The notes beneath the pieces were generated by a model, which was not told the DNA's origin, did no database searches, and saw only the letters and a list, made by a program, of their open reading frames with translations. Positions 1 to 64,000 of a stretch of 64,000 nucleotides of DNA are shown piece after piece. The position numbers were made by a program, and so were the translations under genes. Source of the DNA: Candidatus Binatia bacterium. Its GTDB lineage: Bacteria > Desulfobacterota > Binatia > UBA9968 > JAJDTQ01. The first letter of the stretch is position 1; each line of letters begins with the position of its first letter. Location of the stretch: contig OX638375.1 of the NCBI GenBank assembly GCA_951813575.1, positions 1,625,042 through 1,689,041 of the forward strand. Reading direction: 5' to 3'.

Positions 1-477
1 AACGACATCGTGCGGGTCACCGGAAGACTGCACCGAACACCCGCGCTCGAGTTCGTTCAAAAAGGCAAGGGAGTTACCAACATCACCGGCGAGAAACTGC
101 ACGAAGCCCAGGTGCTGGAAGCCGTCGCCGGGATGCTGGAGGACCGGGGCATGCGTTCGGACTTCTTCATCATGCTCGCCGACCCGGAGGCCGGCCGGTA
201 TACGCTCTTCCTGGAGGCGACTTCGCCGAGCCGCGAAACCAATCTGGCTGACGACCTCGACAGCCGGCTGCGGACCTTGAACGTTGAATATGACTCCAAA
301 CGCGGGAGCGGCAGGCTGACTCCGCTCGAGATCCGTTGCCTTCGGAGCGGCACGGGCGACCGGTACCGGTCAAGCTGCGTGGCAAAGGGCCAGCGCGACA
401 CCCAGTTCAAGTATCTCCATCTTCAATACTCGCATGAGTGTACGTTCGACCTGGATCAGCATGTAGCGCCCGGATGA
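1..477 (+). CDS. GH3 family (acyl-acid amido synthetase-like) protein, C-terminal fragment; 5' end lies outside the window
   Basis: Frame of ORF 10..477. The C-terminal motifs (RVTGRLH-TPALEF, PLEIR-L-SGT, Q-KY) resemble the GH3 C-terminal domain. The stop overlaps the next gene's start in an ATGA. Confidence 0.55.
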   Translation, partial: NDIVRVTGRLHRTPALEFVQKGKGVTNITGEKLHEAQVLEAVAGMLEDRGMRSDFFIMLADPEAGRYTLFLEATSPSRETNLADDLDSRLRTLNVEYDSKRGSGRLTPLEIRCLRSGTGDRYRSSCVAKGQRDTQFKYLHLQYSHECTFDLDQHVAPG

Positions 478-1616
478 GACGGATGCGTATCGAGCGGTTG
501 GAACTGTTCTCTTTTCCGATTCCGTTCAAGGTGGTGTTTCGGCACGCATCCGCCCGTCGCGCCCGAGCCGAGAACCTGATCGTGGCCGCCCATTCCGACT
601 GCGGTCAAGTCGGTTACGGCGAAGGCTGTCCGCGCGCCTATGTCACCGGAGAGACCGTCGAGAGCGGAGCCGCATTCATCCATCAACACGCCGATGCAAT
701 CATCGACGCCGTTCACGACGAGGGAGGTCTCCGGGAATGGATCGGCGCGCACCTAACTGCGATCGACCAGAACCCCGCGGCGTTCTGCGCGGTCGAGATC
801 GCGCTCCTGGATCTGATCGGCAAGATCAAGCGAAGCCCGATCGAGAGGCTCGTTGGCGTGCCGGCTCTGGACGGGGCGTTCGCGTACTCGGCCGTCCTGG
901 GTGACGCCCCGTATCTCGCTTACCGGTGGCAATTCGGTCGTTACTGGAGACAAGGGTTCCGAGACTTCAAGGTCAAGGCCTCGGGCGACCTTCGACGTGA
1001 CCGCCCCAAGATGCGCGTGTTCCGTAACAGGAGCGAACCGCCCCCGAGGGTCCGGCTCGACGCAAACAACCTATGGACCTCCGCCGGCGAATGCATCTCC
1101 CATGTCGAAGCTCTCCCTTACCCCGTCTTCGCCATCGAAGAACCGCTCCGGAAAGGGGATCTGGAGGGATTCGACCGGGTGGGTCAAGCGTGCCGCATTA
1201 AGGTCATCCTGGACGAAAGCGTCTCGCAGACCCGGCAATTGGATGCCCTCGGAGCCGGCGATCGTTGGATCGTCAACCTGCGCGTGTCGAAGATGGGAGG
1301 GATCATCCGATCCTTGGAACTTGCGGCGAACGCCGCCCGCTATGGCATCGGCGTCATCGTTGGCGCACAGGTGGGCGAGACGAGCATCCTCACCCGCGCC
1401 GCGTTGACAGTCATGAACGCCATCCGCTCCAACCTCGTGGCCTGCGAGGGCGCTTTCGGCACTCACCTGCTCCAACAGGACCTCACCACCGAGAGCATCA
1501 TGTTCCGCGCCGGCGGAACCCTTTCCGCGGACGACCTCGGCACAAACCGCGATCCGGGCCTCGGCTTGAAGATCCGCGAGCGTGCTTTGATCCCGGTTAG
1601 ATTCCGCCCCTTGTAG
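474..1616 (+). CDS. Enolase-superfamily enzyme of the mandelate racemase / muconate lactonizing enzyme class (dipeptide epimerase or o-succinylbenzoate synthase-like)
   Basis: ORF 438..1616 from Met13 (MRRMRIERLELFSFPIPFK). The metal-ligand motifs DANNLWT, ILDES and KVSKMGG are typical of this family. Confidence 0.8.
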   Translation: MRRMRIERLELFSFPIPFKVVFRHASARRARAENLIVAAHSDCGQVGYGEGCPRAYVTGETVESGAAFIHQHADAIIDAVHDEGGLREWIGAHLTAIDQNPAAFCAVEIALLDLIGKIKRSPIERLVGVPALDGAFAYSAVLGDAPYLAYRWQFGRYWRQGFRDFKVKASGDLRRDRPKMRVFRNRSEPPPRVRLDANNLWTSAGECISHVEALPYPVFAIEEPLRKGDLEGFDRVGQACRIKVILDESVSQTRQLDALGAGDRWIVNLRVSKMGGIIRSLELAANAARYGIGVIVGAQVGETSILTRAALTVMNAIRSNLVACEGAFGTHLLQQDLTTESIMFRAGGTLSADDLGTNRDPGLGLKIRERALIPVRFRPL

Positions 1617-1641
1617 TTGACCGGGTACCACCGGTCCATCC

Positions 1642-2517
1642 TCACATGGCCCAACGAAGGTACGCCGACAGGATGTCTTCGCCCCACATCACGCAAACCC
1701 AGCCGGCCGTAGCGAGGTAGGGACCGAACGGGAACGGCTCGCTCCTTCGACGACGGCCCAGCGCGACCATGACGGCCCCTGCAACTAGCCCAATCGCCGA
1801 TGAAAACAGCAACACCAGGATCAGCACCTGCCAACCCAGCCAAGCTCCCAGCGCCGCCATGAGTTTGAAGTCACCGTAACCCATGGCCTCCTTGCCGGTG
1901 AGCAGCCGAAAGACGTGGAACACGACCCACAAGGAGAGATAACCCCCGATCGCCCCGAGCACGGCCGATGAAGGCGGAGTGAAGACCTCCCCAAGGTTGA
2001 GGGCCAGGCCCGTCCACAGGAAAGGCACCGTGATGATGTCGGGGAGTTGTTGCGTTTCCGCGTCGATGGCGGCCAGAGTGATCAGTCCCCAGGTCATCAG
2101 CAACGCGCCGAGCATGGGGGCGCCGTAGCCAAACCGCCAGGCGACCATCGCCGACAGGCCGGCGCTCAACAACTCCACCACAGGATACCGGATCGGTATG
2201 CGCCACCCGCACCAGGCGCATCGTCCGCGGAACGCCACGTAGCTCACCACCGGGATGACCTGCCAGACCGTCAACGGGTGACAGCAATGGGGGCAGTGGG
2301 ATCGTGGGACGACCAGGCCGTAAGCCTGACTTTGATCGCTCCTGTCAGCCCGGGCATCTTCGTCTACCCCCGCCAACTCCCTCGGCGTCCCGTCGTGCAG
2401 CATTCGAGGCAGCCGATGGACGACCACGTTGAGGAAGCTCCCGACCATGAGGCCGAGGCCTGCCACCGTCGTGATGAACACGGCCGGATTAGCCTCCAGG
2501 ATCAGGGGGTCGGACAT
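1642..2517 (-). CDS. pilD: Prepilin peptidase / type 4 leader peptidase (A24 family, PilD/GspO)
   Basis: These are the last 291 codons of ORF 1642..3906. The protein has the N-terminal CPHC-x-CAWC zinc motif, eight transmembrane segments and the GYGDFKLMAALGAWLGW catalytic motif. The upstream 460 codons of the ORF are read-through. Confidence 0.85.
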   Translation of the reverse strand: MSDPLILEANPAVFITTVAGLGLMVGSFLNVVVHRLPRMLHDGTPRELAGVDEDARADRSDQSQAYGLVVPRSHCPHCCHPLTVWQVIPVVSYVAFRGRCAWCGWRIPIRYPVVELLSAGLSAMVAWRFGYGAPMLGALLMTWGLITLAAIDAETQQLPDIITVPFLWTGLALNLGEVFTPPSSAVLGAIGGYLSLWVVFHVFRLLTGKEAMGYGDFKLMAALGAWLGWQVLILVLLFSSAIGLVAGAVMVALGRRRRSEPFPFGPYLATAGWVCVMWGEDILSAYLRWAM

Positions 2518-2733
2518 AACGCGGGAGTTCAGGTTACGATCTTTCGCGCCATGGAGTGCGTTCCTCCAGATTTGCCCAAGGCGACTCGTATGGAACCTCG
2601 AACCGACCGCCAAATCGAGCGGCAAAGCGGTTGACGGATAGAGGTCAACGGAAATATAGTCCGGGCTTAGGAGCCAATCAAACCCGAAGGCGCTGCTGGC
2701 GCCAACCTCCCGCCAAGGCTCCCTCAAACTAGA

Positions 2734-3177
2734 GTGCGCGCCGAAATGGTTCGATTCTACTCGATCCCCTCGGAGAAACTCACCAAAGGCTTCACGCTGC
2801 TGGAATTGCTGGCAGTGCTGGTAATCCTTGGACTGGTAGGTGCCATCGTGGCGCCGCAAGTGTTCAAGTGGCTGGACAAGGCCAACTTCGATGCGACGCG
2901 GGTGCAGATCGAAGCGCTCAGCGGCAGCATTGACCTGTACCGTCTGGAGGTAGGCTCTTACCCGCCGACCTTGGAAGCACTTGTGCGCAAACCCAGCGGA
3001 GTGGAACGGTGGAACGGGCCGTATCTCAGGAAGGCCGTGATTCCCAAGGATCCATGGAAGCGCGAGTACCGGTACCGCGTTCCAGGCGAGCATGGCCCCT
3101 ATGATCTGTACCCGCTGGGTGCGGACGGCGTCGAGGGTGGCCAGGGGAACAACGCCGACATCAAGAGTTGGGAATAG
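2734..3177 (+). CDS. gspG: Type II secretion major pseudopilin GspG; the likely true start is the Met at 2746
   Basis: It has the class III signal KGFTLLELLAVLVILGL. The C-terminal DPWKREYRYRVPGEHGPYDLYPLGADGVEGGQGNNADIKSW matches the GspG signature. Confidence 0.85.
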   Translation: MRAEMVRFYSIPSEKLTKGFTLLELLAVLVILGLVGAIVAPQVFKWLDKANFDATRVQIEALSGSIDLYRLEVGSYPPTLEALVRKPSGVERWNGPYLRKAVIPKDPWKREYRYRVPGEHGPYDLYPLGADGVEGGQGNNADIKSWE

Positions 3178-3256
3178 GCCGGCAAGGTGAGGTGGTCCTG
3201 GAAAATCGGACAGGTTGCTAAGGTGTATTCCACCGACTGAAGGAGGAGGGATACGC

Positions 3257-3538
3257 ATGAGCACACGACGAAGGTTCAGCGGAGACTTCAAGGCGAAGGT
3301 GGCGCTGGAGGCGCTGCGTGGGGACAAGACGGTCCAGGAGATCGCGGCCCGGCACAAGGTCCATCCGAACCAGGTGAGCACCTGGAAGCAGCGAGCGGTG
3401 GAGGGGATGAAGGAGTTGTTCTCCAAGGGTGCGGAGCGGGCACGTGGGGACCACGAGGGGGAGGTTCGGGACCTGCACGCGAAGATCGGGGAGTTGACGG
3501 TGGAGCGGGATTTTTTGGCCAAAGGGCTCAAGTGGTGA
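3257..3538 (+). CDS. IS3-family transposase OrfA (HTH_Tnp_1)
   Basis: ORF 3215..3538 from MSTRRRFSGDFKAKV. A leucine-zipper-like C-terminus is present. Confidence 0.85.
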   Translation: MSTRRRFSGDFKAKVALEALRGDKTVQEIAARHKVHPNQVSTWKQRAVEGMKELFSKGAERARGDHEGEVRDLHAKIGELTVERDFLAKGLKW

Positions 3539-4458
3539 GCCGGGAGAAGCGCCGGGCGATGATCGAGCCCGGCCATCCCAAGCTCAGCTTGAGCCGTCAA
3601 TGCCATCTGCTTCGAGTGAGTCGATCCTCGGTGTACCACCGGCCCAAGGGCGAGAGCGCGGAGAATTTGGCGCTGATGCGCCGGATCGACAAGCTGTTCC
3701 TGGAGTACCCCTTCTACGGCAGCCGCCAGATGGTCCGCCATCTGTGGCGGGAGCGAGTCCGAGTGGGTCGTCACCGGGTGCGGCGTCTGATGCGCCTGAT
3801 GGGGCTCCAGGCCATCTACCAGGCGCCGCGGACCACCCGACCGCACCCCGAGCAGCGGGTTTACCCCTATATGCTCAAGGGCGTCGCCATCGAACGGCCC
3901 AATCACGTGTGGACCGCAGATATAACCTACATCCCGGTCCGGAAGGGCTTCCTGTACCTGGTGGCGGTCATGGACTGGGCCACCCGCCGGGTGCTCTCCT
4001 GGCGGCTGTCGAACACCCTCGATGCCCGCTTCTGTACAGACGCCCTCTCAGAGGCTCTGGAACGCTACGGCCCTCCCGAGATCTTCAACACCGACCAGGG
4101 CAGCCAGTTCACCAGCCTGGAGTTCACCTCCGTGCTCAAGGACGCCGGCATTGCCATCTCCATGGACGGAAGGGGCCGGTGCATGGACAACATCTTCATC
4201 GAGCGCCTGTGGCGCTCGCTGAAGTACGAGGCTGTCTACCTGCACGAGCTCTCGGACGGCTTCGCGGCCCTGCGGGTCATCGCCCGGTGGGTGGCCTTCT
4301 ACAACAACCAAAGGCCTCATTCCGCCCTCGCCGGCTCCACCCCACAGGAGGCCTACGAACGAGGACTCCAGAGGCAGGCCGGACCTCACACCCCGCCCGC
4401 CCCTCTGCCAGTTCCATCCGAACACGAAGACGTGATAAACGGGACCTTGGCGGCATGA
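3532..4458 (+). CDS. IS3-family transposase OrfB (DDE integrase core). It is probably expressed as an OrfAB fusion by a programmed -1 frameshift.
   Basis: The sequence has DDE/rve motifs (HVWTADITYI, NTDQGSQFTS, MDGRGRCMDNIFIERLW). It overlaps OrfA in the -1 frame. Confidence 0.85.
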   Translation: MVSREKRRAMIEPGHPKLSLSRQCHLLRVSRSSVYHRPKGESAENLALMRRIDKLFLEYPFYGSRQMVRHLWRERVRVGRHRVRRLMRLMGLQAIYQAPRTTRPHPEQRVYPYMLKGVAIERPNHVWTADITYIPVRKGFLYLVAVMDWATRRVLSWRLSNTLDARFCTDALSEALERYGPPEIFNTDQGSQFTSLEFTSVLKDAGIAISMDGRGRCMDNIFIERLWRSLKYEAVYLHELSDGFAALRVIARWVAFYNNQRPHSALAGSTPQEAYERGLQRQAGPHTPPAPLPVPSEHEDVINGTLAA

Positions 4459-4582
4459 TCGAACGTCTGGAATACACCTTAACTCAGCCGCCCACCTGTC
4501 CTACAAACCAGGACCACCTCAGCCCGCGACACGCCCAAGCCAAGGCGAAACTGGACTTGCCCGGGATTGGTGGACAGGTTGG

Positions 4583-4885
4583 TTAAGCTGCCCGTGCCAT
4601 CCGCTCGAAGCCTGCTGGTGTCTGGTAGCCGAGGGTCGAGTGGCGACGTTGCCGATTGTAGAAGACCTCGATGAACTCGAAGATCGCGGCCCTTGCCTCG
4701 GCTGGACTCTGGTAGTCGGCGTGGTGGATGAGCTCGGTCTTCAGCGTTGCAAAGAAGCTCTCCACGACGGCGTTGTCCCAGCAGTTGGCGCGTCGGCTCA
4801 TGGAGCATTCGATGCCGTGGGCATCGAGCAGGCGCCGGTAGTCGGCCGAAGCGTATTGGGCGGTTTCAAGGGGTCGTCGCAACAC
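4583..4885 (-). pseudogene. C-terminal ~100 codons of a transposase from a different IS3-family element. An IR-like end (TTGGTGGACAGGTTGGTTAA) follows at ~4545-4580.
   Basis: The fragment reads [18 protein letters not shown]...[19 protein letters not shown]. The same fragment recurs at 15490-15693 on the plus strand. Confidence 0.75.
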
Positions 4886-5303
4886 GTCCTCGCTGGTGTA
4901 AGAGTAGCAGTTCGTTCAAGGCTTCGGATGGAGTTCTCCACCCGAGAGTCTTCCGCGGTCGGCGGTTGAGTGTGGCCGCGACAGCAGCAATGTCGTTAGC
5001 GCTGTGCCGATTGAGGTCAGTACCTTTGGGGAAGTACTGGCGCAGCAGACCATTGGTGTTCTCGTTGGTGCCGCGCTGCCACGGACTGTGGGGGTCACAG
5101 AAGAATACTTGCAACCCTGTGTCGATACCCAAACTTCCTGATGGTATCCGGTGTGAGCCAGGCGGCGGCTTCGCCTGGACTTGGTGCGATCGCAGCGTGG
5201 GCTGTCCTGCTCGATGCTCCCGGACCTCCTGGAGCCCCTTCAGAACATCCGAAGCGATATTGCGGTGAGCCATTCTTGATACCCTCCACAAGAGGCCGCT
5301 CAA
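4866..5303 (-). pseudogene. IS30-family transposase, C-terminal fragment
   Basis: The fragment reads [31 protein letters not shown]...[17 protein letters not shown]. There is no N-terminal HTH domain. Confidence 0.7.
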
Positions 5304-5310
5304 CGATGCT

Positions 5311-5770
5311 CACGTGGCACCGCCTCGCCGGACGACATGGGAGGCCTTGTGGTCTTGGGCTTCTTGGCCTTTGGCGACTCATAGAAGAGCTTCAGACTCT
5401 CCATCTTGCGCCGAAATTCCTCGGTGATCTGGCGGGCGACGGCGGGGTCCTGCAGCGCCCGCGGGGTGATCAGAATCACCAGCTCGGTACGGCGGCTGGA
5501 GTCCGCGGTGGTCTTGAACAGGTGACCGAGCAGGGGGATGTCGGAGAAACCCGGGACGCCGGACTGGGACTAGTTCTTGTTCTCCCGGATCAGGCCGCCG
5601 AGGACGATGGTCTCTCCGCTTTGGACGGCGACGCTGCTGTTGATCTTGCGCTGCTGGATCGTGGGCGTCAGGCTCCCGGCAGAACCTGGTGCCACGTCGC
5701 TTACTTCCTGCTTGATCTCCATGACCACGAGTCCGCCGGCGCTTACACGGGGCCTGACCGTGAGCAGCAC
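5311..5770 (-). pseudogene. Secretin (GspD/PilQ family) C-terminal fragment, copy 1. It is interrupted by an in-frame stop after ...GGLIRENKN.
   Basis: ORF 5570..5770 plus the continuation in the same frame (SGVPGFSDIPLLG-LFKTT...ELVILITPR). It is paralogous to 6804..7217. Confidence 0.6.
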
Positions 5771-5926
5771 GCCGGTGTCGCGGAACTCGATATTGTCGAC
5801 AGTGCTTGAGTCCCATTGCCGGCGCCAGCAGCCCTGTCACGCCGCCATTAAAGGTTGCCTAGAATGCCGTTGTCGATTAACAATGGTCCAAAGAAAGAGT
5901 ACGGGTCAGTACAAGGAGGTACCGGT

Positions 5927-6157
5927 GTGACAAACTATCGGGACCGCATCACTATCGAGCCGGGAAAGCGCGGCGGCAAGCCCTGTGTCCGCTTCATGCG
6001 GATCACGGTCTATGACGTGCTGGATTGGCTAGCCTCGGGCATGAGTGAAGCAGAGATTCTGAAGGACCACCCGGAATTGACCCAAGAGGACATCCGGGCC
6101 TGCCTGGCCTTTGCCGCCAATCGGGAACACCAATTATCTATGATCGCACCCGCTTGA
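5927..6157 (+). CDS. DUF433 domain protein (antitoxin-like partner)
   Basis: GTG start with an AAGGAGG Shine-Dalgarno sequence. The protein reads ITIEPGKRGGKPCVRFMRITVYDVLDWLASGMSEAEIL. Its stop overlaps the next gene's start. Confidence 0.75.
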   Translation: MTNYRDRITIEPGKRGGKPCVRFMRITVYDVLDWLASGMSEAEILKDHPELTQEDIRACLAFAANREHQLSMIAPA

Positions 6158-6486
6158 AGCTGCTCCTAGATCAGAACCTGTCTTTCCGGCTGCTGGAGGA
6201 GCTGGAACCCATCTATCCGGGCTCGACGCAAGTCAAGCTCATTAACCTCGATCAGACGGACGATCTTGGCGTCTGGCGCTTCGCCAGGGACAACGATTTT
6301 ACCATCGTTACCAAGGACTCGGATTTCCACGAGTTCAGCCTGGTCTATGGCAGTCCGCCGAAGGTGATCTGGCTCAAATGCGGCAACAAGCCCAGATCGT
6401 ATGTGCTGGGTCTACTGCTCGACAATCAGGATGCGGTCACGGCCTTCTTCAAGGACGACCAAAGCAGCTGCTTGGAAATCTATTAA
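6154..6486 (+). CDS. DUF5615 (PIN-like, Mut7-C-type) protein, toxin-like partner of DUF433
   Basis: The N-terminus MKLLLDQNLSFRLLEEL and the acidic residues are typical of DUF5615. It is translationally coupled to the DUF433 gene. Confidence 0.7.
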   Translation: MKLLLDQNLSFRLLEELEPIYPGSTQVKLINLDQTDDLGVWRFARDNDFTIVTKDSDFHEFSLVYGSPPKVIWLKCGNKPRSYVLGLLLDNQDAVTAFFKDDQSSCLEIY

Positions 6487-6572
6487 CGCTTACCGGTCCC
6501 TGTGCCGGATCGGGCGGCGAGGCGGCACGGGCAACTTTCTGTTGCTTGCTGAAGATTAGGTCACTTCACGTG

Positions 6573-6690
6573 GGCATAGGAAAGCTCCACTTGGTGGCGG
6601 GACCCCACGGGTACTGAGGTGGTCCCACTTTGGTGGACAGTGTGGCGGTGGCGTTAAGTAAGGGGATGTGGTCCCGGAAAATCGTGTCGT
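6573..6690 (+). other. 14-codon Rhs remnant (GIGKLHLVAGPHGY) joined at ~6615 to an IS-terminal-IR-like sequence (TGAGGTGGTCCC...GGACAG...TTAAG)
   Basis: The peptide matches the Rhs copy at 15200-15250. The first 11 nt of the adjoining sequence equal the IS3 terminal IR. Confidence 0.45.
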
Positions 6691-6803
6691 CTTAACCTTC
6701 TTTCCGTCGTACTGAGGAGAGGAAGGAGGATGTCGAGCCCGAGGCTGCAGCCCAAGGCAAGACGTCTTGAGGTGGAGGGAAAGACGATCTACGTGCCGAC
6801 CGC

Positions 6804-7217
6804 TCAACGTCCCTTAGACGGCGCAGCCTCGGAGGGCGTTTTAAAGGGTTTCGTGGCCTTGGCCTTCCCGGCCTTCGACGACCCATAGAAGGGTTTCAGA
6901 CTTCCCATCTTGCGCCGGAATTCCTCTGTGATGTGACAGGCGACGGCAGGGTCTTGTACGGCGCGGGGCGTGATCAGGACTACCAGTTCGGTACGGCGGG
7001 TGGAATCCGCGGTGGTCTTGAACAGGCGACCGAGCAGGGGGACGTCGGAAAGAGCGGACACGCCGGACTGGGACCGGTTCTTGTTCTCCCGGATCAGGCC
7101 TCCGAGAACGATGGTGTCGCCGCTCTGTGCTGCGACGCTGCGGTTGATCCTTCGCTGCTGGATGGTCGGCGTCAGGCTTCCGGCCGAGCCCGGCGCCACG
7201 TCGCTCACCTCCTGCAT
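6804..7217 (-). pseudogene. Secretin (GspD/PilQ family) C-terminal fragment, copy 2. Upstream of ~7217 the reading frame changes.
   Basis: The fragment reads LTPTIQQRRINRSVAAQSGDTIVLGGLIRENKN...SDVPLLGRLFKTT...ELVVLITPRAV. There is no N-terminal secretin domain. Confidence 0.65.
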
Positions 7218-7359
7218 GATCTCCTCTCCATGACGACGAGCCCGCCGGCGCTGACCGGGGCCTGACCGTGAGGAGCACGCCGGTGTGTGCGTGCTCGTTG
7301 AGAATTAGTCACTTCACCGAGCTCTCTGCCCTGCCTGTCCGGCGCAGCGATCCGGGAGT

Positions 7360-8875
7360 TTGGCGGTCCACTGCGTGGCAGGCTCCCACGGGTATTTGCG
7401 CATGCACGGCTACGACCACGTGGGGAGGCCAAGGAGCGAGACCGCGACCATATCCGGGGAGACCTTCCGGACAAGCCGCAGCTACGATAGCGCCGGCCGC
7501 GTGGCCACGGTGAGCTACCCCAAGAAGGGGTTTGGGGTGGGTTACGAGTATACCGCGAGCGGGTATTCGAGTAATATCTACAGTGTGGAGTCCACGGGGA
7601 CGGTGTACTGGACGGCGGAGGAGGTGAACGCCGAGGGGCAGATCACCGAGGCGATGCTGGGGAACGGGGTGAGCACCACCCGGAGCTGCGACCCGGAGAC
7701 CGGACTGGTGGAGAGCATCCAATCAGGGAAGGACGGCAACACGGAGGTACAGGACCTGGGGTATGTGTTCGACAGTCTGGGGAACCTGAGCACCCGGGAG
7801 GATTCCATCCAGGGGGTGTACGAGAGTTTTGACTATGACCTCTTGAACCGTCTTACGGGCGGCGCGGTGTACGATGCACTGGACGACACCGAGCGGGAGG
7901 CCAAGACCTACAGTTACGACGCCGTCGGCAACATCGTGAACAAGTCGGACGTGGGGGCTGAGGACTACGAGTACGAGTCCGGGAACGAGGCGGGGTCGGG
8001 GGATGCGGGTCCTCATGCGGTGGTGAGTGCCGGGGGAAACACCTACGAGTACGACGACAACGGGAACATGACCTCCGGGGCGGGGAAGGCCATGACCTGG
8101 ACGAGCTTCAACAAACCCCAGGTCATAAGCGACTCCACTACCACCAGCGCATTCATCCACGGTCCCGAAAGAGCCCGGATACAGCAGACCCGGGTGCAGG
8201 GGGCGGCCACCACCACCATCAAGTACGTGGGCACGATGTTCGAGCAGGTGGAGAAGACGGGTGCGGCCACCCAGTACGTGCACTACGTGTTTGCGGGGGA
8301 GAGGCGGGTGGCGGTGTACACCACCGACGATGGAGCCACGCCCACGGAGACGACGCGGTACCTGCACCAGGACCACCTGGGGTCGGTGGACACCATCACG
8401 GACGAGACCGGGGCGGTGGTGGAGCGGCTGTCGTACGATGCGTGGGGCAAGCGGAGGACGGCCACGGGGGACGATGCCTGGACCGACTCGCTCATAGCCA
8501 TCACCCCGGGGAACACCCCCAGAGGGTTTACCGGCCACGAGCACCTGGACGACTTCGAGCTGGTGCACATGAACGGGAGGGTGTACGACCCGGTGCTGGG
8601 GAGGTTTATGAGTCCGGATCCATTCGTGCAGTACCCGGAGAGTACTCAGGGGTTTAACCGGTATACCTATACCTCCAACAACCCCCTGTCCTTTACCGAT
8701 CCCAGCGGGTACTTCCTTTCAGAGCCGGATTGGGACGCAGACTACGAAATCGACGACGACGAGGAGAACGGGGGGCCTACGGCTGCGACGGCTGCGGCTA
8801 TACTGGCAACGATGAGGATGAACTGTACGGTGACGATCCGTGGGACGACACGCCGGTACGGCCCGGGGACACTAG
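7360..8875 (+). pseudogene. Rhs/YD-repeat protein, C-terminal core fragment (copy 1). It is 5'-truncated and carries a 1-nt deletion near 8776. Its toxin domain is replaced from ~8876.
   Basis: It has YD repeats (YEYTASGY, SYDAVGNIVN, TYEYDDNGNM) and the core-end motif RVYDPVLGRFMSPDPF...NRYTYTSNNPLSFTDPSGY. ORF 8730..8939 continues the copy-2 toxin N-terminus in a shifted frame. Confidence 0.8.
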
Positions 8876-9031
8876 AGCCTTGGCCAGATCGCGTTCCGCG
8901 ACCAGGCCCAGCGAGATCAGGAACGGACCCAGCCGTTGACCGCTTTCAGCTTGAAGCCGCAGTGCACGGTCCAGCTCCGACCGTTCCAGGCAGCGCTTCT
9001 CAACCAGCAATTCGCCGACGGCGTCGCTCAT
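8873..9031 (-). pseudogene. First 53 codons of a type II secretion / type IV pilus ATPase (GspE/PilB N-terminal domain). It is truncated at its junction with the Rhs fragment.
   Basis: The fragment MSDAVGELLVEKRCLERSELDRALRLQAESGQRLGPFLISLGLVAERDLAKAL matches the T2SSE_N domain. The remainder of ORF 8798..9031 is antisense Rhs sequence. Confidence 0.6.
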
Positions 9032-9242
9032 GGTTCGAGAGTTCCCGTGACGACGAGATTATCACGTTACCCTACGGGTCAACAGCGGTTACGACCAACT
9101 CCGAATCCACCTGCCATCGCGATCGTTCCTAGTGCCGAGCCTCAACGGCCGATCACGGCCGCTGCCTAGGCAATCCGCACCGGCATTCCGTTTCCCGATA
9201 CCGGCGCGCTGCTCACCGTCAGTTCCGGCAGTTCGTTCCCTT

Positions 9243-9965
9243 TCAGTCTTCGATCCTCCAGCCTCCAATTAGCCGATCCTGTTGCGTCTTGATCTTCACA
9301 AAATTATCCGGACGACAAACTACACCTACTACCGTCGTCTCCACCAAAATTCCGTCATAAACGCTACGAATGTTACACAACGCTTTCCGATTTAGAGTGA
9401 CAGGCCCACTCTTCACCAGTCCGCCTTCTTCCATCTCCACATAGAAGTCTGCGTTAGAAATGCCCAACACAGTGGCTCGTCTCGGATCGAAACTAAAGTA
9501 GTAATGTCGCTTCTCACCAATGAATGACTCTTCATAGCGATAAAATCCCGTTTGTTTCCCAATTCTTACCGACCTATCTAAAATGTGTTCTGATGCCCCC
9601 ACAATTGTTCGTCGATCGTACAATTTATCATAAAACAACATCAATAGAACCGACACGCCGCCGTCAACCCCGAAATCGGCACCAGGTATCGACAAGAACG
9701 TTGAAGGGGCATCATCGAAACCTTTCAGGTCTTTAAACAAATAATGAAAAATGGAGCGTGTGTTTTTTGTATATTCGTGCGGTATAGAGTACGCATGCCG
9801 GTGTCCTTTGATAGTAAGTGCCGACGCCCGGCTCGGCAACGCGACTACACATAAACACATTATGATCGTGAACAGGAACACGATGATCGTCGATTGCGAT
9901 GAAGTATATTGTGTCATAATGCAACCGTTAGTTGGACACCGGGTCACACTGCGAACAGACCACAA
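9243..9965 (-). CDS. Hypothetical protein encoded on a low-GC island. A hydrophobic N-terminal segment suggests it is exported.
   Basis: It is a 240-codon ORF whose local GC content is clearly below its surroundings. No family was recognised. It abuts the IS copy B end. Confidence 0.5.
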   Translation of the reverse strand: MWSVRSVTRCPTNGCIMTQYTSSQSTIIVFLFTIIMCLCVVALPSRASALTIKGHRHAYSIPHEYTKNTRSIFHYLFKDLKGFDDAPSTFLSIPGADFGVDGGVSVLLMLFYDKLYDRRTIVGASEHILDRSVRIGKQTGFYRYEESFIGEKRHYYFSFDPRRATVLGISNADFYVEMEEGGLVKSGPVTLNRKALCNIRSVYDGILVETTVVGVVCRPDNFVKIKTQQDRLIGGWRIED

Positions 9966-10076
9966 AAGCCGGCAGATACTGACCTAAGTAAGCACTTGTC
10001 GGCAAACTCAGAGTGAGGTGGTCCTGGTTTGTAGGACAGGGAGGCGGCTGAGTTAAGGTGTATTCCAGACGTTCGA

Positions 10077-11003
10077 TCATGCCGCCAAGGTCCCGTTTAT
10101 CACGTCTTCGTGTTCCGATGGAACTGGCAGAGGGGCGGGCGGGGTGTGAGGTCCGGCCTGCCTCTGGAGTCCTCGTTCGTAGGCCTCCTGTGGGGTGGAG
10201 CCGGCGAGGGCGGAATGAGGCCTTTGGGTGTTGTAGAAGGCCACCCACCGGGCGATGACCCGCAGGGCCGCGAAGCCTTCCGAGAGCTCGTGCAGGTAGA
10301 CAGCCTCGTACTTCATCGAGCGCCACAGGCGCTCGATGAAGATGTTGTCCATGCACCGGCCCCTTCCGTCCATGGAGATGGCAATGCCGGCGTCCTTGAG
10401 CACGGAGGTGAACTCCAGGCTGGTGAACTGGCTGCCCTGGTCGGTGTTGAAGATCTCGGGAGGGCCGTAGCGTTCCAGAGCCTCTGAGAGGGCCTCTGTA
10501 CAGAAGCGGGCATCGAGGGTGTTCGACAGCCGCCAGGAGAGCACCCGGCGGGTGGCCCAGTCCATGACCGCCACCAGGTACAGGAAGCCCTTCCGGACCG
10601 GGATGTAGGTTATATCTGCGGTCCACACGTGATTGGGCCGTTCGATGGCGACGCCCTTGAGCATATAGGGGTAAACCCGCTGCTCGGGGTGCGGTCGGGT
10701 GGTCCGCGGCGCCTGGTAGATGGCCTGGAGCCCCATCAGGCGCATCAGACGCCGCACCCGGTGACGACCCACTCGGACTCGCTCCCGCCACAGATGGCGG
10801 ACCATCTGGCGGCTGCCGTAGAAGGGGTACTCCAGGAACAGCTTGTCGATCCGGCGCATCAACGCCAGATTCTCCGCGCTCTCGCCCTTGGGCCGGTGGT
10901 ACACAGAGGATCGACTCACTCGAAGCAGATGGCATTGACGGCTCAAGCTGAGCTTGGGATGGCCGGGCTCGATCATCGCCCGGCGCTTCTCCCGGCTCAC
11001 CAC
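10077..11003 (-). CDS. IS3-family transposase OrfB, copy B
   Basis: It is 308 aa and differs from the copy A OrfB by a few substitutions. Confidence 0.85.
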   Translation of the reverse strand: MVSREKRRAMIEPGHPKLSLSRQCHLLRVSRSSVYHRPKGESAENLALMRRIDKLFLEYPFYGSRQMVRHLWRERVRVGRHRVRRLMRLMGLQAIYQAPRTTRPHPEQRVYPYMLKGVAIERPNHVWTADITYIPVRKGFLYLVAVMDWATRRVLSWRLSNTLDARFCTEALSEALERYGPPEIFNTDQGSQFTSLEFTSVLKDAGIAISMDGRGRCMDNIFIERLWRSMKYEAVYLHELSEGFAALRVIARWVAFYNTQRPHSALAGSTPQEAYERGLQRQAGPHTPPAPLPVPSEHEDVINGTLAA

Positions 11004-11278
11004 TTGAGCCCTTTGGCCAAAAAATCCCGCTCCACCGTCAACTCCCCGATCTTCGCGTGCAGGTCCCGAACCTCCCCCTCGTGGTCCCCACGTGCCCGCT
11101 CCGCACCCTTGGAGAACAACTCCTTCATCCCCTCCACCGCTCGCTGCTTCCAGGTGCTCACCTGGTTCGGATGGACCTTGTGCCGGGCCGCGATCTCCTG
11201 GACCGTCTTGTCCCCACGCAGCGCCTCCAGCGCCACCTTCGCCTTGAAGTCTCCGCTGAACCTTCGTCGTGTGCTCAT
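10997..11278 (-). CDS. IS3-family transposase OrfA, copy B
   Basis: Identical in sequence to the copy A OrfA. Confidence 0.85.
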   Translation of the reverse strand: MSTRRRFSGDFKAKVALEALRGDKTVQEIAARHKVHPNQVSTWKQRAVEGMKELFSKGAERARGDHEGEVRDLHAKIGELTVERDFLAKGLKW

Positions 11279-11313
11279 GCGTATCCCTCCTCCTTCAGTC
11301 GGTGGAATACACC

Positions 11314-12270
11314 TTAGCAACCTGTCCGTTTTTCCGGGACCACCTCAAGGGTCCTGTTTAACACGTCCTGCTGTTCCGGTTGAGCCGGCAGAGAGGCAGG
11401 TGAGCTGCAGCGCTGTGCCGGCCTCTGCGTCAGCATTCCCTTTTCGTAGACCTCGGCCGGGGTGGAGCCCCCCAAGGCGGAGTGGGGGCGCGCCCGGTCA
11501 TAGAAGGCGAACCACCGAGAGATCAGCCGCTGGGCCTGGAAGCCGTCAGAGATCTCGTGCAGGTAGACGGCCTCATACTTGAGGGAGCGCCACAGGCGCT
11601 CGATGAAGATGTTGTCCATGCAGCGGCCCCTGCCGTCCATGGAGATGGCGACGCCGGCGTCGTTGAGCACGGAGGTGAACTCCAGGCTGGTGAACTGGCT
11701 GCCCTGGTCTGAGTTGAAGATGTCGGGAGGGCCGTAGCGTTCCAGAGCCTCGGTGAGGGCCTCGACACAGAAGCGGGCATCGAGGGTGTTCGACAGTCTC
11801 CAGGAGAGCACCCGGCGGGTGGCCCAGTCCATGACCGCCACCAGGTACAGAAAGCCCTTCTGAACGGGGATGTACGTCAGGTCCGCGCACCACACGTGAT
11901 TGGGCCTCTCGATGGCCAATCCCTTGAGCAGACAGGGGTAAACCCGGTGCTGGGGATGCCGTGTGGTGGTCCGCGGCGCCTGGTAGATGGCCTGTAGCCC
12001 CATCAAGCGCATCAGACGCCGCACCCGGTGACGCCCCACAAAGACGCCTTCCCGCCACAGATGGCGGGCCATCTGGCGGCTGCCGTAGAAGGGGTACTCC
12101 AGGAACAGCTTGTCGATCCGGCGCATCAACGCCAGATTCTCCGCGCTCTCGCCCTTGGGCCTGTGGTACACAGAGGATCGGCTCACTCGAAGCAGATGGC
12201 ATTGACGGCTCAAGCTGAGCTTGGGATGGCCGGGCTGGGTCATCGCCCGGCGCTTGTCCCGGCTTACCAC
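11314..12270 (-). CDS. IS3-family transposase OrfB of copy C. Its C-terminus is altered by the junction with copy B.
   Basis: This is the lower part of ORF 11314..12585, which has DDE motifs. The upstream extension of that ORF is -1-frame read-through of OrfA. Confidence 0.7.
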   Translation of the reverse strand: MVSRDKRRAMTQPGHPKLSLSRQCHLLRVSRSSVYHRPKGESAENLALMRRIDKLFLEYPFYGSRQMARHLWREGVFVGRHRVRRLMRLMGLQAIYQAPRTTTRHPQHRVYPCLLKGLAIERPNHVWCADLTYIPVQKGFLYLVAVMDWATRRVLSWRLSNTLDARFCVEALTEALERYGPPDIFNSDQGSQFTSLEFTSVLNDAGVAISMDGRGRCMDNIFIERLWRSLKYEAVYLHEISDGFQAQRLISRWFAFYDRARPHSALGGSTPAEVYEKGMLTQRPAQRCSSPASLPAQPEQQDVLNRTLEVVPEKRTGC

Positions 12271-12612
12271 TTGAGCCCTTTGGCCAAAAAATCCCGCTCC
12301 ACCGTCAGCTCCCCGATCTTCGCGTGCAGGTCCCGAATCTCCCCCTCGTGGTCCCCTCGTGCCCGCTCCACCCCCTTGGAGAACACCTCCTTCATCCCCT
12401 CCACCGCCCGCTGCTTCCACGTGCTCACCTGGTTCGGGTGGATCTTGTGCCGCGTGGCGATCTCCTGGATCGTCTTGTCCCCTCGCAGTGCCTCCAGCGC
12501 CACCTTCGCCTTGAAGTCTCCGCTGAACCGTCGTCGTGTGCTCATTGCGTATCCCTCCTCCAGTCGGTGGAATACACCTTAGCAACCTGTCCGATTTTCC
12601 AGGACCACCTCA
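11348..12612 (-). mobile_element. IS3-family insertion sequence, copy C. It is a diverged relative (~85-90% protein identity). Its 3' terminal ~70 bp and that IR are missing because it abuts copy B directly.
   Basis: OrfA is at 12264..12545. The OrfB reading frame runs through into the copy B terminal IR (ending ...LEVVPEKRTGC). The 5'-end terminal IR is at ~12612. Confidence 0.8.
12264..12545 (-). CDS. IS3-family transposase OrfA of copy C
   Basis: The 93-aa product reads MSTRRRFSGDFKAKVALEALRGDKTIQEIATRHKIHPNQ... Confidence 0.8.
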   Translation of the reverse strand: MSTRRRFSGDFKAKVALEALRGDKTIQEIATRHKIHPNQVSTWKQRAVEGMKEVFSKGVERARGDHEGEIRDLHAKIGELTVERDFLAKGLKW

Positions 12613-12650
12613 GCTGTAGGCACACCACACATCCCATGGACCACAAAAAT

Positions 12651-13061
12651 TCAAAATAGTCTAAAAAGACTAAAACGGATTTCTTGATTCTTTATCTCAG
12701 ACTGATAAAACCATATGTATCCCGCTAATATGTTTAGCAGACAAAAAGTTACGAGTCCTTTGATAGCCTCTCCTCGATAACCTAACTTCCATAAGTAACA
12801 CACATAACCAATTGCATAAGACGTCATAGATATAACACAGATAAAGATAAGGCCAACACAAATATGAGAGACGGCCATAAGAATTGGATAGTCTTGCTCT
12901 GACCAATCTTGCTCTAACCAGTCTTGGTCTAACCAACCTTGTATCATGGAAAAGACGATGGCTAAGAAAAACACGGCATAAAACGCAATCAAAAAAAATG
13001 TCGAGTGATAGCAGACTCTAATCAACCTCTTGAAAACCGGTGGCAAAATATACTTTGTCAT
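12651..13061 (-). CDS. Small low-GC membrane protein immediately downstream of the Rhs toxin domain; putative cognate immunity protein
   Basis: It has four predicted transmembrane helices and an internal DW-rich tandem repeat (GWLDQDWLEQDWSEQDY). GC content is well below the genome's. The position matches Rhs toxin-immunity gene order. Confidence 0.5.
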   Translation of the reverse strand: MTKYILPPVFKRLIRVCYHSTFFLIAFYAVFFLAIVFSMIQGWLDQDWLEQDWSEQDYPILMAVSHICVGLIFICVISMTSYAIGYVCYLWKLGYRGEAIKGLVTFCLLNILAGYIWFYQSEIKNQEIRFSLFRLF

Positions 13062-13157
13062 GTGTCACCTTCACTTCTCCGGTACTATTCTACGCACATA
13101 TGAGATGGTTCTGCTTTCTTGGACACGCGAGCGGCAGACTTCACCTTTCATCGGAAA

Positions 13158-15488
13158 CTACTTGCCAGTAAAGTAGTCCCTAATTGGTTTAAGATCATAC
13201 TCGATTCCAAATGAATAGGGTGCTATAGTCCCGCTAATGCCGATGGACAAGTCCCAACTGGGGGCCTCCCAACCAAAAATGTTCATGTTCTTAACTCCGT
13301 CCCTGTGGTTGAAATCAGCATCCCACCCATAAAGACGGCCACCGAAGTTATAGTAGCTAAACTGGAGATCAGCAGTCGATTTACCCCAAATAGCTGTTCC
13401 TCTGTAATCGCGGTTAAGCCCACCAGAAGCGACTACGAACCCGCCACCAATTTTGAAAGGGCCAAATTTAAGTTCTTTGATGTGATACCCCCAACCAGCG
13501 CCTATTTCGACACTGTGCCCCTTTTTGACAGCATCCCATAAACCCTTAACTTGCTCCCATGCCCCTCCCTCGATACCAAGTATCTCGGCATAATCCTGAA
13601 CCCTCCTCATGTCTCCCGCTAGTAGAAGGTCGTTCATTTCGGCTCTGATAGTCTCCGTGGTGGGGAGCCTATGCTCTTTCTCCCAACTGTCGTAGTCTGG
13701 CACTATGGTCACTCCCCCGCCCGAACCGGAGGCGCTTGATACTTTTTGTCCCGTGCCGGTGTTAGTGATCCTAGTGTCCCCGGGCCGTACCGGCGTGTCG
13801 TCCCACGGATCGTAGCCGTACAGTTCATCCTCATCGTTGCCAGTATAGCCGCAGCCGTCGCAGCCGTAGGACCCCCCGTTCTCCTCGTCGTCGTCGACTT
13901 CGTAGTCTGCGTCCCAATCCGGCTCTGAAAGGAAGTACCCGCTGGGATCGGTAAAGGACAGGGGGTTGTTGGAGGTATAGGTATACCGGTTAAACCCCTG
14001 AGTACTCTCCGGATACTGCACGAATGGATCCGGACTCAGGAACCTCCCCAGCACCGGGTCGTACACCCTCCCGTTCATGTGCACCAGCTCGAAGTCGTCC
14101 AGATGCTCGTGGTCGGTAAACCCTCTGGGGGTGTTCCCCGGGGTGATGGCTATGACCGAGTCGGTCCAGGCATCGGTCCCCGTGGCCGTCCTCCGCTTGC
14201 CGAAGGCATCGTACGACAGCCGCTCCACCACCGCCCCGGTCTCGTCCGTGATCGTGTCCACCGACCCCAGGTGGTCCTGGTGCAGGTACCGCGTCGTCTC
14301 CGCGGGCGCGGCGGCATCGTCGGTGGTGTACACCGCTATTCGCCTCTCCCCCGCAAACACGTAGTGCACGTACTCGGTGGCCACACCCGTCTTCTCCACC
14401 TGCTCGAACGCCAACCCCACGTACTTGATGGTGGTGGTGGCCGCCCCCTGCACCCGGGTCTGCTATATCCGGGCTCTTTCGGGACCGTGGATGAATGCGC
14501 TGGTGGTAGCGGAGTCGCTTATGACCTGGGGCTTGTTGAAACTCGTCCAGGTCATGGTCCGTCCCGCCCCGGAGGTCATGTTCCCGTTGTCGTCGTACTC
14601 GTACGTGTTCCCACCCGCGCTCACCACCGCATGAGGACCTGCATCCCCTGACCCCGCTTCGTTCCCGGTCCCGTACTCGTAGTCGTCATCCCCCACGTCC
14701 GACTTGTTCACGATGTTGCCCACGGCGTCGTAGCTGTAGGTCTTCTCCTCCCGCTCGGTGTCGTCCAGTGCATCGTACACCGCGCCGCCCGTAAGACGGT
14801 TCAAGAGGTCATAGTCAAAACTCTCGTACACCCCCTGGATGGAATCCTCCCGGGTGTTCAGGTTCCCCAGACTGTCGAACACATACCCCAGGTCCTGTAC
14901 CTCGGTGTTGCCGTCCTTGCCTGACTGTATGCTCTCCACCAGTCCGGTCTCCGGGTCGTAGCTCCGGGTGGTGCCCACTCCGTTCCCCAGCATCGCCTGG
15001 GTGATCTGTCCCTCGGCGTTCACCTCCTCCGCCGTCCAGTACACCGTCCCCGGGGACTCCACACTGTAGATATTACTCGAATACCCGCTCGCGGTATACT
15101 CGTAACCCACCCCAAACCCCTTCTTGGGGTAGCTCACCGTGGCCACGCGGCCGGCGCGGTCAAAACTCCGGCTGGTCCGGAAGGTCTCGCCCTTGATGGT
15201 CTCGGTCTCGCTCTTGGGCCTCCCTACGTGGTCGTAGCCATGCATGCGCAGGTACCCGTGGGGTCCCGCCACCCAGTGGAGTTTTCCTATGCCCGTGACC
15301 GCCGTGTCATAGCTCCAGGTGGTGGTCCCTTCCCCCTCGGTCCGGCTTACCATCCGACCCAGCACATCGTACTCCATGGTCGCCGTCTGACCCTTGGCGT
15401 CGGTCTGGGAGGTGATCTCTCCCAGGGAGTTGTACGCGTAGCTCCATTCTCCCATGTCGGGGTCGCTCATCCCTACCTTGCGGCCCAG
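13158..15488 (-). pseudogene. Rhs/YD-repeat protein (copy 2). Its core C-terminal region and a complete C-terminal toxin domain of unrecognised family are present. It is 5'-truncated at ~15488 by an IS fragment and has an in-frame stop at 14463..14465.
   Basis: ORFs 13158..14453 and 14463..15548 are contiguous in one frame (RARI*QTRVQ, where copy 1 has Q). The core ends at PLSFTDPSGY. A ~230-aa Gly/Trp-rich tail follows. Confidence 0.8.
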
Positions 15489-15489
15489 G

Positions 15490-15693
15490 ACGTCCTGGGA
15501 CAACGCCGTCGTGGAGAGCTTCTTTGCTACGCTGAAGACCGAGCTCATCCACCACGCCGACTACCCTAGTCCAGCCGAGGCAAGGGCCGCGATTTTCGAG
15601 TTCATCGAGGTGTTCTACAATCGGCAACGTCGCCACTCGACCCTCTGCTACCAGACACCAGCAGGCTTTGAGCGGATGGCACGGGCAGCTTAA
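15490..15693 (+). pseudogene. Second copy of the IS3-type transposase C-terminal fragment (the same one as 4583..4885), followed by the same IR-like end
   Basis: The fragment reads [24 protein letters not shown]...[45 protein letters not shown] follows the stop. Confidence 0.7.
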
Positions 15694-15742
15694 CCAACCT
15701 GTCCACCAACCCCGGGTAAGGCCAGCCGCAGGAAATCGCAGT

Positions 15743-16542
15743 CTGAGCACACTGCGAAACCACATCGTGCATCTCACCCAGCGGTTTGGGCTCGACCGCG
15801 CCGTGGACATAACACCGGAACGCGTGAGCCAGTATCAGGTGTCCAGACTTGAGGAAGGGGCGGCCCGCGCGACCGTGAACCGCGAAGTCGCAACCCTCAA
15901 CCGCATGATGTCGCTGGCCGTGAACAGGAAGGTGCTTCTCCGTAAGTCGCACTTCGGACTGCTGGATGGGGAGCGGACGCGGGAAGGCTTTCTCTATCCT
16001 GCGGACTTCGCGGCCGTTCTTGGCCATCTGCCCTTGGCTTCAGAGGCCAGTGGAGTTCCTTTACCTGAGCGGGTGGCGTGTCGGCGAGATGCGCTCCCTG
16101 CGTTGGGCCGACGTCAACATGGACGAGCGGGTCGCCGTCCTGAAGATCGAAAACTCGAAGACGAAGCGCTCACGTCCGCTGACCCTCGAGGGTCGCCTCT
16201 GGGACATCGTCCGGGAGGCTCACGGGGCACGAAGACTCGATTGCCCGTTCGTCTTCCATTGGAACGGCCAGCCTATCGGTAACTTCCGCAAAAGGTGGAA
16301 CAGCGCCTGCCGGGCCGCGGGCATTGAGGGGGTGGTCGTTCACGATCTGTGCCGGAGCGCTACCCGTAATCTGCGGGAGGCGGGTGTTCAGGGTCGCGAT
16401 GGACTTCACCGGACATGTCACCAGGGCGATGTTCGACCGGTACAACATCACGGACGCAGAACAGATGAGGCAGGCCCAGATCCAGTTAGACGAGTATCTG
16501 AGGCAACAGATCGGCGAGCGGAAGGTCAGAGCCATCCGGTAG
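15743..16542 (+). pseudogene. Tyrosine recombinase (phage-type integrase). It is broken by two frameshifts (~16030 and ~16390) and is N-terminally truncated.
   Basis: The catalytic-domain motifs are spread over three frames, in ORFs 15668.., 15966.. and 16324..: LSGWRVGEMRSLRWADV, then HDLCRSATRNLREAGV, then RAMFDRYNI. Confidence 0.8.
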
Positions 16543-16622
16543 GCGACGCGGACAAAAGGCGGACAAAATATGGCCATTTCGGAGCAGAGAGAGACCTACG
16601 CGTTCGTAAGTTGTTGAAATTA

Positions 16623-16699
16623 TGGTGGTCGCAGCAGGACTCGAACCTGCGGCCTCTTGCATGTGAGGCAAGCGCTCTAGCCGACTGAGCTATGCGACC
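16623..16699 (-). tRNA. tRNA-Val (anticodon CAC), 77 nt including the encoded CCA
   Basis: It folds as a cloverleaf by hand: a GGUCGCA/UGCGACC acceptor stem, a GCUC/GAGC D stem, a CUUGC/GCAAG anticodon stem with the loop CUCACAU, and a GCAGG/CCUGC T stem with UUCGAGU. The position was anchored through ORF 16526..16750. Confidence 0.85.
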
Positions 16700-16771
16700 A
16701 CGCCAGGATAGACCTTGACGTTTACCACCTGGACGGGCGGGTTTCAACAACGCCGCGGCAAGCGGAACGGG

Positions 16772-17038
16772 TCACTCCCGTTCCTTCTGCCGCTGCTTGA
16801 TGCGCTGGTTGAGGGACTGCAGGATGCCGGCGTCGACGGCGGCGATGACGTCCACCGCGGCATCGAGGTGTTCCTCGGGAATGTCTGCTTTCCTTGCGTC
16901 CGCAAGGCGGCGGTCCACTCAGGGATCGCAGTTCCGGGTCATGGCCACGGCGAGGCCGAGAAAGATCTTCTCCCGTTCGCTGAGGCACTCGACCGCGTGG
17001 GCGTCCCGATAGAACTGACGGAAGTCTGCCTTGTTCAT
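16772..17038 (-). CDS. Carboxymuconolactone decarboxylase / AhpD-like family protein with an in-frame TGA at 16919..16921 in the C-x-x-C position; a candidate selenoprotein
   Basis: The translation is MNKADFRQFYRDAHAVECLSEREKIFLGLAVAMTRNCDP-U-VDRRLADARKADIPEEHLDAAVDVIAAVDAGILQSLNQRIKQRQKERE. Family-like sequence continues on both sides of the TGA. A hairpin (CCUUGC-GGAC-GCAAGG) starts 11 nt after the UGA. Confidence 0.55.
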
Positions 17039-17085
17039 GGACTCTCTCCTGTTGGCGCCCGGCGTTCCAGGCGGCATGCGGCACT

Positions 17086-17493
17086 TCAGCCCTTGGCCAT
17101 CTCCATGATGACGTCGTAGTGGGCGTCGCTCACCGGAACGAAGGAAAGCCGGCCCAGCCGGAACAGGTCGAAGCCTTCCAGCTTTGGGTTGAGCTTCATC
17201 TCGGCCAGCGACACCTCACGCTTCAGCGCCTTGCCGACCTTGATGTCGAACACCAGGAGCCTGGGATCGTCCTTCTCGGGATCGGCATAGGCGCCGGTGG
17301 TGGCGGTGCCGAGGCCGACGCAGATCCGCTCGCCGCCGGTGTGATAGATGATGCACCGGTCGCCCTTCTTCACGGTCTTGAGGTGCTTGAGAGCGAGATT
17401 GTTCTTGATACCGTCCCAGATCGTGCTCTTGTCCCGTTGCAGGTCCGCAAAGGAATAAACGCTGGGTTCGGTCTTGAGCAGCCAGTTCGCCAT
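17086..17493 (-). CDS. EVE (PUA-like) domain protein
   Basis: The N-terminus MANWLLKTEPSVYSFADL and C-terminus GRLSFVPVSDAHYDVI are typical of EVE proteins. Confidence 0.8.
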   Translation of the reverse strand: MANWLLKTEPSVYSFADLQRDKSTIWDGIKNNLALKHLKTVKKGDRCIIYHTGGERICVGLGTATTGAYADPEKDDPRLLVFDIKVGKALKREVSLAEMKLNPKLEGFDLFRLGRLSFVPVSDAHYDVIMEMAKG

Positions 17494-17633
17494 CGTAATC
17501 CTCCTCCTTGTTCGGCGTCGTCTTGGGATACTGCAATCCGGCACATGCGGCAACAGTGGAGAGGAGTCGGACGCCCAGCGAAATCTGTCTGAAACGGTCG
17601 CTCGGATCCCTGTAGCCCCTCCGCGCTGGTTTT

Positions 17634-17909
17634 TCAGCCTGCGACGAGGTTGATCTCCACCTTCATGCCGACAGCGTCCGCATAGCGTTCCAATGTCTTC
17701 AACGATGGTTTGTGGCCGCTTTCCAGGCGGGCGACGGTAGGCTGGCTCGTCCCCATCCGGATAGCAACCTCGCTCTGGCTCATTCCCGCCCTGACGCGTG
17801 CCTCAATGAGCTTCCGTGCCAATTCAAACTCGGGCTTGAGGGCCTCGAACTCCGCCCGGAACTCGGGGTCCTTGTTCCAATCATTCCGCAGATCGTCAAA
17901 TTCAATCAC
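17634..17909 (-). CDS. XRE-family helix-turn-helix transcriptional regulator (HigA-like antidote fold)
   Basis: The HTH reads MSQSEVAIRMGTSQPTVARLESG. No toxin partner was found upstream. Confidence 0.7.
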   Translation of the reverse strand: MIEFDDLRNDWNKDPEFRAEFEALKPEFELARKLIEARVRAGMSQSEVAIRMGTSQPTVARLESGHKPSLKTLERYADAVGMKVEINLVAG

Positions 17910-18115
17910 AATAAGATTTCCTGCTATCGATCATTTGTGATCGTACCCGAGTGAGTCAATCTCATCCCTGACCGTTTGGTTCAGGATTTCCACGCGCCAG
18001 ACCATCCCCCGAATATACCGATTTTGATATAAGGGGCAAGCGGCGTCGACCACAGATGATCGGAAAATCTCGTACCGCTCCCGCTTTCCCGATGGGTCTG
18101 TGGTACAACGATTTC

Positions 18116-19003
18116 ATGACGCTCGCACGCAAGAAGAAACCCACGGACCGCCCCCTCTTGGGCGCCCACATGTCCATCGCGGGCGGGGTTCACAATGCGC
18201 TTCACGCGGGCGACAGCGTGGGTTGCGAGGCCGTCCAGATCTTTACCAAATCCTCGCGGCAGTGGGCCGCAAAGCCCTTGAGCGAGGACGACGTCCGCAC
18301 CTTCAAGGACACCCAGAAGGCCAGCGGGATCCACACGGTGGTGGCCCACGACTCCTACCTGCTGAACCTCGGCGCGCCAGACCGGGAGCTGCGGCAGAAG
18401 TCCGTGGCCGCCTTCGTGGACGAGATGGAGCGCTGCGAGGCTCTGGACATTCCCTGCCTCATCGCCCATCCGGGAGCCCACACCGGGGCGGGCGAACGAG
18501 TGGGCCTGCGTACAATCGCCCGTTCCCTGGACGCCATCCACCGGCGCTGCGCGGGCTTCAAGGTGCGCGTCGCGCTGGAGATCACCGCCGGGCAGGGCAC
18601 CAACCTGGGCTACCGCTTCGAGCACATCCGCAACATCATCGACGGCGTGAAGGAGAGCGACCGGCTCAGGGTGTGCTTCGACACCCAACACGCGTTCGCC
18701 GCCGGCTACGACATCCGCACCCGGGAAGGCTACGAAAGGACGTTCACCGAGTTCGACGAGACCATCGGGGTCAGGCTCCTGGCGGCGTTCCACCTGAACG
18801 ATTCGAAAAAGGAGCTCGACTGCCGTGTGGACCGTCACGAGATCCTCGGCAAGGGACACATCGATCTCGAACCGTTCCGCCTGCTGGTGAACGACAAGCG
18901 TTTCTTCGGCCTCCCCATGTGCCTCGAAACCCCCAAGGGCAAGGATTTAAAGGAGGACCGGGAAACCATCGAGTTGTTGCGGTCTTTCCGGGGTGGAGCG
19001 TAG
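18116..19003 (+). CDS. nfo: Endonuclease IV (apurinic/apyrimidinic endonuclease Nfo)
   Basis: The sequence has LLGAHMSIAGG, the H-D-H metal ligands and HLNDSK. ORF 18056 upstream of Met21 is an extension. Confidence 0.85.
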   Translation: MTLARKKKPTDRPLLGAHMSIAGGVHNALHAGDSVGCEAVQIFTKSSRQWAAKPLSEDDVRTFKDTQKASGIHTVVAHDSYLLNLGAPDRELRQKSVAAFVDEMERCEALDIPCLIAHPGAHTGAGERVGLRTIARSLDAIHRRCAGFKVRVALEITAGQGTNLGYRFEHIRNIIDGVKESDRLRVCFDTQHAFAAGYDIRTREGYERTFTEFDETIGVRLLAAFHLNDSKKELDCRVDRHEILGKGHIDLEPFRLLVNDKRFFGLPMCLETPKGKDLKEDRETIELLRSFRGGA

Positions 19004-19119
19004 GGCGCCCGCGGGCGACCTTTGATTCAAACGAAGATAGCAGTTAACCTGCGGTGGTTGGTCCTCACACGGACGGCGAGTTCCCTGTCACTTCGAACAT
19101 CAGGAAAGCGAGGCCGTTT

Positions 19120-20448
19120 GTGAGCACGCAGAGTCGTAACCCTGGAGACAAGCGGGTGCAGCAGGATGCGGGCGCGCGTCTGACGCGCCGGACGGTGGTC
19201 CGCGCCGGACTGGCCGCGATCCTGGCCCCGCCTTGGCTCCACTCCCTGAGCCCGGCCGATGCCGCCGCCATCCGAGGAATCGGACCTGACGGCGAGATCG
19301 TGCTGGGAGTGTCTGCCGCCTTCTCCGGCCCCTCCCGCGGCCTCGGCACCGAGCTCTACCGCGGCGCCAAGTCCTACTTCAACCACGTCAACGAGAACGG
19401 CGGCGTCAACGGCCGCAAGGTCGACCTGAAGCTCTACGACGACGGCTACCAGCCGGATCCCTGCGTCAAGAACACCGTCAAGCTGATACTGGAGGATCAG
19501 GTCTTCCTGCTCTTCGGCTACGTGGGCACCCCCACCGTCACCCGGGTGCTGCCGATGTTGAAGAAGTTCCAGGCCCAGCGGGTCTACCTGTTTTTCCCCT
19601 TCACCGGCGCCCAGCCCCAGCGGGAGCCGCCTTACGGCGACTTCGCCTTCAACCTCCGGGCTTCCTACCGCCAGGAGACCGCCGGCCTGGTGAACAACTT
19701 CATGCGCATCGGCCGGCAACGCATCGCCATGTTCTACCAGGCCGACGCGTACGGCCGCAGCGGCTGGGCGGGAGTGCGAGCGGCCCTGGCCAGGCACGGC
19801 GTCGAGATGGTCGGCGAGGCCACGTACCGGCGCGGATCGCGGTTCACGGGCAGCTTCCGGGCCCAGGTGGAGATTCTGAAGAAGGCCACTCCCGACGCCG
19901 TGATCTGCGTCGGCGCCTACGCCGCCTGCGCCGGCTTCGCCCGCGACGCGGTGGACCTGGGCCTGCGGGTCCCCATCGCCAACCTCTCCTTCGTCGGGAG
20001 CGAGAACCTGCTCAACCTGCTGTCGCAGGGGCAGGACGACCCCGATGCCTACGCCCGGTACCTGGTGAACTCGCAGGTGGTGCCCAGCTACGAGGACACC
20101 TCGATCCCGGCTGTCAAGGAGTACCGCGAGCTGATGGCGCGCTACGACCCCCAGGTCCCCGCGGAACTGGTAAAGGAGGCGTACACGCCGTTTCCGCACA
20201 GCTTCGTGAGCCTGGAGGGGTTCCTGGACGCCAAATTGATGGTGGAGATCCTCCGGCGGCTGAAGGGCAAGCCGGACAGGACCGGACTGGAGGAAGCGGT
20301 CTTCTCCGTGCGCGACTTCGACCTGGGAATCGGCGAGGCGGTATCCTTCGGACCGGATCGCAGGCAGGGGTTGCAGAAGGTCTACTACACAGTCGTCGAG
20401 GACGGCCGGTTCGTCACCCTGGACGACTGGAAAGCCAAGTTCGGGTAA
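19120..20448 (+). CDS. Periplasmic substrate-binding protein of the LivK/branched-chain amino acid (PBP1) type. It has a Tat-like RRTVVRAGLAAILA leader; the exact start is uncertain.
   Basis: It has a type-I periplasmic binding fold (KLYDDGYQPDPCVKNTVKLILEDQVFLLFGYVGTP). Confidence 0.7.
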   Translation: MSTQSRNPGDKRVQQDAGARLTRRTVVRAGLAAILAPPWLHSLSPADAAAIRGIGPDGEIVLGVSAAFSGPSRGLGTELYRGAKSYFNHVNENGGVNGRKVDLKLYDDGYQPDPCVKNTVKLILEDQVFLLFGYVGTPTVTRVLPMLKKFQAQRVYLFFPFTGAQPQREPPYGDFAFNLRASYRQETAGLVNNFMRIGRQRIAMFYQADAYGRSGWAGVRAALARHGVEMVGEATYRRGSRFTGSFRAQVEILKKATPDAVICVGAYAACAGFARDAVDLGLRVPIANLSFVGSENLLNLLSQGQDDPDAYARYLVNSQVVPSYEDTSIPAVKEYRELMARYDPQVPAELVKEAYTPFPHSFVSLEGFLDAKLMVEILRRLKGKPDRTGLEEAVFSVRDFDLGIGEAVSFGPDRRQGLQKVYYTVVEDGRFVTLDDWKAKFG

Positions 20449-20450
20449 CC

Positions 20451-21197
20451 ATGAAAATACGAAAGCTGTTCCAGAAGACCCAGTTCGGCATCTTCGCGCT
20501 GTTCGGCCTGATCGTGCTGTCCACTTCGGCGCTGACCATCTACACCGTGCAGACCCATCTGTCGACGGAGTACGAGAGCAACAGCCGGAACATCGCCAAG
20601 ACCATCGCCGACGCCAGCGTCGACATCCTGCTGAACCGCAACCTGGCCACGCTCCAGTCGCTCATCGACCAGTTCGTGGAGATCCAGGGCATCCGCTACG
20701 TCTACATCACCAGCGACAACGGCGAGTATCTGGCCCACACCTTCGTTCCCGGCATCCCCGAAGCGATCCGCAACAGCGACCCATTCGAAACCGCCACGGT
20801 CAAGCGGACGCTGCCGGGGATGGGCGAGTTCGTGGAGGTCGGCAGCCCGATCCTGGCGGGTTTCGCGGGCACCGTGCACGTGGGCATGGATCTCGACGTC
20901 ATCGGCCTGAAGATCCAGCGGGCCATCGGCCAACAGGTCTACCTCATCTCCATCCTGCTGCTGGTGGGAGTCCTGGGCTCCATCTGGTTCGTCAACCTGG
21001 CCGCCAGGCCGTTGGGGGATCTGCTGGCTTTCGCCGTAAAGCTTGCCCGGCAGGAGGAACCGGACGGCGCACAGGACGAACGAATCCTCGCCCGAGACGA
21101 CGAGGCCGGAGAGCTGGCGCGGCTGCTCCTTCACGTGGCGCAACACAAGAACGCACCCGACGAACCGCCTCCGCCGGCGGCCAAGGGCGCGGGTTAG
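20451..21197 (+). CDS. Membrane sensor-domain protein: TM, ~140-aa periplasmic domain, TM, then a HAMP-like helix. It lacks a kinase or any other output domain.
   Basis: Two hydrophobic segments flank the periplasmic domain. It starts 3 nt after the binding-protein gene stop. Confidence 0.5.
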   Translation: MKIRKLFQKTQFGIFALFGLIVLSTSALTIYTVQTHLSTEYESNSRNIAKTIADASVDILLNRNLATLQSLIDQFVEIQGIRYVYITSDNGEYLAHTFVPGIPEAIRNSDPFETATVKRTLPGMGEFVEVGSPILAGFAGTVHVGMDLDVIGLKIQRAIGQQVYLISILLLVGVLGSIWFVNLAARPLGDLLAFAVKLARQEEPDGAQDERILARDDEAGELARLLLHVAQHKNAPDEPPPPAAKGAG

Positions 21198-21212
21198 GCG
21201 TCCGTACCGGAC

Positions 21213-22535
21213 TTGGTCCCGGAGGTTTCCGAGGTGGGCATTCGAAGGATCGGCATCGCGTTCTTCTGCACCATGCTGCAGATATGCTTCGGGACCGTCT
21301 ATGCCTGGAGCTTCTTCCAGACCATGCTGGTGCACCAGTCCGGCTGGACCCACACGGAGACGGCCTGGGCCTTCAGCATCGCGATCTTCTCCCTCGGCAC
21401 CTCCGCGGCGTGGGCGGGCTCGGCGCTGGGGCGGCTGGGACCCCGGCGGCTGGCTCTCACCGGCAGCCTGATGTTCTCGGGCGGTTACGTGATCGCCAGC
21501 GCGGCGCTGTGGCTGGAGTACCTGCCGCTCTTCTACGTCGGGTACGGCGTCATCGGCGGGGCGGGCATCGGGCTCGGCTACGTGACCCCGGTGGCGACCG
21601 TGGCCAAGTGGTTCCCCGACAAGAAGGGCCTGGTCACCGGCATCGTCGTCATGGGCTTCGGAGTGGGGGCGCTGCTCCTGAGCAAGGGGCTGGCCCCTTT
21701 TCTGGTGGTGCGCACCGGGGGCGACCTGGCCCTGGTCTTCCTCTGGCTCGGCATCATATTCGCCGGGATCCTGATCCCCTGCAGCCTGGCCTTGAGCGAT
21801 CCCGGGACGCCGGTGAAGGCTCCAGGCGGCTCCGGGACACACCCCGACGCCGTGGAGCCGGACACCACGCTGCCCTACCTCACCTCCAGCCAGTTCGTCA
21901 TCATGTGGACCGTTTTCTTCTTCAACATCGCCGCCGGCATCTCCGTCATCAGCTTTCAGTCGGAGCTGCTGCAGGAAGTATGGGGCCTGGCCGATCCCTC
22001 GGTGGAACCCGCGGTGCTGGTCGAGTACGGCGCCACGCTGATCGCCGCCAGCTCGGTCTGCAACGGCGTGGGGCGGTTGTTCTGGGGCCTGCTGTCGGAC
22101 CGCATCGGCCGGGTCAAGGTGTTCCGAATCCTCCTGGCCAGCCAGATGGTCGTGTTCGGGGTCCTCATGACCGAGGAGAACCCGTGGGTCTTCTCCGTGC
22201 TGGTGTGCTATGTGCTGCTCTGTTTCGGAGGCGGTTTCGCCACCATGCCGCCCTACATCCTGGACGTGTTCGGCGCGGAGAAGATGGCGAAGATGTATGG
22301 TGTGGTGCTCACCGCGTGGGCCGCGGCAGGCATCTGCGGGCCGCTCTACGTGGGCTATCTGAAGGACTCGTACCCGGACCGGGCCGTCATGTACTGTTTC
22401 CTGATCGGGATCCTGATGCTCGGAGCCGGCTACCTGTTCTCCTATCTGCTGAACGATGGACGGCTCCGGCTGGGCCGTCCGACCCTGGAGACCACGCTTC
22501 ACCAATACGGAATTCCGGTAAGGAGCGCAGGATGA
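21213..22535 (+). CDS. MFS transporter, oxalate/formate antiporter (OFA)-like
   Basis: It has 12 transmembrane segments and the OFA-type N-terminus (FFCTMLQICFGTVYAWSFF). Confidence 0.7.
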   Translation: MVPEVSEVGIRRIGIAFFCTMLQICFGTVYAWSFFQTMLVHQSGWTHTETAWAFSIAIFSLGTSAAWAGSALGRLGPRRLALTGSLMFSGGYVIASAALWLEYLPLFYVGYGVIGGAGIGLGYVTPVATVAKWFPDKKGLVTGIVVMGFGVGALLLSKGLAPFLVVRTGGDLALVFLWLGIIFAGILIPCSLALSDPGTPVKAPGGSGTHPDAVEPDTTLPYLTSSQFVIMWTVFFFNIAAGISVISFQSELLQEVWGLADPSVEPAVLVEYGATLIAASSVCNGVGRLFWGLLSDRIGRVKVFRILLASQMVVFGVLMTEENPWVFSVLVCYVLLCFGGGFATMPPYILDVFGAEKMAKMYGVVLTAWAAAGICGPLYVGYLKDSYPDRAVMYCFLIGILMLGAGYLFSYLLNDGRLRLGRPTLETTLHQYGIPVRSAG

Positions 22536-23161
22536 AGTTCTACGACTGCAGCACGGCGCCGAGCCCGCGCCGGGTGCGCATCTTCATCGCCGAAAAGGGC
22601 CTGGACATCCCCACGGTGCAGGTGGACCTGCGCAAGGGCGAGCATCTCACCGAACCCTTCCGGAGCCTCAACCCCTGGTGCACGGTGCCGGTGCTGGAGC
22701 TCGACGACGGCACCGCCATCAGCGAGGCGGTGGCGGTGTGCCGGTACCTGGAGGACGCCCGTCCCGAGCCGCCCCTGATGGGCGTGGACGCGCGTGACCG
22801 GGCCGTGGTGGCCATGTGGGAGCACCGCTTCGAGATCGACGGCTTCCTGGCCGTGACCGAAGCCTTCCGCAACCAGGTCAGGGGACTCGCCGGGCGGGCG
22901 CTGACCGGACCGGGCAACGTCGAGCAGATCCCGGAGCTGGTGACACGGGGGCGCGGGCGGGTGGAACGGTTCTTCACCGTCCTCGACGAGCAACTCGCCC
23001 ATCATCCCTTTGTCGCCGGCGAGCGTTACACCATCGCCGACATCACGGCACAGGTGGCGGTGGACTTCGCGGGCTGGATCAAGATGAGCCTGCCGCCCGG
23101 TCACCGCCACGCCGTCGACTGGTATCGGCGGGTCAGCAAGCGTCCCAGCGCCGCCGCGTAG
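22532..23161 (+). CDS. Glutathione S-transferase
   Basis: It is the 209-aa C-terminal part of ORF 21284..23161. It has the thioredoxin-like N-terminal motifs (CTVPVLELDDG) and the GST C-terminal domain. Confidence 0.8.
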   Translation: MKFYDCSTAPSPRRVRIFIAEKGLDIPTVQVDLRKGEHLTEPFRSLNPWCTVPVLELDDGTAISEAVAVCRYLEDARPEPPLMGVDARDRAVVAMWEHRFEIDGFLAVTEAFRNQVRGLAGRALTGPGNVEQIPELVTRGRGRVERFFTVLDEQLAHHPFVAGERYTIADITAQVAVDFAGWIKMSLPPGHRHAVDWYRRVSKRPSAAA

Positions 23162-23345
23162 GGTCGTGGGTGTGTGCCGCGGCATCCCCGAGAGCGGGGA
23201 GGGCGGCGTCCCGGAAATCTGTTGACGGCCGGCGGACGTGATCCGTGACCCCAATCCGCCACCCGTTTCGCGCGAAGCAGAACAGCCCGACCCCGGCAGA
23301 ACCGTCGCCTGATTTCCGGGACGCCGCCCTCCCCGCCCGGCTGCC

Positions 23346-24032
23346 TCACGACCCCGGCCAGAGCCCGAAGCTCTTGCCGTCCGGCAGAAATGACTTGAAC
23401 ACCTGGTCTTCGACCCCGGCATCCTTCACCTCTCCACCGAGGACCCCGGAAAAGAAGATGCGCAGCATCTGCTCGATGAGGGGCCGGAGCGACGGGTCCC
23501 GGCTGGGATTGTACCAGGTGTAGATCCAGTTCATCATGCCGAACAGCGCCAGCGCCGCCACCCGCACGTTCAGCCCTTGGATCCCCTGCCGCTGCTGAAG
23601 CTCCTCCACCAGATCCACCAGGACCTTGAGGTAGCGCCGCTTGAGATCCAGGATCCGTTTCGCGTAGTCCGCCGTCAGCGCGGTGTCCTCCCGCGACATG
23701 ACCTTCATCTCGTTCATGTTGTGCAGGAAGAAACCGAGGTGGTTGTGGACGAAAAGCGCGATCTTCTCTTGCGGAGCCTTCCCGGACTCCTGGATCCTGC
23801 GCCCGTTTTCGAGCAGGGTCACGAGGCAGCGCTCCTGAATCAGACAGAGAAGCTCTTCCTTGGTGCGGAAATAGTAGTAAAGACCGGCGAGGCTCATCCC
23901 CGTCGCGCGGCTGATCTCGCGGATGGAGGTTCCGTCGAATCCCTTCTCCGCGAATATCGTGGCGGCGTGCTCGAGGATCTGCTGCAGCTTTTCGTCGTGG
24001 TGAGTGGTGGACGACCCCGAATCGTTGGGCAT
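23346..24032 (-). CDS. TetR/AcrR-family transcriptional regulator
   Basis: The HTH reads FAEKGFDGTSIREISRATGMSLAGLYYYF. It is divergent from the beta-oxidation genes. Confidence 0.85.
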   Translation of the reverse strand: MPNDSGSSTTHHDEKLQQILEHAATIFAEKGFDGTSIREISRATGMSLAGLYYYFRTKEELLCLIQERCLVTLLENGRRIQESGKAPQEKIALFVHNHLGFFLHNMNEMKVMSREDTALTADYAKRILDLKRRYLKVLVDLVEELQQRQGIQGLNVRVAALALFGMMNWIYTWYNPSRDPSLRPLIEQMLRIFFSGVLGGEVKDAGVEDQVFKSFLPDGKSFGLWPGS

Positions 24033-24122
24033 CAGCAGGGATCTTGTCAGACGGGGTCCTCGAAGTCAACGAAACCGCTACGTTGAATCCCCATACCTCA
24101 TGGTGTATAGCTCCCCCGTTAT

Positions 24123-24896
24123 ATGGAATTCGAAAACATCGTCATCGAGCGCGACGGGGCCGTGGCGATTGCCACGCTGAACCGCCCGAAGCAGCTCAAC
24201 GCCCTGTCGTTCGGGCTATGCAAGGACCTGTGCCTGGCCTTGGAAGAGCTCGACGCGGATGACTCCGTGCGGGCCTTCATCATCACCGGCGGCGAACGCG
24301 CCTTCGCCGCCGGCGCCGACATCCACGAGATGGTGGACGCCACCCCGTTCGCCGGAACAGGACATGACCGGCTGGCCTTCAGGGACCGCATCAACCACCT
24401 GTCGAAACCGGTGATCGCGGCGGTGAGCGGCTTCGCGCTGGGAGGCGGCTGCGAGCTGGCCATGAGCTGCGACATCATCATCGCTTCGGAGTCCGCCGTG
24501 TTCGGCCAGCCCGAGGTCAACCTGGGCACCATACCGGGCTCCGGGGGGACCCAGCGGCTGACCCGTCTCGTGGGCAAGCACAAGGCCATGGAGCTGGTGC
24601 TCACCGGCCGGTTCATGGACGCGGCGGAAGCGGCGCGGTGCGGCCTGGTGAACAAGGTCGTGCCGGTGGAAGTCCTGCTCGACGAGGCCATGGCCATGGC
24701 CCGGACCATCGCCGCCAAGCCGCCCCTCGCCATCCGTTTGGCCAAGGAAGCCATACTCAAGGCCGCCAACGCGCCTCTGGACGAGGGGCTGGCCTTCGAA
24801 CGCAAGTCCTTCTGCATGCTGTTCGCGTCGGAGGATCGGAGAGAGGGCATGCAGGCGTTCGTCGACAAGCGCACGCCCGAGTTCAAGGGAAAATGA
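24123..24896 (+). CDS. Enoyl-CoA hydratase (crotonase family)
   Basis: The sequence has AFAAGADI and GGGCELAMSCD. Its stop overlaps the next gene's start in an ATGA. Confidence 0.85.
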   Translation: MEFENIVIERDGAVAIATLNRPKQLNALSFGLCKDLCLALEELDADDSVRAFIITGGERAFAAGADIHEMVDATPFAGTGHDRLAFRDRINHLSKPVIAAVSGFALGGGCELAMSCDIIIASESAVFGQPEVNLGTIPGSGGTQRLTRLVGKHKAMELVLTGRFMDAAEAARCGLVNKVVPVEVLLDEAMAMARTIAAKPPLAIRLAKEAILKAANAPLDEGLAFERKSFCMLFASEDRREGMQAFVDKRTPEFKGK

Positions 24897-25675
24897 GCTA
24901 CGAAACCATTCTCTATGAGAAGCGGGACGGGGTCGCCACCATCACCCTGAACCGGCCCGAGGCGCTCAACGCGTTCACCGCGCAGATGAACCGGGAGCTT
25001 CTGGATGCCCTCAAGGACGGCAACCGGGACAAGGCGGTCCGCTGCTTCGTCCTCACGGGCGCCGGCGACCGGGCCTTCTGTGCCGGCCAGGATCTCAAGG
25101 AGCGCTCGCCGGACCGGAAGGGCTCCCTGGGGGAATCCCTGAGGTCGCGCTACAACCCCATCATCCTCGCCATCCGCCGCACCGAGAAGATCGTGCTCTG
25201 CGCCGTCAACGGCGTGGCGGCGGGGGCGGGGTGCAACCTGACCCTGGCCTGCGACCTGCGCATCGCCTCGGACAACGCGCGTTTCATCGAGGCCTTCGTG
25301 CGCGTGGGTCTCGGCCCGGACTGCGGCGGGAGCTACTTCATGCCGCGGCTCATCGGGCTCGGCAAGGCCACCGAGCTGTTCCTGCTGGGAGAGCCCATGG
25401 GCGCCGAGGATGCGCTTCGTTACGGGCTGGTGACCAAGGTCGTTCCATCGGCGGAACTGGCGGCGGAAACCCGGGCCATGGCAGAGAGACTGGCGCGCGG
25501 ACCTCGAAGCGCGGGCCTGATCAAGAGGACGCTCAACCGGTCCATGTACGCCGAGCTCGAAGCGCAGCTCGAATACGAGGCCTGCACCCAGGAGATCGCC
25601 GGCCGCACCGCCGACTACGACGAGGGGGTCCGCGCTTTCACGGAGAAGCGGGCCCCGGCGTTCAAGGGGGAGTAG
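24893..25675 (+). CDS. Enoyl-CoA hydratase/isomerase family protein, second paralogue
   Basis: It is 260 aa (lower part of ORF 24638..25675) and has crotonase-fold motifs. Confidence 0.8.
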   Translation: MSYETILYEKRDGVATITLNRPEALNAFTAQMNRELLDALKDGNRDKAVRCFVLTGAGDRAFCAGQDLKERSPDRKGSLGESLRSRYNPIILAIRRTEKIVLCAVNGVAAGAGCNLTLACDLRIASDNARFIEAFVRVGLGPDCGGSYFMPRLIGLGKATELFLLGEPMGAEDALRYGLVTKVVPSAELAAETRAMAERLARGPRSAGLIKRTLNRSMYAELEAQLEYEACTQEIAGRTADYDEGVRAFTEKRAPAFKGE

Positions 25676-25714
25676 GGTCCCGAAGGCACCCGCGGGCTCC
25701 CCGGAAAATCGATC

Positions 25715-26572
25715 ATGGTCAACGAGAACAAGATCGGGGTGATCGGCGCCGGCACCATGGGCGCCGGCATCGCCCAGGTGGCCGTTCAGGGCGGCTTCGA
25801 GGCGGTGGTGTACGATATCTCCCAGGACTTCCTCGACCACGGCCTGGGGAGAATACGGGGCTTCATCGGCCGCAGCCGGGAAAAAGGCAACATCGACGAG
25901 GACGAAGAAAAGCGTATTCTCTCGCGCCTCGCCGGCTCGCTGGCCCTGGAGGACCTTGCCGACGCCGCCCTCGTCATCGAAGCGGCCACGGAGAATCTCG
26001 AGGTCAAGCGGGAGCTTTTCCAGAAGCTGGACGCCGCCTGCGCCGCGGAAACCCTCTTGGCCACCAACACGTCGTCCTTGTCGGTGACGGCCATCGGCGG
26101 CGCGGTGAAGGACGCCTCCCGGGTCCTGGGCATGCATTTCTTCAATCCCGCGCCGCTCATGGGGCTGGTGGAGGTGGTGCAGGGCGAGCTGACCAGCACC
26201 GCCACGGTGGCCAAGGCGGCGGACATCGCCAGAAGGTTCGGAAAGACGCCGGTCCGCGCCAAGGACACCCCCGGGTTCATCGTCAACCGCATCGCCAGGC
26301 CGTTCTACAACGAGGCCCTCCGGATCCTGGGGGACGGGGGTGTAGGCGTGGAGACGGTGGACCGGATCATGAGGGAATCCGGCGGCTTTCGCATGGGGCC
26401 CTTCGAGCTTCAGGACCTGATCGGCATCGATATCAACTTCACGGCCACGGAGACCCTCTACCGGGCATTCTTCGAAGACCCGCGCTTCCGGCCGAGTCCG
26501 TTGCAGCAGAAGCTGTATCTGGCCGGACACCTCGGACGAAAGACCGGGAAAGGTTTCTACAACTATGAGTAG
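25715..26572 (+). CDS. 3-hydroxybutyryl-CoA / 3-hydroxyacyl-CoA dehydrogenase
   Basis: It has the NAD-binding [12 protein letters not shown] Rossmann motif plus the C-terminal domain. Confidence 0.85.
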
Positions 26573-27308
26573 CGTGGCGATCCTCGGCGCCAACCGTCTG
26601 GCGGAGGACTGGCACCGGCTGGCCACGGACAAAGGGCTCGCCGCGACTCGGTACGCGCGCGCCGCGGAAGTAGACCCTGCCACCGAGGTAGTGGTGGACA
26701 CCCTGGCGCACGGGCACGAACGAAAGCGGCAACTGCTGGAAGATCTCGACGCCGCGGTGCCGGGGGCGGCGGTGGTCCTGAGCTCAAGTGTCCGTTGGTC
26801 CGCCACCACCATCGGCTGCTGGAGCCGCCGGCCCCAACGAGTGGTCGGTTTCGCCACCTTCCACCCCCTGGCGCAGCGAAACGTCATCGAGCTCGCACGC
26901 GGGCTCGACACGGCCGACGAAGCCTTCCGGGCAGCGGCATCGCTGGTCCGGAGCGTGGGCAAGCAGAGCGTCGAGGTCAAGGATGCCCCCGGTCTCGTGT
27001 TCCCCCGAATCCTGAGCCTCATCATCAACGAAGCCGCCCGCAGCCTGGACGAGGGCGTCGCCACCGCCGAGGAGATCGACATCGCGCTCAGGCTGGGAAC
27101 CAACTATCCCCAGGGACCGCTCCGCTGGGCCGACGAGATCGGCCTGGACGAGGTGTTGGCGGTCATCGAAGGACTCCAGGAAGAGACCGGCGACGACCGT
27201 TACCGGCCCGCGCCCCTGTTGAGGAAGCTGGTGGCGGCCGGACGTCTCGGCGAGACCACGGGACGAGGGTTCTACGACCACGGGGGAAAGGCCGATGCCG
27301 GCCCTTGA
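26565..27308 (+). CDS. 3-hydroxyacyl-CoA dehydrogenase family paralogue with a degenerate NAD-binding motif
   Basis: The C-terminal domain matches the family ([11 protein letters not shown]...[23 protein letters not shown]). The N-terminal GxGxxG motif is replaced by GANRLA. Confidence 0.6.
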
Positions 27309-27378
27309 CCAGGGTCCCGTGGTATTGGAAGATTGAGTCTGAAACGCGGCGGCCACGCCGCTACAGGAAAGGCGCATC

Positions 27379-28581
27379 ATGCCCGAAGCCGTCATCGTCG
27401 ACGCCGCCCGCACCCCCATGGGACGCTACGGAGGGATTCTGAAGGACATCCGACCGGATGATCTGGCAGCCCACGTCATCGCCAGGCTCATCGCCCGGAA
27501 CGGCATCGACAAGGAGGCCATCGAGGACGTGATCCTCGGTTGCACGAATCAGGCCGGGGAGGACTGCCGCAACGTCGGCCGCAACGCCTCCCTGCTGGCC
27601 GGCATTCCGGACTCGGTGCCCGGCGCCACCGTGAACCGCCTCTGCGGTTCCGGGCTGGAAGCGGTCAACCAGGCGGGACGGGCGGTCGGGGCCGAGGAAG
27701 GCGACCTGTTCGTGGCGGGCGGCGTCGAGTTGATGACCCGCGCCCCGCTCGTCATGCCCAAGGGGGCCGCCCCGTTCGCCCGCGGTGACGTCACGGTCTA
27801 CGACAGCGTGCTCGGATGGCGTTTCCCAAACCCCCGCATGGGTGAGCTGTATCCGCTCGTGAGCCTGGGCGAGACCGCGGAGAACGTGGCGGAGAGGTAC
27901 TCGGTAACCCGCGAGCAGCAGGATGCCTTCGGGCTCAAGAGCCATCGCAACGCGGTGGCGGCCCAGGAGGCGGGACGCCTGGACGACGAGATCATTCCCG
28001 TGCCGGTACCCCAGCGGCGTGGCGACCCGGTGGCGCACAGCCGCGATGAAGGTCCCCGGCCGGACACCAGCCTGGAACAGCTCGCCGCCCTGAGGCCGGC
28101 CTTCGCCAAGAACGGCACGGTCACCGCGGGCAACTCGTCGCCGTTGTCCGACGGCGCCGCCGCGCTGGTCGTCGCCTCCCGCGAGAAGGCGGAGGCGTTG
28201 AAGCTGAAACCCATGGTCCGGATCGTCGCTTCGGCGGTGGCCGGAGTGGACCCCGCCTTCATGGGCATCGGACCCATACCGGCCAGCCGCAAGGCGCTGG
28301 AGCGGGCGGGACTGACCGCGGACCAGTTGGATCTGGTGGAGCTCAACGAGGCCTTCGCCTCCCAGTCGCTGGCATGCGTCAGGGAACTCGATCTGGATCC
28401 GGCCAAGGTCAACGTCAACGGCGGCGCCATCGCCCTGGGACACCCCTTGGGTTGCAGCGGAGCCAGGATCATGACAACGTTGATCCATGAAATGAAACGG
28501 CGCGGCAGCCGCTACGGCATGGCCACCATGTGCATCGGCGTGGGGCAGGGTATCGCAACCGTGGTGGAACGGGCCGACTAG
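27379..28581 (+). CDS. Acetyl-CoA C-acyltransferase (thiolase)
   Basis: It has thiolase motifs ([27 protein letters not shown]). Confidence 0.9.
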
Positions 28582-28729
28582 CCGGCCCGGCCCGGTGCAT
28601 TGGTCGATTGAACTCAACATATGGTATTGGCGGCAAAGCACTGAATCGTATATGTTTTGGTCTGTAATACGCCCGCTCCTTGAGTGGAACAGGAGTTCAT
28701 TCAGGAGGTAGGCGGGAAGACCTCGAGGA

Positions 28730-31342
28730 ATGAAAAGCAAGGTATCCAGGCTCCTGGTTTTCCTGTCGCTCACGGCGGTGCTGGCGGTGGCGGCGGTGGT
28801 GGGACTGGAAGCGCTGCTGGAGAACCGCAAGGAGGCCATACGCCGGCAGATGGCGGAAGCCATCGGCCGAGCGGTAACCTTCGACACCGTCCACCTGAGT
28901 TTTCTCCGACACCCGGGGAGCCTCGGCATCACGGTGACCGACCTGCGCGTCGCCGACGACCCCCGGTTCGCGGCCACCCCGCTGATCCATGCAACCCAGA
29001 CCACCATTTCTCTGGGGTGGCTGTCGCTCTTCACCAGCAACCCCACCGTCTCCCACATCATCCTCAACCAGCCCGAGGTCCAGGTCATCCGTAACGAGTA
29101 CGGCGACGTCAATATCTTCACGCCGGCGCAGCCGCTGAGCTCGGACTTCCGATCGGTCCACACCACGGTAAGCGCCACCGGTGGAAAGCTCTATTTCATC
29201 GACCGATCATCGGACAAACCGGAAGAATTACGCATCCACCATCTCGACATGGCGCTCTCGTGGTCGGCCGGACGGAGCGTCGACGTGGATCTTTCCGGGA
29301 CTCTCACCCCGGACGGCGAGCTGCCGTTCTCGGTGACGGGTACCGTGGGCACGTCGCGGCCGCTGTCGAAGTGGGGCGAGAACCCGGTGGATCTGGAGGT
29401 GCGCGCGGAATCCCTGCCGAAGGTGTTCGCGGCCCGTGGATGGAAGCTGCTGGAGAACCACCTCCCCGGCTACCTCCGTCCCTCCACGCCTCTCGCCGTG
29501 AGCACGCGTGTGTCCGGCCGTCTGGCCAGGCCGCGGCTGTCGCGGATGCGGGTCACCGGCGCCCTGTTCGGCGCCGGCGCCGACAATGCCGCGTTCGAGG
29601 GCGAACTCGACTTTTCCAAGGCGGCGTCGTGGAACGAGGGGCGCATCAAGGCGGAGTTGCAATTGGGCCCGGTGACGCTGGAGCAGCTCAGGCAGATTCC
29701 CTGGGTGGATCGGGTGTTGCCCGCGGCGCTGGCAGTGCACAAACCCCTGAACCTTGCCAACGTCGTCGAGGGACGGCTCGACGACCTGAAGATTCACACC
29801 TCGGTGGCGGCGGACGCCAATGCGGTCCAGTACGGCAAATGGCTTGAAAAGGCGCCCGGCGTTACGGCCCGGCTGGCCATGGCCATGCGGGTACGCAAGA
29901 ACCGACTCCTCATCGGCCCGTCCGAGGCCCGGCTTCACACCGGAACGGTGGCGTTCTCGGGTTCCATCCACCAACACCCGGAACAGGTGGTGCGGCTACA
30001 GGTGAAGACCGCCGATCTGCCGCTGGCGGGATGGCAGGATCTGGTGCCCGCGGCAGCAGGCTACGAGCTCGACGGCACCGTGAACGCCGACTTCTCCTTG
30101 CGGCAGAAGTCGGCTCCACGGAACGAGCCGCCGACGATCACGGGCAGCCTCCGGTTGGCCGACATCAACGTCATCGGCCCGCCAGGGAAGCACAGGACGA
30201 TCCAGGGGCTCCAGGGGGAGCTGGAGTTCCGCGGCCGGGACATCGAGATCCGAAACATCCAGTTGAGGTCGGGGTTGTCGGACCTGCGGCTGCATGGGCT
30301 GCTGGCGGACCTGAACCACCCCACCCTTCACTACAGCGTGCAGTCCAACCTGTTGAATCTCGCCGACGTCACCGGAGACGCGGCGTACCGGGCGGATTCC
30401 TTGAGCAACCTGGTGAGCGAAGGGTCCGCGGGGTTCACCGAGGGCGTGCTGGCGGTCAAGGGCCATCTCGCCTCCAGCAACGGGCGCCTGAAGGGGGTCC
30501 CATACCGCAACCTTCGCGGGGTCGTGCGCTGGAGCGGGGCCGGCGTGAGGGTCGACGGGCTGGACGTTGAAGCGCTGGGCGGCAGGGTCCGCGGCGGCGG
30601 CGCGTTCACGAACCGCGACGGCAAGGGCTTCGAGATCGAGTTCAACCCCGCGGTGGAATCCATGGAACTGGCGGACCTTCTTGCCCATCTCCCGCTCGGG
30701 CCGACAGACCCGGTCAACGGGAGCCTGGACCTGGAGGGCCGGTTCAGGAGTTCCGGAAAGGACTGGGTGTCCGTGGTCCGCAACCTCAGCGGACGGGGCC
30801 GTTTCAGCCTGGACAAGGGGGTCGTGGCCAATTTCAATCCCGTCCGCCGGGTGCTTGGGGGCATGGATGCCGTGGAAGGCGTCGACCGGATCGATGCCGC
30901 CGGGCCCGCTTTCATCTCCCTGGTCCGGGACGAACGGGCTTCCTTCGACAGGGCCGAGGGCACGTTCACCGTCGACCGGGGCCGGCTCCGGAGCCACGAT
31001 CTGCGGCTGATCGCCGACGAGTACAGCATCGTCGGAAAAGGCTGGGCGGACGCTGACGGCGACGTGGATCTGCAGGCGACCCTTGTACTCTCGTCCGAAT
31101 TCTCCCGTGACCTGAGCGGACGCTACCGCAACGTCCGCTACCTGTTCGACGCCGACGGCATCAGCGTGCCTTTCCGGCTGGCCGGACACATCCCCGACGT
31201 GACCATTCGACCCAACGTCGTGCAACTCACCCGTTACATGTACGACAAGCTTGCCGAAGAGAGGCCGCCGAGGCGCGACCGCGACAGCGGCTTCAACCTG
31301 TGGAAGCGATTGGAACGGGGCTTCCGGGAGATGCTGCGCTGA
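28730..31342 (+). CDS. AsmA-family outer-membrane biogenesis protein
   Basis: It has an N-terminal transmembrane anchor and 870 aa of extended periplasmic repeat sequence, typical of AsmA/TamB-like proteins. Confidence 0.6.
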   Translation: MKSKVSRLLVFLSLTAVLAVAAVVGLEALLENRKEAIRRQMAEAIGRAVTFDTVHLSFLRHPGSLGITVTDLRVADDPRFAATPLIHATQTTISLGWLSLFTSNPTVSHIILNQPEVQVIRNEYGDVNIFTPAQPLSSDFRSVHTTVSATGGKLYFIDRSSDKPEELRIHHLDMALSWSAGRSVDVDLSGTLTPDGELPFSVTGTVGTSRPLSKWGENPVDLEVRAESLPKVFAARGWKLLENHLPGYLRPSTPLAVSTRVSGRLARPRLSRMRVTGALFGAGADNAAFEGELDFSKAASWNEGRIKAELQLGPVTLEQLRQIPWVDRVLPAALAVHKPLNLANVVEGRLDDLKIHTSVAADANAVQYGKWLEKAPGVTARLAMAMRVRKNRLLIGPSEARLHTGTVAFSGSIHQHPEQVVRLQVKTADLPLAGWQDLVPAAAGYELDGTVNADFSLRQKSAPRNEPPTITGSLRLADINVIGPPGKHRTIQGLQGELEFRGRDIEIRNIQLRSGLSDLRLHGLLADLNHPTLHYSVQSNLLNLADVTGDAAYRADSLSNLVSEGSAGFTEGVLAVKGHLASSNGRLKGVPYRNLRGVVRWSGAGVRVDGLDVEALGGRVRGGGAFTNRDGKGFEIEFNPAVESMELADLLAHLPLGPTDPVNGSLDLEGRFRSSGKDWVSVVRNLSGRGRFSLDKGVVANFNPVRRVLGGMDAVEGVDRIDAAGPAFISLVRDERASFDRAEGTFTVDRGRLRSHDLRLIADEYSIVGKGWADADGDVDLQATLVLSSEFSRDLSGRYRNVRYLFDADGISVPFRLAGHIPDVTIRPNVVQLTRYMYDKLAEERPPRRDRDSGFNLWKRLERGFREMLR

Positions 31343-31404
31343 CCGCCTTGGGCCCCTCCGAGCCTCGTTCGCGCCACCGCACCGGCAACCCCTTCTTCCG
31401 ACCC

Positions 31405-31692
31405 ATGGACCTCCACGAGATCTACCTGCAGGTACGCCGGCAGGACATCGCGTACATCAAGTTCATCGTGGAATCCTACGAGCTGCTCGGCATCCTCCGC
31501 ACCGTGGACTCCGAGGAAGCGGTCATCGTCCTGCTGGTGCTGGAAGACTCCCTGACCCTGGCCCGCGAGGTGCTGGCCGCCCTGGCCGGCGAAGTGGACC
31601 TGAAGGAGGTGCCCCGGCCCGCGGGTCTGGGCGGCGACTGGCTTCTCGGCGACCTCGCCATCCACGGCCGGGACGCCGGCGAAGAAACGTAA
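31405..31692 (+). CDS. DUF4911 domain protein
   Basis: The sequence MDLHEIYLQVRRQDIAYIKFIVESYE matches DUF4911. It lies immediately upstream of rnr. Confidence 0.6.
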   Translation: MDLHEIYLQVRRQDIAYIKFIVESYELLGILRTVDSEEAVIVLLVLEDSLTLAREVLAALAGEVDLKEVPRPAGLGGDWLLGDLAIHGRDAGEET

Positions 31693-33813
31693 TTGAACGA
31701 CCTCTCCAACCTCAAACCCCGGATCCTCTCGTTCATGCTCTCCAGGCCGGGGCACCGCTTCAGCCTCAAGGAGATACGGAAAGGCTTCGGCAAACCGGCC
31801 AGGGAGACGGTGGTGCAGGCGCTCAAGGAACTGATCCACGAGCGCAAGGTGATCCGCCTCCAAAAGAACCACTACTCCCTCGCCAAGGCCGCCAGCGTCG
31901 TGTCCGGGGTGGTCCAGGGACATGCCGACGGCTTCGGTTTCGTGGTCCCCGATCAGAAGGGGATGGACGACATCTATCTCAACCGCAGGGAGATGCGGCG
32001 GGTCATGCACGGCGACCGGGTGCTGGTGCGCCCGGAGAAGAAGCGGCACGGCGACAGCCAGGGGCACGTCGTGGAAGTGCTGGAGCGGGGACAGCGTCGT
32101 CTCGTGGGGGTGGTCCAGACCGACGGGGAGCGCGCCCTGCTGGTGCCCATGGACCCGCGCGTGGCGCCCGCGATTCCGCTGGCGGGCGCGGGAGCGGCAC
32201 TCCCCGGCCAGGTGGCGGCGGTGGAGATGACCCGCTACGGCGGCGGCTATACGGCTCCCGAGGCCCGGCTCGAGCGGCTACTGGGCTCGCCCGACGACCC
32301 CGAGGTGCAGGCGCAGGCGGTGATCTTCCGCTACGGCTGGCCCGAGGACTTCTCGGAGAAGGCCCGGCAAGAGGCGGAGCGCCACGGCGCCGGCGTCGAC
32401 GCCGCCGGCCTCACCGGACGGCGGGACCTGCGGCCGCTCACCACCATCACCATCGACGGCGAGACCGCCCGCGACTTCGACGATGCCGTCGGCCTGGAGC
32501 GGACGGCCGCCGGAGGCTACGCGCTCTACGTCTCCATCGCCGACGTGGCCCATTACGTGCCGCGGGACTCCGCCATTGACGTCGAGGCCCGCGAACGCGG
32601 CACCAGCTTGTACTTCCCGGACCGGGCCCTGCCCATGCTGCCGCCGGCTCTGTCCACGGGCATCTGCAGCCTCAAGCCGGGCGTGGACCGGCTCACGCGC
32701 ACGGCGCTCCTGGAGATCGACCGCAGGGGCGAAGTCGAACGGGTGGAGATCTTCCGGTCGGTGATCCGGAGCGCCGCCCGGCTCACCTACACCGAGGTGG
32801 GCCGCATGCTGGTGGACCGGGACGCCGCCGTCATCGGGAAGTACCCGGAGCTGATCGACTCCCTCCCCGCCATGGAGGAACTGACGCGCCTTCTCATGGA
32901 CCGGCGGCGCGCCCGAGGCAGCCTCGACTTCGAGTTGCCGGAGACGGAAATCGTGCTGGGCGAGGACAACATGCCCATCGACATCCGGCGCGCCCGACGC
33001 ACCATCGCGCACCGCATGATCGAGGAGTTCATGATCGCGGCCAACGAAGCGGTGGCCGGCTACTTGCGGAAGCGCAAGTTCCCGTGCGTGTACCGCGTGC
33101 ACGAAGGACCCGACGAGGACACCCTGGACGCCATCGGCCCGTTCCTCTCGACCCTGGGGTACCGGCTCCACCGGAGCGAGGAAAAGATATCGTCCCGGGA
33201 GCTCCAGCGCACCCTGGAAGCTTGCCGCGGCAAGCCGGAGGAACGGGTGCTGAACCGCATGCTGCTGCGCTCCATGAAGCAAGCCTGTTACGACCGGGAG
33301 AACATCGGCCACTTCGGCCTGGCGTCCGACGCCTACCTGCACTTCACCTCCCCCATCCGCCGCTACCCCGACCTCATGGTCCACCGGCTCCTGGACCGCG
33401 CCACCGCGGGCCCGAAGCTGGACTCCGGGACGCGGGAAGACCTCGACGCCTACCTGCGGGAGGCCGCCGACCACGGCTCCCGGCGCGAGCGCCTGGCCAT
33501 GGACGCCGAGCGCGAGATGGTGGACCTCAAGAAGGCCCAGTTCATGACCGACAAGATCGGCCAGGAACACACCGGCGTCATCACCAACCTGACCAACTTC
33601 GGCTTCTTCGTCGAGCTGGACCGCTGGTTCGTGGAAGGACTGGTCAGCCTCCGATCCCTGGAGGACGACTTCTACCGCTATTACGACACCGCCCACCTCA
33701 TCAAGGGACAGAACCACGGCCGGAGCTTCCGCATGGGCGACCCGGTCACGGTGAAGGTGTCGCGGGTGAAGCTCTTCCAGGGGGAGATCGACTTCGAGCT
33801 GGCGCGGCCGTGA
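31693..33813 (+). CDS. rnr: Ribonuclease R
   Basis: It has OB/cold-shock domains, an RNB catalytic domain (HFGLASDAYLHFTSPIRRYPDL) and a C-terminal S1 domain. Confidence 0.9.
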   Translation: MNDLSNLKPRILSFMLSRPGHRFSLKEIRKGFGKPARETVVQALKELIHERKVIRLQKNHYSLAKAASVVSGVVQGHADGFGFVVPDQKGMDDIYLNRREMRRVMHGDRVLVRPEKKRHGDSQGHVVEVLERGQRRLVGVVQTDGERALLVPMDPRVAPAIPLAGAGAALPGQVAAVEMTRYGGGYTAPEARLERLLGSPDDPEVQAQAVIFRYGWPEDFSEKARQEAERHGAGVDAAGLTGRRDLRPLTTITIDGETARDFDDAVGLERTAAGGYALYVSIADVAHYVPRDSAIDVEARERGTSLYFPDRALPMLPPALSTGICSLKPGVDRLTRTALLEIDRRGEVERVEIFRSVIRSAARLTYTEVGRMLVDRDAAVIGKYPELIDSLPAMEELTRLLMDRRRARGSLDFELPETEIVLGEDNMPIDIRRARRTIAHRMIEEFMIAANEAVAGYLRKRKFPCVYRVHEGPDEDTLDAIGPFLSTLGYRLHRSEEKISSRELQRTLEACRGKPEERVLNRMLLRSMKQACYDRENIGHFGLASDAYLHFTSPIRRYPDLMVHRLLDRATAGPKLDSGTREDLDAYLREAADHGSRRERLAMDAEREMVDLKKAQFMTDKIGQEHTGVITNLTNFGFFVELDRWFVEGLVSLRSLEDDFYRYYDTAHLIKGQNHGRSFRMGDPVTVKVSRVKLFQGEIDFELARP

Positions 33814-33822
33814 CACTTGGTG

Positions 33823-34695
33823 TCAACGCGCAACGGACACCAGGACGATCCCCATGACCACCAGCACCGTCCCGAGCACGGTGCCGCGGGTTACCCGTTC
33901 CATGTCCCGGAGGAAAATGACGGTGCCCAGGAGGATCCACATGGGCAGGGTGGCGGTGATGGGGGCGATGACGATGACCTCGCCGGCGTTGAGGGCGTAG
34001 AGGATGCCGCCGGCGGAGACGCCTTCGAAGAGTCCCGCCGCGACAAAGGGCCAGAACGCCCGCCGGTCCCAGACGTAGCGTTGCGCCAGTCCCGGTACGG
34101 CCTGGGTGATTCCCAGCAAGGCCAGGCCCACCGTGCCGGTGACGGCGGTGAAGAAGACCGGCTCCGGGGTCAGGGTCAGCGCGGCCCGCCGCAGGGGGAA
34201 GGCGATGCCCGCCATGACCGCGGCGGCCAGGGGCACCAGGACATACCACCTGGGGCTGTCCGCCTTGTCTTCGGTCGCCTTGGCGCTCTCCCGGGAAATG
34301 GCCGCGATGCCGCCGACCACCGTCACGTTGCCGAGGAACACGGGCAGCGTCAGTTCTTCCCCCAACAGTGAAATCGCGATGAGGCCCGCCCAGAAAGGGT
34401 GGGTGGCCCGGAGCGAGCCGCTCCGGGCGGCGCCGATGGTCTGCATGCCCCGATAGGTCAACTGGCGCACGAAGGGTTGCAGGCTGCCGGCGGCGACCAT
34501 CAGCGCCACCGCGTACCAACTGAAGTCGGGAATCCCGCCCCGAATCGCCACCGCCGCGCTGAAGATCCCGGCCTGGAACACCATGGAGAAGGTCGTCACG
34601 GTGGCCGGGGTGGAGTAGCGCAGGCCCCGGCGCGCGACGATGAAGCTCACGGCATACATGGCGGCGGAAACGACGGCGACGAGTTCGGGAATCAT
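33823..34695 (-). CDS. EamA-family (DMT superfamily) transporter
   Basis: It has ten transmembrane segments and a duplicated EamA domain. Confidence 0.75.
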   Translation of the reverse strand: MIPELVAVVSAAMYAVSFIVARRGLRYSTPATVTTFSMVFQAGIFSAAVAIRGGIPDFSWYAVALMVAAGSLQPFVRQLTYRGMQTIGAARSGSLRATHPFWAGLIAISLLGEELTLPVFLGNVTVVGGIAAISRESAKATEDKADSPRWYVLVPLAAAVMAGIAFPLRRAALTLTPEPVFFTAVTGTVGLALLGITQAVPGLAQRYVWDRRAFWPFVAAGLFEGVSAGGILYALNAGEVIVIAPITATLPMWILLGTVIFLRDMERVTRGTVLGTVLVVMGIVLVSVAR

Positions 34696-34719
34696 GGCGA
34701 GGTGTTACCTGCGGCACGC

Positions 34720-35637
34720 TCAGCGGGCCGCGATGATCGTGACGGTGCCGGCCACCACCGCGACGGTGCCGGTGACCGACCTGACGTTGAGTCGTTCCAC
34801 GCCGCGCAGGAACAGCAGGGCCAGCACCTGGGTCCAGAGCGGCGAGGTGGCCACCAGCGGAGCCACCGCCACCACCTGGCCCATGCTGACGGCGATGAGC
34901 GAGAACAGCGAGGCCACCGTCTCGAAGGCCCCCGCCACCACGAACGGAAGCAGGGCGCGCCGGTCCCAGGCAATGCGCTCCCGGGTGCCGCCGGCGAACA
35001 TCGAAACCGCCAGGCACACCGCCGCCACCGTGGCCAGAACAGCGGCAAAGAACAGGGGCTCGTTGGAGATGTCGAGCCCGTAGCGCCGCACCGGGAACGC
35101 GATGCCCGCCAGGAACGCGGCGGCGAGCGGGAACAGCACATACCACCGGCGGTGACGTGGGTGCGGGTCGTGGAGGACCTCGCCCCGGACCGCCGCGGTC
35201 CGGCCGCGGTTCGCGACGGCGCGGCCGGAACTCCAGGAAATGAGGATCGTGCCCGCCACCACCAGCACCGTCCCCGCCATGACGCCGGGGCCCAGGCTCT
35301 CGCCGAGCAGGGCCACCGACAGAATCGCGCTCCAGAGCGGATAGGTGGTGCGCAGCGGCTGGCTGCGGGAGGCGCCGATCCTGGCCACGCCGGTGAAGGT
35401 CAGGTAACTCGTGGCCGTCTGCATGACGCCCAACAGCACGAACACCAGCAGGGCCAGCCGGGCCACCGCGGGAACGCCGCCGGTGGCCAGGACCGCGCAC
35501 CACAAGAGCGTCATCCGCACGGCCATGGCGACGCAGGTGGCGGTGAGCGGCGTGGAGTATTGCAGCCCGAGCCGGGAGGAGACCGAAACCGACGCGTAGG
35601 CGAAGGCCGCCATCAAGGCTATGGCTTCGGCGGGCAA
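34720..35637 (-). CDS. EamA-family (DMT superfamily) transporter, tandem paralogue
   Basis: It has the same architecture as 33823..34695. Confidence 0.75.
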   Translation of the reverse strand: MPAEAIALMAAFAYASVSVSSRLGLQYSTPLTATCVAMAVRMTLLWCAVLATGGVPAVARLALLVFVLLGVMQTATSYLTFTGVARIGASRSQPLRTTYPLWSAILSVALLGESLGPGVMAGTVLVVAGTILISWSSGRAVANRGRTAAVRGEVLHDPHPRHRRWYVLFPLAAAFLAGIAFPVRRYGLDISNEPLFFAAVLATVAAVCLAVSMFAGGTRERIAWDRRALLPFVVAGAFETVASLFSLIAVSMGQVVAVAPLVATSPLWTQVLALLFLRGVERLNVRSVTGTVAVVAGTVTIIAAR

Positions 35638-35662
35638 CGGCGCAATAACCCCGGTCGGCGTT

Positions 35663-36586
35663 TCATGGGGAGCCGGCGGCGGCCGGTTCGAGGCTCGCGG
35701 CCCCCGGAGCCAGCCAGCGCGACGCCAGTTCCGGCACGCTCGGGCCCGCGTCCGGCGCGGTCATCCGCGCCAGCCTTTCGACTTGCGGCAGGTCCACGGT
35801 CACACGCGGGTCCAGTAGCCCCAGGTACTCGTCGTAGAGCACCGCCGCCAGATCGGGCGCGTACCCGAAGACCCGTTCGAGCATGGCCAGGGTCTCGTCG
35901 CGATGCCCCTGGAGGTAGCCAATGGCTTCGCGGTGCGCGGCCAGGAACGCGGCCATGGCGCTGCCCTTCTCGCCCAGGAGCGACGCCGTCGTTTCGATGG
36001 TGATGGGCAACGGGTCTCCCGCCACCTCCGGCCAGTCCGGGACCGGCAGGAAGCCCCGTTCCCGCGCGACGAAATCGAAGGGCCGCGGCAACAGCGCCGC
36101 ACCCGCGGACCCCTCGGCGAGCCGGTCCAGCGCGTTCTGATCGGTGTCCACCGTGTCAAGCCCGAGGTCCGCTCCCAATTCGAGGCGGGCCAGGCCGCGG
36201 AACGTCTCCGCCAGCGGCGCGGTCTCGGCGATGACACGGCGGCATGCCAGCACCTTGCCCTTGAGATGTGCAAGCTCGCGTGTCCCGGCCGGGGCCATGA
36301 GCACGTAGGGGCTGCTGTTCATGCACGAGCCGACGAGCCGCGTGGCCCCGGTGCGCAGGAAATGCTGGAGCGACGCCCGCCCGATGACGAGGGACAGGTC
36401 GGCGTCGCCGTCCGCCAGCGCCTGATTGCGCTCGTCCGTGCCCTGTACGTGGTCCCACGACAGTTCCAGCCCGTGCCGCCGGTAGATGCCCTGCTCGATT
36501 CCCAGATACCCGGTGGGGTCGCGCGCCACGCTCTCACTCCCCTCGCCGAGAACCCCATAGAGCACCCTTAGCCGTGTGAGTTGCAT
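35663..36586 (-). CDS. NMT1/THI5-like (SsuA/TauA-type) substrate-binding-fold protein. No obvious signal peptide from the chosen start.
   Basis: This is the lower 307 codons of ORF 35663..37003. The family call is a guess from overall fold and composition. Confidence 0.45.
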   Translation of the reverse strand: MQLTRLRVLYGVLGEGSESVARDPTGYLGIEQGIYRRHGLELSWDHVQGTDERNQALADGDADLSLVIGRASLQHFLRTGATRLVGSCMNSSPYVLMAPAGTRELAHLKGKVLACRRVIAETAPLAETFRGLARLELGADLGLDTVDTDQNALDRLAEGSAGAALLPRPFDFVARERGFLPVPDWPEVAGDPLPITIETTASLLGEKGSAMAAFLAAHREAIGYLQGHRDETLAMLERVFGYAPDLAAVLYDEYLGLLDPRVTVDLPQVERLARMTAPDAGPSVPELASRWLAPGAASLEPAAAGSP

Positions 36587-36839
36587 TCCGTTACCCCGCC
36601 CCACCCCCTGGATTCCCGCCTTCGCGGGAATGACGCCATAGGGTGGCCATTCCCCTTCCTGTCCACTCATGCCGGCTCGCCCGGCAAAGCTTGACACCAC
36701 CATAGCGAAGGTGTACCGCCTTGCATAGGCGGGTCGGTTTGGCGCCGTCCGTGGCGCTTCCGCACACGGGTTGCCGCGACCGGCAACGACCGTCCCCCGG
36801 CGCGGGAACGGGGCCCATTTCTCGAAGGAGGCACAGCCC

Positions 36840-37910
36840 ATGAGCATCGCACTGTCCCACGGCGGAACCACCATATATTCGTCCCCCTCCCGCTCCGACG
36901 AACTTTGGGTAGGGACGCACAAGGGCATCGCAGTGCTGGAACGCGGCTCCGGCGGCTGGCGCGTCGCCCGCCACATGCTGGAGGACAAGCACATCAGCGC
37001 CATCCACCAGGAACCGGAGAGCGGCCTGTTCTTCGTCGGCGCGTTTCACGCGGGGCTGCACGTAAGCGGCGACCACGGCGCCACCTGGGAGGCGCGCGAG
37101 AACGGGCTGACCGAGCTGGACGTCTACAGCATCAATTCGTCACGCAGCAACGGCCGCACCCGGCTCTACGCGGGCACCGAGCCTGCGCACCTGTTCTGCA
37201 GCGACGACCTGGGGGAGCACTGGACCGAGCTGCCGGCGCTGCGGTCGGTGCCCAGCGTCCCCAACTGGAAGTTCCCGGTGCCGCCGCACATCGCCCACGC
37301 CAAGCACATCAACTTCGATCCGCACGACCCCGACACCGTGTACGTGAGCGTGGAGGTGGGAGGCCTCCTCAGGAGCCGGGATCGCGGCGAGTCCTTCGAG
37401 GAGCTTCTCGGGATCTACGAGGACGCCCACAGGCTGGTGATCCACCCGCGGGACTCCGATCGCCTGTATGAAGTGACCGGACGCGGGTTGTACGTTTCGG
37501 CGGACGGCGGAAAGAACTTCGAGGAGCGGCTCGTGCGGCCGTGCGAGAACGGCGATTATCCGGACGGATGCGTGCTCAATCCGCTGAATCCCGACATGAT
37601 GTTCCTGAGCGCGGCGCAGTACAACCCGGGCCAGTGGCAAAGGACCCACTTCGCCGGCGCGCGCATCTCGCGCAGCCTGGACGGCGGGCAAACCTGGGAG
37701 ATCCTGCGCAACGGACTCCCGGACCGCCTGCAGGCGAGCATCGAAGCGCTGTGCCTGGAAGCGGCGGGCGATTCGGTTTCGGTCTTCGCCGCCACCACCA
37801 GCGGCGAGGTCTATGCCAGTGACGATGGCGGGGATAGCTGGTCCGTCATCGCCAGCGGACTGGCGCCCGTCTCCAAGGACTTCCACTACAAGGACCTGCA
37901 GGCAGCATAA
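36840..37910 (+). CDS. BNR/Asp-box repeat beta-propeller protein (sialidase-like / Ycf48-like)
   Basis: Asp-box motifs recur: SDDLGEHW, SRDRGESF, SADGGKNF, SLDGGQTW, SDDGGDSW. The Met24 start has a GAAGGAGG Shine-Dalgarno sequence. Confidence 0.7.
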   Translation: MSIALSHGGTTIYSSPSRSDELWVGTHKGIAVLERGSGGWRVARHMLEDKHISAIHQEPESGLFFVGAFHAGLHVSGDHGATWEARENGLTELDVYSINSSRSNGRTRLYAGTEPAHLFCSDDLGEHWTELPALRSVPSVPNWKFPVPPHIAHAKHINFDPHDPDTVYVSVEVGGLLRSRDRGESFEELLGIYEDAHRLVIHPRDSDRLYEVTGRGLYVSADGGKNFEERLVRPCENGDYPDGCVLNPLNPDMMFLSAAQYNPGQWQRTHFAGARISRSLDGGQTWEILRNGLPDRLQASIEALCLEAAGDSVSVFAATTSGEVYASDDGGDSWSVIASGLAPVSKDFHYKDLQAA

Positions 37911-38082
37911 GCCCAAGGGCCTGTCCCGGCACGGCCGGGCATACACAACGCGAGAAGAGCCTCTGCGGCCGGCGCACGGGGGCGGGTATGGAACCCGCCC
38001 CCGTGTCGGTCCGCGCGGGTAGACAACGGACAACGGCGCGAACGTGCAAGGGATACGTCGGGCCGCGCAACGGGGATGACGG

Positions 38083-39099
38083 ATGAAGTTCGGTTTGTTG
38101 GTTGATTGCCACGTACGCGAGGGGCGGACGCAGACTCTCGCTTTCGACGAGTTGTTCGACCAGGTGGATGCCGCCGAATCCATGGGGCTGGATTCCATCT
38201 GGATCGTCGAGCATCATTTCCGGCCCAAGGCCTCGGTGCTCTCGGCGTCCATGATGGTGGCCGGGGCCATCGCCGCGCGCACCAAGCGCGTCCGCATCGG
38301 CACGGCGGTGCAGGTGCTGCCGCTGGGCAATCCGCTGCGCATCGCGGAAGAGGTGGCCTCCATCGACCACATGAGCCACGGAAGGTTCGACTTCGGTGTC
38401 GGCCGCAGCAGCATCCCCAAGTTCTACGACGGCTTCAACATCCCCTACTCGGAAAGCACGGCACGTTTCGCCGAGTCGTTCGAGATCGTCTTGCGCGCCT
38501 TCACCCAGGAAACCTTCTCCTTCGAAGGCGACTACTACTCCTACCACGACGTCAGCATCTCGCCGCGGCCGCTCCAGCAACCCTATCCCCCCATCTACAT
38601 GGCCGTGCGCACGCCCGAGGGCTTCGCACACACGGCCCGCAGCGGATTCAACGTGGTGCTGTGGTTCATGGGCGACTACTACGAGGACCGCCTGCAGATC
38701 TACCGTGACGAATGGCAGGCCGCGGGCCACGCCGATCCGCCGGAGATTCACGTACGCGTGCCCATCTTCGTGGCCGAGTCCGAGGAGCAGGCGCGGGAAA
38801 TCCCCCGGGCCAGCGTGGTTCACGACCTCCACCGGGTCATCGCCGAAGCCACCGCCATGAACGCCGCCGACCGCGTGGCCCAGGCCGAACGGTACCTGAG
38901 CGACTATGACGAGTTCCTGCGCACCCGCGTGGTGTTCGGGTCACCCGAGTCGGTGGTGGACCGCATCGAGGAATTCCGGGAGCGCATGGGACTCACCGGC
39001 CTGATCCTGGACATGAACCACGGCGGCCAGATCCCGCACGAGCAGGTCATCGACTCCATCCGGCTCCTCACCGAGAAGGTGGCGCCGCGGTTGGGTTAG
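38083..39099 (+). CDS. LLM-class flavin-dependent oxidoreductase (luciferase-like monooxygenase)
   Basis: The sequence MKFGLLVD...SIWIVEHHF...RVRIGTAV matches the LLM fold. Confidence 0.8.
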   Translation: MKFGLLVDCHVREGRTQTLAFDELFDQVDAAESMGLDSIWIVEHHFRPKASVLSASMMVAGAIAARTKRVRIGTAVQVLPLGNPLRIAEEVASIDHMSHGRFDFGVGRSSIPKFYDGFNIPYSESTARFAESFEIVLRAFTQETFSFEGDYYSYHDVSISPRPLQQPYPPIYMAVRTPEGFAHTARSGFNVVLWFMGDYYEDRLQIYRDEWQAAGHADPPEIHVRVPIFVAESEEQAREIPRASVVHDLHRVIAEATAMNAADRVAQAERYLSDYDEFLRTRVVFGSPESVVDRIEEFRERMGLTGLILDMNHGGQIPHEQVIDSIRLLTEKVAPRLG

Positions 39100-39114
39100 C
39101 AGCTACAGAACCCG

Positions 39115-39897
39115 TCAAGAGTTCGCATCGTACGGGTGGTCGAACAGGCGCCCGTAGCCCGGGACCTCGGCCTTGACCCGCGCCAGGCCCAAGCCGGCCC
39201 ACATCATGGCCTGCATGCTGGTCACCACGGAGACGCCGAGGTCCCGCTCCAGGCTGTCGATGATGGCGACGCTGGGCATGAGGGCGCCGGTGATCCAGAT
39301 GCCGTCGGCGGACGGGGTGGAGAGGTAGAGTTCCTTGGCGGCGTGGTAGGGTTCCGCCAGGGGCAGGGTGGAGACGCCATAGCGGCGTGACATGCCGGCC
39401 TCGTCGGACGGCCACAGGGACCGCCTGCCCACCACCTCGATGCCGGCGTGGCCCACATAATCGGCGAGCTGCCGGTCCATGGACTCGTCGAAGGGCGTCA
39501 GCATGACCACGCGCTTCATGTCGAGGGTGTGCATGGCGCGGATGCAGGCGCCGATGTCCGTGGCAAAGGGTATGTCGGTGTGGCCCGCCACCTCGGCCAG
39601 CAGCTTCTCCTCGAAACCCCATCCCCGGGTGACCACCAGCGGCACCCCGGCCTGGATGATGGAGTCCACCCGCCGGTCCTCCAGCTCCCCAACGGCCACG
39701 TCCATGCGGCCCACCGCGTCGTCGTACTGCTGCTGGGTCAACTGGGTGACGTGGAGCGACGTCATCACGATGGTGACACCGTCCGGCGCCATGAGATAGA
39801 ACTCGTAGCCGTTGTTCTCGTGGCCCGGACTGGGAGTCACGAACCCGATGCGCGCGCGCCAGCCGTAGGTGGCGCCGAGGGGCGGTTTCAGTGCCAT
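39115..39897 (-). CDS. Asp/Glu/hydantoin racemase-family protein (arylmalonate decarboxylase / maleate isomerase-like)
   Basis: This is the lower 260 codons of ORF 39115..39960. The fold matches this family. Confidence 0.6.
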   Translation of the reverse strand: MALKPPLGATYGWRARIGFVTPSPGHENNGYEFYLMAPDGVTIVMTSLHVTQLTQQQYDDAVGRMDVAVGELEDRRVDSIIQAGVPLVVTRGWGFEEKLLAEVAGHTDIPFATDIGACIRAMHTLDMKRVVMLTPFDESMDRQLADYVGHAGIEVVGRRSLWPSDEAGMSRRYGVSTLPLAEPYHAAKELYLSTPSADGIWITGALMPSVAIIDSLERDLGVSVVTSMQAMMWAGLGLARVKAEVPGYGRLFDHPYDANS

Positions 39898-39972
39898 GCG
39901 GGTCTCCTGGAAATCAACGCTCGACCGCCTGCTCCGCGCTTGAGACGGAGCAGGCGGCATTCGTGCCGGAGG

Positions 39973-41094
39973 CTACAGTCCGTAGAGCCGCCTCGGGTTG
40001 GCGTCCAGGATGGCGTCCTTGGCGGCATCGGAGATGTCGGTGCGCTCCCGCAGCATCCGCGCGGCAAAGCGTTCCCGGTCGCCGTGGGGCATGTCGGTGC
40101 CCATGACGATCTGCCCCTGCCCCACCTCGGCCATCACGTGCGGCAACAGCGAATCCTCGATCTCGGCGCTGAAGAAGAGGTTCCCCTTCTCGACATAGTC
40201 CATGGCCGGCAACGCTTGCTTGGGGACACACTCGGGGATGAACTTCAGCAGCAGCTCGCCCTGGTTCTCATAGCGGTGCTTCAGCCGGTCGAGCATGAAC
40301 GGCACCCACATGCACCCGGCCTCCAGGAACACCACCCGCATGTCCGGATGCCGGTCCAGGACGCCGCCGGCGATGAGCGAGGTGCACGCCATCAGCACCG
40401 GCATGTGGAAGGCGATGACGCCGGACGGATAGATGTGCGAGTAGAGGTTGTTCACCGACGGGCAGGACCAGCCCACGTGGACCCCCAACGCCAGGTTGTT
40501 TCCCTCCACGGCCTCATAGAACGGCAGCAGCGCGTCGTCGTCCAGCAGACGGTCTCCCGCGGTCCCCAGCACCATGACCGACACGGCTCCGAGGCTCGCG
40601 GCCTCGTTCACCGAGCGCACGGCGCCGTCCACGTCGTCGAGGTTCACCACCGCGGACCACTTGATGCGGTCGTTGCCGCCCAGCCGGTCTCCCAGCCAAC
40701 GGTTGTACGAGTCGCACAGAGCGGTGGCGAGAGGAACGTTGTCGGTAAGCGGATAGGCGAGAAAGAGCGTCGTGTACACCACCTGCACGGCGATCTCCTC
40801 CTCGTCCATGATCGCCAGCCGCTCGGGGATGTTGGTCAGCTCCTGGCTGCCGACGCTGTCCACCTTGCCCACCGAGTGTTTCGCCAGCTCGCCGTCGATG
40901 GTCAGGGGCGTTCCGAGGTTGTTGCAGCCCCGGCCCACCCGGCGGGGGAAGAGCTGCTCGTCGATCATCCAGTAGGCCATGCCGTCCACCCCCACCACCC
41001 GGGGCTTCTGGCCGCGGAACCTGGGGTCCAGGTACTTGTCGTCGAAAGTTTCCAGGCACTCTTCCACGTGGCCGTCAGCGTCTACACAGTCCAT
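39973..41094 (-). CDS. Amidohydrolase-2 (ACMSD/LigW-like metal-dependent hydrolase/decarboxylase) family protein, paralogue 1
   Basis: It has TIM-barrel metal-ligand motifs (VDADGHV...H...D). It is related to the proteins at 51479 and 55497. Confidence 0.7.
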   Translation of the reverse strand: MDCVDADGHVEECLETFDDKYLDPRFRGQKPRVVGVDGMAYWMIDEQLFPRRVGRGCNNLGTPLTIDGELAKHSVGKVDSVGSQELTNIPERLAIMDEEEIAVQVVYTTLFLAYPLTDNVPLATALCDSYNRWLGDRLGGNDRIKWSAVVNLDDVDGAVRSVNEAASLGAVSVMVLGTAGDRLLDDDALLPFYEAVEGNNLALGVHVGWSCPSVNNLYSHIYPSGVIAFHMPVLMACTSLIAGGVLDRHPDMRVVFLEAGCMWVPFMLDRLKHRYENQGELLLKFIPECVPKQALPAMDYVEKGNLFFSAEIEDSLLPHVMAEVGQGQIVMGTDMPHGDRERFAARMLRERTDISDAAKDAILDANPRRLYGL

Positions 41095-41196
41095 TTCTCA
41101 CCTCCGTCGATTCACGGTACATTGATTCGTCCAACATGGTAGACACCGCGGCAGGTTGTCAAGTCACCGGTCCTTCCCGGCAATGGAGTCCATCCC

Positions 41197-42552
41197 ATGA
41201 GCACTGTGGATACGGAGGTCACCAAACGCCTCGCGGAGTGGGTCTGCGAATCGGACTTCTCGTCCGTGCCGGACGCGGTGCGCGACGAGGCCGCGCGCAC
41301 CCTGCTCAACTGGATGGGCTGCGCGGTGGGGGGATCGGGCCACGAATCCGTGGACATCACGCTGCGGGCGCTGGGCCCCTTCATGGGGGAGCCGCAGGCC
41401 TCGGTGCTGGGCCGGACGGAACGGGCGGACGTGCTGCACGCGTCATTGCTCAACGGCCTCAGCTCCCACGTGTTCGACTTCGACGACACCCATCTGCAGA
41501 CCATCATCCATCCGGCCGGGCCGGTGGCGTCGGCGCTGGTGCCGCTGGCCGAGCACCGGCCCGTGTCCGGCCGGGACTTCCTCCACGCGCTGATCCTCGG
41601 GGTCGAGGTGGAGTGCCGCATCGGCAACGCCGTCTACCCGGACCACTACGACACGGGCTGGCACATCACCGGCACCGCCGGGGTGTTCGGAGCCGCGGCC
41701 GCCGCCGGGCGCCTGCTGGGACTGGACGTGCAGCGCATGTGCTGGGCCCTGGCGGGAGCCGCCACCCAGGCCGCCGGGCTGCGGGAGATGTTCGGCACCA
41801 TGTTGAAGCCCTTCCTCATCGGACGGGCGGCCCAGAACGGCTTGGCCGCCGCCTTGCTGGCCGCGGAGGGATTGACCGGCTCCGAGCGGGCCCTCGAGGC
41901 TCCCCGGGGATTCGCCCGGGTGCTGTCCACGAAGCAGGATTTCGCCGCCATCTGCGACGGCCTCGGCCAAAGCTACGAGATCCTGCTCAACACCTACAAG
42001 CCCTACCCCTGCGGCGTGGTGATCCATCCGAGCCTCGACGGCTGCATCCGGCTGAAGCAGGAGCACGGGCTCACGGGCGAAGACATCGAGGCCGTGGAAC
42101 TCCGGGTCCATCCCCTGGTGCTGGAGCTCACCGGGAACAAGACGCCGCAGACCGGGCTCCAGGGGAAATTCAGCGTGTACCACGCGGTAGGGGCCGCCCT
42201 GGTGCTCGGACGGGTGGGTGTAGCCGAGTTCACCGACGAGGTGGTGCAGGACCCACGGGTCACGGCGGTGCGCGACCGCGTCTCCGCGGTGGTGGACGAT
42301 CACATCCGTGAAGCGGGTGCCGTGGTTACCATACGGCTGAAGGACGGGCGCACCGTCGAGGAGGTGGTCGAAGAGGCCTCGGGAAGCCTCGAATGCCCGC
42401 TCTCCGACGAGGACATGGACGCGAAGGTCCACGCCCTGGCCGATCCGATGCTCGGGGAGGCTTCAACCCGGGAGATGATCCGCGCCTGCCGGGGAGTGGC
42501 GGCGCTGGAGGATGCCGGCGCCCTCGCCCGCGCGGCCACGCCATCCGCGTGA
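41197..42552 (+). CDS. MmgE/PrpD-family protein (2-methylcitrate dehydratase-like)
   Basis: It has the family's N-terminal (LAEWVCESDFSSVPDAVRDEA) and C-terminal domains. Confidence 0.8.
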   Translation: MSTVDTEVTKRLAEWVCESDFSSVPDAVRDEAARTLLNWMGCAVGGSGHESVDITLRALGPFMGEPQASVLGRTERADVLHASLLNGLSSHVFDFDDTHLQTIIHPAGPVASALVPLAEHRPVSGRDFLHALILGVEVECRIGNAVYPDHYDTGWHITGTAGVFGAAAAAGRLLGLDVQRMCWALAGAATQAAGLREMFGTMLKPFLIGRAAQNGLAAALLAAEGLTGSERALEAPRGFARVLSTKQDFAAICDGLGQSYEILLNTYKPYPCGVVIHPSLDGCIRLKQEHGLTGEDIEAVELRVHPLVLELTGNKTPQTGLQGKFSVYHAVGAALVLGRVGVAEFTDEVVQDPRVTAVRDRVSAVVDDHIREAGAVVTIRLKDGRTVEEVVEEASGSLECPLSDEDMDAKVHALADPMLGEASTREMIRACRGVAALEDAGALARAATPSA

Positions 42553-42617
42553 CCGTGGCGCCGCTACCTGTCCTCGGGCGGATGGACCGTTGACGGCCCA
42601 TCCGCAAGGAGAATCCC

Positions 42618-44129
42618 ATGCCCGACCGCTACGACGTCATCATCATCGGCGGCGGCTCGGGCGGCTGCGTTGCCGCCGCCCGGCTGAGCGAAGACCCGCG
42701 CCGCAAGGTGCTGCTGCTGGAAGCCGCGCCGGACCCGCAACCGATCCCGGAAGCCATCCGGCGGGCCAGCGCCCGTGACCGGGTCTGGCTCGAGACCCCC
42801 TACGTCGACATGGTCCCGGTGGTGCGGCCCGTGGACGGCAGCCCATTCCGCTCTCTCGCGGGAAAGATCATGGGCGGGGGCTCGTCGGTCAACGCCATGG
42901 CCTGGGTGTGGCCGACCCGGCACGACATGGACCGGTGGGTGGCGGCGGGGAATCCGGACTGGTCCTGGGAAGCGGTCCACGGAGTCCTGCAGCGCATCGA
43001 GGCGGACCAGGACTTCCCGGACGACCCGGACCACGGCCACGCCGGACCGGTCTACGTCAAGCGTCCCTTCAGCCTGGACTCGGACCTGTCCCCGGTGGTC
43101 CGGGCCTGTATCGACGGCGCCGCCGAAATGGGCCTCCCGCGCCTCCCCGACACCAACATCCCCGACCCCGTGGGCGTGGGACCGGGGGTCTCCAACATCA
43201 AGGACGGTGTGCGCCAGTCCGCGGTGGTGAGCCATCTCGAACCGGCACGGGGGCGTCCGAACCTCACCGTCAAGGCCGAGGCGCCGGTGCTGGGGCTGAC
43301 CCTGTCGGGCAGCCGCGTGGACGGCGTGCGTTACGAAAAGGACGGCCAGATCCACACGGACACCGCGGGCCAGGTGGTTCTGGCCGCGAGCGCCTACCGC
43401 ACGCCCCAGCTCCTCATGCTGTCGGGTATCGGCCCGGCAGCCGAGCTGGAACGGCTGGGCATCGAGGTGGCGCACGGGCTCGAGGGCGTCGGAGGAAACT
43501 TCCAGGACCACGCCGTCGTCCACGTGACCTTCGAGGCCGCCATGGACTTCGAGGTGGCGTGGACCCTGTCGAGGCTTCGTCTCATGGCACGGACCTCCCC
43601 GAGCGTGGACCACGGGGACTTCAGCGCTTCGCTGCGGCCGCCCACCAGGATCGAGGGCGTGGGCACCCTGCTGCCCTTGTCCGTTCAACTGCTGGAGCAA
43701 GGGGCGTCGGGACGGATCCGCCTCCCCAGCCTGGATGCCAGGGATTTCCCCGTTGTGGAGACGGGACTGCTGGAAGACCCGAAGGACGTGGAAAAGATGG
43801 TGGCGGCCATGGAGTTCCTCCAGGACCTCGCCCGGACCTCGCCGATGCGCGAGTTCTACGGCGCGGTACGCAACCCGGCCCCCCAAGAGGACTGGGCGAC
43901 CTTCGCCCGCTCCACCTACGACAGCTACCACCACGCTTCCGGCACCTGCAGGATGGGACCGGCGGAAGACCCCGGCTCGGTGGTGGACCAGCGCCTGCGC
44001 GTCCACGGACTGGACAACCTGTGGGTGGCGGACGCCTCGATCATGCCCGAGGTAACCCACGCCAACACCAACGCCACGGTCTACGTCATCGCCGAACGGC
44101 TGGCGGAGTTCCTGGGGAGCGCGGCGTAG
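42618..44129 (+). CDS. GMC-family FAD oxidoreductase (choline dehydrogenase-like)
   Basis: It has YDVIIIGGGSGGCVAAARLSED and the C-terminal HxxGTCRMG motif. Confidence 0.85.
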   Translation: MPDRYDVIIIGGGSGGCVAAARLSEDPRRKVLLLEAAPDPQPIPEAIRRASARDRVWLETPYVDMVPVVRPVDGSPFRSLAGKIMGGGSSVNAMAWVWPTRHDMDRWVAAGNPDWSWEAVHGVLQRIEADQDFPDDPDHGHAGPVYVKRPFSLDSDLSPVVRACIDGAAEMGLPRLPDTNIPDPVGVGPGVSNIKDGVRQSAVVSHLEPARGRPNLTVKAEAPVLGLTLSGSRVDGVRYEKDGQIHTDTAGQVVLAASAYRTPQLLMLSGIGPAAELERLGIEVAHGLEGVGGNFQDHAVVHVTFEAAMDFEVAWTLSRLRLMARTSPSVDHGDFSASLRPPTRIEGVGTLLPLSVQLLEQGASGRIRLPSLDARDFPVVETGLLEDPKDVEKMVAAMEFLQDLARTSPMREFYGAVRNPAPQEDWATFARSTYDSYHHASGTCRMGPAEDPGSVVDQRLRVHGLDNLWVADASIMPEVTHANTNATVYVIAERLAEFLGSAA

Positions 44130-44147
44130 GAAGGGAAGGAGGAAACC

Positions 44148-45659
44148 ATGTCCGATCACTACGACGTCATCATCATCGGCGGCGGCTCCGGCGGCTGCGT
44201 GGCCGCGGCCCGACTGAGCGAGGACCCGCGCCGCAAGGTGCTGTTGCTGGAGGCCGCCGCGGATCCGCAGCCGCCGCCGGACACCGTCCGGCTGGCCAGC
44301 GGCCGGGACCGGCTCTGGCTCGAGAGTCCCTACATCGACACGTTGCCCGTGGAACGGCCCATCGACGGAAGCACGTTCTACCCCATGGCCGGGAAGATCA
44401 TGGGAGGGGGCTCGTCCGTCAACGCTATGGGCTGGGTGTGGCCCACGCGCCACGACATGGAGCGGTGGGTGGCGGCCGGCAATCCCGACTGGTCCTGGGA
44501 CACGGTCCATGAGATGCTGAAACGCATCGAAGCGGACCAGGACTTGCCCGGCGACCCCGATCACGGCCACGCCGGACCGGTTTACGTCAAGCGCCCCTTC
44601 AGCCTGGACTCGGACCTGGCTCCGGTTATCCGGGCCTATATCGACGGCGCCGCCGAGCTGGGCATCCCGCGCCTGCCCGACACCAACCTCCCGGATCCGG
44701 TGGGCGTGGGCCCCGGGGTCTGCAACATCAAGGACGACGTGCGCCAATCCGCGGCCGTGAGCCATCTCGATCCGGCGCGGGGACGTCCGAACCTCACCAT
44801 CAAGGCGGAAGCGCCGGTGCTGGGGCTGACCCTGTCGGGCAGCCGGGTGGACGGGGTGCGCTACGAAAGGGACGGCGAAGTCCACACGGACACCGCCGGC
44901 CAGGTGGTGCTGGCGGCCGGCGCCTACCGCAGCCCGCAGCTCCTGCTCCTGTCGGGCATCGGCCCGGCCGCGGAGCTGGAGGCCCTCGGCATCGCGGTCA
45001 CCCACGCGCTGGACGGCGTGGGAAGGAACTTCCAGGACCATGCCCACATCCACATGACGTTCGCGGCCGCCAGGGAATTCGAGGTGGACTGGACCCTGCC
45101 GAGGCTGCGGCTCATGGCCCGGAGCTCCGCCGGCCTGGACCACGGCGACTTCAGCGTCACCCTGCGGCCGCCCACGAATATCCAGGGCGTCGGCTCCCTG
45201 CTGCCCCTCTCCGCGCAACTGCTGGAGCAAGAGGCGCCCGGGCGGATCCACCTCAACAGCACCGACCCCAGGGACTTCCCGGCCATCGAAACCGGGATGC
45301 TGGAGCATCCCGCGGACGCGAAGAAGATGGTCGCCGCCATGGAGTTCATCCGCGACCTGACCCGCACGTCACCCATGCGGGAGTTCTACGGCGAGTTGCG
45401 CAACCCCGGGCCGGACGAGGACTGGGCCACCTGGGCCCGCTCGACCTACGACAGCTATCAACACGCCAGCGGCACCTGCAGGATGGGGCCGGCCAACGAC
45501 CCCGCAGCGGTGGTGGACCAGCGATTGCGGGTCCACGGGCTGGACAACCTGTGGGTGGCGGACGCCTCGGTCATGCCCGAGGTGGTACGTGCCAACACCA
45601 ACTCCACCGTCTACGTCATCGGGGAGCGCCTGGCGGAGTTCCTGAGCAGCGCGGCGTAG
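44148..45659 (+). CDS. GMC-family FAD oxidoreductase, tandem paralogue (~80% identical to the previous gene)
   Basis: It has the same length (503 aa) and the same motifs. Confidence 0.85.
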   Translation: MSDHYDVIIIGGGSGGCVAAARLSEDPRRKVLLLEAAADPQPPPDTVRLASGRDRLWLESPYIDTLPVERPIDGSTFYPMAGKIMGGGSSVNAMGWVWPTRHDMERWVAAGNPDWSWDTVHEMLKRIEADQDLPGDPDHGHAGPVYVKRPFSLDSDLAPVIRAYIDGAAELGIPRLPDTNLPDPVGVGPGVCNIKDDVRQSAAVSHLDPARGRPNLTIKAEAPVLGLTLSGSRVDGVRYERDGEVHTDTAGQVVLAAGAYRSPQLLLLSGIGPAAELEALGIAVTHALDGVGRNFQDHAHIHMTFAAAREFEVDWTLPRLRLMARSSAGLDHGDFSVTLRPPTNIQGVGSLLPLSAQLLEQEAPGRIHLNSTDPRDFPAIETGMLEHPADAKKMVAAMEFIRDLTRTSPMREFYGELRNPGPDEDWATWARSTYDSYQHASGTCRMGPANDPAAVVDQRLRVHGLDNLWVADASVMPEVVRANTNSTVYVIGERLAEFLSSAA

Positions 45660-46046
45660 GAGCCGAGGCGATGAAGGACCGGCTTTGCATGGAACCCGGC
45701 CACTACCCCGAACCCATCAGCCATTCTTGACAGTCGCGGGCACCGGCCGACACTCGCCGGACGGATGCCCCGGGATCCTGTTCAATGCGTCCGGCGGTTC
45801 GGCAGACCGTGAACACTGCTGGCGGAGACCGTCGACGCCGTCAGAAGCGCTCGACCCTGTCGTGTCCGCTCACCGCTAAAATCTTCAGCTCAACACAGTA
45901 ACGAACGGCACCGGGCACGATCAGCACGGCGCAAGCTCGACCCGTGCGTGATCCTCTGAAGGGGCCTCCCGTTCCTGCTCGACGGCCGATGAAGGACTTG
46001 TTGAAGGTGCCAACGGAATGGCGGGTGAAGCGCTTGACCGAATTCA

Positions 46047-46070
46047 TTAATGAGAATATATTCTCATTAA
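46047..46070. promoter_or_regulatory. Perfect 24-bp palindrome TTAATGAGAATATATTCTCATTAA; a Fur-family (Zur-type) box 26 bp upstream of znuA that overlaps the likely -10 region
   Basis: It is an AT-rich perfect dyad in an otherwise GC-rich region. TTGACC lies 17 bp upstream. The position was anchored through ORF 45841..46284. Confidence 0.65.
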
Positions 46071-46095
46071 ATTCTTTCATCGGGAGGACCTTGCA

Positions 46096-47130
46096 ATGAA
46101 GAGATCGGGTGGCCTGTTTCTCGCCATCGCGGCGGGCTTTTGGATCAGCGTGTTTTCGGCCTTTGCCTGGGCGCAGTCGGTCAACGTCGTCACCAGCGTG
46201 ATTCCGGCGGCGTATATCTTCGAGGAGTTGGGAGGGGCGCGAGTCAACGTGACTGCGTTGGTGCCGCCTGGGGCGAGCCCCCATATGTTCGAGCCCGTGC
46301 CCAGCGACATCCGAAAACTCGCCCGGGCGCGGTACTTCGTCAACATCGGCGGTGGGTTGGATGCCTGGTCGGAGAGATTACTGGCCGCGGCCCCCAAGGG
46401 AATCGAGGTCGTGACGCTGATAGACACGCCGAACCTGAACCTCTTGGAAGCAGCAGAACACCACCACGATCACCACGGCGAAGAAAAGGCGGCCATGAAG
46501 GACGAGCATCACGGCCATGGTGAAGAGAAGGTCGCCATGAAGGATGAACATCACGGCCATGGTGAAGAGAAGGTCGCCCAAGAGAGCGGCGAGGAACACG
46601 GGGCATTCGATCCGCACTTCTGGTTGGACCCGATCCGTGTCAGGGACGCCGTGGTTCCGGCGGTGACGCAACGGTTGATCGCCGCGGACCCGGCCGGCAA
46701 GGACTACTACGAGAAGCGCCGCCAGGACTTCCACCGGAGGCTGACCGCCTTGGACCAGCGGGTCCGGTCGGAGCTGGCCAAGGCGAAGGTGCGCAAGTAC
46801 ATCGCCTTCCACGACGCCTGGGTCTACTTTGCCGAGCGCTACGGGTTGGAGGAGGTGGCGGTGGTCCAGGAATTCGCCGGCGAGGAGCCCACGCCCAAGG
46901 AAGTGGCCAAGCTCGTGCGCGACGCCCGCGCCGAGGGGCTCGGGGCCATGCTGGTGGAGCCGCAACTGAGTCCCCGCGTGGCCCAGACCATTAGCAAGGA
47001 GTTCGGTGGCCGGACCGTAGTGGTGGATCCGCTGGGCGATCCCGGCGATGCGGCGCGAGACAGCTACGAGAAGCTGCTGCAGTTCAACGCCCGCAGCTTC
47101 GGAAAGGCGCTGCAAAGCAGCGTGAATTGA
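46096..47130 (+). CDS. znuA: Zinc ABC-transporter substrate-binding protein ZnuA (TroA family) with an expanded His/Glu-rich loop
   Basis: It has a signal peptide and the TroA fold. The loop is HHHDHHGEEKAAMKDEHHGHGEEKVAMKDEHHGHGEEKVAQESGEEHG, encoded by ~39-nt tandem repeats at ~46456..46606. Confidence 0.8.
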   Translation: MKRSGGLFLAIAAGFWISVFSAFAWAQSVNVVTSVIPAAYIFEELGGARVNVTALVPPGASPHMFEPVPSDIRKLARARYFVNIGGGLDAWSERLLAAAPKGIEVVTLIDTPNLNLLEAAEHHHDHHGEEKAAMKDEHHGHGEEKVAMKDEHHGHGEEKVAQESGEEHGAFDPHFWLDPIRVRDAVVPAVTQRLIAADPAGKDYYEKRRQDFHRRLTALDQRVRSELAKAKVRKYIAFHDAWVYFAERYGLEEVAVVQEFAGEEPTPKEVAKLVRDARAEGLGAMLVEPQLSPRVAQTISKEFGGRTVVVDPLGDPGDAARDSYEKLLQFNARSFGKALQSSVN

Positions 47131-47215
47131 CCGACAGGCCCGCGGGCCTGATAACCATCATAAAATGATAACGCAATATCATTATCAATCTATTTGCGTG
47201 AAAGGAGCGCATCCA

Positions 47216-48463
47216 ATGAGAATCAAGAAGCTGAAGCTACTCGCAACCCTGGCTGCCTCGGTGGCTTTGTTGTTCGCCGTCCACGCGGCCACCGCGAGCC
47301 CAACTTCCGTTGCGGGCCGCCTGCTGGTGGGCGACGGCGAGACCGGAATGTTGTCGATCATCGACCTGAAAAAGGGCGATGTGAAGCAGGACGCCTTTGA
47401 CATGGGGTCCCCGGCCGGCCGCATCTACGCCACCAAGAGCAAGCGCTATGCCCTCGCGGTCTCCAGCGACGCCAACACCGTGCACGTCTTCGACGGCGGT
47501 ATCTACCGGGAACGCCATGGCGACCATTTCGACCAGGTGACCGGACCGGTCAAGCAAATCGATGTGGACCTGACCGGCGAACGCCCGGTGCACTTGTATG
47601 TCAGTGGCAAGTGGTCCGCCATATTCTATGACGGGTCCGGCGACGTGGTGCTGCTCAACGAGGACGAACTTGGGAAGAAGCGAGCCAACTACAAACCGCC
47701 CAAGCTCAACGCGGGTCCCCACCACGGCGGGGCGGTGCCATTGGCACATGACCTGTTCGCGGTCACCGTCCCGCACCCGGACTTTGCCGCCAACCCAAAG
47801 GACTACCGTCTCCCCATCGGCGCCGAAATCGTCGACCTGTCGGGGAAGGTGCTGCATCGCCAGGAGGGCTGCAAGGATCTGCACGGCGACGCCGGAAACG
47901 GCCATGTGGCGGCCTTCGCGTGCAGGGGCGGCGTCCTCACCCTGGAAGCGGACCATGACAAGTACAAGGGGAGGTTCATCCCGTTTCCGGAGGGTGTATC
48001 CAAGGATCTCCGCCTGACCGCGATCTGGGGTTACACCGGTCTGGATCACTTCTTCCCTCTCGGTTCCGCGGCTGGCGTGTTCGCCGTGGATGCCAAGAAG
48101 GGCGTCATGAAGCAGTTGGTCTCCGCTTCGGACGCCGCAAAGCCCATCAACGCCGCCGTAAGCCACGACGGCAAGGCACTGCTGGTCGTGATGAGCGACG
48201 GCGAGTTGCGGAAGTACGACACCCGCAAGCTCGACCTGTTGGCCTCGGCGCGCGATTTCCTGGGTAGCCCGGTAGAGACGGGCTTCTGGGCGCGCCCCCA
48301 TGTCACCACCATTCCCGGAGCCGTCTTCATCACCGACTCCGTGGGCGGCAAGGTGCTGCGACTGGACGACCAGAACCTCAAGGTCGTCGAAAGCTGGAAG
48401 ATCGCCGGCAAGCCGACCAAGGTGGCCTTCGTGGGCATCTTGAAAAAGACCGCGGGCCACTAG
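47216..48463 (+). CDS. Secreted hypothetical protein, beta-propeller-like, with His-rich patches; it follows znuA on the same strand
   Basis: It has a signal peptide (MRIKKLKLLATLAASVALLFAVHA) and motifs HGDHF, GPHHGG and HGDAGNGH. No family was recognised. Confidence 0.4.
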   Translation: MRIKKLKLLATLAASVALLFAVHAATASPTSVAGRLLVGDGETGMLSIIDLKKGDVKQDAFDMGSPAGRIYATKSKRYALAVSSDANTVHVFDGGIYRERHGDHFDQVTGPVKQIDVDLTGERPVHLYVSGKWSAIFYDGSGDVVLLNEDELGKKRANYKPPKLNAGPHHGGAVPLAHDLFAVTVPHPDFAANPKDYRLPIGAEIVDLSGKVLHRQEGCKDLHGDAGNGHVAAFACRGGVLTLEADHDKYKGRFIPFPEGVSKDLRLTAIWGYTGLDHFFPLGSAAGVFAVDAKKGVMKQLVSASDAAKPINAAVSHDGKALLVVMSDGELRKYDTRKLDLLASARDFLGSPVETGFWARPHVTTIPGAVFITDSVGGKVLRLDDQNLKVVESWKIAGKPTKVAFVGILKKTAGH

Positions 48464-48536
48464 ATCCAGCGCCTCCCTTGACCCCCGGACCCGGCGCGGT
48501 GCTTCCCTGTGCGTTGCCCGCGTCGGGTCCGGTTCC

Positions 48537-49352
48537 CTACTGTTCGACAAGATCCAGCAGGACCCCGTCCGGGTCCGCCATGGCGTGCTGGCCGATGACG
48601 CAGCCTTCGAGGTCGGCGCGGGTCATGGAGCCGAAACGGCCCGCATCCAGGTTGGCGGGCGCCGATTCGGGGGCCGCCTCGCTCAGCTCCTCGATCTCCT
48701 TCCGCGTCCGCTCCAGGTCTTCCACGACAAAGCCGATGTGGTCGAGTCCTTCTCGCATGCCCCGGTAGAGTGAGTTGTTGCAGGGACGCACCAGTAGCTG
48801 TACCTGGCCGTCGGTGACACAGAAGCTGCCGTCCGGGCCCGGCGCCTCGCCGACGTCGAGCTCGAACACCTTGTGATAGAACTCGGCGACCCGTTCGGGC
48901 TGCTTGGAGCGGATGGAGATGTGGCTGATCTGGCGCGGCTGGTCCCAGCCGTCCTCGAGGTAGCCTTCACGCACCTTGGCGACGCCCTTCTGTGAAATAT
49001 CGTATTGCGTGCCGCAGGGGTCGGTGCCGCGCGAGACCGAGAACGGCACGTGGGGAAGGCTCTTGGCCACCAGCAGCTCCGGATAGTCGTTGCGCATGCG
49101 CTCCAGCACCAAGGGTATCTCCTCCACCTCGAAGCCGAAGTGGTCCAGCCCGGACTGGTTCCCCGGGTGTTTCTGCAGCATGGCGAAGCCGATGACGCCG
49201 TCGCTGATGTGGCCGCGGTTGGGGTTGTAGTTCCCTTTCTCGTCGGTCATGCCGGTGGTGATCTTCTTCATGCCGAAGATGGTCTGGTAGAACCGGGCCA
49301 TCCGGTCCCAGTTCTCGGTGTTGAGGGCGATGTGCCGGATACGCGTCTTCAT
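48537..49352 (-). CDS. Two-domain VOC-superfamily protein (glyoxalase / extradiol dioxygenase-like)
   Basis: This is the lower 271 codons of ORF 48537..49562. Two VOC modules are present (IRHIALNT..., ISHISIRS...). Confidence 0.7.
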   Translation of the reverse strand: MKTRIRHIALNTENWDRMARFYQTIFGMKKITTGMTDEKGNYNPNRGHISDGVIGFAMLQKHPGNQSGLDHFGFEVEEIPLVLERMRNDYPELLVAKSLPHVPFSVSRGTDPCGTQYDISQKGVAKVREGYLEDGWDQPRQISHISIRSKQPERVAEFYHKVFELDVGEAPGPDGSFCVTDGQVQLLVRPCNNSLYRGMREGLDHIGFVVEDLERTRKEIEELSEAAPESAPANLDAGRFGSMTRADLEGCVIGQHAMADPDGVLLDLVEQ

Positions 49353-49509
49353 GCTCAACCTCCGTGAAGGTGCCTGTCGAACGTTGGGAATCAACCTTAT
49401 CACAACCCTGCCGGAGTTGGCGCGCCCTGTCCCACTCCTCGTGCGTTGTGGTATAAGGCAGCAACGCCGCAACCCGGCGGCAACACTACCAAGGAGCGAA
49501 GGAGTTTGC

Positions 49510-50397
49510 ATGAAGGTTTGCACGTATGACGCGAGGCAGGCGGGGGCGGTGGTGGACGACAAGGTCTATCCCATCGGGGCGGCAATGGTCGCCGCCGGGA
49601 TCCTGAAGGCCGACTACACCATGGTCCAGGTCATCGAGGCGATGACCGGCAACCCGGACGCCCAGTCCTGCGTCGACGAATGCATACGGTCCGGCGACTC
49701 GGTGCCGCTGGCGCAGGTGACCCTGCGGGCGCCCGTTGACAACCCCACCTCGCTGTGGGCCGCTGCCGCCAACTACATGGACCACCGCAAGGAGATGGAG
49801 ACGCGCATGGGCGGCGGCCACCAGGAGCTGCCGGACAAGGACGACCACATGTCCCAGGACTTCCTGAAGCCGGTGTCGTCCATCATCGGCCCGGACGGCA
49901 CCGTGATCATCCCCAAGGTCTCCCACGACGTGGATTTCGAGTGCGAGCTGTGCGTGGTCATCGGCAAGACCGCCCGCAAGGTCACCGAGGAGGAGGCCCT
50001 GGACTACGTGTTCGGCTACACCATCTGCTGGGACATCAGCCAGCGGGACCCCTGGGGCCGGGGCAAGCAGAACACCCGCAACATCCGCAAGGGCTTCGAT
50101 ACTTTCAGTCCGCAGGGGCCGTGGATCGTCACCAGGGACGAGATCCCGGAGCCGCAGGACCTCTACCTCAGAGCGTGGCACAACGGCGAGCAGGTCATGA
50201 CCTCCCACACCAGCGACATGATCTGCGGGGTGCGGGACCACATCCGCTTCCTGTCGAGCGTGGTGACGCTAAGGCCGGGAGACCTCATCACCACCGGCAC
50301 GCCCGCCGGCGTTCATACGCTGCTGGACGGCGACAAGCTGAGGGGAGAGATCGAGAAGATCGGCGTGATGGAACTCAACGTCAAGGCGGAGGCCTAG
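49510..50397 (+). CDS. Fumarylacetoacetate hydrolase (FAH)-family protein
   Basis: The protein starts MKVCTYD... and has FAH-fold metal ligands (E-x-E...D). Confidence 0.75.
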   Translation: MKVCTYDARQAGAVVDDKVYPIGAAMVAAGILKADYTMVQVIEAMTGNPDAQSCVDECIRSGDSVPLAQVTLRAPVDNPTSLWAAAANYMDHRKEMETRMGGGHQELPDKDDHMSQDFLKPVSSIIGPDGTVIIPKVSHDVDFECELCVVIGKTARKVTEEEALDYVFGYTICWDISQRDPWGRGKQNTRNIRKGFDTFSPQGPWIVTRDEIPEPQDLYLRAWHNGEQVMTSHTSDMICGVRDHIRFLSSVVTLRPGDLITTGTPAGVHTLLDGDKLRGEIEKIGVMELNVKAEA

Positions 50398-50453
50398 TGT
50401 CCTGTTATGCGACTTGACCGGACAGGACACTAGAGCACGAAGAGGAGGTACTC

Positions 50454-51425
50454 ATGGAATCGATCGTCCGTGTCATGTTCTTTTTCCTGGCAGCCTTCGC
50501 ACTGGCAGCGGCGCCGGCACAGGCCGACTTCCCCAGCAAGAACATCAACTGGGTGGTGCAGTTTCCGCCCGGCGGAGGCTATGACGCCATGAGCCGGGCG
50601 TTGGCCCGCAGCCTCGACAAGTACTTGCCCAAGGGCATTCGCGTCATCGTCAAGAACGTCACCGGCGCGGGTGGCCGGCGCGGCGCCATCTTCCTGTACC
50701 GCTCCAAGCCGGACGGCCACACCGTGGGGCTCCTCGACCTCCTGGGTTTGATCTCACCCACGATCACCGCCGCGAAGAACCCCGGCTACGAGCTGGACAA
50801 GTTCCAGTGGATCGCCCGCATGGGGAACGACGCCTATACGTTGTTCGTGTCGGGGAAATCCCCGCACAAGACCCTGGACGATCTCAAGAAGCTCGACCGG
50901 CTGACCTGGGGAGTCGAGGGGATCGGCACCGGCCGATGGCTGCCGTCCTACCTGGCGGCCAAGAACCTGGGCCTGCGCTTCGACCTGGTGACGGGCTACC
51001 GCGGAACCGGAGACAGCGTGCCCGGCCTGATGCGGGACGACTTCGTCACCTGGTTGAACCCGAGCGAGCACTCCACGGTGGGGCCGCTGGCGCAAGGCGG
51101 CGATCTCCGTTGCATCGTCCACCTGGCGCCGAAACGTTCCTGGGCCTGTCCGGACACGCCCACATCCGCGGAGCTGGGCAACGGGTACCTCAGCAGCGTC
51201 CTGCGGCTGGTGGCCCTGCCGCCCGGCGTCCCGCCCGCGACGGCGAAGAAGCTGGAGGAAATCGTGGTCAAGGCCATGAATGACCCGTTGTTCACGGACT
51301 GGGCCAAGAAGAGCGGCACCCCCATCGATCCGGGCGACTCGGCGGCCGCGGTGGCGTCGGCCAACAACCTGATCGGCCATGTGAACAAGGAGGCGGACGG
51401 CATCCGCAAGGCGTTGAAGAAGTAA
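50454..51425 (+). CDS. Tripartite tricarboxylate transporter substrate-binding protein (TctC/Bug family)
   Basis: It has a signal peptide and the Bug-family core (YPSKNINWVVQFPPGGGYD). Confidence 0.8.
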   Translation: MESIVRVMFFFLAAFALAAAPAQADFPSKNINWVVQFPPGGGYDAMSRALARSLDKYLPKGIRVIVKNVTGAGGRRGAIFLYRSKPDGHTVGLLDLLGLISPTITAAKNPGYELDKFQWIARMGNDAYTLFVSGKSPHKTLDDLKKLDRLTWGVEGIGTGRWLPSYLAAKNLGLRFDLVTGYRGTGDSVPGLMRDDFVTWLNPSEHSTVGPLAQGGDLRCIVHLAPKRSWACPDTPTSAELGNGYLSSVLRLVALPPGVPPATAKKLEEIVVKAMNDPLFTDWAKKSGTPIDPGDSAAAVASANNLIGHVNKEADGIRKALKK

Positions 51426-51478
51426 CACGGGACGCGCCCGGTTCCTTTCGGGCAACGATAACCGAAACGAGGACAACC

Positions 51479-52606
51479 ATGCCGGGAGTCATCGACGCTG
51501 ACACGCACATATCCGAGTCGGAGGGGATGTGGGAGCTCATGGAGCCTTCCATGCATCCCCGCCGGCCGGTGATGACCGAGGTGCCGGACGATACGCTGTA
51601 CGCGGACATCAACGTCCTGTGGCTGATCGACGGCAACCTCTTTCCCAAGCCCGCCGGGAGGGGCGGCTTCCGGCTGGTGACGCCTTCGCGCTCCAAGGGC
51701 CAGGTCCGGCGCAAGGACGTGCTCACCGCGTGCCGGGAGATCACCGACGTGCCGGCGCGGCTGGCGGACATGGACAAGCTCGGCGTGAAGGTCCAGGTCA
51801 TCTACCCGACCCTGTTCCTGGTCTACCTCACCGACGACCCGGAGCTGGAGACCGCGCTGTGCCGGGCCTACAACGACTGGATGGCCGACGTGTGGTCCAA
51901 GTCCGGAGGGCGGCTCCGGTGGGTGGTGGTGCCGCCGCTGCACTCCATGGAAGCCTCGCTGGAAGAAATGCGGAAGGGCAAGGCCAACGGCGCGGTGGGG
52001 GTCACCCTGCGCGGCCTCGAGAGTGACCGCAGCATCGCGGAACCCTACTTCTACCCCATCTACGAGGAGGCCGAGAAACTCGACCTGCCCATCTGCATAC
52101 ACACCGGGTCCGGCTCCCGCACCCTGCTCAACCTCTTCGACCTGGCGGTCAGCTCGGTGTTCGCGAACCAGGTGGTGCTGCCCCTGTTCGCGTTCCGGGA
52201 CATCGTCGCCAACCACCTGCCGGCGCGATATCCCGGCCTGCGGTTCGGTTTCATCGAGGCCAAGGCGAGCTGGATCCCCTATCTGCTGCATCTGCTCCGG
52301 CGGGAATCCCGGGCCGCGGTGGCCGGCGGCCGAAATGCCATCCAGCGCCCCCGCTGGAGGCACGAGACCAACGTGGAGATGTTCCGCGACTACCGCATCT
52401 ACGTGGCCTGCGAGGCGGACGAGGACCTGCCCTACCTGCTCAACTACACCGGCGAGGACAACCTCCTCATCGGCTCGGACTACGGCCATACCGATCCCGC
52501 CCACGAGCCGCGCATGGTGGACGTGATGCGGGCGCGGGAGGACGTCCCCGCCGGCGTCATCGAGAAGATACTGACGGACAACCCGAAGCAGTTCTACGGC
52601 CTCTGA
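51479..52606 (+). CDS. Amidohydrolase-2 family protein, paralogue 2
   Basis: The protein starts MPGVIDADTHI... and has the same fold as 39973 and 55497. Confidence 0.7.
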   Translation: MPGVIDADTHISESEGMWELMEPSMHPRRPVMTEVPDDTLYADINVLWLIDGNLFPKPAGRGGFRLVTPSRSKGQVRRKDVLTACREITDVPARLADMDKLGVKVQVIYPTLFLVYLTDDPELETALCRAYNDWMADVWSKSGGRLRWVVVPPLHSMEASLEEMRKGKANGAVGVTLRGLESDRSIAEPYFYPIYEEAEKLDLPICIHTGSGSRTLLNLFDLAVSSVFANQVVLPLFAFRDIVANHLPARYPGLRFGFIEAKASWIPYLLHLLRRESRAAVAGGRNAIQRPRWRHETNVEMFRDYRIYVACEADEDLPYLLNYTGEDNLLIGSDYGHTDPAHEPRMVDVMRAREDVPAGVIEKILTDNPKQFYGL

Positions 52607-52688
52607 CGGGGGCAGGCCGAAACCGGGCGCCTCCCGCGGGTGCGCGCCCCCAGGGCACGGCCTGCTGCGATTCACGGGAGGCGCCACA

Positions 52689-53510
52689 GTGGCGGATTCA
52701 CAAGAGACCATGGGTGAGAGGGCGGCGCGGGAAGTCGGCGTGCTGCTGGGCAAGTGCGCGGCCGGGGAGGCGGAGGTGGCCGCGACCTACTTCAGCCGGC
52801 CGCGGCCCAGGGAAGACCACATCCGGTTTCTCATACAGCAGACCGGGCGGGAGCTGACCCGGGTGTTCCAGTTGGGCGGCCTGCTGGCCAACCAATTGGC
52901 CGGGCTGGGCGTCACCGTCGACCGGCACACCTACCTGGAGACCCTGGAGAAGCTCCACGAGGAAACCAACCATTACGTCATGTGCCACGACGTGCTGGCC
53001 TGGCTCATGGGCGAGCCTCCCTTCATCGGCGAGCTTCGGCGGTACGACATCTTCAATCCCGACCCGACCCTCCCGGAAAACGACGCCAGCGTCCAACTGT
53101 CCCGCGAGAAGAAGGCCATCGAGGACGAGCTGGCGGCGGAGGGGGCGCCCTGGGCGGCCCTGGTCGGGGACGAAGGGGTGCTGGAGGGCGGCGGCTCGGG
53201 CACGTTCTTCGCCTGCAGCCGGATCGGGGGCGGCGAGTTCGAACGCCGGCTGGCCGAAGCGATGAAAGTGGTCCTGGACGACGAGCTGCGGCACGGCGCC
53301 GACCAGTTGGAACGGTTCCACGAGCTGGAGTTGACCGAGGAAGACCTGGAGCGGATCAAGGAGTACGTCAAGCGGCACGGCAACGCGCGCGTGCGGTTCC
53401 GCAACGCCCAGTTCAACTATCCCCTGAGCGAGGAGCGCATGCGCGAGATCGAAGCGGGAGAGATCGAGCCGTTGTACGTCTGGGAAGAGGTCGCGCGGAG
53501 CGGGTCGTGA
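52689..53510 (+). CDS. Hypothetical protein with two E-x-x-H motifs ([15 protein letters not shown]); possible ferritin-like / di-iron fold
   Basis: The 273-aa ORF has no confident family match. Its stop overlaps the GTG start of kbl. Confidence 0.4.
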
Positions 53511-54697
53511 CGCACGCGTTCGTCAACGATCTCGCCGCACGAATCGAGACCCTCAAGGCCGAAGGCTTGTTCAAGCAGGAGCAGGTCCTCGCCTCGCCGC
53601 AACAGGGGGAGATCACCCTGGAGACCGGCGCGGGCTGCATCAATCTGTGCGCCAACAACTACCTGGGACTGTCCAATGATCCCCGGCTGATCGAGGCCGC
53701 CAGGAAGGCGTTGCGCGAGTACGGATTCGGCATGTCGTCGGTCCGGTTCATCTGCGGCACCCAGCTTCCCCACAAGCGGCTGGAAGCGCGCTTGAGCGAT
53801 TTCCTGGGGACGGAGGACACGATCCTCTTCCCCAGTTGCTTCGACGCCAACACCGGTCTGTTCGAGAGCCTCCTGGGCCCCGAGGACGCGGTCATCTCGG
53901 ATGCGCTGAACCACGCCTCCATCATCGACGGCGTACGCCTGTGCAAGGCGCAACGGTTCCGCTACGCCAACAACGACATGGCGGACCTGGAGGCGCGGCT
54001 CGTGGAGGCGCGGGACGCCCGCTATCGCCTGATTGCCACCGATGGCGTGTTCTCCATGGACGGCACCATCGCCGACCTGCCGGCCATCTGCGACCTGGCC
54101 GGACGATACGACGCCATGGTCATGGTCGACGACAGCCACGCCGTGGGCTTCGTCGGCGCCACCGGCCGTGGCACCCCCGAGCACTGCGGCGTTGCCGGGC
54201 GCGTGGACATTCTCACCGGGACCCTGGGCAAGGCCCTGGGTGGAGCCGCCGGCGGATATGTCTCGAGCCGCGGCGAGATCGTCGAGTGGCTGCGTCAGCG
54301 TGCGCGTCCCTACCTTTTCTCCAACACCCTCGCCCCGGTGATCGCGCAAACGGGCCTGACCGCCCTGGACCTCCTGACGGCCTCCACCGAGCTGCGCGAC
54401 CGCCTGTGGCGCAACGCGAGCCACTTCCGCTCGAAAATGACCGCCCTCGGGTTCGAGCTCCTTCCGGGCGAGCACCCCATCGTGCCGCTGATGCTGCGCG
54501 ACCCGAAGCTGGCGCAGGCCTTCGCCGACGCGCTGCGGGAAAGGGGCGTGCTGGCGACCGCGTTCTCCTTCCCGGTGGTGCCGCGAGGGCAGGACCGGAT
54601 CCGCGCCCAGATGTCGGCGGCCCACACCATCGAGGTCCTGGACCGCGCCATTGACGCCTTCGCCGTCGTGGGGCGCGGCCTGGACGTCATCCGGTAA
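53507..54697 (+). CDS. kbl: Glycine C-acetyltransferase (2-amino-3-ketobutyrate CoA ligase), alpha-oxoamine synthase family
   Basis: It aligns closely with E. coli Kbl along its length ([52 protein letters not shown]). It is 396 aa from the GTG. Confidence 0.9.
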
Positions 54698-54720
54698 GCA
54701 CCGGGAACAAAGGAGCGCGC

Positions 54721-55488
54721 ATGTTTTCTCTGAAGGGACACACCGCCGTCGTCACCGGCGGCGCCAACGGCATCGGCCTCGCCACCACCCACAGGCTGGC
54801 CGAAGCCGGCGCCAACGTCGTCATCGCCGACATCAACGAGGAGGCCGGTGTACGGGCGGCAGACGAGCTGACGGCAAGGGGCGCCGGCGCGCTGTTCGCC
54901 AAGACGGACGTCACCCGGGGCAGCGACGTGGATGCCCTCATCGCCGCCGCGACGGACCGCTTCGGGTCGTTGGAAATCCTGATGCCTTTCGCCGGGATCG
55001 GAATCGAAAAGCACGCCCTGGAAACCACCCGCGAGGAATGGGACCGGACCATCGCCATCAACCTTACCGGCAGTTTTCTGGTCATGCAGGCCGCCGGCCG
55101 GGTCATGGTCGAGGCGGGGTACGGCAGGATCGTGGCGATGGCCTCCATCTCCGGCATGCGGGGAGGTACCGGACGGACCGCCTACGGCGCTTCGAAGGGC
55201 GGCGTGATTACCATGACCCGTGTGATGGCCCTGGAGTGGGCCGGGACCGGGGTAACCGTCAACGCGCTGGCGCCCGGCCCGGTCGACACCGCCTTGACCC
55301 GGAAAATGCACGACGAGGAGACCCGCCGCGCGTATGACCGCGCCATTCCCATGCGCCGCTACGGCCTTCCGGAAGAGGTGGCGCACGCCGCCGTGTTTCT
55401 GGCGTTACCGGAGTCCGGCTACATCACCGGCGTCACGCTGCCGGTGGACGGCGGCTTCACCTCGAGCGGCGTCATCAAGCGGGATTGA
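54721..55488 (+). CDS. Classical short-chain dehydrogenase/reductase (SDR)
   Basis: It has TGGANGIG, NAG and YxxxK motifs. Confidence 0.85.
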   Translation: MFSLKGHTAVVTGGANGIGLATTHRLAEAGANVVIADINEEAGVRAADELTARGAGALFAKTDVTRGSDVDALIAAATDRFGSLEILMPFAGIGIEKHALETTREEWDRTIAINLTGSFLVMQAAGRVMVEAGYGRIVAMASISGMRGGTGRTAYGASKGGVITMTRVMALEWAGTGVTVNALAPGPVDTALTRKMHDEETRRAYDRAIPMRRYGLPEEVAHAAVFLALPESGYITGVTLPVDGGFTSSGVIKRD

Positions 55489-55496
55489 ACCCGGGC

Positions 55497-56603
55497 TCAA
55501 AGTCTGTAGAAGGCCAGGCCGTTCTCGCGCAGGATCTTCTGCTTGACCGCCTCGGAGATGTCGGTGCGCTCCCGGAGCTCCTCGATCCCGGTCTCGCGGG
55601 CCTCGGCATGCGGGATATCGCCCTCGATGAGAATCTGGTCCTCTCCCACCAGATCGATGACCTGGGGCAGGAAAGGCTCCTCCGCCTCACAGGTCACGTA
55701 CACCCGCCCTTCCTTGAGATACTCGCTGGGCGGCTTGTTCGAGCGGTTTCCCAGCATCGCCACCACCGGATGGTAGTGGTCCATGCGCCCGACCATGTAA
55801 GGGATCCATTCGGAACCCGCCTCCAGAAAGGCCACCCGAAGCTTCGGAAAGCGGTCGAGCACGCCACCGCCCACGATGCTGAAAAAGCCCATGAGCACCG
55901 GCAGCGTGAAGCTCAGGATCAAGGACGCGTAGGGGTCCTCGCAGGTCTGGGTGAGGCCGGGGGCGCTCCAACCCGTATGGATACACACCGGAAGGTCCAC
56001 GTCGCAGGCCGCCGCGTAGAATGGCGACAGGTCCGGGTGGTGCAACAGCCGCTGGCCGGCGGTGCCGCCGATCATGAGCCCCACGGCACCCATCTCCCGG
56101 GCACGATGCACTTCGGCCACGCCGGCGTCGCGGTCCCGCATGGGGATGACCGCCGCCCACTTGAGGCGGTCGGGCCTCTCGCCGCACCGTTGCGCGACCC
56201 AGGTGTTGTAGCTCCGCATCAAGGCCGCCTCGAACCTCGCGTCTTCCGTGAGCCGGTGGAAGAGAATGGACGAGTAGATCACCTGGATGTCGATGCCGAA
56301 GGCGTCCAGGTCCTTGATGCGGGCGTCGATATCGGTCATGCCCTGGCTGCCGATGTTGAATATCTTGTCCCGGGCGAACTTCATCTCCAGGGGGGTGCCG
56401 CTGAACGTCGTGCCCGTCCCCCACAACCGCGGATGGATCTGGCCGTCGATGAGCCACCACGCGTCGATGTGAGAATTGGTGGCCAGGCCCTCTCCCTGCA
56501 CCACCATCGGCCTTCTGTCCCGAAACTCCCGGTCCAGATGGTCCCACGTCTCCGGGACCTCCATCACGTGCGAATCCGCGTCAACGACATCAATGGTTTT
56601 CAT
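55497..56603 (-). CDS. Amidohydrolase-2 family protein, paralogue 3
   Basis: The protein starts MKTIDVVDADSHV... Confidence 0.7.
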   Translation of the reverse strand: MKTIDVVDADSHVMEVPETWDHLDREFRDRRPMVVQGEGLATNSHIDAWWLIDGQIHPRLWGTGTTFSGTPLEMKFARDKIFNIGSQGMTDIDARIKDLDAFGIDIQVIYSSILFHRLTEDARFEAALMRSYNTWVAQRCGERPDRLKWAAVIPMRDRDAGVAEVHRAREMGAVGLMIGGTAGQRLLHHPDLSPFYAAACDVDLPVCIHTGWSAPGLTQTCEDPYASLILSFTLPVLMGFFSIVGGGVLDRFPKLRVAFLEAGSEWIPYMVGRMDHYHPVVAMLGNRSNKPPSEYLKEGRVYVTCEAEEPFLPQVIDLVGEDQILIEGDIPHAEARETGIEELRERTDISEAVKQKILRENGLAFYRL

Positions 56604-56662
56604 CGGATCTCCTCACCGGACCGCCGGCTCTTTCCTGCCGCCCTCGCTCCCGCCCGGACTAT

Positions 56663-56679
56663 GGGACAATCATTGTCCC
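56663..56679. promoter_or_regulatory. 17-bp dyad GGGACAATCATTGTCCC in the regulator-amidohydrolase intergenic region; a candidate operator
   Basis: It has 8-bp arms around a central C. It lies 60 bp upstream of the amidohydrolase start. Confidence 0.35.
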
Positions 56680-56887
56680 GTGTCAACGCCGGGTCCGACC
56701 CTCCGGCCACCAGGGGTCTATCGGGTTTCCGTGACTCCATGCGAACATGAATCTCCAGACGGCGCTACTCCCGTACAGTCGTATTTACGTCCAGGACATG
56801 ATGTTAAACTCGTTCCTTTGAGCTCTCGCATCGTGTGTATTTCGGACCGGCCGTATGGGGCGGAAACGGGAATGGTCGTCAGGATCG

Positions 56888-57502
56888 TCAGCAGGCGATC
56901 TTTTCCGTGGCGTCCTTGTCGGCCAGGACGCTGCCGGACTGGCAGACGACGAGAACACTCGCGTCGGCCTCACCCATCGCCGCGAGACCGTGAGGCATTT
57001 GGGCGTCGAAATGGACGGATTCGCCGGCCTTCAGAACGATGGCGCTGTAGGGCTCCATAAAGAACTTTACGGAACCGTCGAGGACGTAGAGAAATTCTTC
57101 TCCGGTCCGCGAACTCAGCACCGTGGGCTCGTCGTGGCCCTTCGGCACGCGGATCAGCCTGGGTTCCAGGGTCTTTTTGGACAACTCACTGCTCAACACG
57201 AGGTTTTCGCCCAACGGGGTTTGGTACCGGAGTCCGTCCCCCAGGCGATTGACGGTCCTGGAGCCGTGCGCGAAGCTGGAAAAGCTTCCGCCCCGGAACA
57301 ATTCGGCCAGATTCAGGCTGAGGCCTTCGCACAGGCGGACCAGCACGTCGTAGTTGGGCGACGTCTGATTGTTCTCGATCTTGGAGAGGGTCGAAACCGC
57401 GACTCCGGTCTTCGTGCTGACGGTCGAAAGGGTCCAGCCGTTCTCCCGCCGCAGTCGGCGCAGTGCCTTGCCTACGTTGTGTGAGCGTCTACCGGTGGGC
57501 AT
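56888..57502 (-). CDS. XRE-family HTH plus cupin-domain transcriptional regulator
   Basis: It has an N-terminal HTH (LSTVSTKTGVAVSTLSKIENN) and a C-terminal cupin domain. Confidence 0.8.
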   Translation of the reverse strand: MPTGRRSHNVGKALRRLRRENGWTLSTVSTKTGVAVSTLSKIENNQTSPNYDVLVRLCEGLSLNLAELFRGGSFSSFAHGSRTVNRLGDGLRYQTPLGENLVLSSELSKKTLEPRLIRVPKGHDEPTVLSSRTGEEFLYVLDGSVKFFMEPYSAIVLKAGESVHFDAQMPHGLAAMGEADASVLVVCQSGSVLADKDATEKIAC

Positions 57503-57600
57503 GATTCATATCGCGGAAAACAGTTTTCGACATGACGATACGACCGCCGCCGAATATTTCGAATACGAATCGCGGGGCCGCTTTTCGTCGATTTAACGTC

Positions 57601-58023
57601 CATCAGAACATACAACATTCCTCGACGCAAGTTTTTCTCGACCCGGTCAAAAAGGTCGACCAACCCGCGGTCAAAAAAGCCCTGCACAACATCATGAATG
57701 CTTCGAACCTGCGCAAGGCTCGCTCCCAGGCCCGCCGCCTCGCTCAACGCTGGTCGGTGGCCTACCCCAACGTCGTCAACTCCCTGCGCACAGACCTCGA
57801 CGATCTGCTCTCCTGTTTCCGCTATCCCACCTTGGAACAACGAAAGGCCGTGCGAACCACCAATGCCATCGAACGCAGGTTCCGTGAAGTCCGAAGACGT
57901 ACCCGTCCCATGGGCGTCTTCCAGGATCGTACCTCCATGGACCGTATCCTGTTCGCCGTCTTCACTCACGAAAACAGGTCCCAGGGAGTCCCCTCACTCT
58001 TCTCCCTGACACAATCCTTTTGA
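57601..58023 (+). pseudogene. IS256-family (mutator-type) transposase, C-terminal fragment
   Basis: The fragment RTTNAIERRFREVRRRTRPMGVFQDRTSMDRILFAVF is the conserved C-terminus. No DDE N-terminal part is present. Confidence 0.7.
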
Positions 58024-58272
58024 CGTTACCTCGAAAGAACACGTCCGAACTTCCTCCCATCACGGATGACAACGCGGCTGCCGGTTTTCCCGGGATATGG
58101 CACTCGTTGTCAATGCCCCCATCCGGCGACCACCTTTGTTTCCCACGCGTCAAGGTAGTATACCCCTTGACGGCGGACAGACGGGACCGACCGAGCCCGC
58201 GCCCGGCCCGGATCGCGGGACGGGGCAACGACATCCGGCGCGGCAGCGACATCCGCCGGTATCGGAGGACTC

Positions 58273-58911
58273 ATGAAACTCTACGGTTACTTCAGAAGCT
58301 CCGCGTCCTTTCGGGTGCGCATCGCGCTCTCGCTCAAGGGCCTGGACTACGAACTCCAGCCGGTCCATCTGCGCCGGGACGAGCAGCGGGCGCCGGGGTT
58401 CCTGGAACTCAACCCGCAGGGTTTGGTCCCGGCCCTCGAGGACGGCGGCACGGTCATTGCCCAATCCCTGGCCATCATCGAGTACCTGGAGGAAAGGGTT
58501 GCCGAGCCTCCCTTTCTGCCGGCGGCGCCGGCGGACCGGGCGTGGGTGCGGGCACTGGCCCAGATCGTCGCCTGCGACATCCACCCGATCAACAACCTCC
58601 GGGTCCTGCAATACCTGGAGAAAGAACTGGCCCTGGACGACGAAGCGAGAGCCGCGTGGGCGCGGCGATGGATCGAGGCGGGCTTCACGGCCATGGAGGC
58701 CATGCTCCAGGACGATTCGCGTTGCGGCGACCACTGCTTCGGCGACCGGCCGACCCTGGCCGATGTCTGCCTCGTGCCGCAGGTCGTCAACTCGCAGCGC
58801 TTCGACGTCGACATGGACCGCTACCCGACCCTGGCCCGGATCTACGGGAACTGCATGCGTCTGTCCGCCTTCGCGGACCAGGCTCCGGAACGGCAACCCG
58901 ACGCCGAATGA
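58273..58911 (+). CDS. maiA: Maleylacetoacetate isomerase (zeta-class GST)
   Basis: The protein starts MKLYGYFRSSASFRVRIALSLKGLDYE... and has the zeta-GST signature. Confidence 0.8.
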   Translation: MKLYGYFRSSASFRVRIALSLKGLDYELQPVHLRRDEQRAPGFLELNPQGLVPALEDGGTVIAQSLAIIEYLEERVAEPPFLPAAPADRAWVRALAQIVACDIHPINNLRVLQYLEKELALDDEARAAWARRWIEAGFTAMEAMLQDDSRCGDHCFGDRPTLADVCLVPQVVNSQRFDVDMDRYPTLARIYGNCMRLSAFADQAPERQPDAE

Positions 58912-58921
58912 CACTCGTATC

Positions 58922-60310
58922 GTGTCGCGTCCACTAGCTCCCCACCGGCTGGTGGCGTCCGCCGGCTGCGTGGCGGGCCTGGCCCTGGCCTTGGCGCCGA
59001 CACCCGAGGGACTGTCCCCCGGGATCCTCCCCACCGCCGGCGTCGTCATACTGTGCATCAGCCTCTGGGCCACGGCGGTGGTACCCGAGTACCTCACCGC
59101 TGTGATTTTCTGCTTCCTCGCCGTGACCCTGACCGGCGCCCCGCCCGAGGTGGTCTTCACCGGTTTCTACTCGACCGCGGCATGGCTCGTGTTCGGCGGC
59201 CTCATCGTCGCCGCCTCCGTGCAGACCACCGGCCTCGGCGCCCGCATCGCCACCGTCGCGGTGGCCTACTTCGGCAGGTCGTACCGGGGATTCCTCTGGC
59301 GCATCGTCCTCACCGCCGCCCTTATGGGCTTCATCATGCCCTCCAACATGGGCCGGGTGCTTGTCATGCTGCCGATCTTCCTGAGCATGGGCGAGCGGCT
59401 GGGGTTCGGCCCGGGCACCAACGGCCGTACCGGCGTCACGCTGGCGGTGGCGGCCGGCAGCATCTTCCCGAGCTTCGGCATCCTGACGGCGGCGGTGCCC
59501 AACGTCGTGCTCCTGGGCGCGGCGGAGAGCATTCACGGAATCGAGATCACCTACGGCGAGTATTTTCTGTTGAATTTCCCGGTCATCAGCATGGTCAATC
59601 TCGTGATGCTCCCCTTTCTGCTCGCGGCCCTTTTTCCGGACGAGCTCGAATCGGCTTCCGCGCCCGCGGCAAGCGCGCCGTGGACGGCGGCCGAATGCAA
59701 CCTGGTGCTGATCCTGGCCGCGGCCCTGGCGCTCTGGCTGACGGACCAGTGGCACCGGACGTCCCCCGCCTGGGTCGCGCTGGGAGCGGGAATCCTCTGT
59801 CTGCTGCCGCGCGTCGGCTGCATCCCTCCCACCTCCCTGACGGGCAAGGTCAACCTCGGTCCGTGGCTCTTCATATGCGGCATCATCGGCATGGGATCGG
59901 TGGTCGTGCATAGCGGACTGGGAGATCTGCTGGCCGGATGGCTCCTGGGGAGACTCCCCATGCAGCCCGGCCACGACTTCTCCAATCTCGCCGCCATGAG
60001 CGCCGTGGGCATGATCATCAGCATAGCCACCACGGTGCCGGGCGAGCCGGTCATCGCCGCGACCCTGGCCAGGGACATCAGCGCCGTCAGCGGCTGGCCC
60101 ATCGCCACGGTGCTGCTGGCGCAGACCGTCAACTGGTCCATGGTGCCCTTCCCCTATGAGCTGCCGCCCATGGTGGTGGCCTCGCGGATGGCGGGAATGG
60201 GCACCGGCCAGGCCACGCGGCTGCTGCTGGCCCTGACCCTGCTGGCCTGGATGGTGACGCTGCCGCTTCATTTCGTCTGGCTCCGCCATTTGGGATACTT
60301 CGCCGGCTGA
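58922..60310 (+). CDS. Anion permease of the ArsB/NhaD (DASS/CitMHS-like) superfamily
   Basis: The lower 462 codons of ORF 58457..60310, from a GTG start, encode a polytopic membrane protein with an internal repeat. Confidence 0.5.
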   Translation: MSRPLAPHRLVASAGCVAGLALALAPTPEGLSPGILPTAGVVILCISLWATAVVPEYLTAVIFCFLAVTLTGAPPEVVFTGFYSTAAWLVFGGLIVAASVQTTGLGARIATVAVAYFGRSYRGFLWRIVLTAALMGFIMPSNMGRVLVMLPIFLSMGERLGFGPGTNGRTGVTLAVAAGSIFPSFGILTAAVPNVVLLGAAESIHGIEITYGEYFLLNFPVISMVNLVMLPFLLAALFPDELESASAPAASAPWTAAECNLVLILAAALALWLTDQWHRTSPAWVALGAGILCLLPRVGCIPPTSLTGKVNLGPWLFICGIIGMGSVVVHSGLGDLLAGWLLGRLPMQPGHDFSNLAAMSAVGMIISIATTVPGEPVIAATLARDISAVSGWPIATVLLAQTVNWSMVPFPYELPPMVVASRMAGMGTGQATRLLLALTLLAWMVTLPLHFVWLRHLGYFAG

Positions 60311-60329
60311 CGGCGGACGGGACACCGGG

Positions 60330-61052
60330 ATGGGCTGGGAAACGGGACTCTACGCTTTCGCCGTGGTGCTCTCGGCCGCGAGCCTCCAGGGCATCACCGG
60401 GGCCGGCATGATGATCCTCTCGGTACCGCCGCTGGTGGTGGCCCTGCCCGCCACCGTGGTGGTGCCCGGCATCGTCCTCCTCTACCTGCCCCTGGGACTG
60501 GCCCAGATCATCCAGCTCCGCCGGGACGTGAACCGGCGGCGTCTGGCCATCCTCGTGGTGAGCTCCGCCCTGATGGTGCCCCTGGGCGCCATGATGCTGA
60601 GGGACCTGGACACGGTCACCTTGCAGCGGGGCATTGGCTGGCTGATGATCGCCCTGGCGCTGCTGTTGCAGGTGAAGCCGGGCCCGCCCTTCGCGCGCGA
60701 GTTCACGCCCTGCGCGGGCGCCGGGCTGATCGCCGGCTTCCTGGCCGCCAGCACCTCCGTTTCCGGCCCGCCGCTGGTGCTGCTGGGGCTCAAGCAGCGC
60801 TGGGACCCCGCCCGCTTCCGCGCCACCCTGATCGCCTACTTCCTGATCGTCTCGGCATTGTCCCTGCCCTTCTACTGGGAGATGGAGCTGCTGACGCCCG
60901 CCACCTGGAGGTTGGTGCTCTATGGCCTGCCCGGTATCGTCCTCGGCTACTTCACCGGAGCATGGCTCCGGGCAAGGGTCTCGGTGGCGGCGTTCCGCTG
61001 GCTCGCCACCGGGGTCGTGGTGGTTGGAGGTCTGGCCGCCGCGCTGCTTTGA
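60330..61052 (+). CDS. TSUP-family (TauE/SafE) sulfite/anion exporter
   Basis: It is 240 aa with eight transmembrane segments and a duplicated 4-TM architecture. Confidence 0.7.
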   Translation: MGWETGLYAFAVVLSAASLQGITGAGMMILSVPPLVVALPATVVVPGIVLLYLPLGLAQIIQLRRDVNRRRLAILVVSSALMVPLGAMMLRDLDTVTLQRGIGWLMIALALLLQVKPGPPFAREFTPCAGAGLIAGFLAASTSVSGPPLVLLGLKQRWDPARFRATLIAYFLIVSALSLPFYWEMELLTPATWRLVLYGLPGIVLGYFTGAWLRARVSVAAFRWLATGVVVVGGLAAALL

Positions 61053-61196
61053 AAGGGTGCCGCTACGTCTGGGCCCACGGTCGCCGGACGCGAATTTTTG
61101 GAAATCGGCCGGTTGACAACGCCATGGCACGTTGGTAGAAGCGCCAAATCGAAGAAGGTCGAACGTCTATCCTCAGTCAACGGAAGGGAGACAGTT

Positions 61197-62723
61197 ATGC
61201 GAAATCGTTTACGAACCACAATCCTGGCGCTGTTCGTCGCGGCCCTGGCCCTGTGCCTCACCGCGACGGTGTCACTGGCACAGAATAAGACCCGTGTCAC
61301 CTTCGGCGTCACCGAGACCATGGAGACCCACAACCCGTACGGCGACAGCGTGGCGCTGCTCTACGGCATCTACACCGAGTTGAGCGGCCCCCTGTGCAAG
61401 TACAACTGGAAGGAAGGCAAGTGGGATCCGCGGCTGGCCAAGAGCTGGAAGGTTGTGGATCCCAACACCTGGGTGTTCGAACTGGACCAGCGCTACAAGT
61501 TCAACGACGGCAGCCCGGTGACCGCCCACGACATCGTCCACTCAATCTGGCGCATCTTCAACGATCCGCAGAGCAAGCAGAAAGCCTCCGTGGCCCGTCC
61601 GGTCAAGGAGGCCAAGGCACTCAGCGACTTCAGCGTGCAGATCACCACCCACAAGCCCACCGCGCCGCTGCTGGACTTCCTCTGTGACGGCCTGATCATC
61701 ACCAGCAAGGCGGCCTACGACAAGTACGGCCCGGCGGAGGCCGACCGGAAACACCACATGGGCGGCGGCCCCTACGAGCTGGTGGAGCTGGTGCAGGGAC
61801 AGCGCATGGTCATCAGGAAGCGGCCCGATCACCCGGCCATGGAGAGGAACCCCGACGCGCCGGACGAGGTCGTCTACCGCGTCATGCGCGAGCCCGAGCA
61901 GCGGGTGGCGGCCCTCATGAACGACGAGGTGCAGGTCGCGCAGCTCGTCCCGCCGCATCTGATGAAGACGGTGGAGAACTCTCCGAAACACAAGATCGAG
62001 AAGATCCAGTCCCTCGTGCTCATGTTCCTGGCCATGCAGCCCAAGCCGCCCTTCGACAAGAAGGAAGTGCGCCAGGCGGTGTGCTACGCCATCGACCGGG
62101 ACAAGATCATCAGGACCCTGCTGCAGGGGCAGGCGCAACGGCTCGACGGTCCCCTGGGCCCCGGCCAGTTGGGATACAACCCGAACCTGAAGGCCCGTTA
62201 CACCTACGACCCCAAGAAGGCGCGTGAGCTGCTGAAGAAGGCCGGGCATGAAGGCGTCGAGGTGGAGCTTCAGACCCCTGTCAACCGCTATATCCTGGAC
62301 AAGCAGGTGACCGAGTCCATGATCCCGATGCTCAACGCCGCGGGCTTCAAGGCCAAGCTGCGGACGCCGGAGTGGCCCACCCTCTGGGCCAACGTCCAGA
62401 AGGGAAGGGTGCCGTTTTTCTACATGGGCCGTGGCGGCGTTCTCGATCCGAGCTCGGCGTTCCACCAGTACTTCAGGAAAGGCGGCTCACCGCGGATCGG
62501 ATTCTCCCATCCCGACATCGACGCGGCCCTTGACAAGGAACAACAGGAGTTCGATCCGGAGAAACGGAACGAGTACCTCTCCGAAGCCATGGAGTTGATC
62601 ACCGACATGGCGCCGGCCTGCTTCCAGTGGCGGCACGAGTTCCTGTGGGGCATGTCGAACGGCGTGGACTATCAACCCCTGCCTGATTCCCGCATCTACG
62701 GCATGGACATCAAGGTGAAGTAG
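61197..62723 (+). CDS. ABC-transporter substrate-binding protein, family 5 (peptide/nickel/opine type)
   Basis: It has a signal peptide and the SBP_bac_5 fold. No permease genes are adjacent. Confidence 0.75.
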   Translation: MRNRLRTTILALFVAALALCLTATVSLAQNKTRVTFGVTETMETHNPYGDSVALLYGIYTELSGPLCKYNWKEGKWDPRLAKSWKVVDPNTWVFELDQRYKFNDGSPVTAHDIVHSIWRIFNDPQSKQKASVARPVKEAKALSDFSVQITTHKPTAPLLDFLCDGLIITSKAAYDKYGPAEADRKHHMGGGPYELVELVQGQRMVIRKRPDHPAMERNPDAPDEVVYRVMREPEQRVAALMNDEVQVAQLVPPHLMKTVENSPKHKIEKIQSLVLMFLAMQPKPPFDKKEVRQAVCYAIDRDKIIRTLLQGQAQRLDGPLGPGQLGYNPNLKARYTYDPKKARELLKKAGHEGVEVELQTPVNRYILDKQVTESMIPMLNAAGFKAKLRTPEWPTLWANVQKGRVPFFYMGRGGVLDPSSAFHQYFRKGGSPRIGFSHPDIDAALDKEQQEFDPEKRNEYLSEAMELITDMAPACFQWRHEFLWGMSNGVDYQPLPDSRIYGMDIKVK

Positions 62724-62760
62724 CGGGACAGGTTCCCGCATAACGGGACAGGTTCCCGCA
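62724..62760. repeat. Two 17-bp direct repeats, CGGGACAGGTTCCCGCA, separated by TAA
   Basis: They lie between the binding-protein gene stop and the hairpin, upstream of the DapA-family gene. Confidence 0.5.
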
Positions 62761-62767
62761 AATGAAG

Positions 62768-62805
62768 AGAGGGGCATGCTTCCGGCTTTGGCAGCATGCC
62801 CCTCT
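62768..62805 (+). terminator. 12-bp-stem hairpin, AGAGGGGCATGC-N14-GCATGCCCCTCT, after the binding-protein gene; no U-tract follows
   Basis: The inverted repeat is perfect. Whether it acts as a terminator or a regulatory stem is unclear. Confidence 0.3.
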
Positions 62806-62879
62806 TGATTCCGGAGCCCAGACACCGATCCGGGCACGGGCCCGCCCGCGCGGGCCGCAAACCTCACAGGGAGGCGTTC

Positions 62880-63782
62880 ATGAAACCCCGATTCCGCGGC
62901 ATCTTCATCCCGACCCTGACCACCTTCGACGACGACGGCGAGGTGGACTCCGACCTCCTCGCCGAGATGCTGGAGTTCCACATCAACGCCGGCGTGCACG
63001 GGCTCTTCGTGCTCGGCTCCACCGGCATGGGGCCGGTGATGACCACCGAACAACGCGTGGCCACCGCGGAGTTCGTCATGGGACGCGTGCGGGGACGTCT
63101 CCCGGTGATCATGCACGTGGGCGCCGCGGACGTGCAGACCACCTGCCGGCTGGCCCAACACGCCCAGGGCCTGGGTGTGGACGCGGTGGCGGTGGTGCCG
63201 CCGTACTACTTTACCGACCACACTCCGTGGGAGATCACCGCGCACTACAAGGCGGTGGCGGAGGCGGTCGACGGCACCCCCCTGTTTCTTTACGACAACG
63301 TCAAGTACTCCGGATGGGCCTTCACCCCGCCGACGGCCAAGGCGCTGCAGAAGGAGGTTCCCTCGCTGTGCGGCATGAAGGCGAGCTACTACGCCCAGGG
63401 GCCTCTGCTGGGGTATCTGGAAGCCATGCCCGAGGACTTTGCCGTCATGTCGGGGAACAGCATCGACCTCCTGCCGGCCACGCCCCACGGACTGAGCGGG
63501 GCCATCCCGCCCTTGACCAGCGCCATTCCGGAGATCTGCGCGGCACTGTGGGAGGCCCTGGAAAGGAAGGACTACGAACAGGCGATTCCGCTGCAGAAGA
63601 AAGCGGACGACTTCGGCCGGACCATCGGCCGGCTGGGTCAGCGCTTCGGCCGCAGCGCCCATCGCGAGGCCATGCGTGCCCGTGGCTTCAAGATCAGGCG
63701 CTACCCGCGGTGGCCTTCGGAGGAGCTCACCGAGGAAGGGATGCAGACGGTTGCGGACGCCTTGAGGGCCACCGGCGTCTGA
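62880..63782 (+). CDS. Dihydrodipicolinate synthase / N-acetylneuraminate lyase family protein (DapA-like class I aldolase)
   Basis: The sequence MKPRFRGIFIPTLTTFDDDGEVD matches the family. Placement of the Schiff-base lysine is a guess. Confidence 0.7.
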   Translation: MKPRFRGIFIPTLTTFDDDGEVDSDLLAEMLEFHINAGVHGLFVLGSTGMGPVMTTEQRVATAEFVMGRVRGRLPVIMHVGAADVQTTCRLAQHAQGLGVDAVAVVPPYYFTDHTPWEITAHYKAVAEAVDGTPLFLYDNVKYSGWAFTPPTAKALQKEVPSLCGMKASYYAQGPLLGYLEAMPEDFAVMSGNSIDLLPATPHGLSGAIPPLTSAIPEICAALWEALERKDYEQAIPLQKKADDFGRTIGRLGQRFGRSAHREAMRARGFKIRRYPRWPSEELTEEGMQTVADALRATGV

Positions 63783-63803
63783 CGGCCTGCACGACGAGTA
63801 CCT

Positions 63804-64000
63804 TCAGGCCTTTTTCTTGGCGGGGGCCGCCTCGGGCGGCTCGAGGTCCCAACCCTGGGTGGACATATCCATGATGACACCGTGGGGACCCCGCACCTTC
63901 TGCTCGAAGTAGAAGCTGTGATGCGAGCCCACGGTGTCACCCAGCAGTTCCGCCTCCGTCCCGCTCAACCGCGCCTTGGCCTCCTCGAGATCGTCCACCT
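63804..64000 (-). CDS. Partial CDS (C-terminal 64 codons of an unidentified protein) running off the window edge
   Basis: ORF 63804..63998 contains no recognisable domain. Confidence 0.3.
   Translation of the reverse strand, partial: VDDLEEAKARLSGTEAELLGDTVGSHHSFYFEQKVRGPHGVIMDMSTQGWDLEPPEAAPAKKKA

What the first reader, a model, noticed from the sequence alone, without database searches (positions are those of the whole stretch)
46047..48463. Zur-box-controlled znuA with a triplicated His-rich repeat, followed by a secreted His-rich propeller-like protein and no znuBC
The feature list gives the details of the palindrome and of the ZnuA loop. The ~39-nt tandem repeats that encode the ZnuA loop are a slippage-prone arrangement. 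The next gene encodes a secreted beta-rich protein with HGDHF, HHGG and HGDAGNGH patches. Neither the permease nor the ATPase gene (znuB, znuC) is adjacent. This suggests a zinc-starvation regulon split across the genome, with the downstream gene a candidate zinc-binding protein or metallochaperone.
Basis: partly seen in the sequence, partly recalled or inferred. Interest (0 to 1): 0.5.

Follow-up and report, generated by a model that had tools for sequence, protein, structure and literature searches.

The report
Zinc-starvation pair: ZnuA-type binder plus AztD chaperone
This is a two-gene zinc-scavenging unit of an uncultured Binatia bacterium: a periplasmic zinc-binding protein and a divergent member of the known AztD zinc-chaperone family, both behind a conserved palindromic operator, with the membrane transporter encoded elsewhere. 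It is a well-behaved new member of a known system, not a new kind of system.

Summary
A perfect 24-nt palindrome (46047-46070) lies over the -10 of a sigma-70-like promoter in front of a ZnuA-family gene (46096-47130). That gene's His-rich loop is built from 42-nt (not about 39-nt) tandem units. A secreted all-beta protein gene follows (47216-48463). No permease, ATPase or Fur-family gene occurs in the 64 kb.

The downstream protein is a divergent AztD, the periplasmic beta-propeller zinc metallochaperone first described in Paracoccus denitrificans. It matches both AztD crystal structures by sequence and by predicted fold. All seven zinc ligands and the disulfide are conserved.

A second, weaker copy of the operator precedes aztD. 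In sister Binatia genomes the same box precedes two other operons: aztA-aztB-aztC-COG0523, 2.5 Mb from aztD in one of them, and znuA-znuC-znuB. So a split zinc regulon is supported. The regulator itself (Zur) was not found, and these operons were not located in the window's own genome.

The loop repeat varies in copy number between relatives.

A by-product outside the window: in Dehalococcoidia a whole AztD propeller is inserted into the flexible loop of an AztC-type binding protein.

Verdict: new member of a known kind, modest interest.

The parts
46034..46062 (+). Sigma-70-like promoter of znuA: TTGACC, 17 nt, TATATT
   Evidence: Promoter scan, 10 of 12 matches. Only 2 such sites in 3 kb against 0.5 expected. 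A TTGACA at the same place in L002-L004.
46047..46070 (.). Operator box 1: perfect 24-nt palindrome TTAATGAGAATATATTCTCATTAA (core TGAGAA-N4-TTCTCA), centred on the -10 hexamer
   Evidence: Position-weight-matrix score 40.5, where mononucleotide shuffles give 0.005 hits of score 20 or more per 64 kb. Conserved in L002-L004, with symmetric G>T / C>A changes in L003 that keep the palindrome.
46096..47130 (+). znuA-type periplasmic zinc-binding protein (cluster A-I SBP), 344 aa, with signal peptide ...AFAWA|QS. Predicted Zn ligands H63, H174, H239.
   Evidence: Pfam PF01297, E 3e-72. Best solved relative is Synechocystis ZnuA 1PQ4, E 1e-37, with the three His in the aligned PH..EP, DPH.W and FH..W motifs. 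Below the NCBIfam cut-offs for ZnuA, AztC and MntC.
46468..46593 (+). Three 42-nt (14-aa) tandem units encoding the His-rich flexible loop. The loop spans about residues 122-168 and holds 12 His.
   Evidence: Tandem Repeats Finder: period 42, 2.5 copies, 89% matches. Register and the 30-nt exact duplicate. L003 has exactly one unit fewer. Paralogues in L040-L042 have 5-8 units.
47135..47150 (+). GC-rich hairpin just after the znuA stop codon, without a U-run. Possible partial terminator or RNA-stabilising element.
   Evidence: repeat I4. RNA fold -11.7 kcal/mol, z -2.6. Retained in L006 next to the znuA deletion scar.
47162..47185 (.). Operator box 2: AAAATGATAACGCAATATCATTAT (core TGATAA-N4-ATATCA), 31 nt upstream of the aztD start codon
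   Evidence: Position-weight-matrix score 36.1, the only other hit in the window. Conserved upstream of aztD in L002-L006 and L010.
47216..48463 (+). aztD: periplasmic beta-propeller zinc metallochaperone homologue, 415 aa. Site 2 = H101, H104, D106 and C-terminal H415. Site 1 = H126, H170, H223. Disulfide C219-C236.
   Evidence: Sequence match to PDB entries. NCBIfam NF038015 AztD, E 5e-32, full-length match. AlphaFold2 model. Foldseek. Ligand identities from PMC6689063. Conservation in 32 homologues. Residue check.
48485..48532 (+). Long GC-rich hairpin after aztD, the likely end of the transcription unit
   Evidence: RNA fold -37.7 kcal/mol, z -3.8. DNA homology between the window and distant Binatia aztD loci ends exactly at 48532.

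Best explanation
The locus is a zinc-starvation module of a Candidatus Binatia genome.

Regulation. A dimeric, zinc-sensing repressor, most likely a Fur-family Zur, binds a palindromic operator. One copy sits over the -10 of the znuA promoter and a second, weaker copy sits in front of aztD. When zinc is scarce the repressor leaves and both genes are expressed.

Proteins. Both products are exported to the periplasm. AztD, an eight-bladed beta-propeller, captures Zn at two conserved sites and passes Zn from its surface site 2 (H101/H104/D106/H415) to the flexible His-containing loop of a cluster A-I binding protein. The binding protein then docks on an ABC permease/ATPase that is encoded elsewhere under the same operator.

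Likely partners. Two candidates were seen in sister genomes: the aztA-aztB-aztC-COG0523 operon and a znuA-znuC-znuB operon. The adjacent ZnuA-type protein is a paralogue of the ZnuA of that second operon. Its loop of 14-residue His-rich units acts as a low-affinity zinc antenna or docking arm, and its length changes by unit gain and loss.

Shown: gene identities, fold, ligand conservation, operator recurrence, copy-number variation, absence of the transporter from the window.

Inferred: the identity of the repressor, the zinc response, the direction of transfer, and which binding protein and permease are used.
For: AztD identity. Ligand definitions and the transfer mechanism come from PMC6689063.

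ZnuA identity and ligands.

Operator:
- Perfect palindrome over the -10.
- Second copy in front of aztD.
- Symmetric substitutions in L003.
- The same box lies upstream of aztA in L020, L023 and L036 and upstream of znuA-znuC-znuB in L040-L042.
- No hit anywhere else in the window or in 20 Binatia loci.

Transporter elsewhere. In genome OY761465.1, which has the same znuA-aztD arrangement (L004), aztABC-COG0523 lies at 0.33-0.36 Mb and aztD at 2.86-2.88 Mb. Its binding protein is AztC-type: 264 bits to PdAztC 5W56 and 311 bits to NCBIfam AztC.

Loop repeat variation.

Functional coupling of this AztD clade with a cluster A-I binding-protein loop. In Dehalococcoidia, homologues 62-67% identical are inserted at that loop in a single polypeptide, in an operon that also carries zur, znuC and znuB.
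Against: - No Fur-family gene was found in the window or in any Binatia locus fetched.
- The operator core is 6-4-6 (equivalently 7-2-7), one base wider than the 7-1-7 usually quoted for Fur-family boxes (my own knowledge). It is also unlike the P. denitrificans Zur motif GTAATGTAATAACAT.
- The AztD match reaches only 111 bits against NCBIfam's curated 400-bit cut-off, and identity to solved AztDs is about 25%.
- In P. denitrificans AztD does not give zinc to the long-loop ZnuA, and binding-protein/permease pairing is highly specific. The adjacent ZnuA-type protein may therefore not be AztD's client.
- The aztABC and znuACB operons were seen in sister genomes, not in the window's own genome.
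- No clear sigma-70 promoter was detected for aztD itself.
Confidence: 0.75

Rival explanations
1. Dedicated pair. The adjacent ZnuA-type protein is AztD's own client. AztD loads it through the long repeat loop, and it then uses the ZnuC/ZnuB transporter of the paralogous znuA-znuC-znuB operon. This would resemble the pneumococcal orphan binding protein AdcAII, which is encoded beside Pht proteins and shares AdcCB.
For: The two genes are adjacent and co-oriented behind one operator in four genomes: the window and L002-L004. Zinc transfer from AztD needs the client's flexible loop. The window's ZnuA is 58-64% identical to the ZnuA of znuA-znuC-znuB operons in other Binatia.
Against: The znuA copy was deleted in L006 and L008, leaving box 1 and the ribosome-binding site, while aztD was kept. 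In most Binatia aztD stands alone. L020 has aztD directly beside aztA-aztB-aztC. The Dehalococcoidia fusions use an AztC-type scaffold. PdAztD does not transfer zinc to PdZnuA.
Confidence: 0.35
2. Co-regulated neighbours only. AztD serves the distant AztABC transporter. The adjacent ZnuA-type gene is a redundant, dispensable paralogue that shares only the operator, and it works as a spare binding protein or periplasmic zinc buffer.
For: aztD is conserved with its own box and terminator as a unit that ends exactly at 48532, in unrelated genomic contexts. Scars show loss of znuA. aztABC carries the same box. AztC-AztD fusions exist in another phylum.
Against: The adjacent gene is intact, with conserved ligands and 90-96% amino-acid identity across four genomes, so it is under selection. 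Its loop is of the kind that chaperones dock on.
Confidence: 0.4
3. The palindrome is the site of a different regulator, such as Fur, Mur, a DtxR-type or another family, and the module responds to manganese, iron or a general stress rather than to zinc.
For: No zur gene was located. The half-site spacing differs from textbook Fur-family boxes. The ZnuA-type protein also gives sub-threshold matches to Mn-binding family models. A DtxR-type gene lies near the znuACB operon in L042.
Against: Every box found precedes genes typical of Zur regulons: AztD, AztC-type and ZnuA-type binding proteins, a COG0523 GTPase. The binding proteins have the three-His arrangement and His-rich loops that mark zinc-specific members. 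AztD binds zinc.
Confidence: 0.1

Closest known systems
AztABCD zinc uptake system of Paracoccus denitrificans, and AztD of Citrobacter koseri (PDB 6CK1, 6CMK, 6N01)
   Same: A periplasmic eight-bladed propeller with the same seven zinc ligands and the same disulfide, encoded next to a cluster A-I binding protein. The system belongs to a zinc-starvation regulon. A COG0523 gene is associated, as is often seen near aztD.
   Different: - Only about 25% identical to the solved AztDs, and below NCBIfam's AztD cut-off. Public records call its relatives 'hypothetical protein'.
- The neighbouring binding protein is not AztC-type. It is ZnuA-type with a long repeat loop.
- aztA, aztB and aztC are not adjacent. 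In a sister genome they are 2.5 Mb away.
- aztD has its own operator copy, whereas the P. denitrificans aztC-aztD spacer has no Zur box.
ZnuA of Synechocystis PCC 6803 (PDB 1PQ4) and the long-loop 'Group II' ZnuA proteins
   Same: Best solved match, E 1e-37. The three His ligands sit in the same motifs. A long acidic, His-rich flexible loop lies just before the DPHxW motif.
   Different: The loop is made of 14-residue tandem units that vary in number between relatives: 2-3 here, 5-8 in paralogues. The gene is separated from any permease or ATPase gene.
Orphan binding protein plus chaperone arrangements: pneumococcal AdcAII beside Pht proteins, and ZinT with ZnuA in enterobacteria. These are cited in PMC6689063; the gene-arrangement details are my own knowledge.
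   Same: An extra zinc-binding protein and an accessory zinc-delivery protein are encoded together, away from the transporter they feed, under the zinc regulator.
   Different: The chaperone fold is unrelated (propeller versus Pht or ZinT). The regulator there is AdcR or enterobacterial Zur. Sharing of a permease is not shown here.
AdcA of streptococci (ZnuA domain fused to a ZinT domain). Relevant to the by-product seen in Dehalococcoidia.
   Same: Chaperone and binding protein are joined in one polypeptide (text of PMC6689063).
   Different: In the Dehalococcoidia proteins the chaperone is AztD. It is inserted inside the binding protein at the flexible-loop position, between the two lobes, rather than appended to the C-terminus.

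Membership tests
AztD zinc metallochaperone family | Full-length sequence similarity to experimentally characterised AztD | tested here: met
   phmmer: 6CMK E 1.3e-35 (residues 3-411) and 6CK1 E 2.3e-27. NCBIfam NF038015 E 4.9e-32 over profile positions 1-354 of 356.
AztD zinc metallochaperone family | Score above NCBIfam's curated cut-off for NF038015. This is an annotation threshold, not a biochemical property. | tested here: not met
   111 bits against a cut-off of 400. The protein is a divergent branch, and automatic annotation leaves its relatives as 'hypothetical protein'.
AztD zinc metallochaperone family | Eight-bladed beta-propeller fold | tested here: met
   AlphaFold2 model, pLDDT 89.9, pTM 0.86, all-beta. 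Foldseek ranks 1-9 are all AztD chains, TM 0.85-0.87 and E 1e-25 to 5e-29. The next hits have TM about 0.5.
AztD zinc metallochaperone family | Site 1 ligands: three His in the central pore (PdAztD H124, H167, H218) | tested here: met
   They align with H126, H170 and H223. Nearly invariant in 32 homologues.
AztD zinc metallochaperone family | Site 2 ligands: H99, H102, D104 and the C-terminal His, with G100 in the turn | tested here: met
   H101-G102-D103-H104-F105-D106, and the last residue is H415. H101 and D106 are invariant and H104 nearly invariant.
AztD zinc metallochaperone family | Conserved disulfide (PdAztD C214-C231) | tested here: met
   C219 and C236 align with them and are invariant in the alignment.
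AztD zinc metallochaperone family | Export signal and neighbourhood of zinc-uptake genes | tested here: met
   N-terminus MRIKKLKLLATLAASVALLFAVHAATA read from the sequence. It is modelled as a low-confidence helix. The adjacent gene is a PF01297 family member.
AztD zinc metallochaperone family | Binds zinc and transfers it to a binding protein | not testable with these tools
   Needs purified proteins.
Cluster A-I zinc-binding proteins (ZnuA Pfam family) | PF01297 domain over the whole mature protein | tested here: met
   E 3.3e-72, residues 31-337, profile positions 1-262 of 263.
Cluster A-I zinc-binding proteins (ZnuA Pfam family) | Three His ligands, and a His-rich flexible loop before DPHxW (the zinc-specific type) | tested here: met
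   H63, H174 and H239 align with identical His of Synechocystis ZnuA. Their role as ligands in 1PQ4 is from my own knowledge. The loop at residues 122-168 carries 12 His.
Cluster A-I zinc-binding proteins (ZnuA Pfam family) | Assignment to a named subfamily (ZnuA, AztC, MntC) by NCBIfam cut-offs | tested here: not met
   ZnuA 159 of 268 bits, AztC 151 of 350, MntC 165 of 400. No subfamily can be assigned. By solved structures it is nearer to ZnuA 1PQ4 (133 bits) than to AztC 5KZJ (70 bits).
Cluster A-I zinc-binding proteins (ZnuA Pfam family) | Encoded with its permease and ATPase | tested here: not met
   No ABC-3 permease or related ATPase in the 64 kb. Paralogues in other Binatia are in znuA-znuC-znuB operons.
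Zur (Fur-family) regulon operator | AT-rich palindrome overlapping the promoter of zinc-uptake genes | tested here: met
Zur (Fur-family) regulon operator | Recurrence in front of several zinc-homeostasis operons, and not elsewhere | tested here: met
   The box lies upstream of znuA and aztD (window, L002-L010), aztABC-COG0523 (L020, L023, L036) and znuACB (L040-L042). There are no other hits. This was shown across sister genomes, not as a whole-genome scan.
Zur (Fur-family) regulon operator | A zur gene in the genome | not tested
   None in the window or the fetched Binatia loci. The rest of the genome could not be searched. The Dehalococcoidia operon does start with a Fur-family gene.
Zur (Fur-family) regulon operator | Typical 7-1-7 half-site spacing of Fur-family boxes | tested here: inconclusive
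   The core is TGAKAA-N4-TTMTCA (6-4-6, equivalently 7-2-7), an even-length palindrome. The 7-1-7 rule is recalled from memory, and lineage-specific Zur boxes differ.
Zur (Fur-family) regulon operator | Zinc-dependent repressor binding | not testable with these tools
   Needs a gel-shift assay or expression data.

The most novel reading that the evidence does not exclude
Two things the evidence leaves open.

(a) This AztD clade may have broadened its clientele to a long-loop ZnuA-type binding protein. The only studied AztD (P. denitrificans) cannot do this. The variable-number His repeat would then be the docking arm.

(b) In Dehalococcoidia the same AztD clade is inserted, as a whole propeller flanked by two disordered linkers of about 35 residues, into the flexible loop of an AztC-type binding protein. 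That makes a natural single-chain chaperone-receptor. None of the AztD papers read here mentions it. It would allow the metal hand-off to be studied in one polypeptide.
Probability: 0.5. Interest if true: 0.5.

Novelty: new member of a known kind. Interest (0 to 1): 0.3.

Why it matters
The result gives a name and a testable function to a gene whose relatives are annotated as 'hypothetical protein' in uncultured Binatia. Record names suggest that many of the related genomes are sponge-associated; this is an inference.

It also reconstructs a three-locus zinc regulon and its operator for a phylum with no genetics.

It shows that an AztD chaperone can be unlinked from aztABC and paired with a different class of binding protein. 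That bears on how specific chaperone-client recognition really is.

The loop repeat polymorphism and the Dehalococcoidia insertion fusions offer natural variants for testing the proposed loop-mediated zinc transfer. None of this changes the known picture of bacterial zinc uptake.

Tried and rejected
- Pfam on the downstream protein: no family. Identity came from PDB, NCBIfam and fold searches.
- tblastn of ZnuB/ZnuC (Dehalococcoidia type, AztAB type via L020, Binatia ZnuCB type) and of E. coli Zur against the window: nothing.
- Scan of the metagenome collection for the exact box (TTAWTGATAATATATTATCAWTAW): 8 hits. Six are from AT-rich organisms (17-30% GC) and two from mid-GC contigs (46% and 51%). 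All are unrelated, and none has a zinc gene by tblastn. A dead end.
- Rfam on the locus and on the long leader upstream of aztA in L023: no match.
- Promoter scan did not find a sigma-70 promoter for aztD. Whether aztD is read through from the znuA promoter or has its own start is open.
- The Binatia position-weight matrix and core pattern do not hit the Dehalococcoidia zur operon. By eye there are palindromes of similar build there (AGATAC-N4-GTATCA, GAGAC-N4-GTCTC) after a TTGACA/TAnAAT promoter. I do not count them as the same motif.
- The idea that the adjacent binding protein is AztC was rejected. AztC-type scores are far lower for it than for the protein of the distant operon.
- The idea that znuA was inserted next to aztD in this lineage was rejected in favour of loss elsewhere. 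L006 keeps box 1, the ribosome-binding site, ATG AAG AGA CGG and then the 3' hairpin. L008 keeps the ribosome-binding site.
- I could not reach the window's own genome outside the 64 kb.
Full report
**1. What is in the sequence**

The window has 65% G+C. At 46047-46070 lies TTAATGAGAATATATTCTCATTAA, a perfect 12+12 palindrome that is 79% A+T. It is unique in the window at up to three mismatches and absent from 100 shuffles.

It overlaps a sigma-70-like promoter: TTGACC at 46034-46039, a 17-nt spacer, and TATATT at 46057-46062 (10 of 12 matches). The -10 hexamer therefore sits at the centre of the palindrome, the classic position for a repressor. A GGGAGGA ribosome-binding site and the ATG at 46096 follow.

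The gene at 46096-47130 encodes a 344-aa ZnuA-family protein (PF01297, E 3e-72). It has a signal peptide ending AFAWA|QS. Its best solved relative is Synechocystis ZnuA 1PQ4 (E 1e-37). The AztC structure 5KZJ scores far lower, at 70 bits. Three His residues (H63, H174, H239) sit in the motifs that align with identical His in 1PQ4.

**2. The His-rich loop**

Residues 122-168 carry 12 His. They are encoded by tandem units of 42 nt, not about 39: Tandem Repeats Finder gives 2.5 copies at 89% matches, 46473-46578.

In codon register the units read DHHGEEKAAMKDEH, HGHGEEKVAMKDEH and HGHGEEKVAQESGE. A 30-nt stretch is exactly duplicated at 46507-46536 and 46549-46578.

The slippage idea is borne out by comparison. 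Of three syntenic sister genomes, L003 lacks exactly one 14-residue unit. Paralogous ZnuA proteins of other Binatia have five to eight such units. Homologues range from 313 to 414 aa.

**3. The downstream gene**

The gene at 47216-48463 (415 aa) starts at the ATG behind AAAGGAG, the start also chosen by a public gene call. It has no Pfam family.

It does match the two crystallised AztD proteins over its whole length: Citrobacter koseri 6CMK at E 1e-35 and Paracoccus denitrificans 6CK1 at E 2e-27. It also matches NCBIfam NF038015 'zinc metallochaperone AztD' at E 5e-32, end to end. That score is only 111 bits against a curated cut-off of 400, so this is a divergent branch. Public records name its relatives 'hypothetical protein'.

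The structure paper (PMC6689063) defines these features in PdAztD:
- site 1: H124, H167, H218;
- site 2: H99, H102, D104 and the C-terminal His;
- G100 in the turn;
- a C214-C231 disulfide.

In the HMMER alignment they correspond to H126, H170, H223; H101, H104, D106, H415 (the last residue); G102; and C219-C236. All are invariant or nearly so in an alignment of 32 homologues.

An AlphaFold2 model (pLDDT 89.9, pTM 0.86) is all-beta. Its nine best Foldseek hits in the PDB are all AztD chains, with TM 0.85-0.87. The next hits are generic propellers at TM about 0.5.

**4. A second box, and the ends of the unit**

Between the genes there is a short GC hairpin (47135-47150, -11.7 kcal/mol). After it comes AAAATGATAACGCAATATCATTAT (47162-47185), which shares the core TGAKAA-N4-xTMTCA with box 1.

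I built a position-weight matrix from the boxes of the window and its relatives. It finds only these two sites in the 64 kb, with scores of 40.5 and 36.1. Mononucleotide shuffles give 0.005 hits per window at a far lower threshold.

A strong hairpin (48485-48532, -37.7 kcal/mol) follows aztD. DNA similarity to distant Binatia aztD loci stops exactly at 48532.

**5. Whose genome, and what the relatives show**

AztD homologues 78-99% identical come from Candidatus Binatia MAGs. Some of these are labelled Thermodesulfobacteriota or Deltaproteobacteria. L002-L004 are syntenic with the window over more than 15 kb and keep box 1, znuA, box 2 and aztD.

Box 1 varies in a way that preserves symmetry. 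It is TGAGAA...TTCTCA in the window and TGATAA...TTATCA in L003, as expected for a dimer-binding site.

In the other Binatia, aztD is a solitary gene in unrelated contexts but still carries the box or boxes.

L006 retains box 1, the ribosome-binding site, ATG AAG AGA CGG TGA and the 3' hairpin. L008 retains the ribosome-binding site. So znuA was lost there rather than gained here.

**6. Where the transporter is**

The window contains no ABC-3 permease, no related ATPase and no Fur-family gene.

L020, whose AztD is 91% identical, shows aztD, then a box (score 41.5), then aztA, aztB and an AztC-type binding protein.

In OY761465.1, the genome of L004, the AztB orthologue lies at 0.33-0.36 Mb. 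The znuA-aztD pair lies at 2.86-2.88 Mb. The operon there is aztA-aztB-aztC, a 104-aa ORF, a COG0523 (CobW) GTPase and a WD40 propeller. Its binding protein is AztC-type: 264 bits to 5W56 and 311 bits to NCBIfam AztC. The only matrix hit in its 21 kb is TTAATGATAATATATTATCAATAA (score 44), next to a TTGACA, about 320 nt upstream of aztA. A second genome (L036) shows the same arrangement.

Other Binatia also carry a znuA-znuC-znuB-znuA2 operon. Its first gene is 58-64% identical to the window's ZnuA, and it is again preceded by TTGACA and a box scoring 24-30.

The box thus marks at least three zinc-uptake loci. It was shown in sister genomes. I could not search the rest of the window's own genome.

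**7. Mechanism**

My preferred account is as follows.
- A zinc-loaded Zur-like dimer occludes the znuA promoter and the aztD upstream region.
- Zinc shortage lifts repression.
- Both proteins enter the periplasm.
- AztD binds zinc at both sites and transfers it from site 2 to the flexible loop and then the three-His site of a cluster A-I binding protein, as shown for PdAztD and AztC.
- The binding protein delivers zinc to a permease encoded elsewhere.

Which binding protein is the client is open.

For the adjacent ZnuA-type protein: conserved adjacency and a long docking loop.

For AztC:
- loss of the adjacent gene in several lineages while aztD is kept;
- the L020 arrangement;
- the finding that PdAztD does not serve PdZnuA;
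- the fusions described in section 8.

The regulator is inferred. The core spacing (6-4-6) is one base wider than the Fur-family 7-1-7 I recall, and it differs from the Paracoccus Zur motif.

**8. By-product outside the window**

In nine Dehalococcoidia genomes the tblastn hits of ZnuA split around the AztD hit in one reading frame.

L012 encodes a 781-aa lipoprotein with this order: binding-protein N-lobe, complete AztD with all ligands, a His-rich stretch, the DPHFW motif, binding-protein C-lobe. A Fur-family gene lies upstream and znuC-znuB lie downstream.

The scaffold is AztC-type (283 bits, in two stretches). About 85 protein clusters have this architecture.

An AlphaFold model of one of them (P0037) has confident lobes and propeller joined by two disordered linkers of about 35 residues, with pTM 0.56.

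The AztD papers I read mention only the ZinT-ZnuA fusion AdcA.

These AztD domains are 62-67% identical to the Binatia protein, against about 25% for the proteobacterial AztDs. That suggests exchange between phyla.

**9. Comparison and verdict**

The locus works like the Paracoccus AztABCD/Zur system, and its downstream gene passes every structural membership test for AztD. It fails only the NCBIfam annotation cut-off.

It differs in three ways: the class of the neighbouring binding protein, the unlinking from aztABC, and the possession of its own operator copy.

Association of aztD with a ZnuA-family gene, Fur-family genes and COG0523 is already documented for the family.

I therefore rate it a new member of a known kind, of modest interest. 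The loop repeat polymorphism and the Dehalococcoidia insertion fusions are the most useful leads.

Noticed in passing
L011-L018 (for example L012 9395-11740); proteins P0015-P0120: In Dehalococcoidia a complete AztD propeller is inserted at the flexible-loop position of an AztC-type zinc-binding lipoprotein (about 570-780 aa). The operon is zur, fusion gene, znuC, znuB. There are about 85 protein clusters of this kind, annotated only as 'metal ABC transporter substrate-binding protein'. The AztD papers read here do not mention it.
   Followed up: partly
L023 9258-14635; L036 5258-10635; L037; L038: Conserved Binatia operon: aztA, aztB, aztC, a 104-aa ORF with no family, a COG0523 (CobW) GTPase and a 346-aa WD40 propeller. 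It lies behind the same operator box. A leader of 240-320 nt between box and aztA has no Rfam match.
   Followed up: partly
L040-L042, about 6950-11050: Binatia znuA-znuC-znuB-znuA2 operon behind a weaker copy of the box. Its ZnuA has a His-rich loop of 5-8 tandem units of 13-14 residues (for example HDDHGHEEKPAMK six times in L041). The operon sits next to ArsP-Band_7 genes and a SCO1 gene.
   Followed up: partly
L006 5484-5620; L008 9710-9960: Deletion scars of the znuA copy. Box 1 and the ribosome-binding site are kept, and in L006 also ATG AAG AGA CGG TGA and the 3' hairpin, directly upstream of aztD.
   Followed up: yes
window 47150-48532 compared with L005-L010, L019, L020: Among more distant Binatia, DNA similarity to the window is confined to aztD with about 60 nt upstream and 70 nt downstream, ending at the terminator hairpin. 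The genomic contexts are otherwise unrelated. The gene with its box and hairpin behaves like a relocatable unit.
   Followed up: partly
window 3188-4521, 10014-11347, 11501-12545: Three copies of an IS3-family element (HTH_Tnp_1 ORF plus rve integrase ORF). Two are 99% identical and lie in inverted orientation.
   Followed up: partly
window 7367-8775 and 13872-15280: A 1.4-kb inverted duplication (94% complementary) carrying RHS-repeat protein fragments, with a secretin fragment at 6804-7217. This looks like a rearranged toxin or secretion region between the IS copies.
   Followed up: no
window 42618-44129 and 44148-45659: Two tandem 503-aa GMC oxidoreductase paralogues immediately upstream of the zinc locus (the corresponding L002 copy aligns to each at 82-83% and 95% nt identity). 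The surrounding genes are rich in Amidohydro_2, MmgE/PrpD, FAA hydrolase and TctC-type functions.
   Followed up: no
L012-L018, about 8650-8760 and 9200-9400: The Dehalococcoidia zur-fusion operon has its own palindromes after a TTGACA/TAnAAT promoter (AGATAC-N4-GTATCA, TTGAGAC-N3-GTCTTGA types). They resemble the Binatia box in build but do not match it.
   Followed up: no
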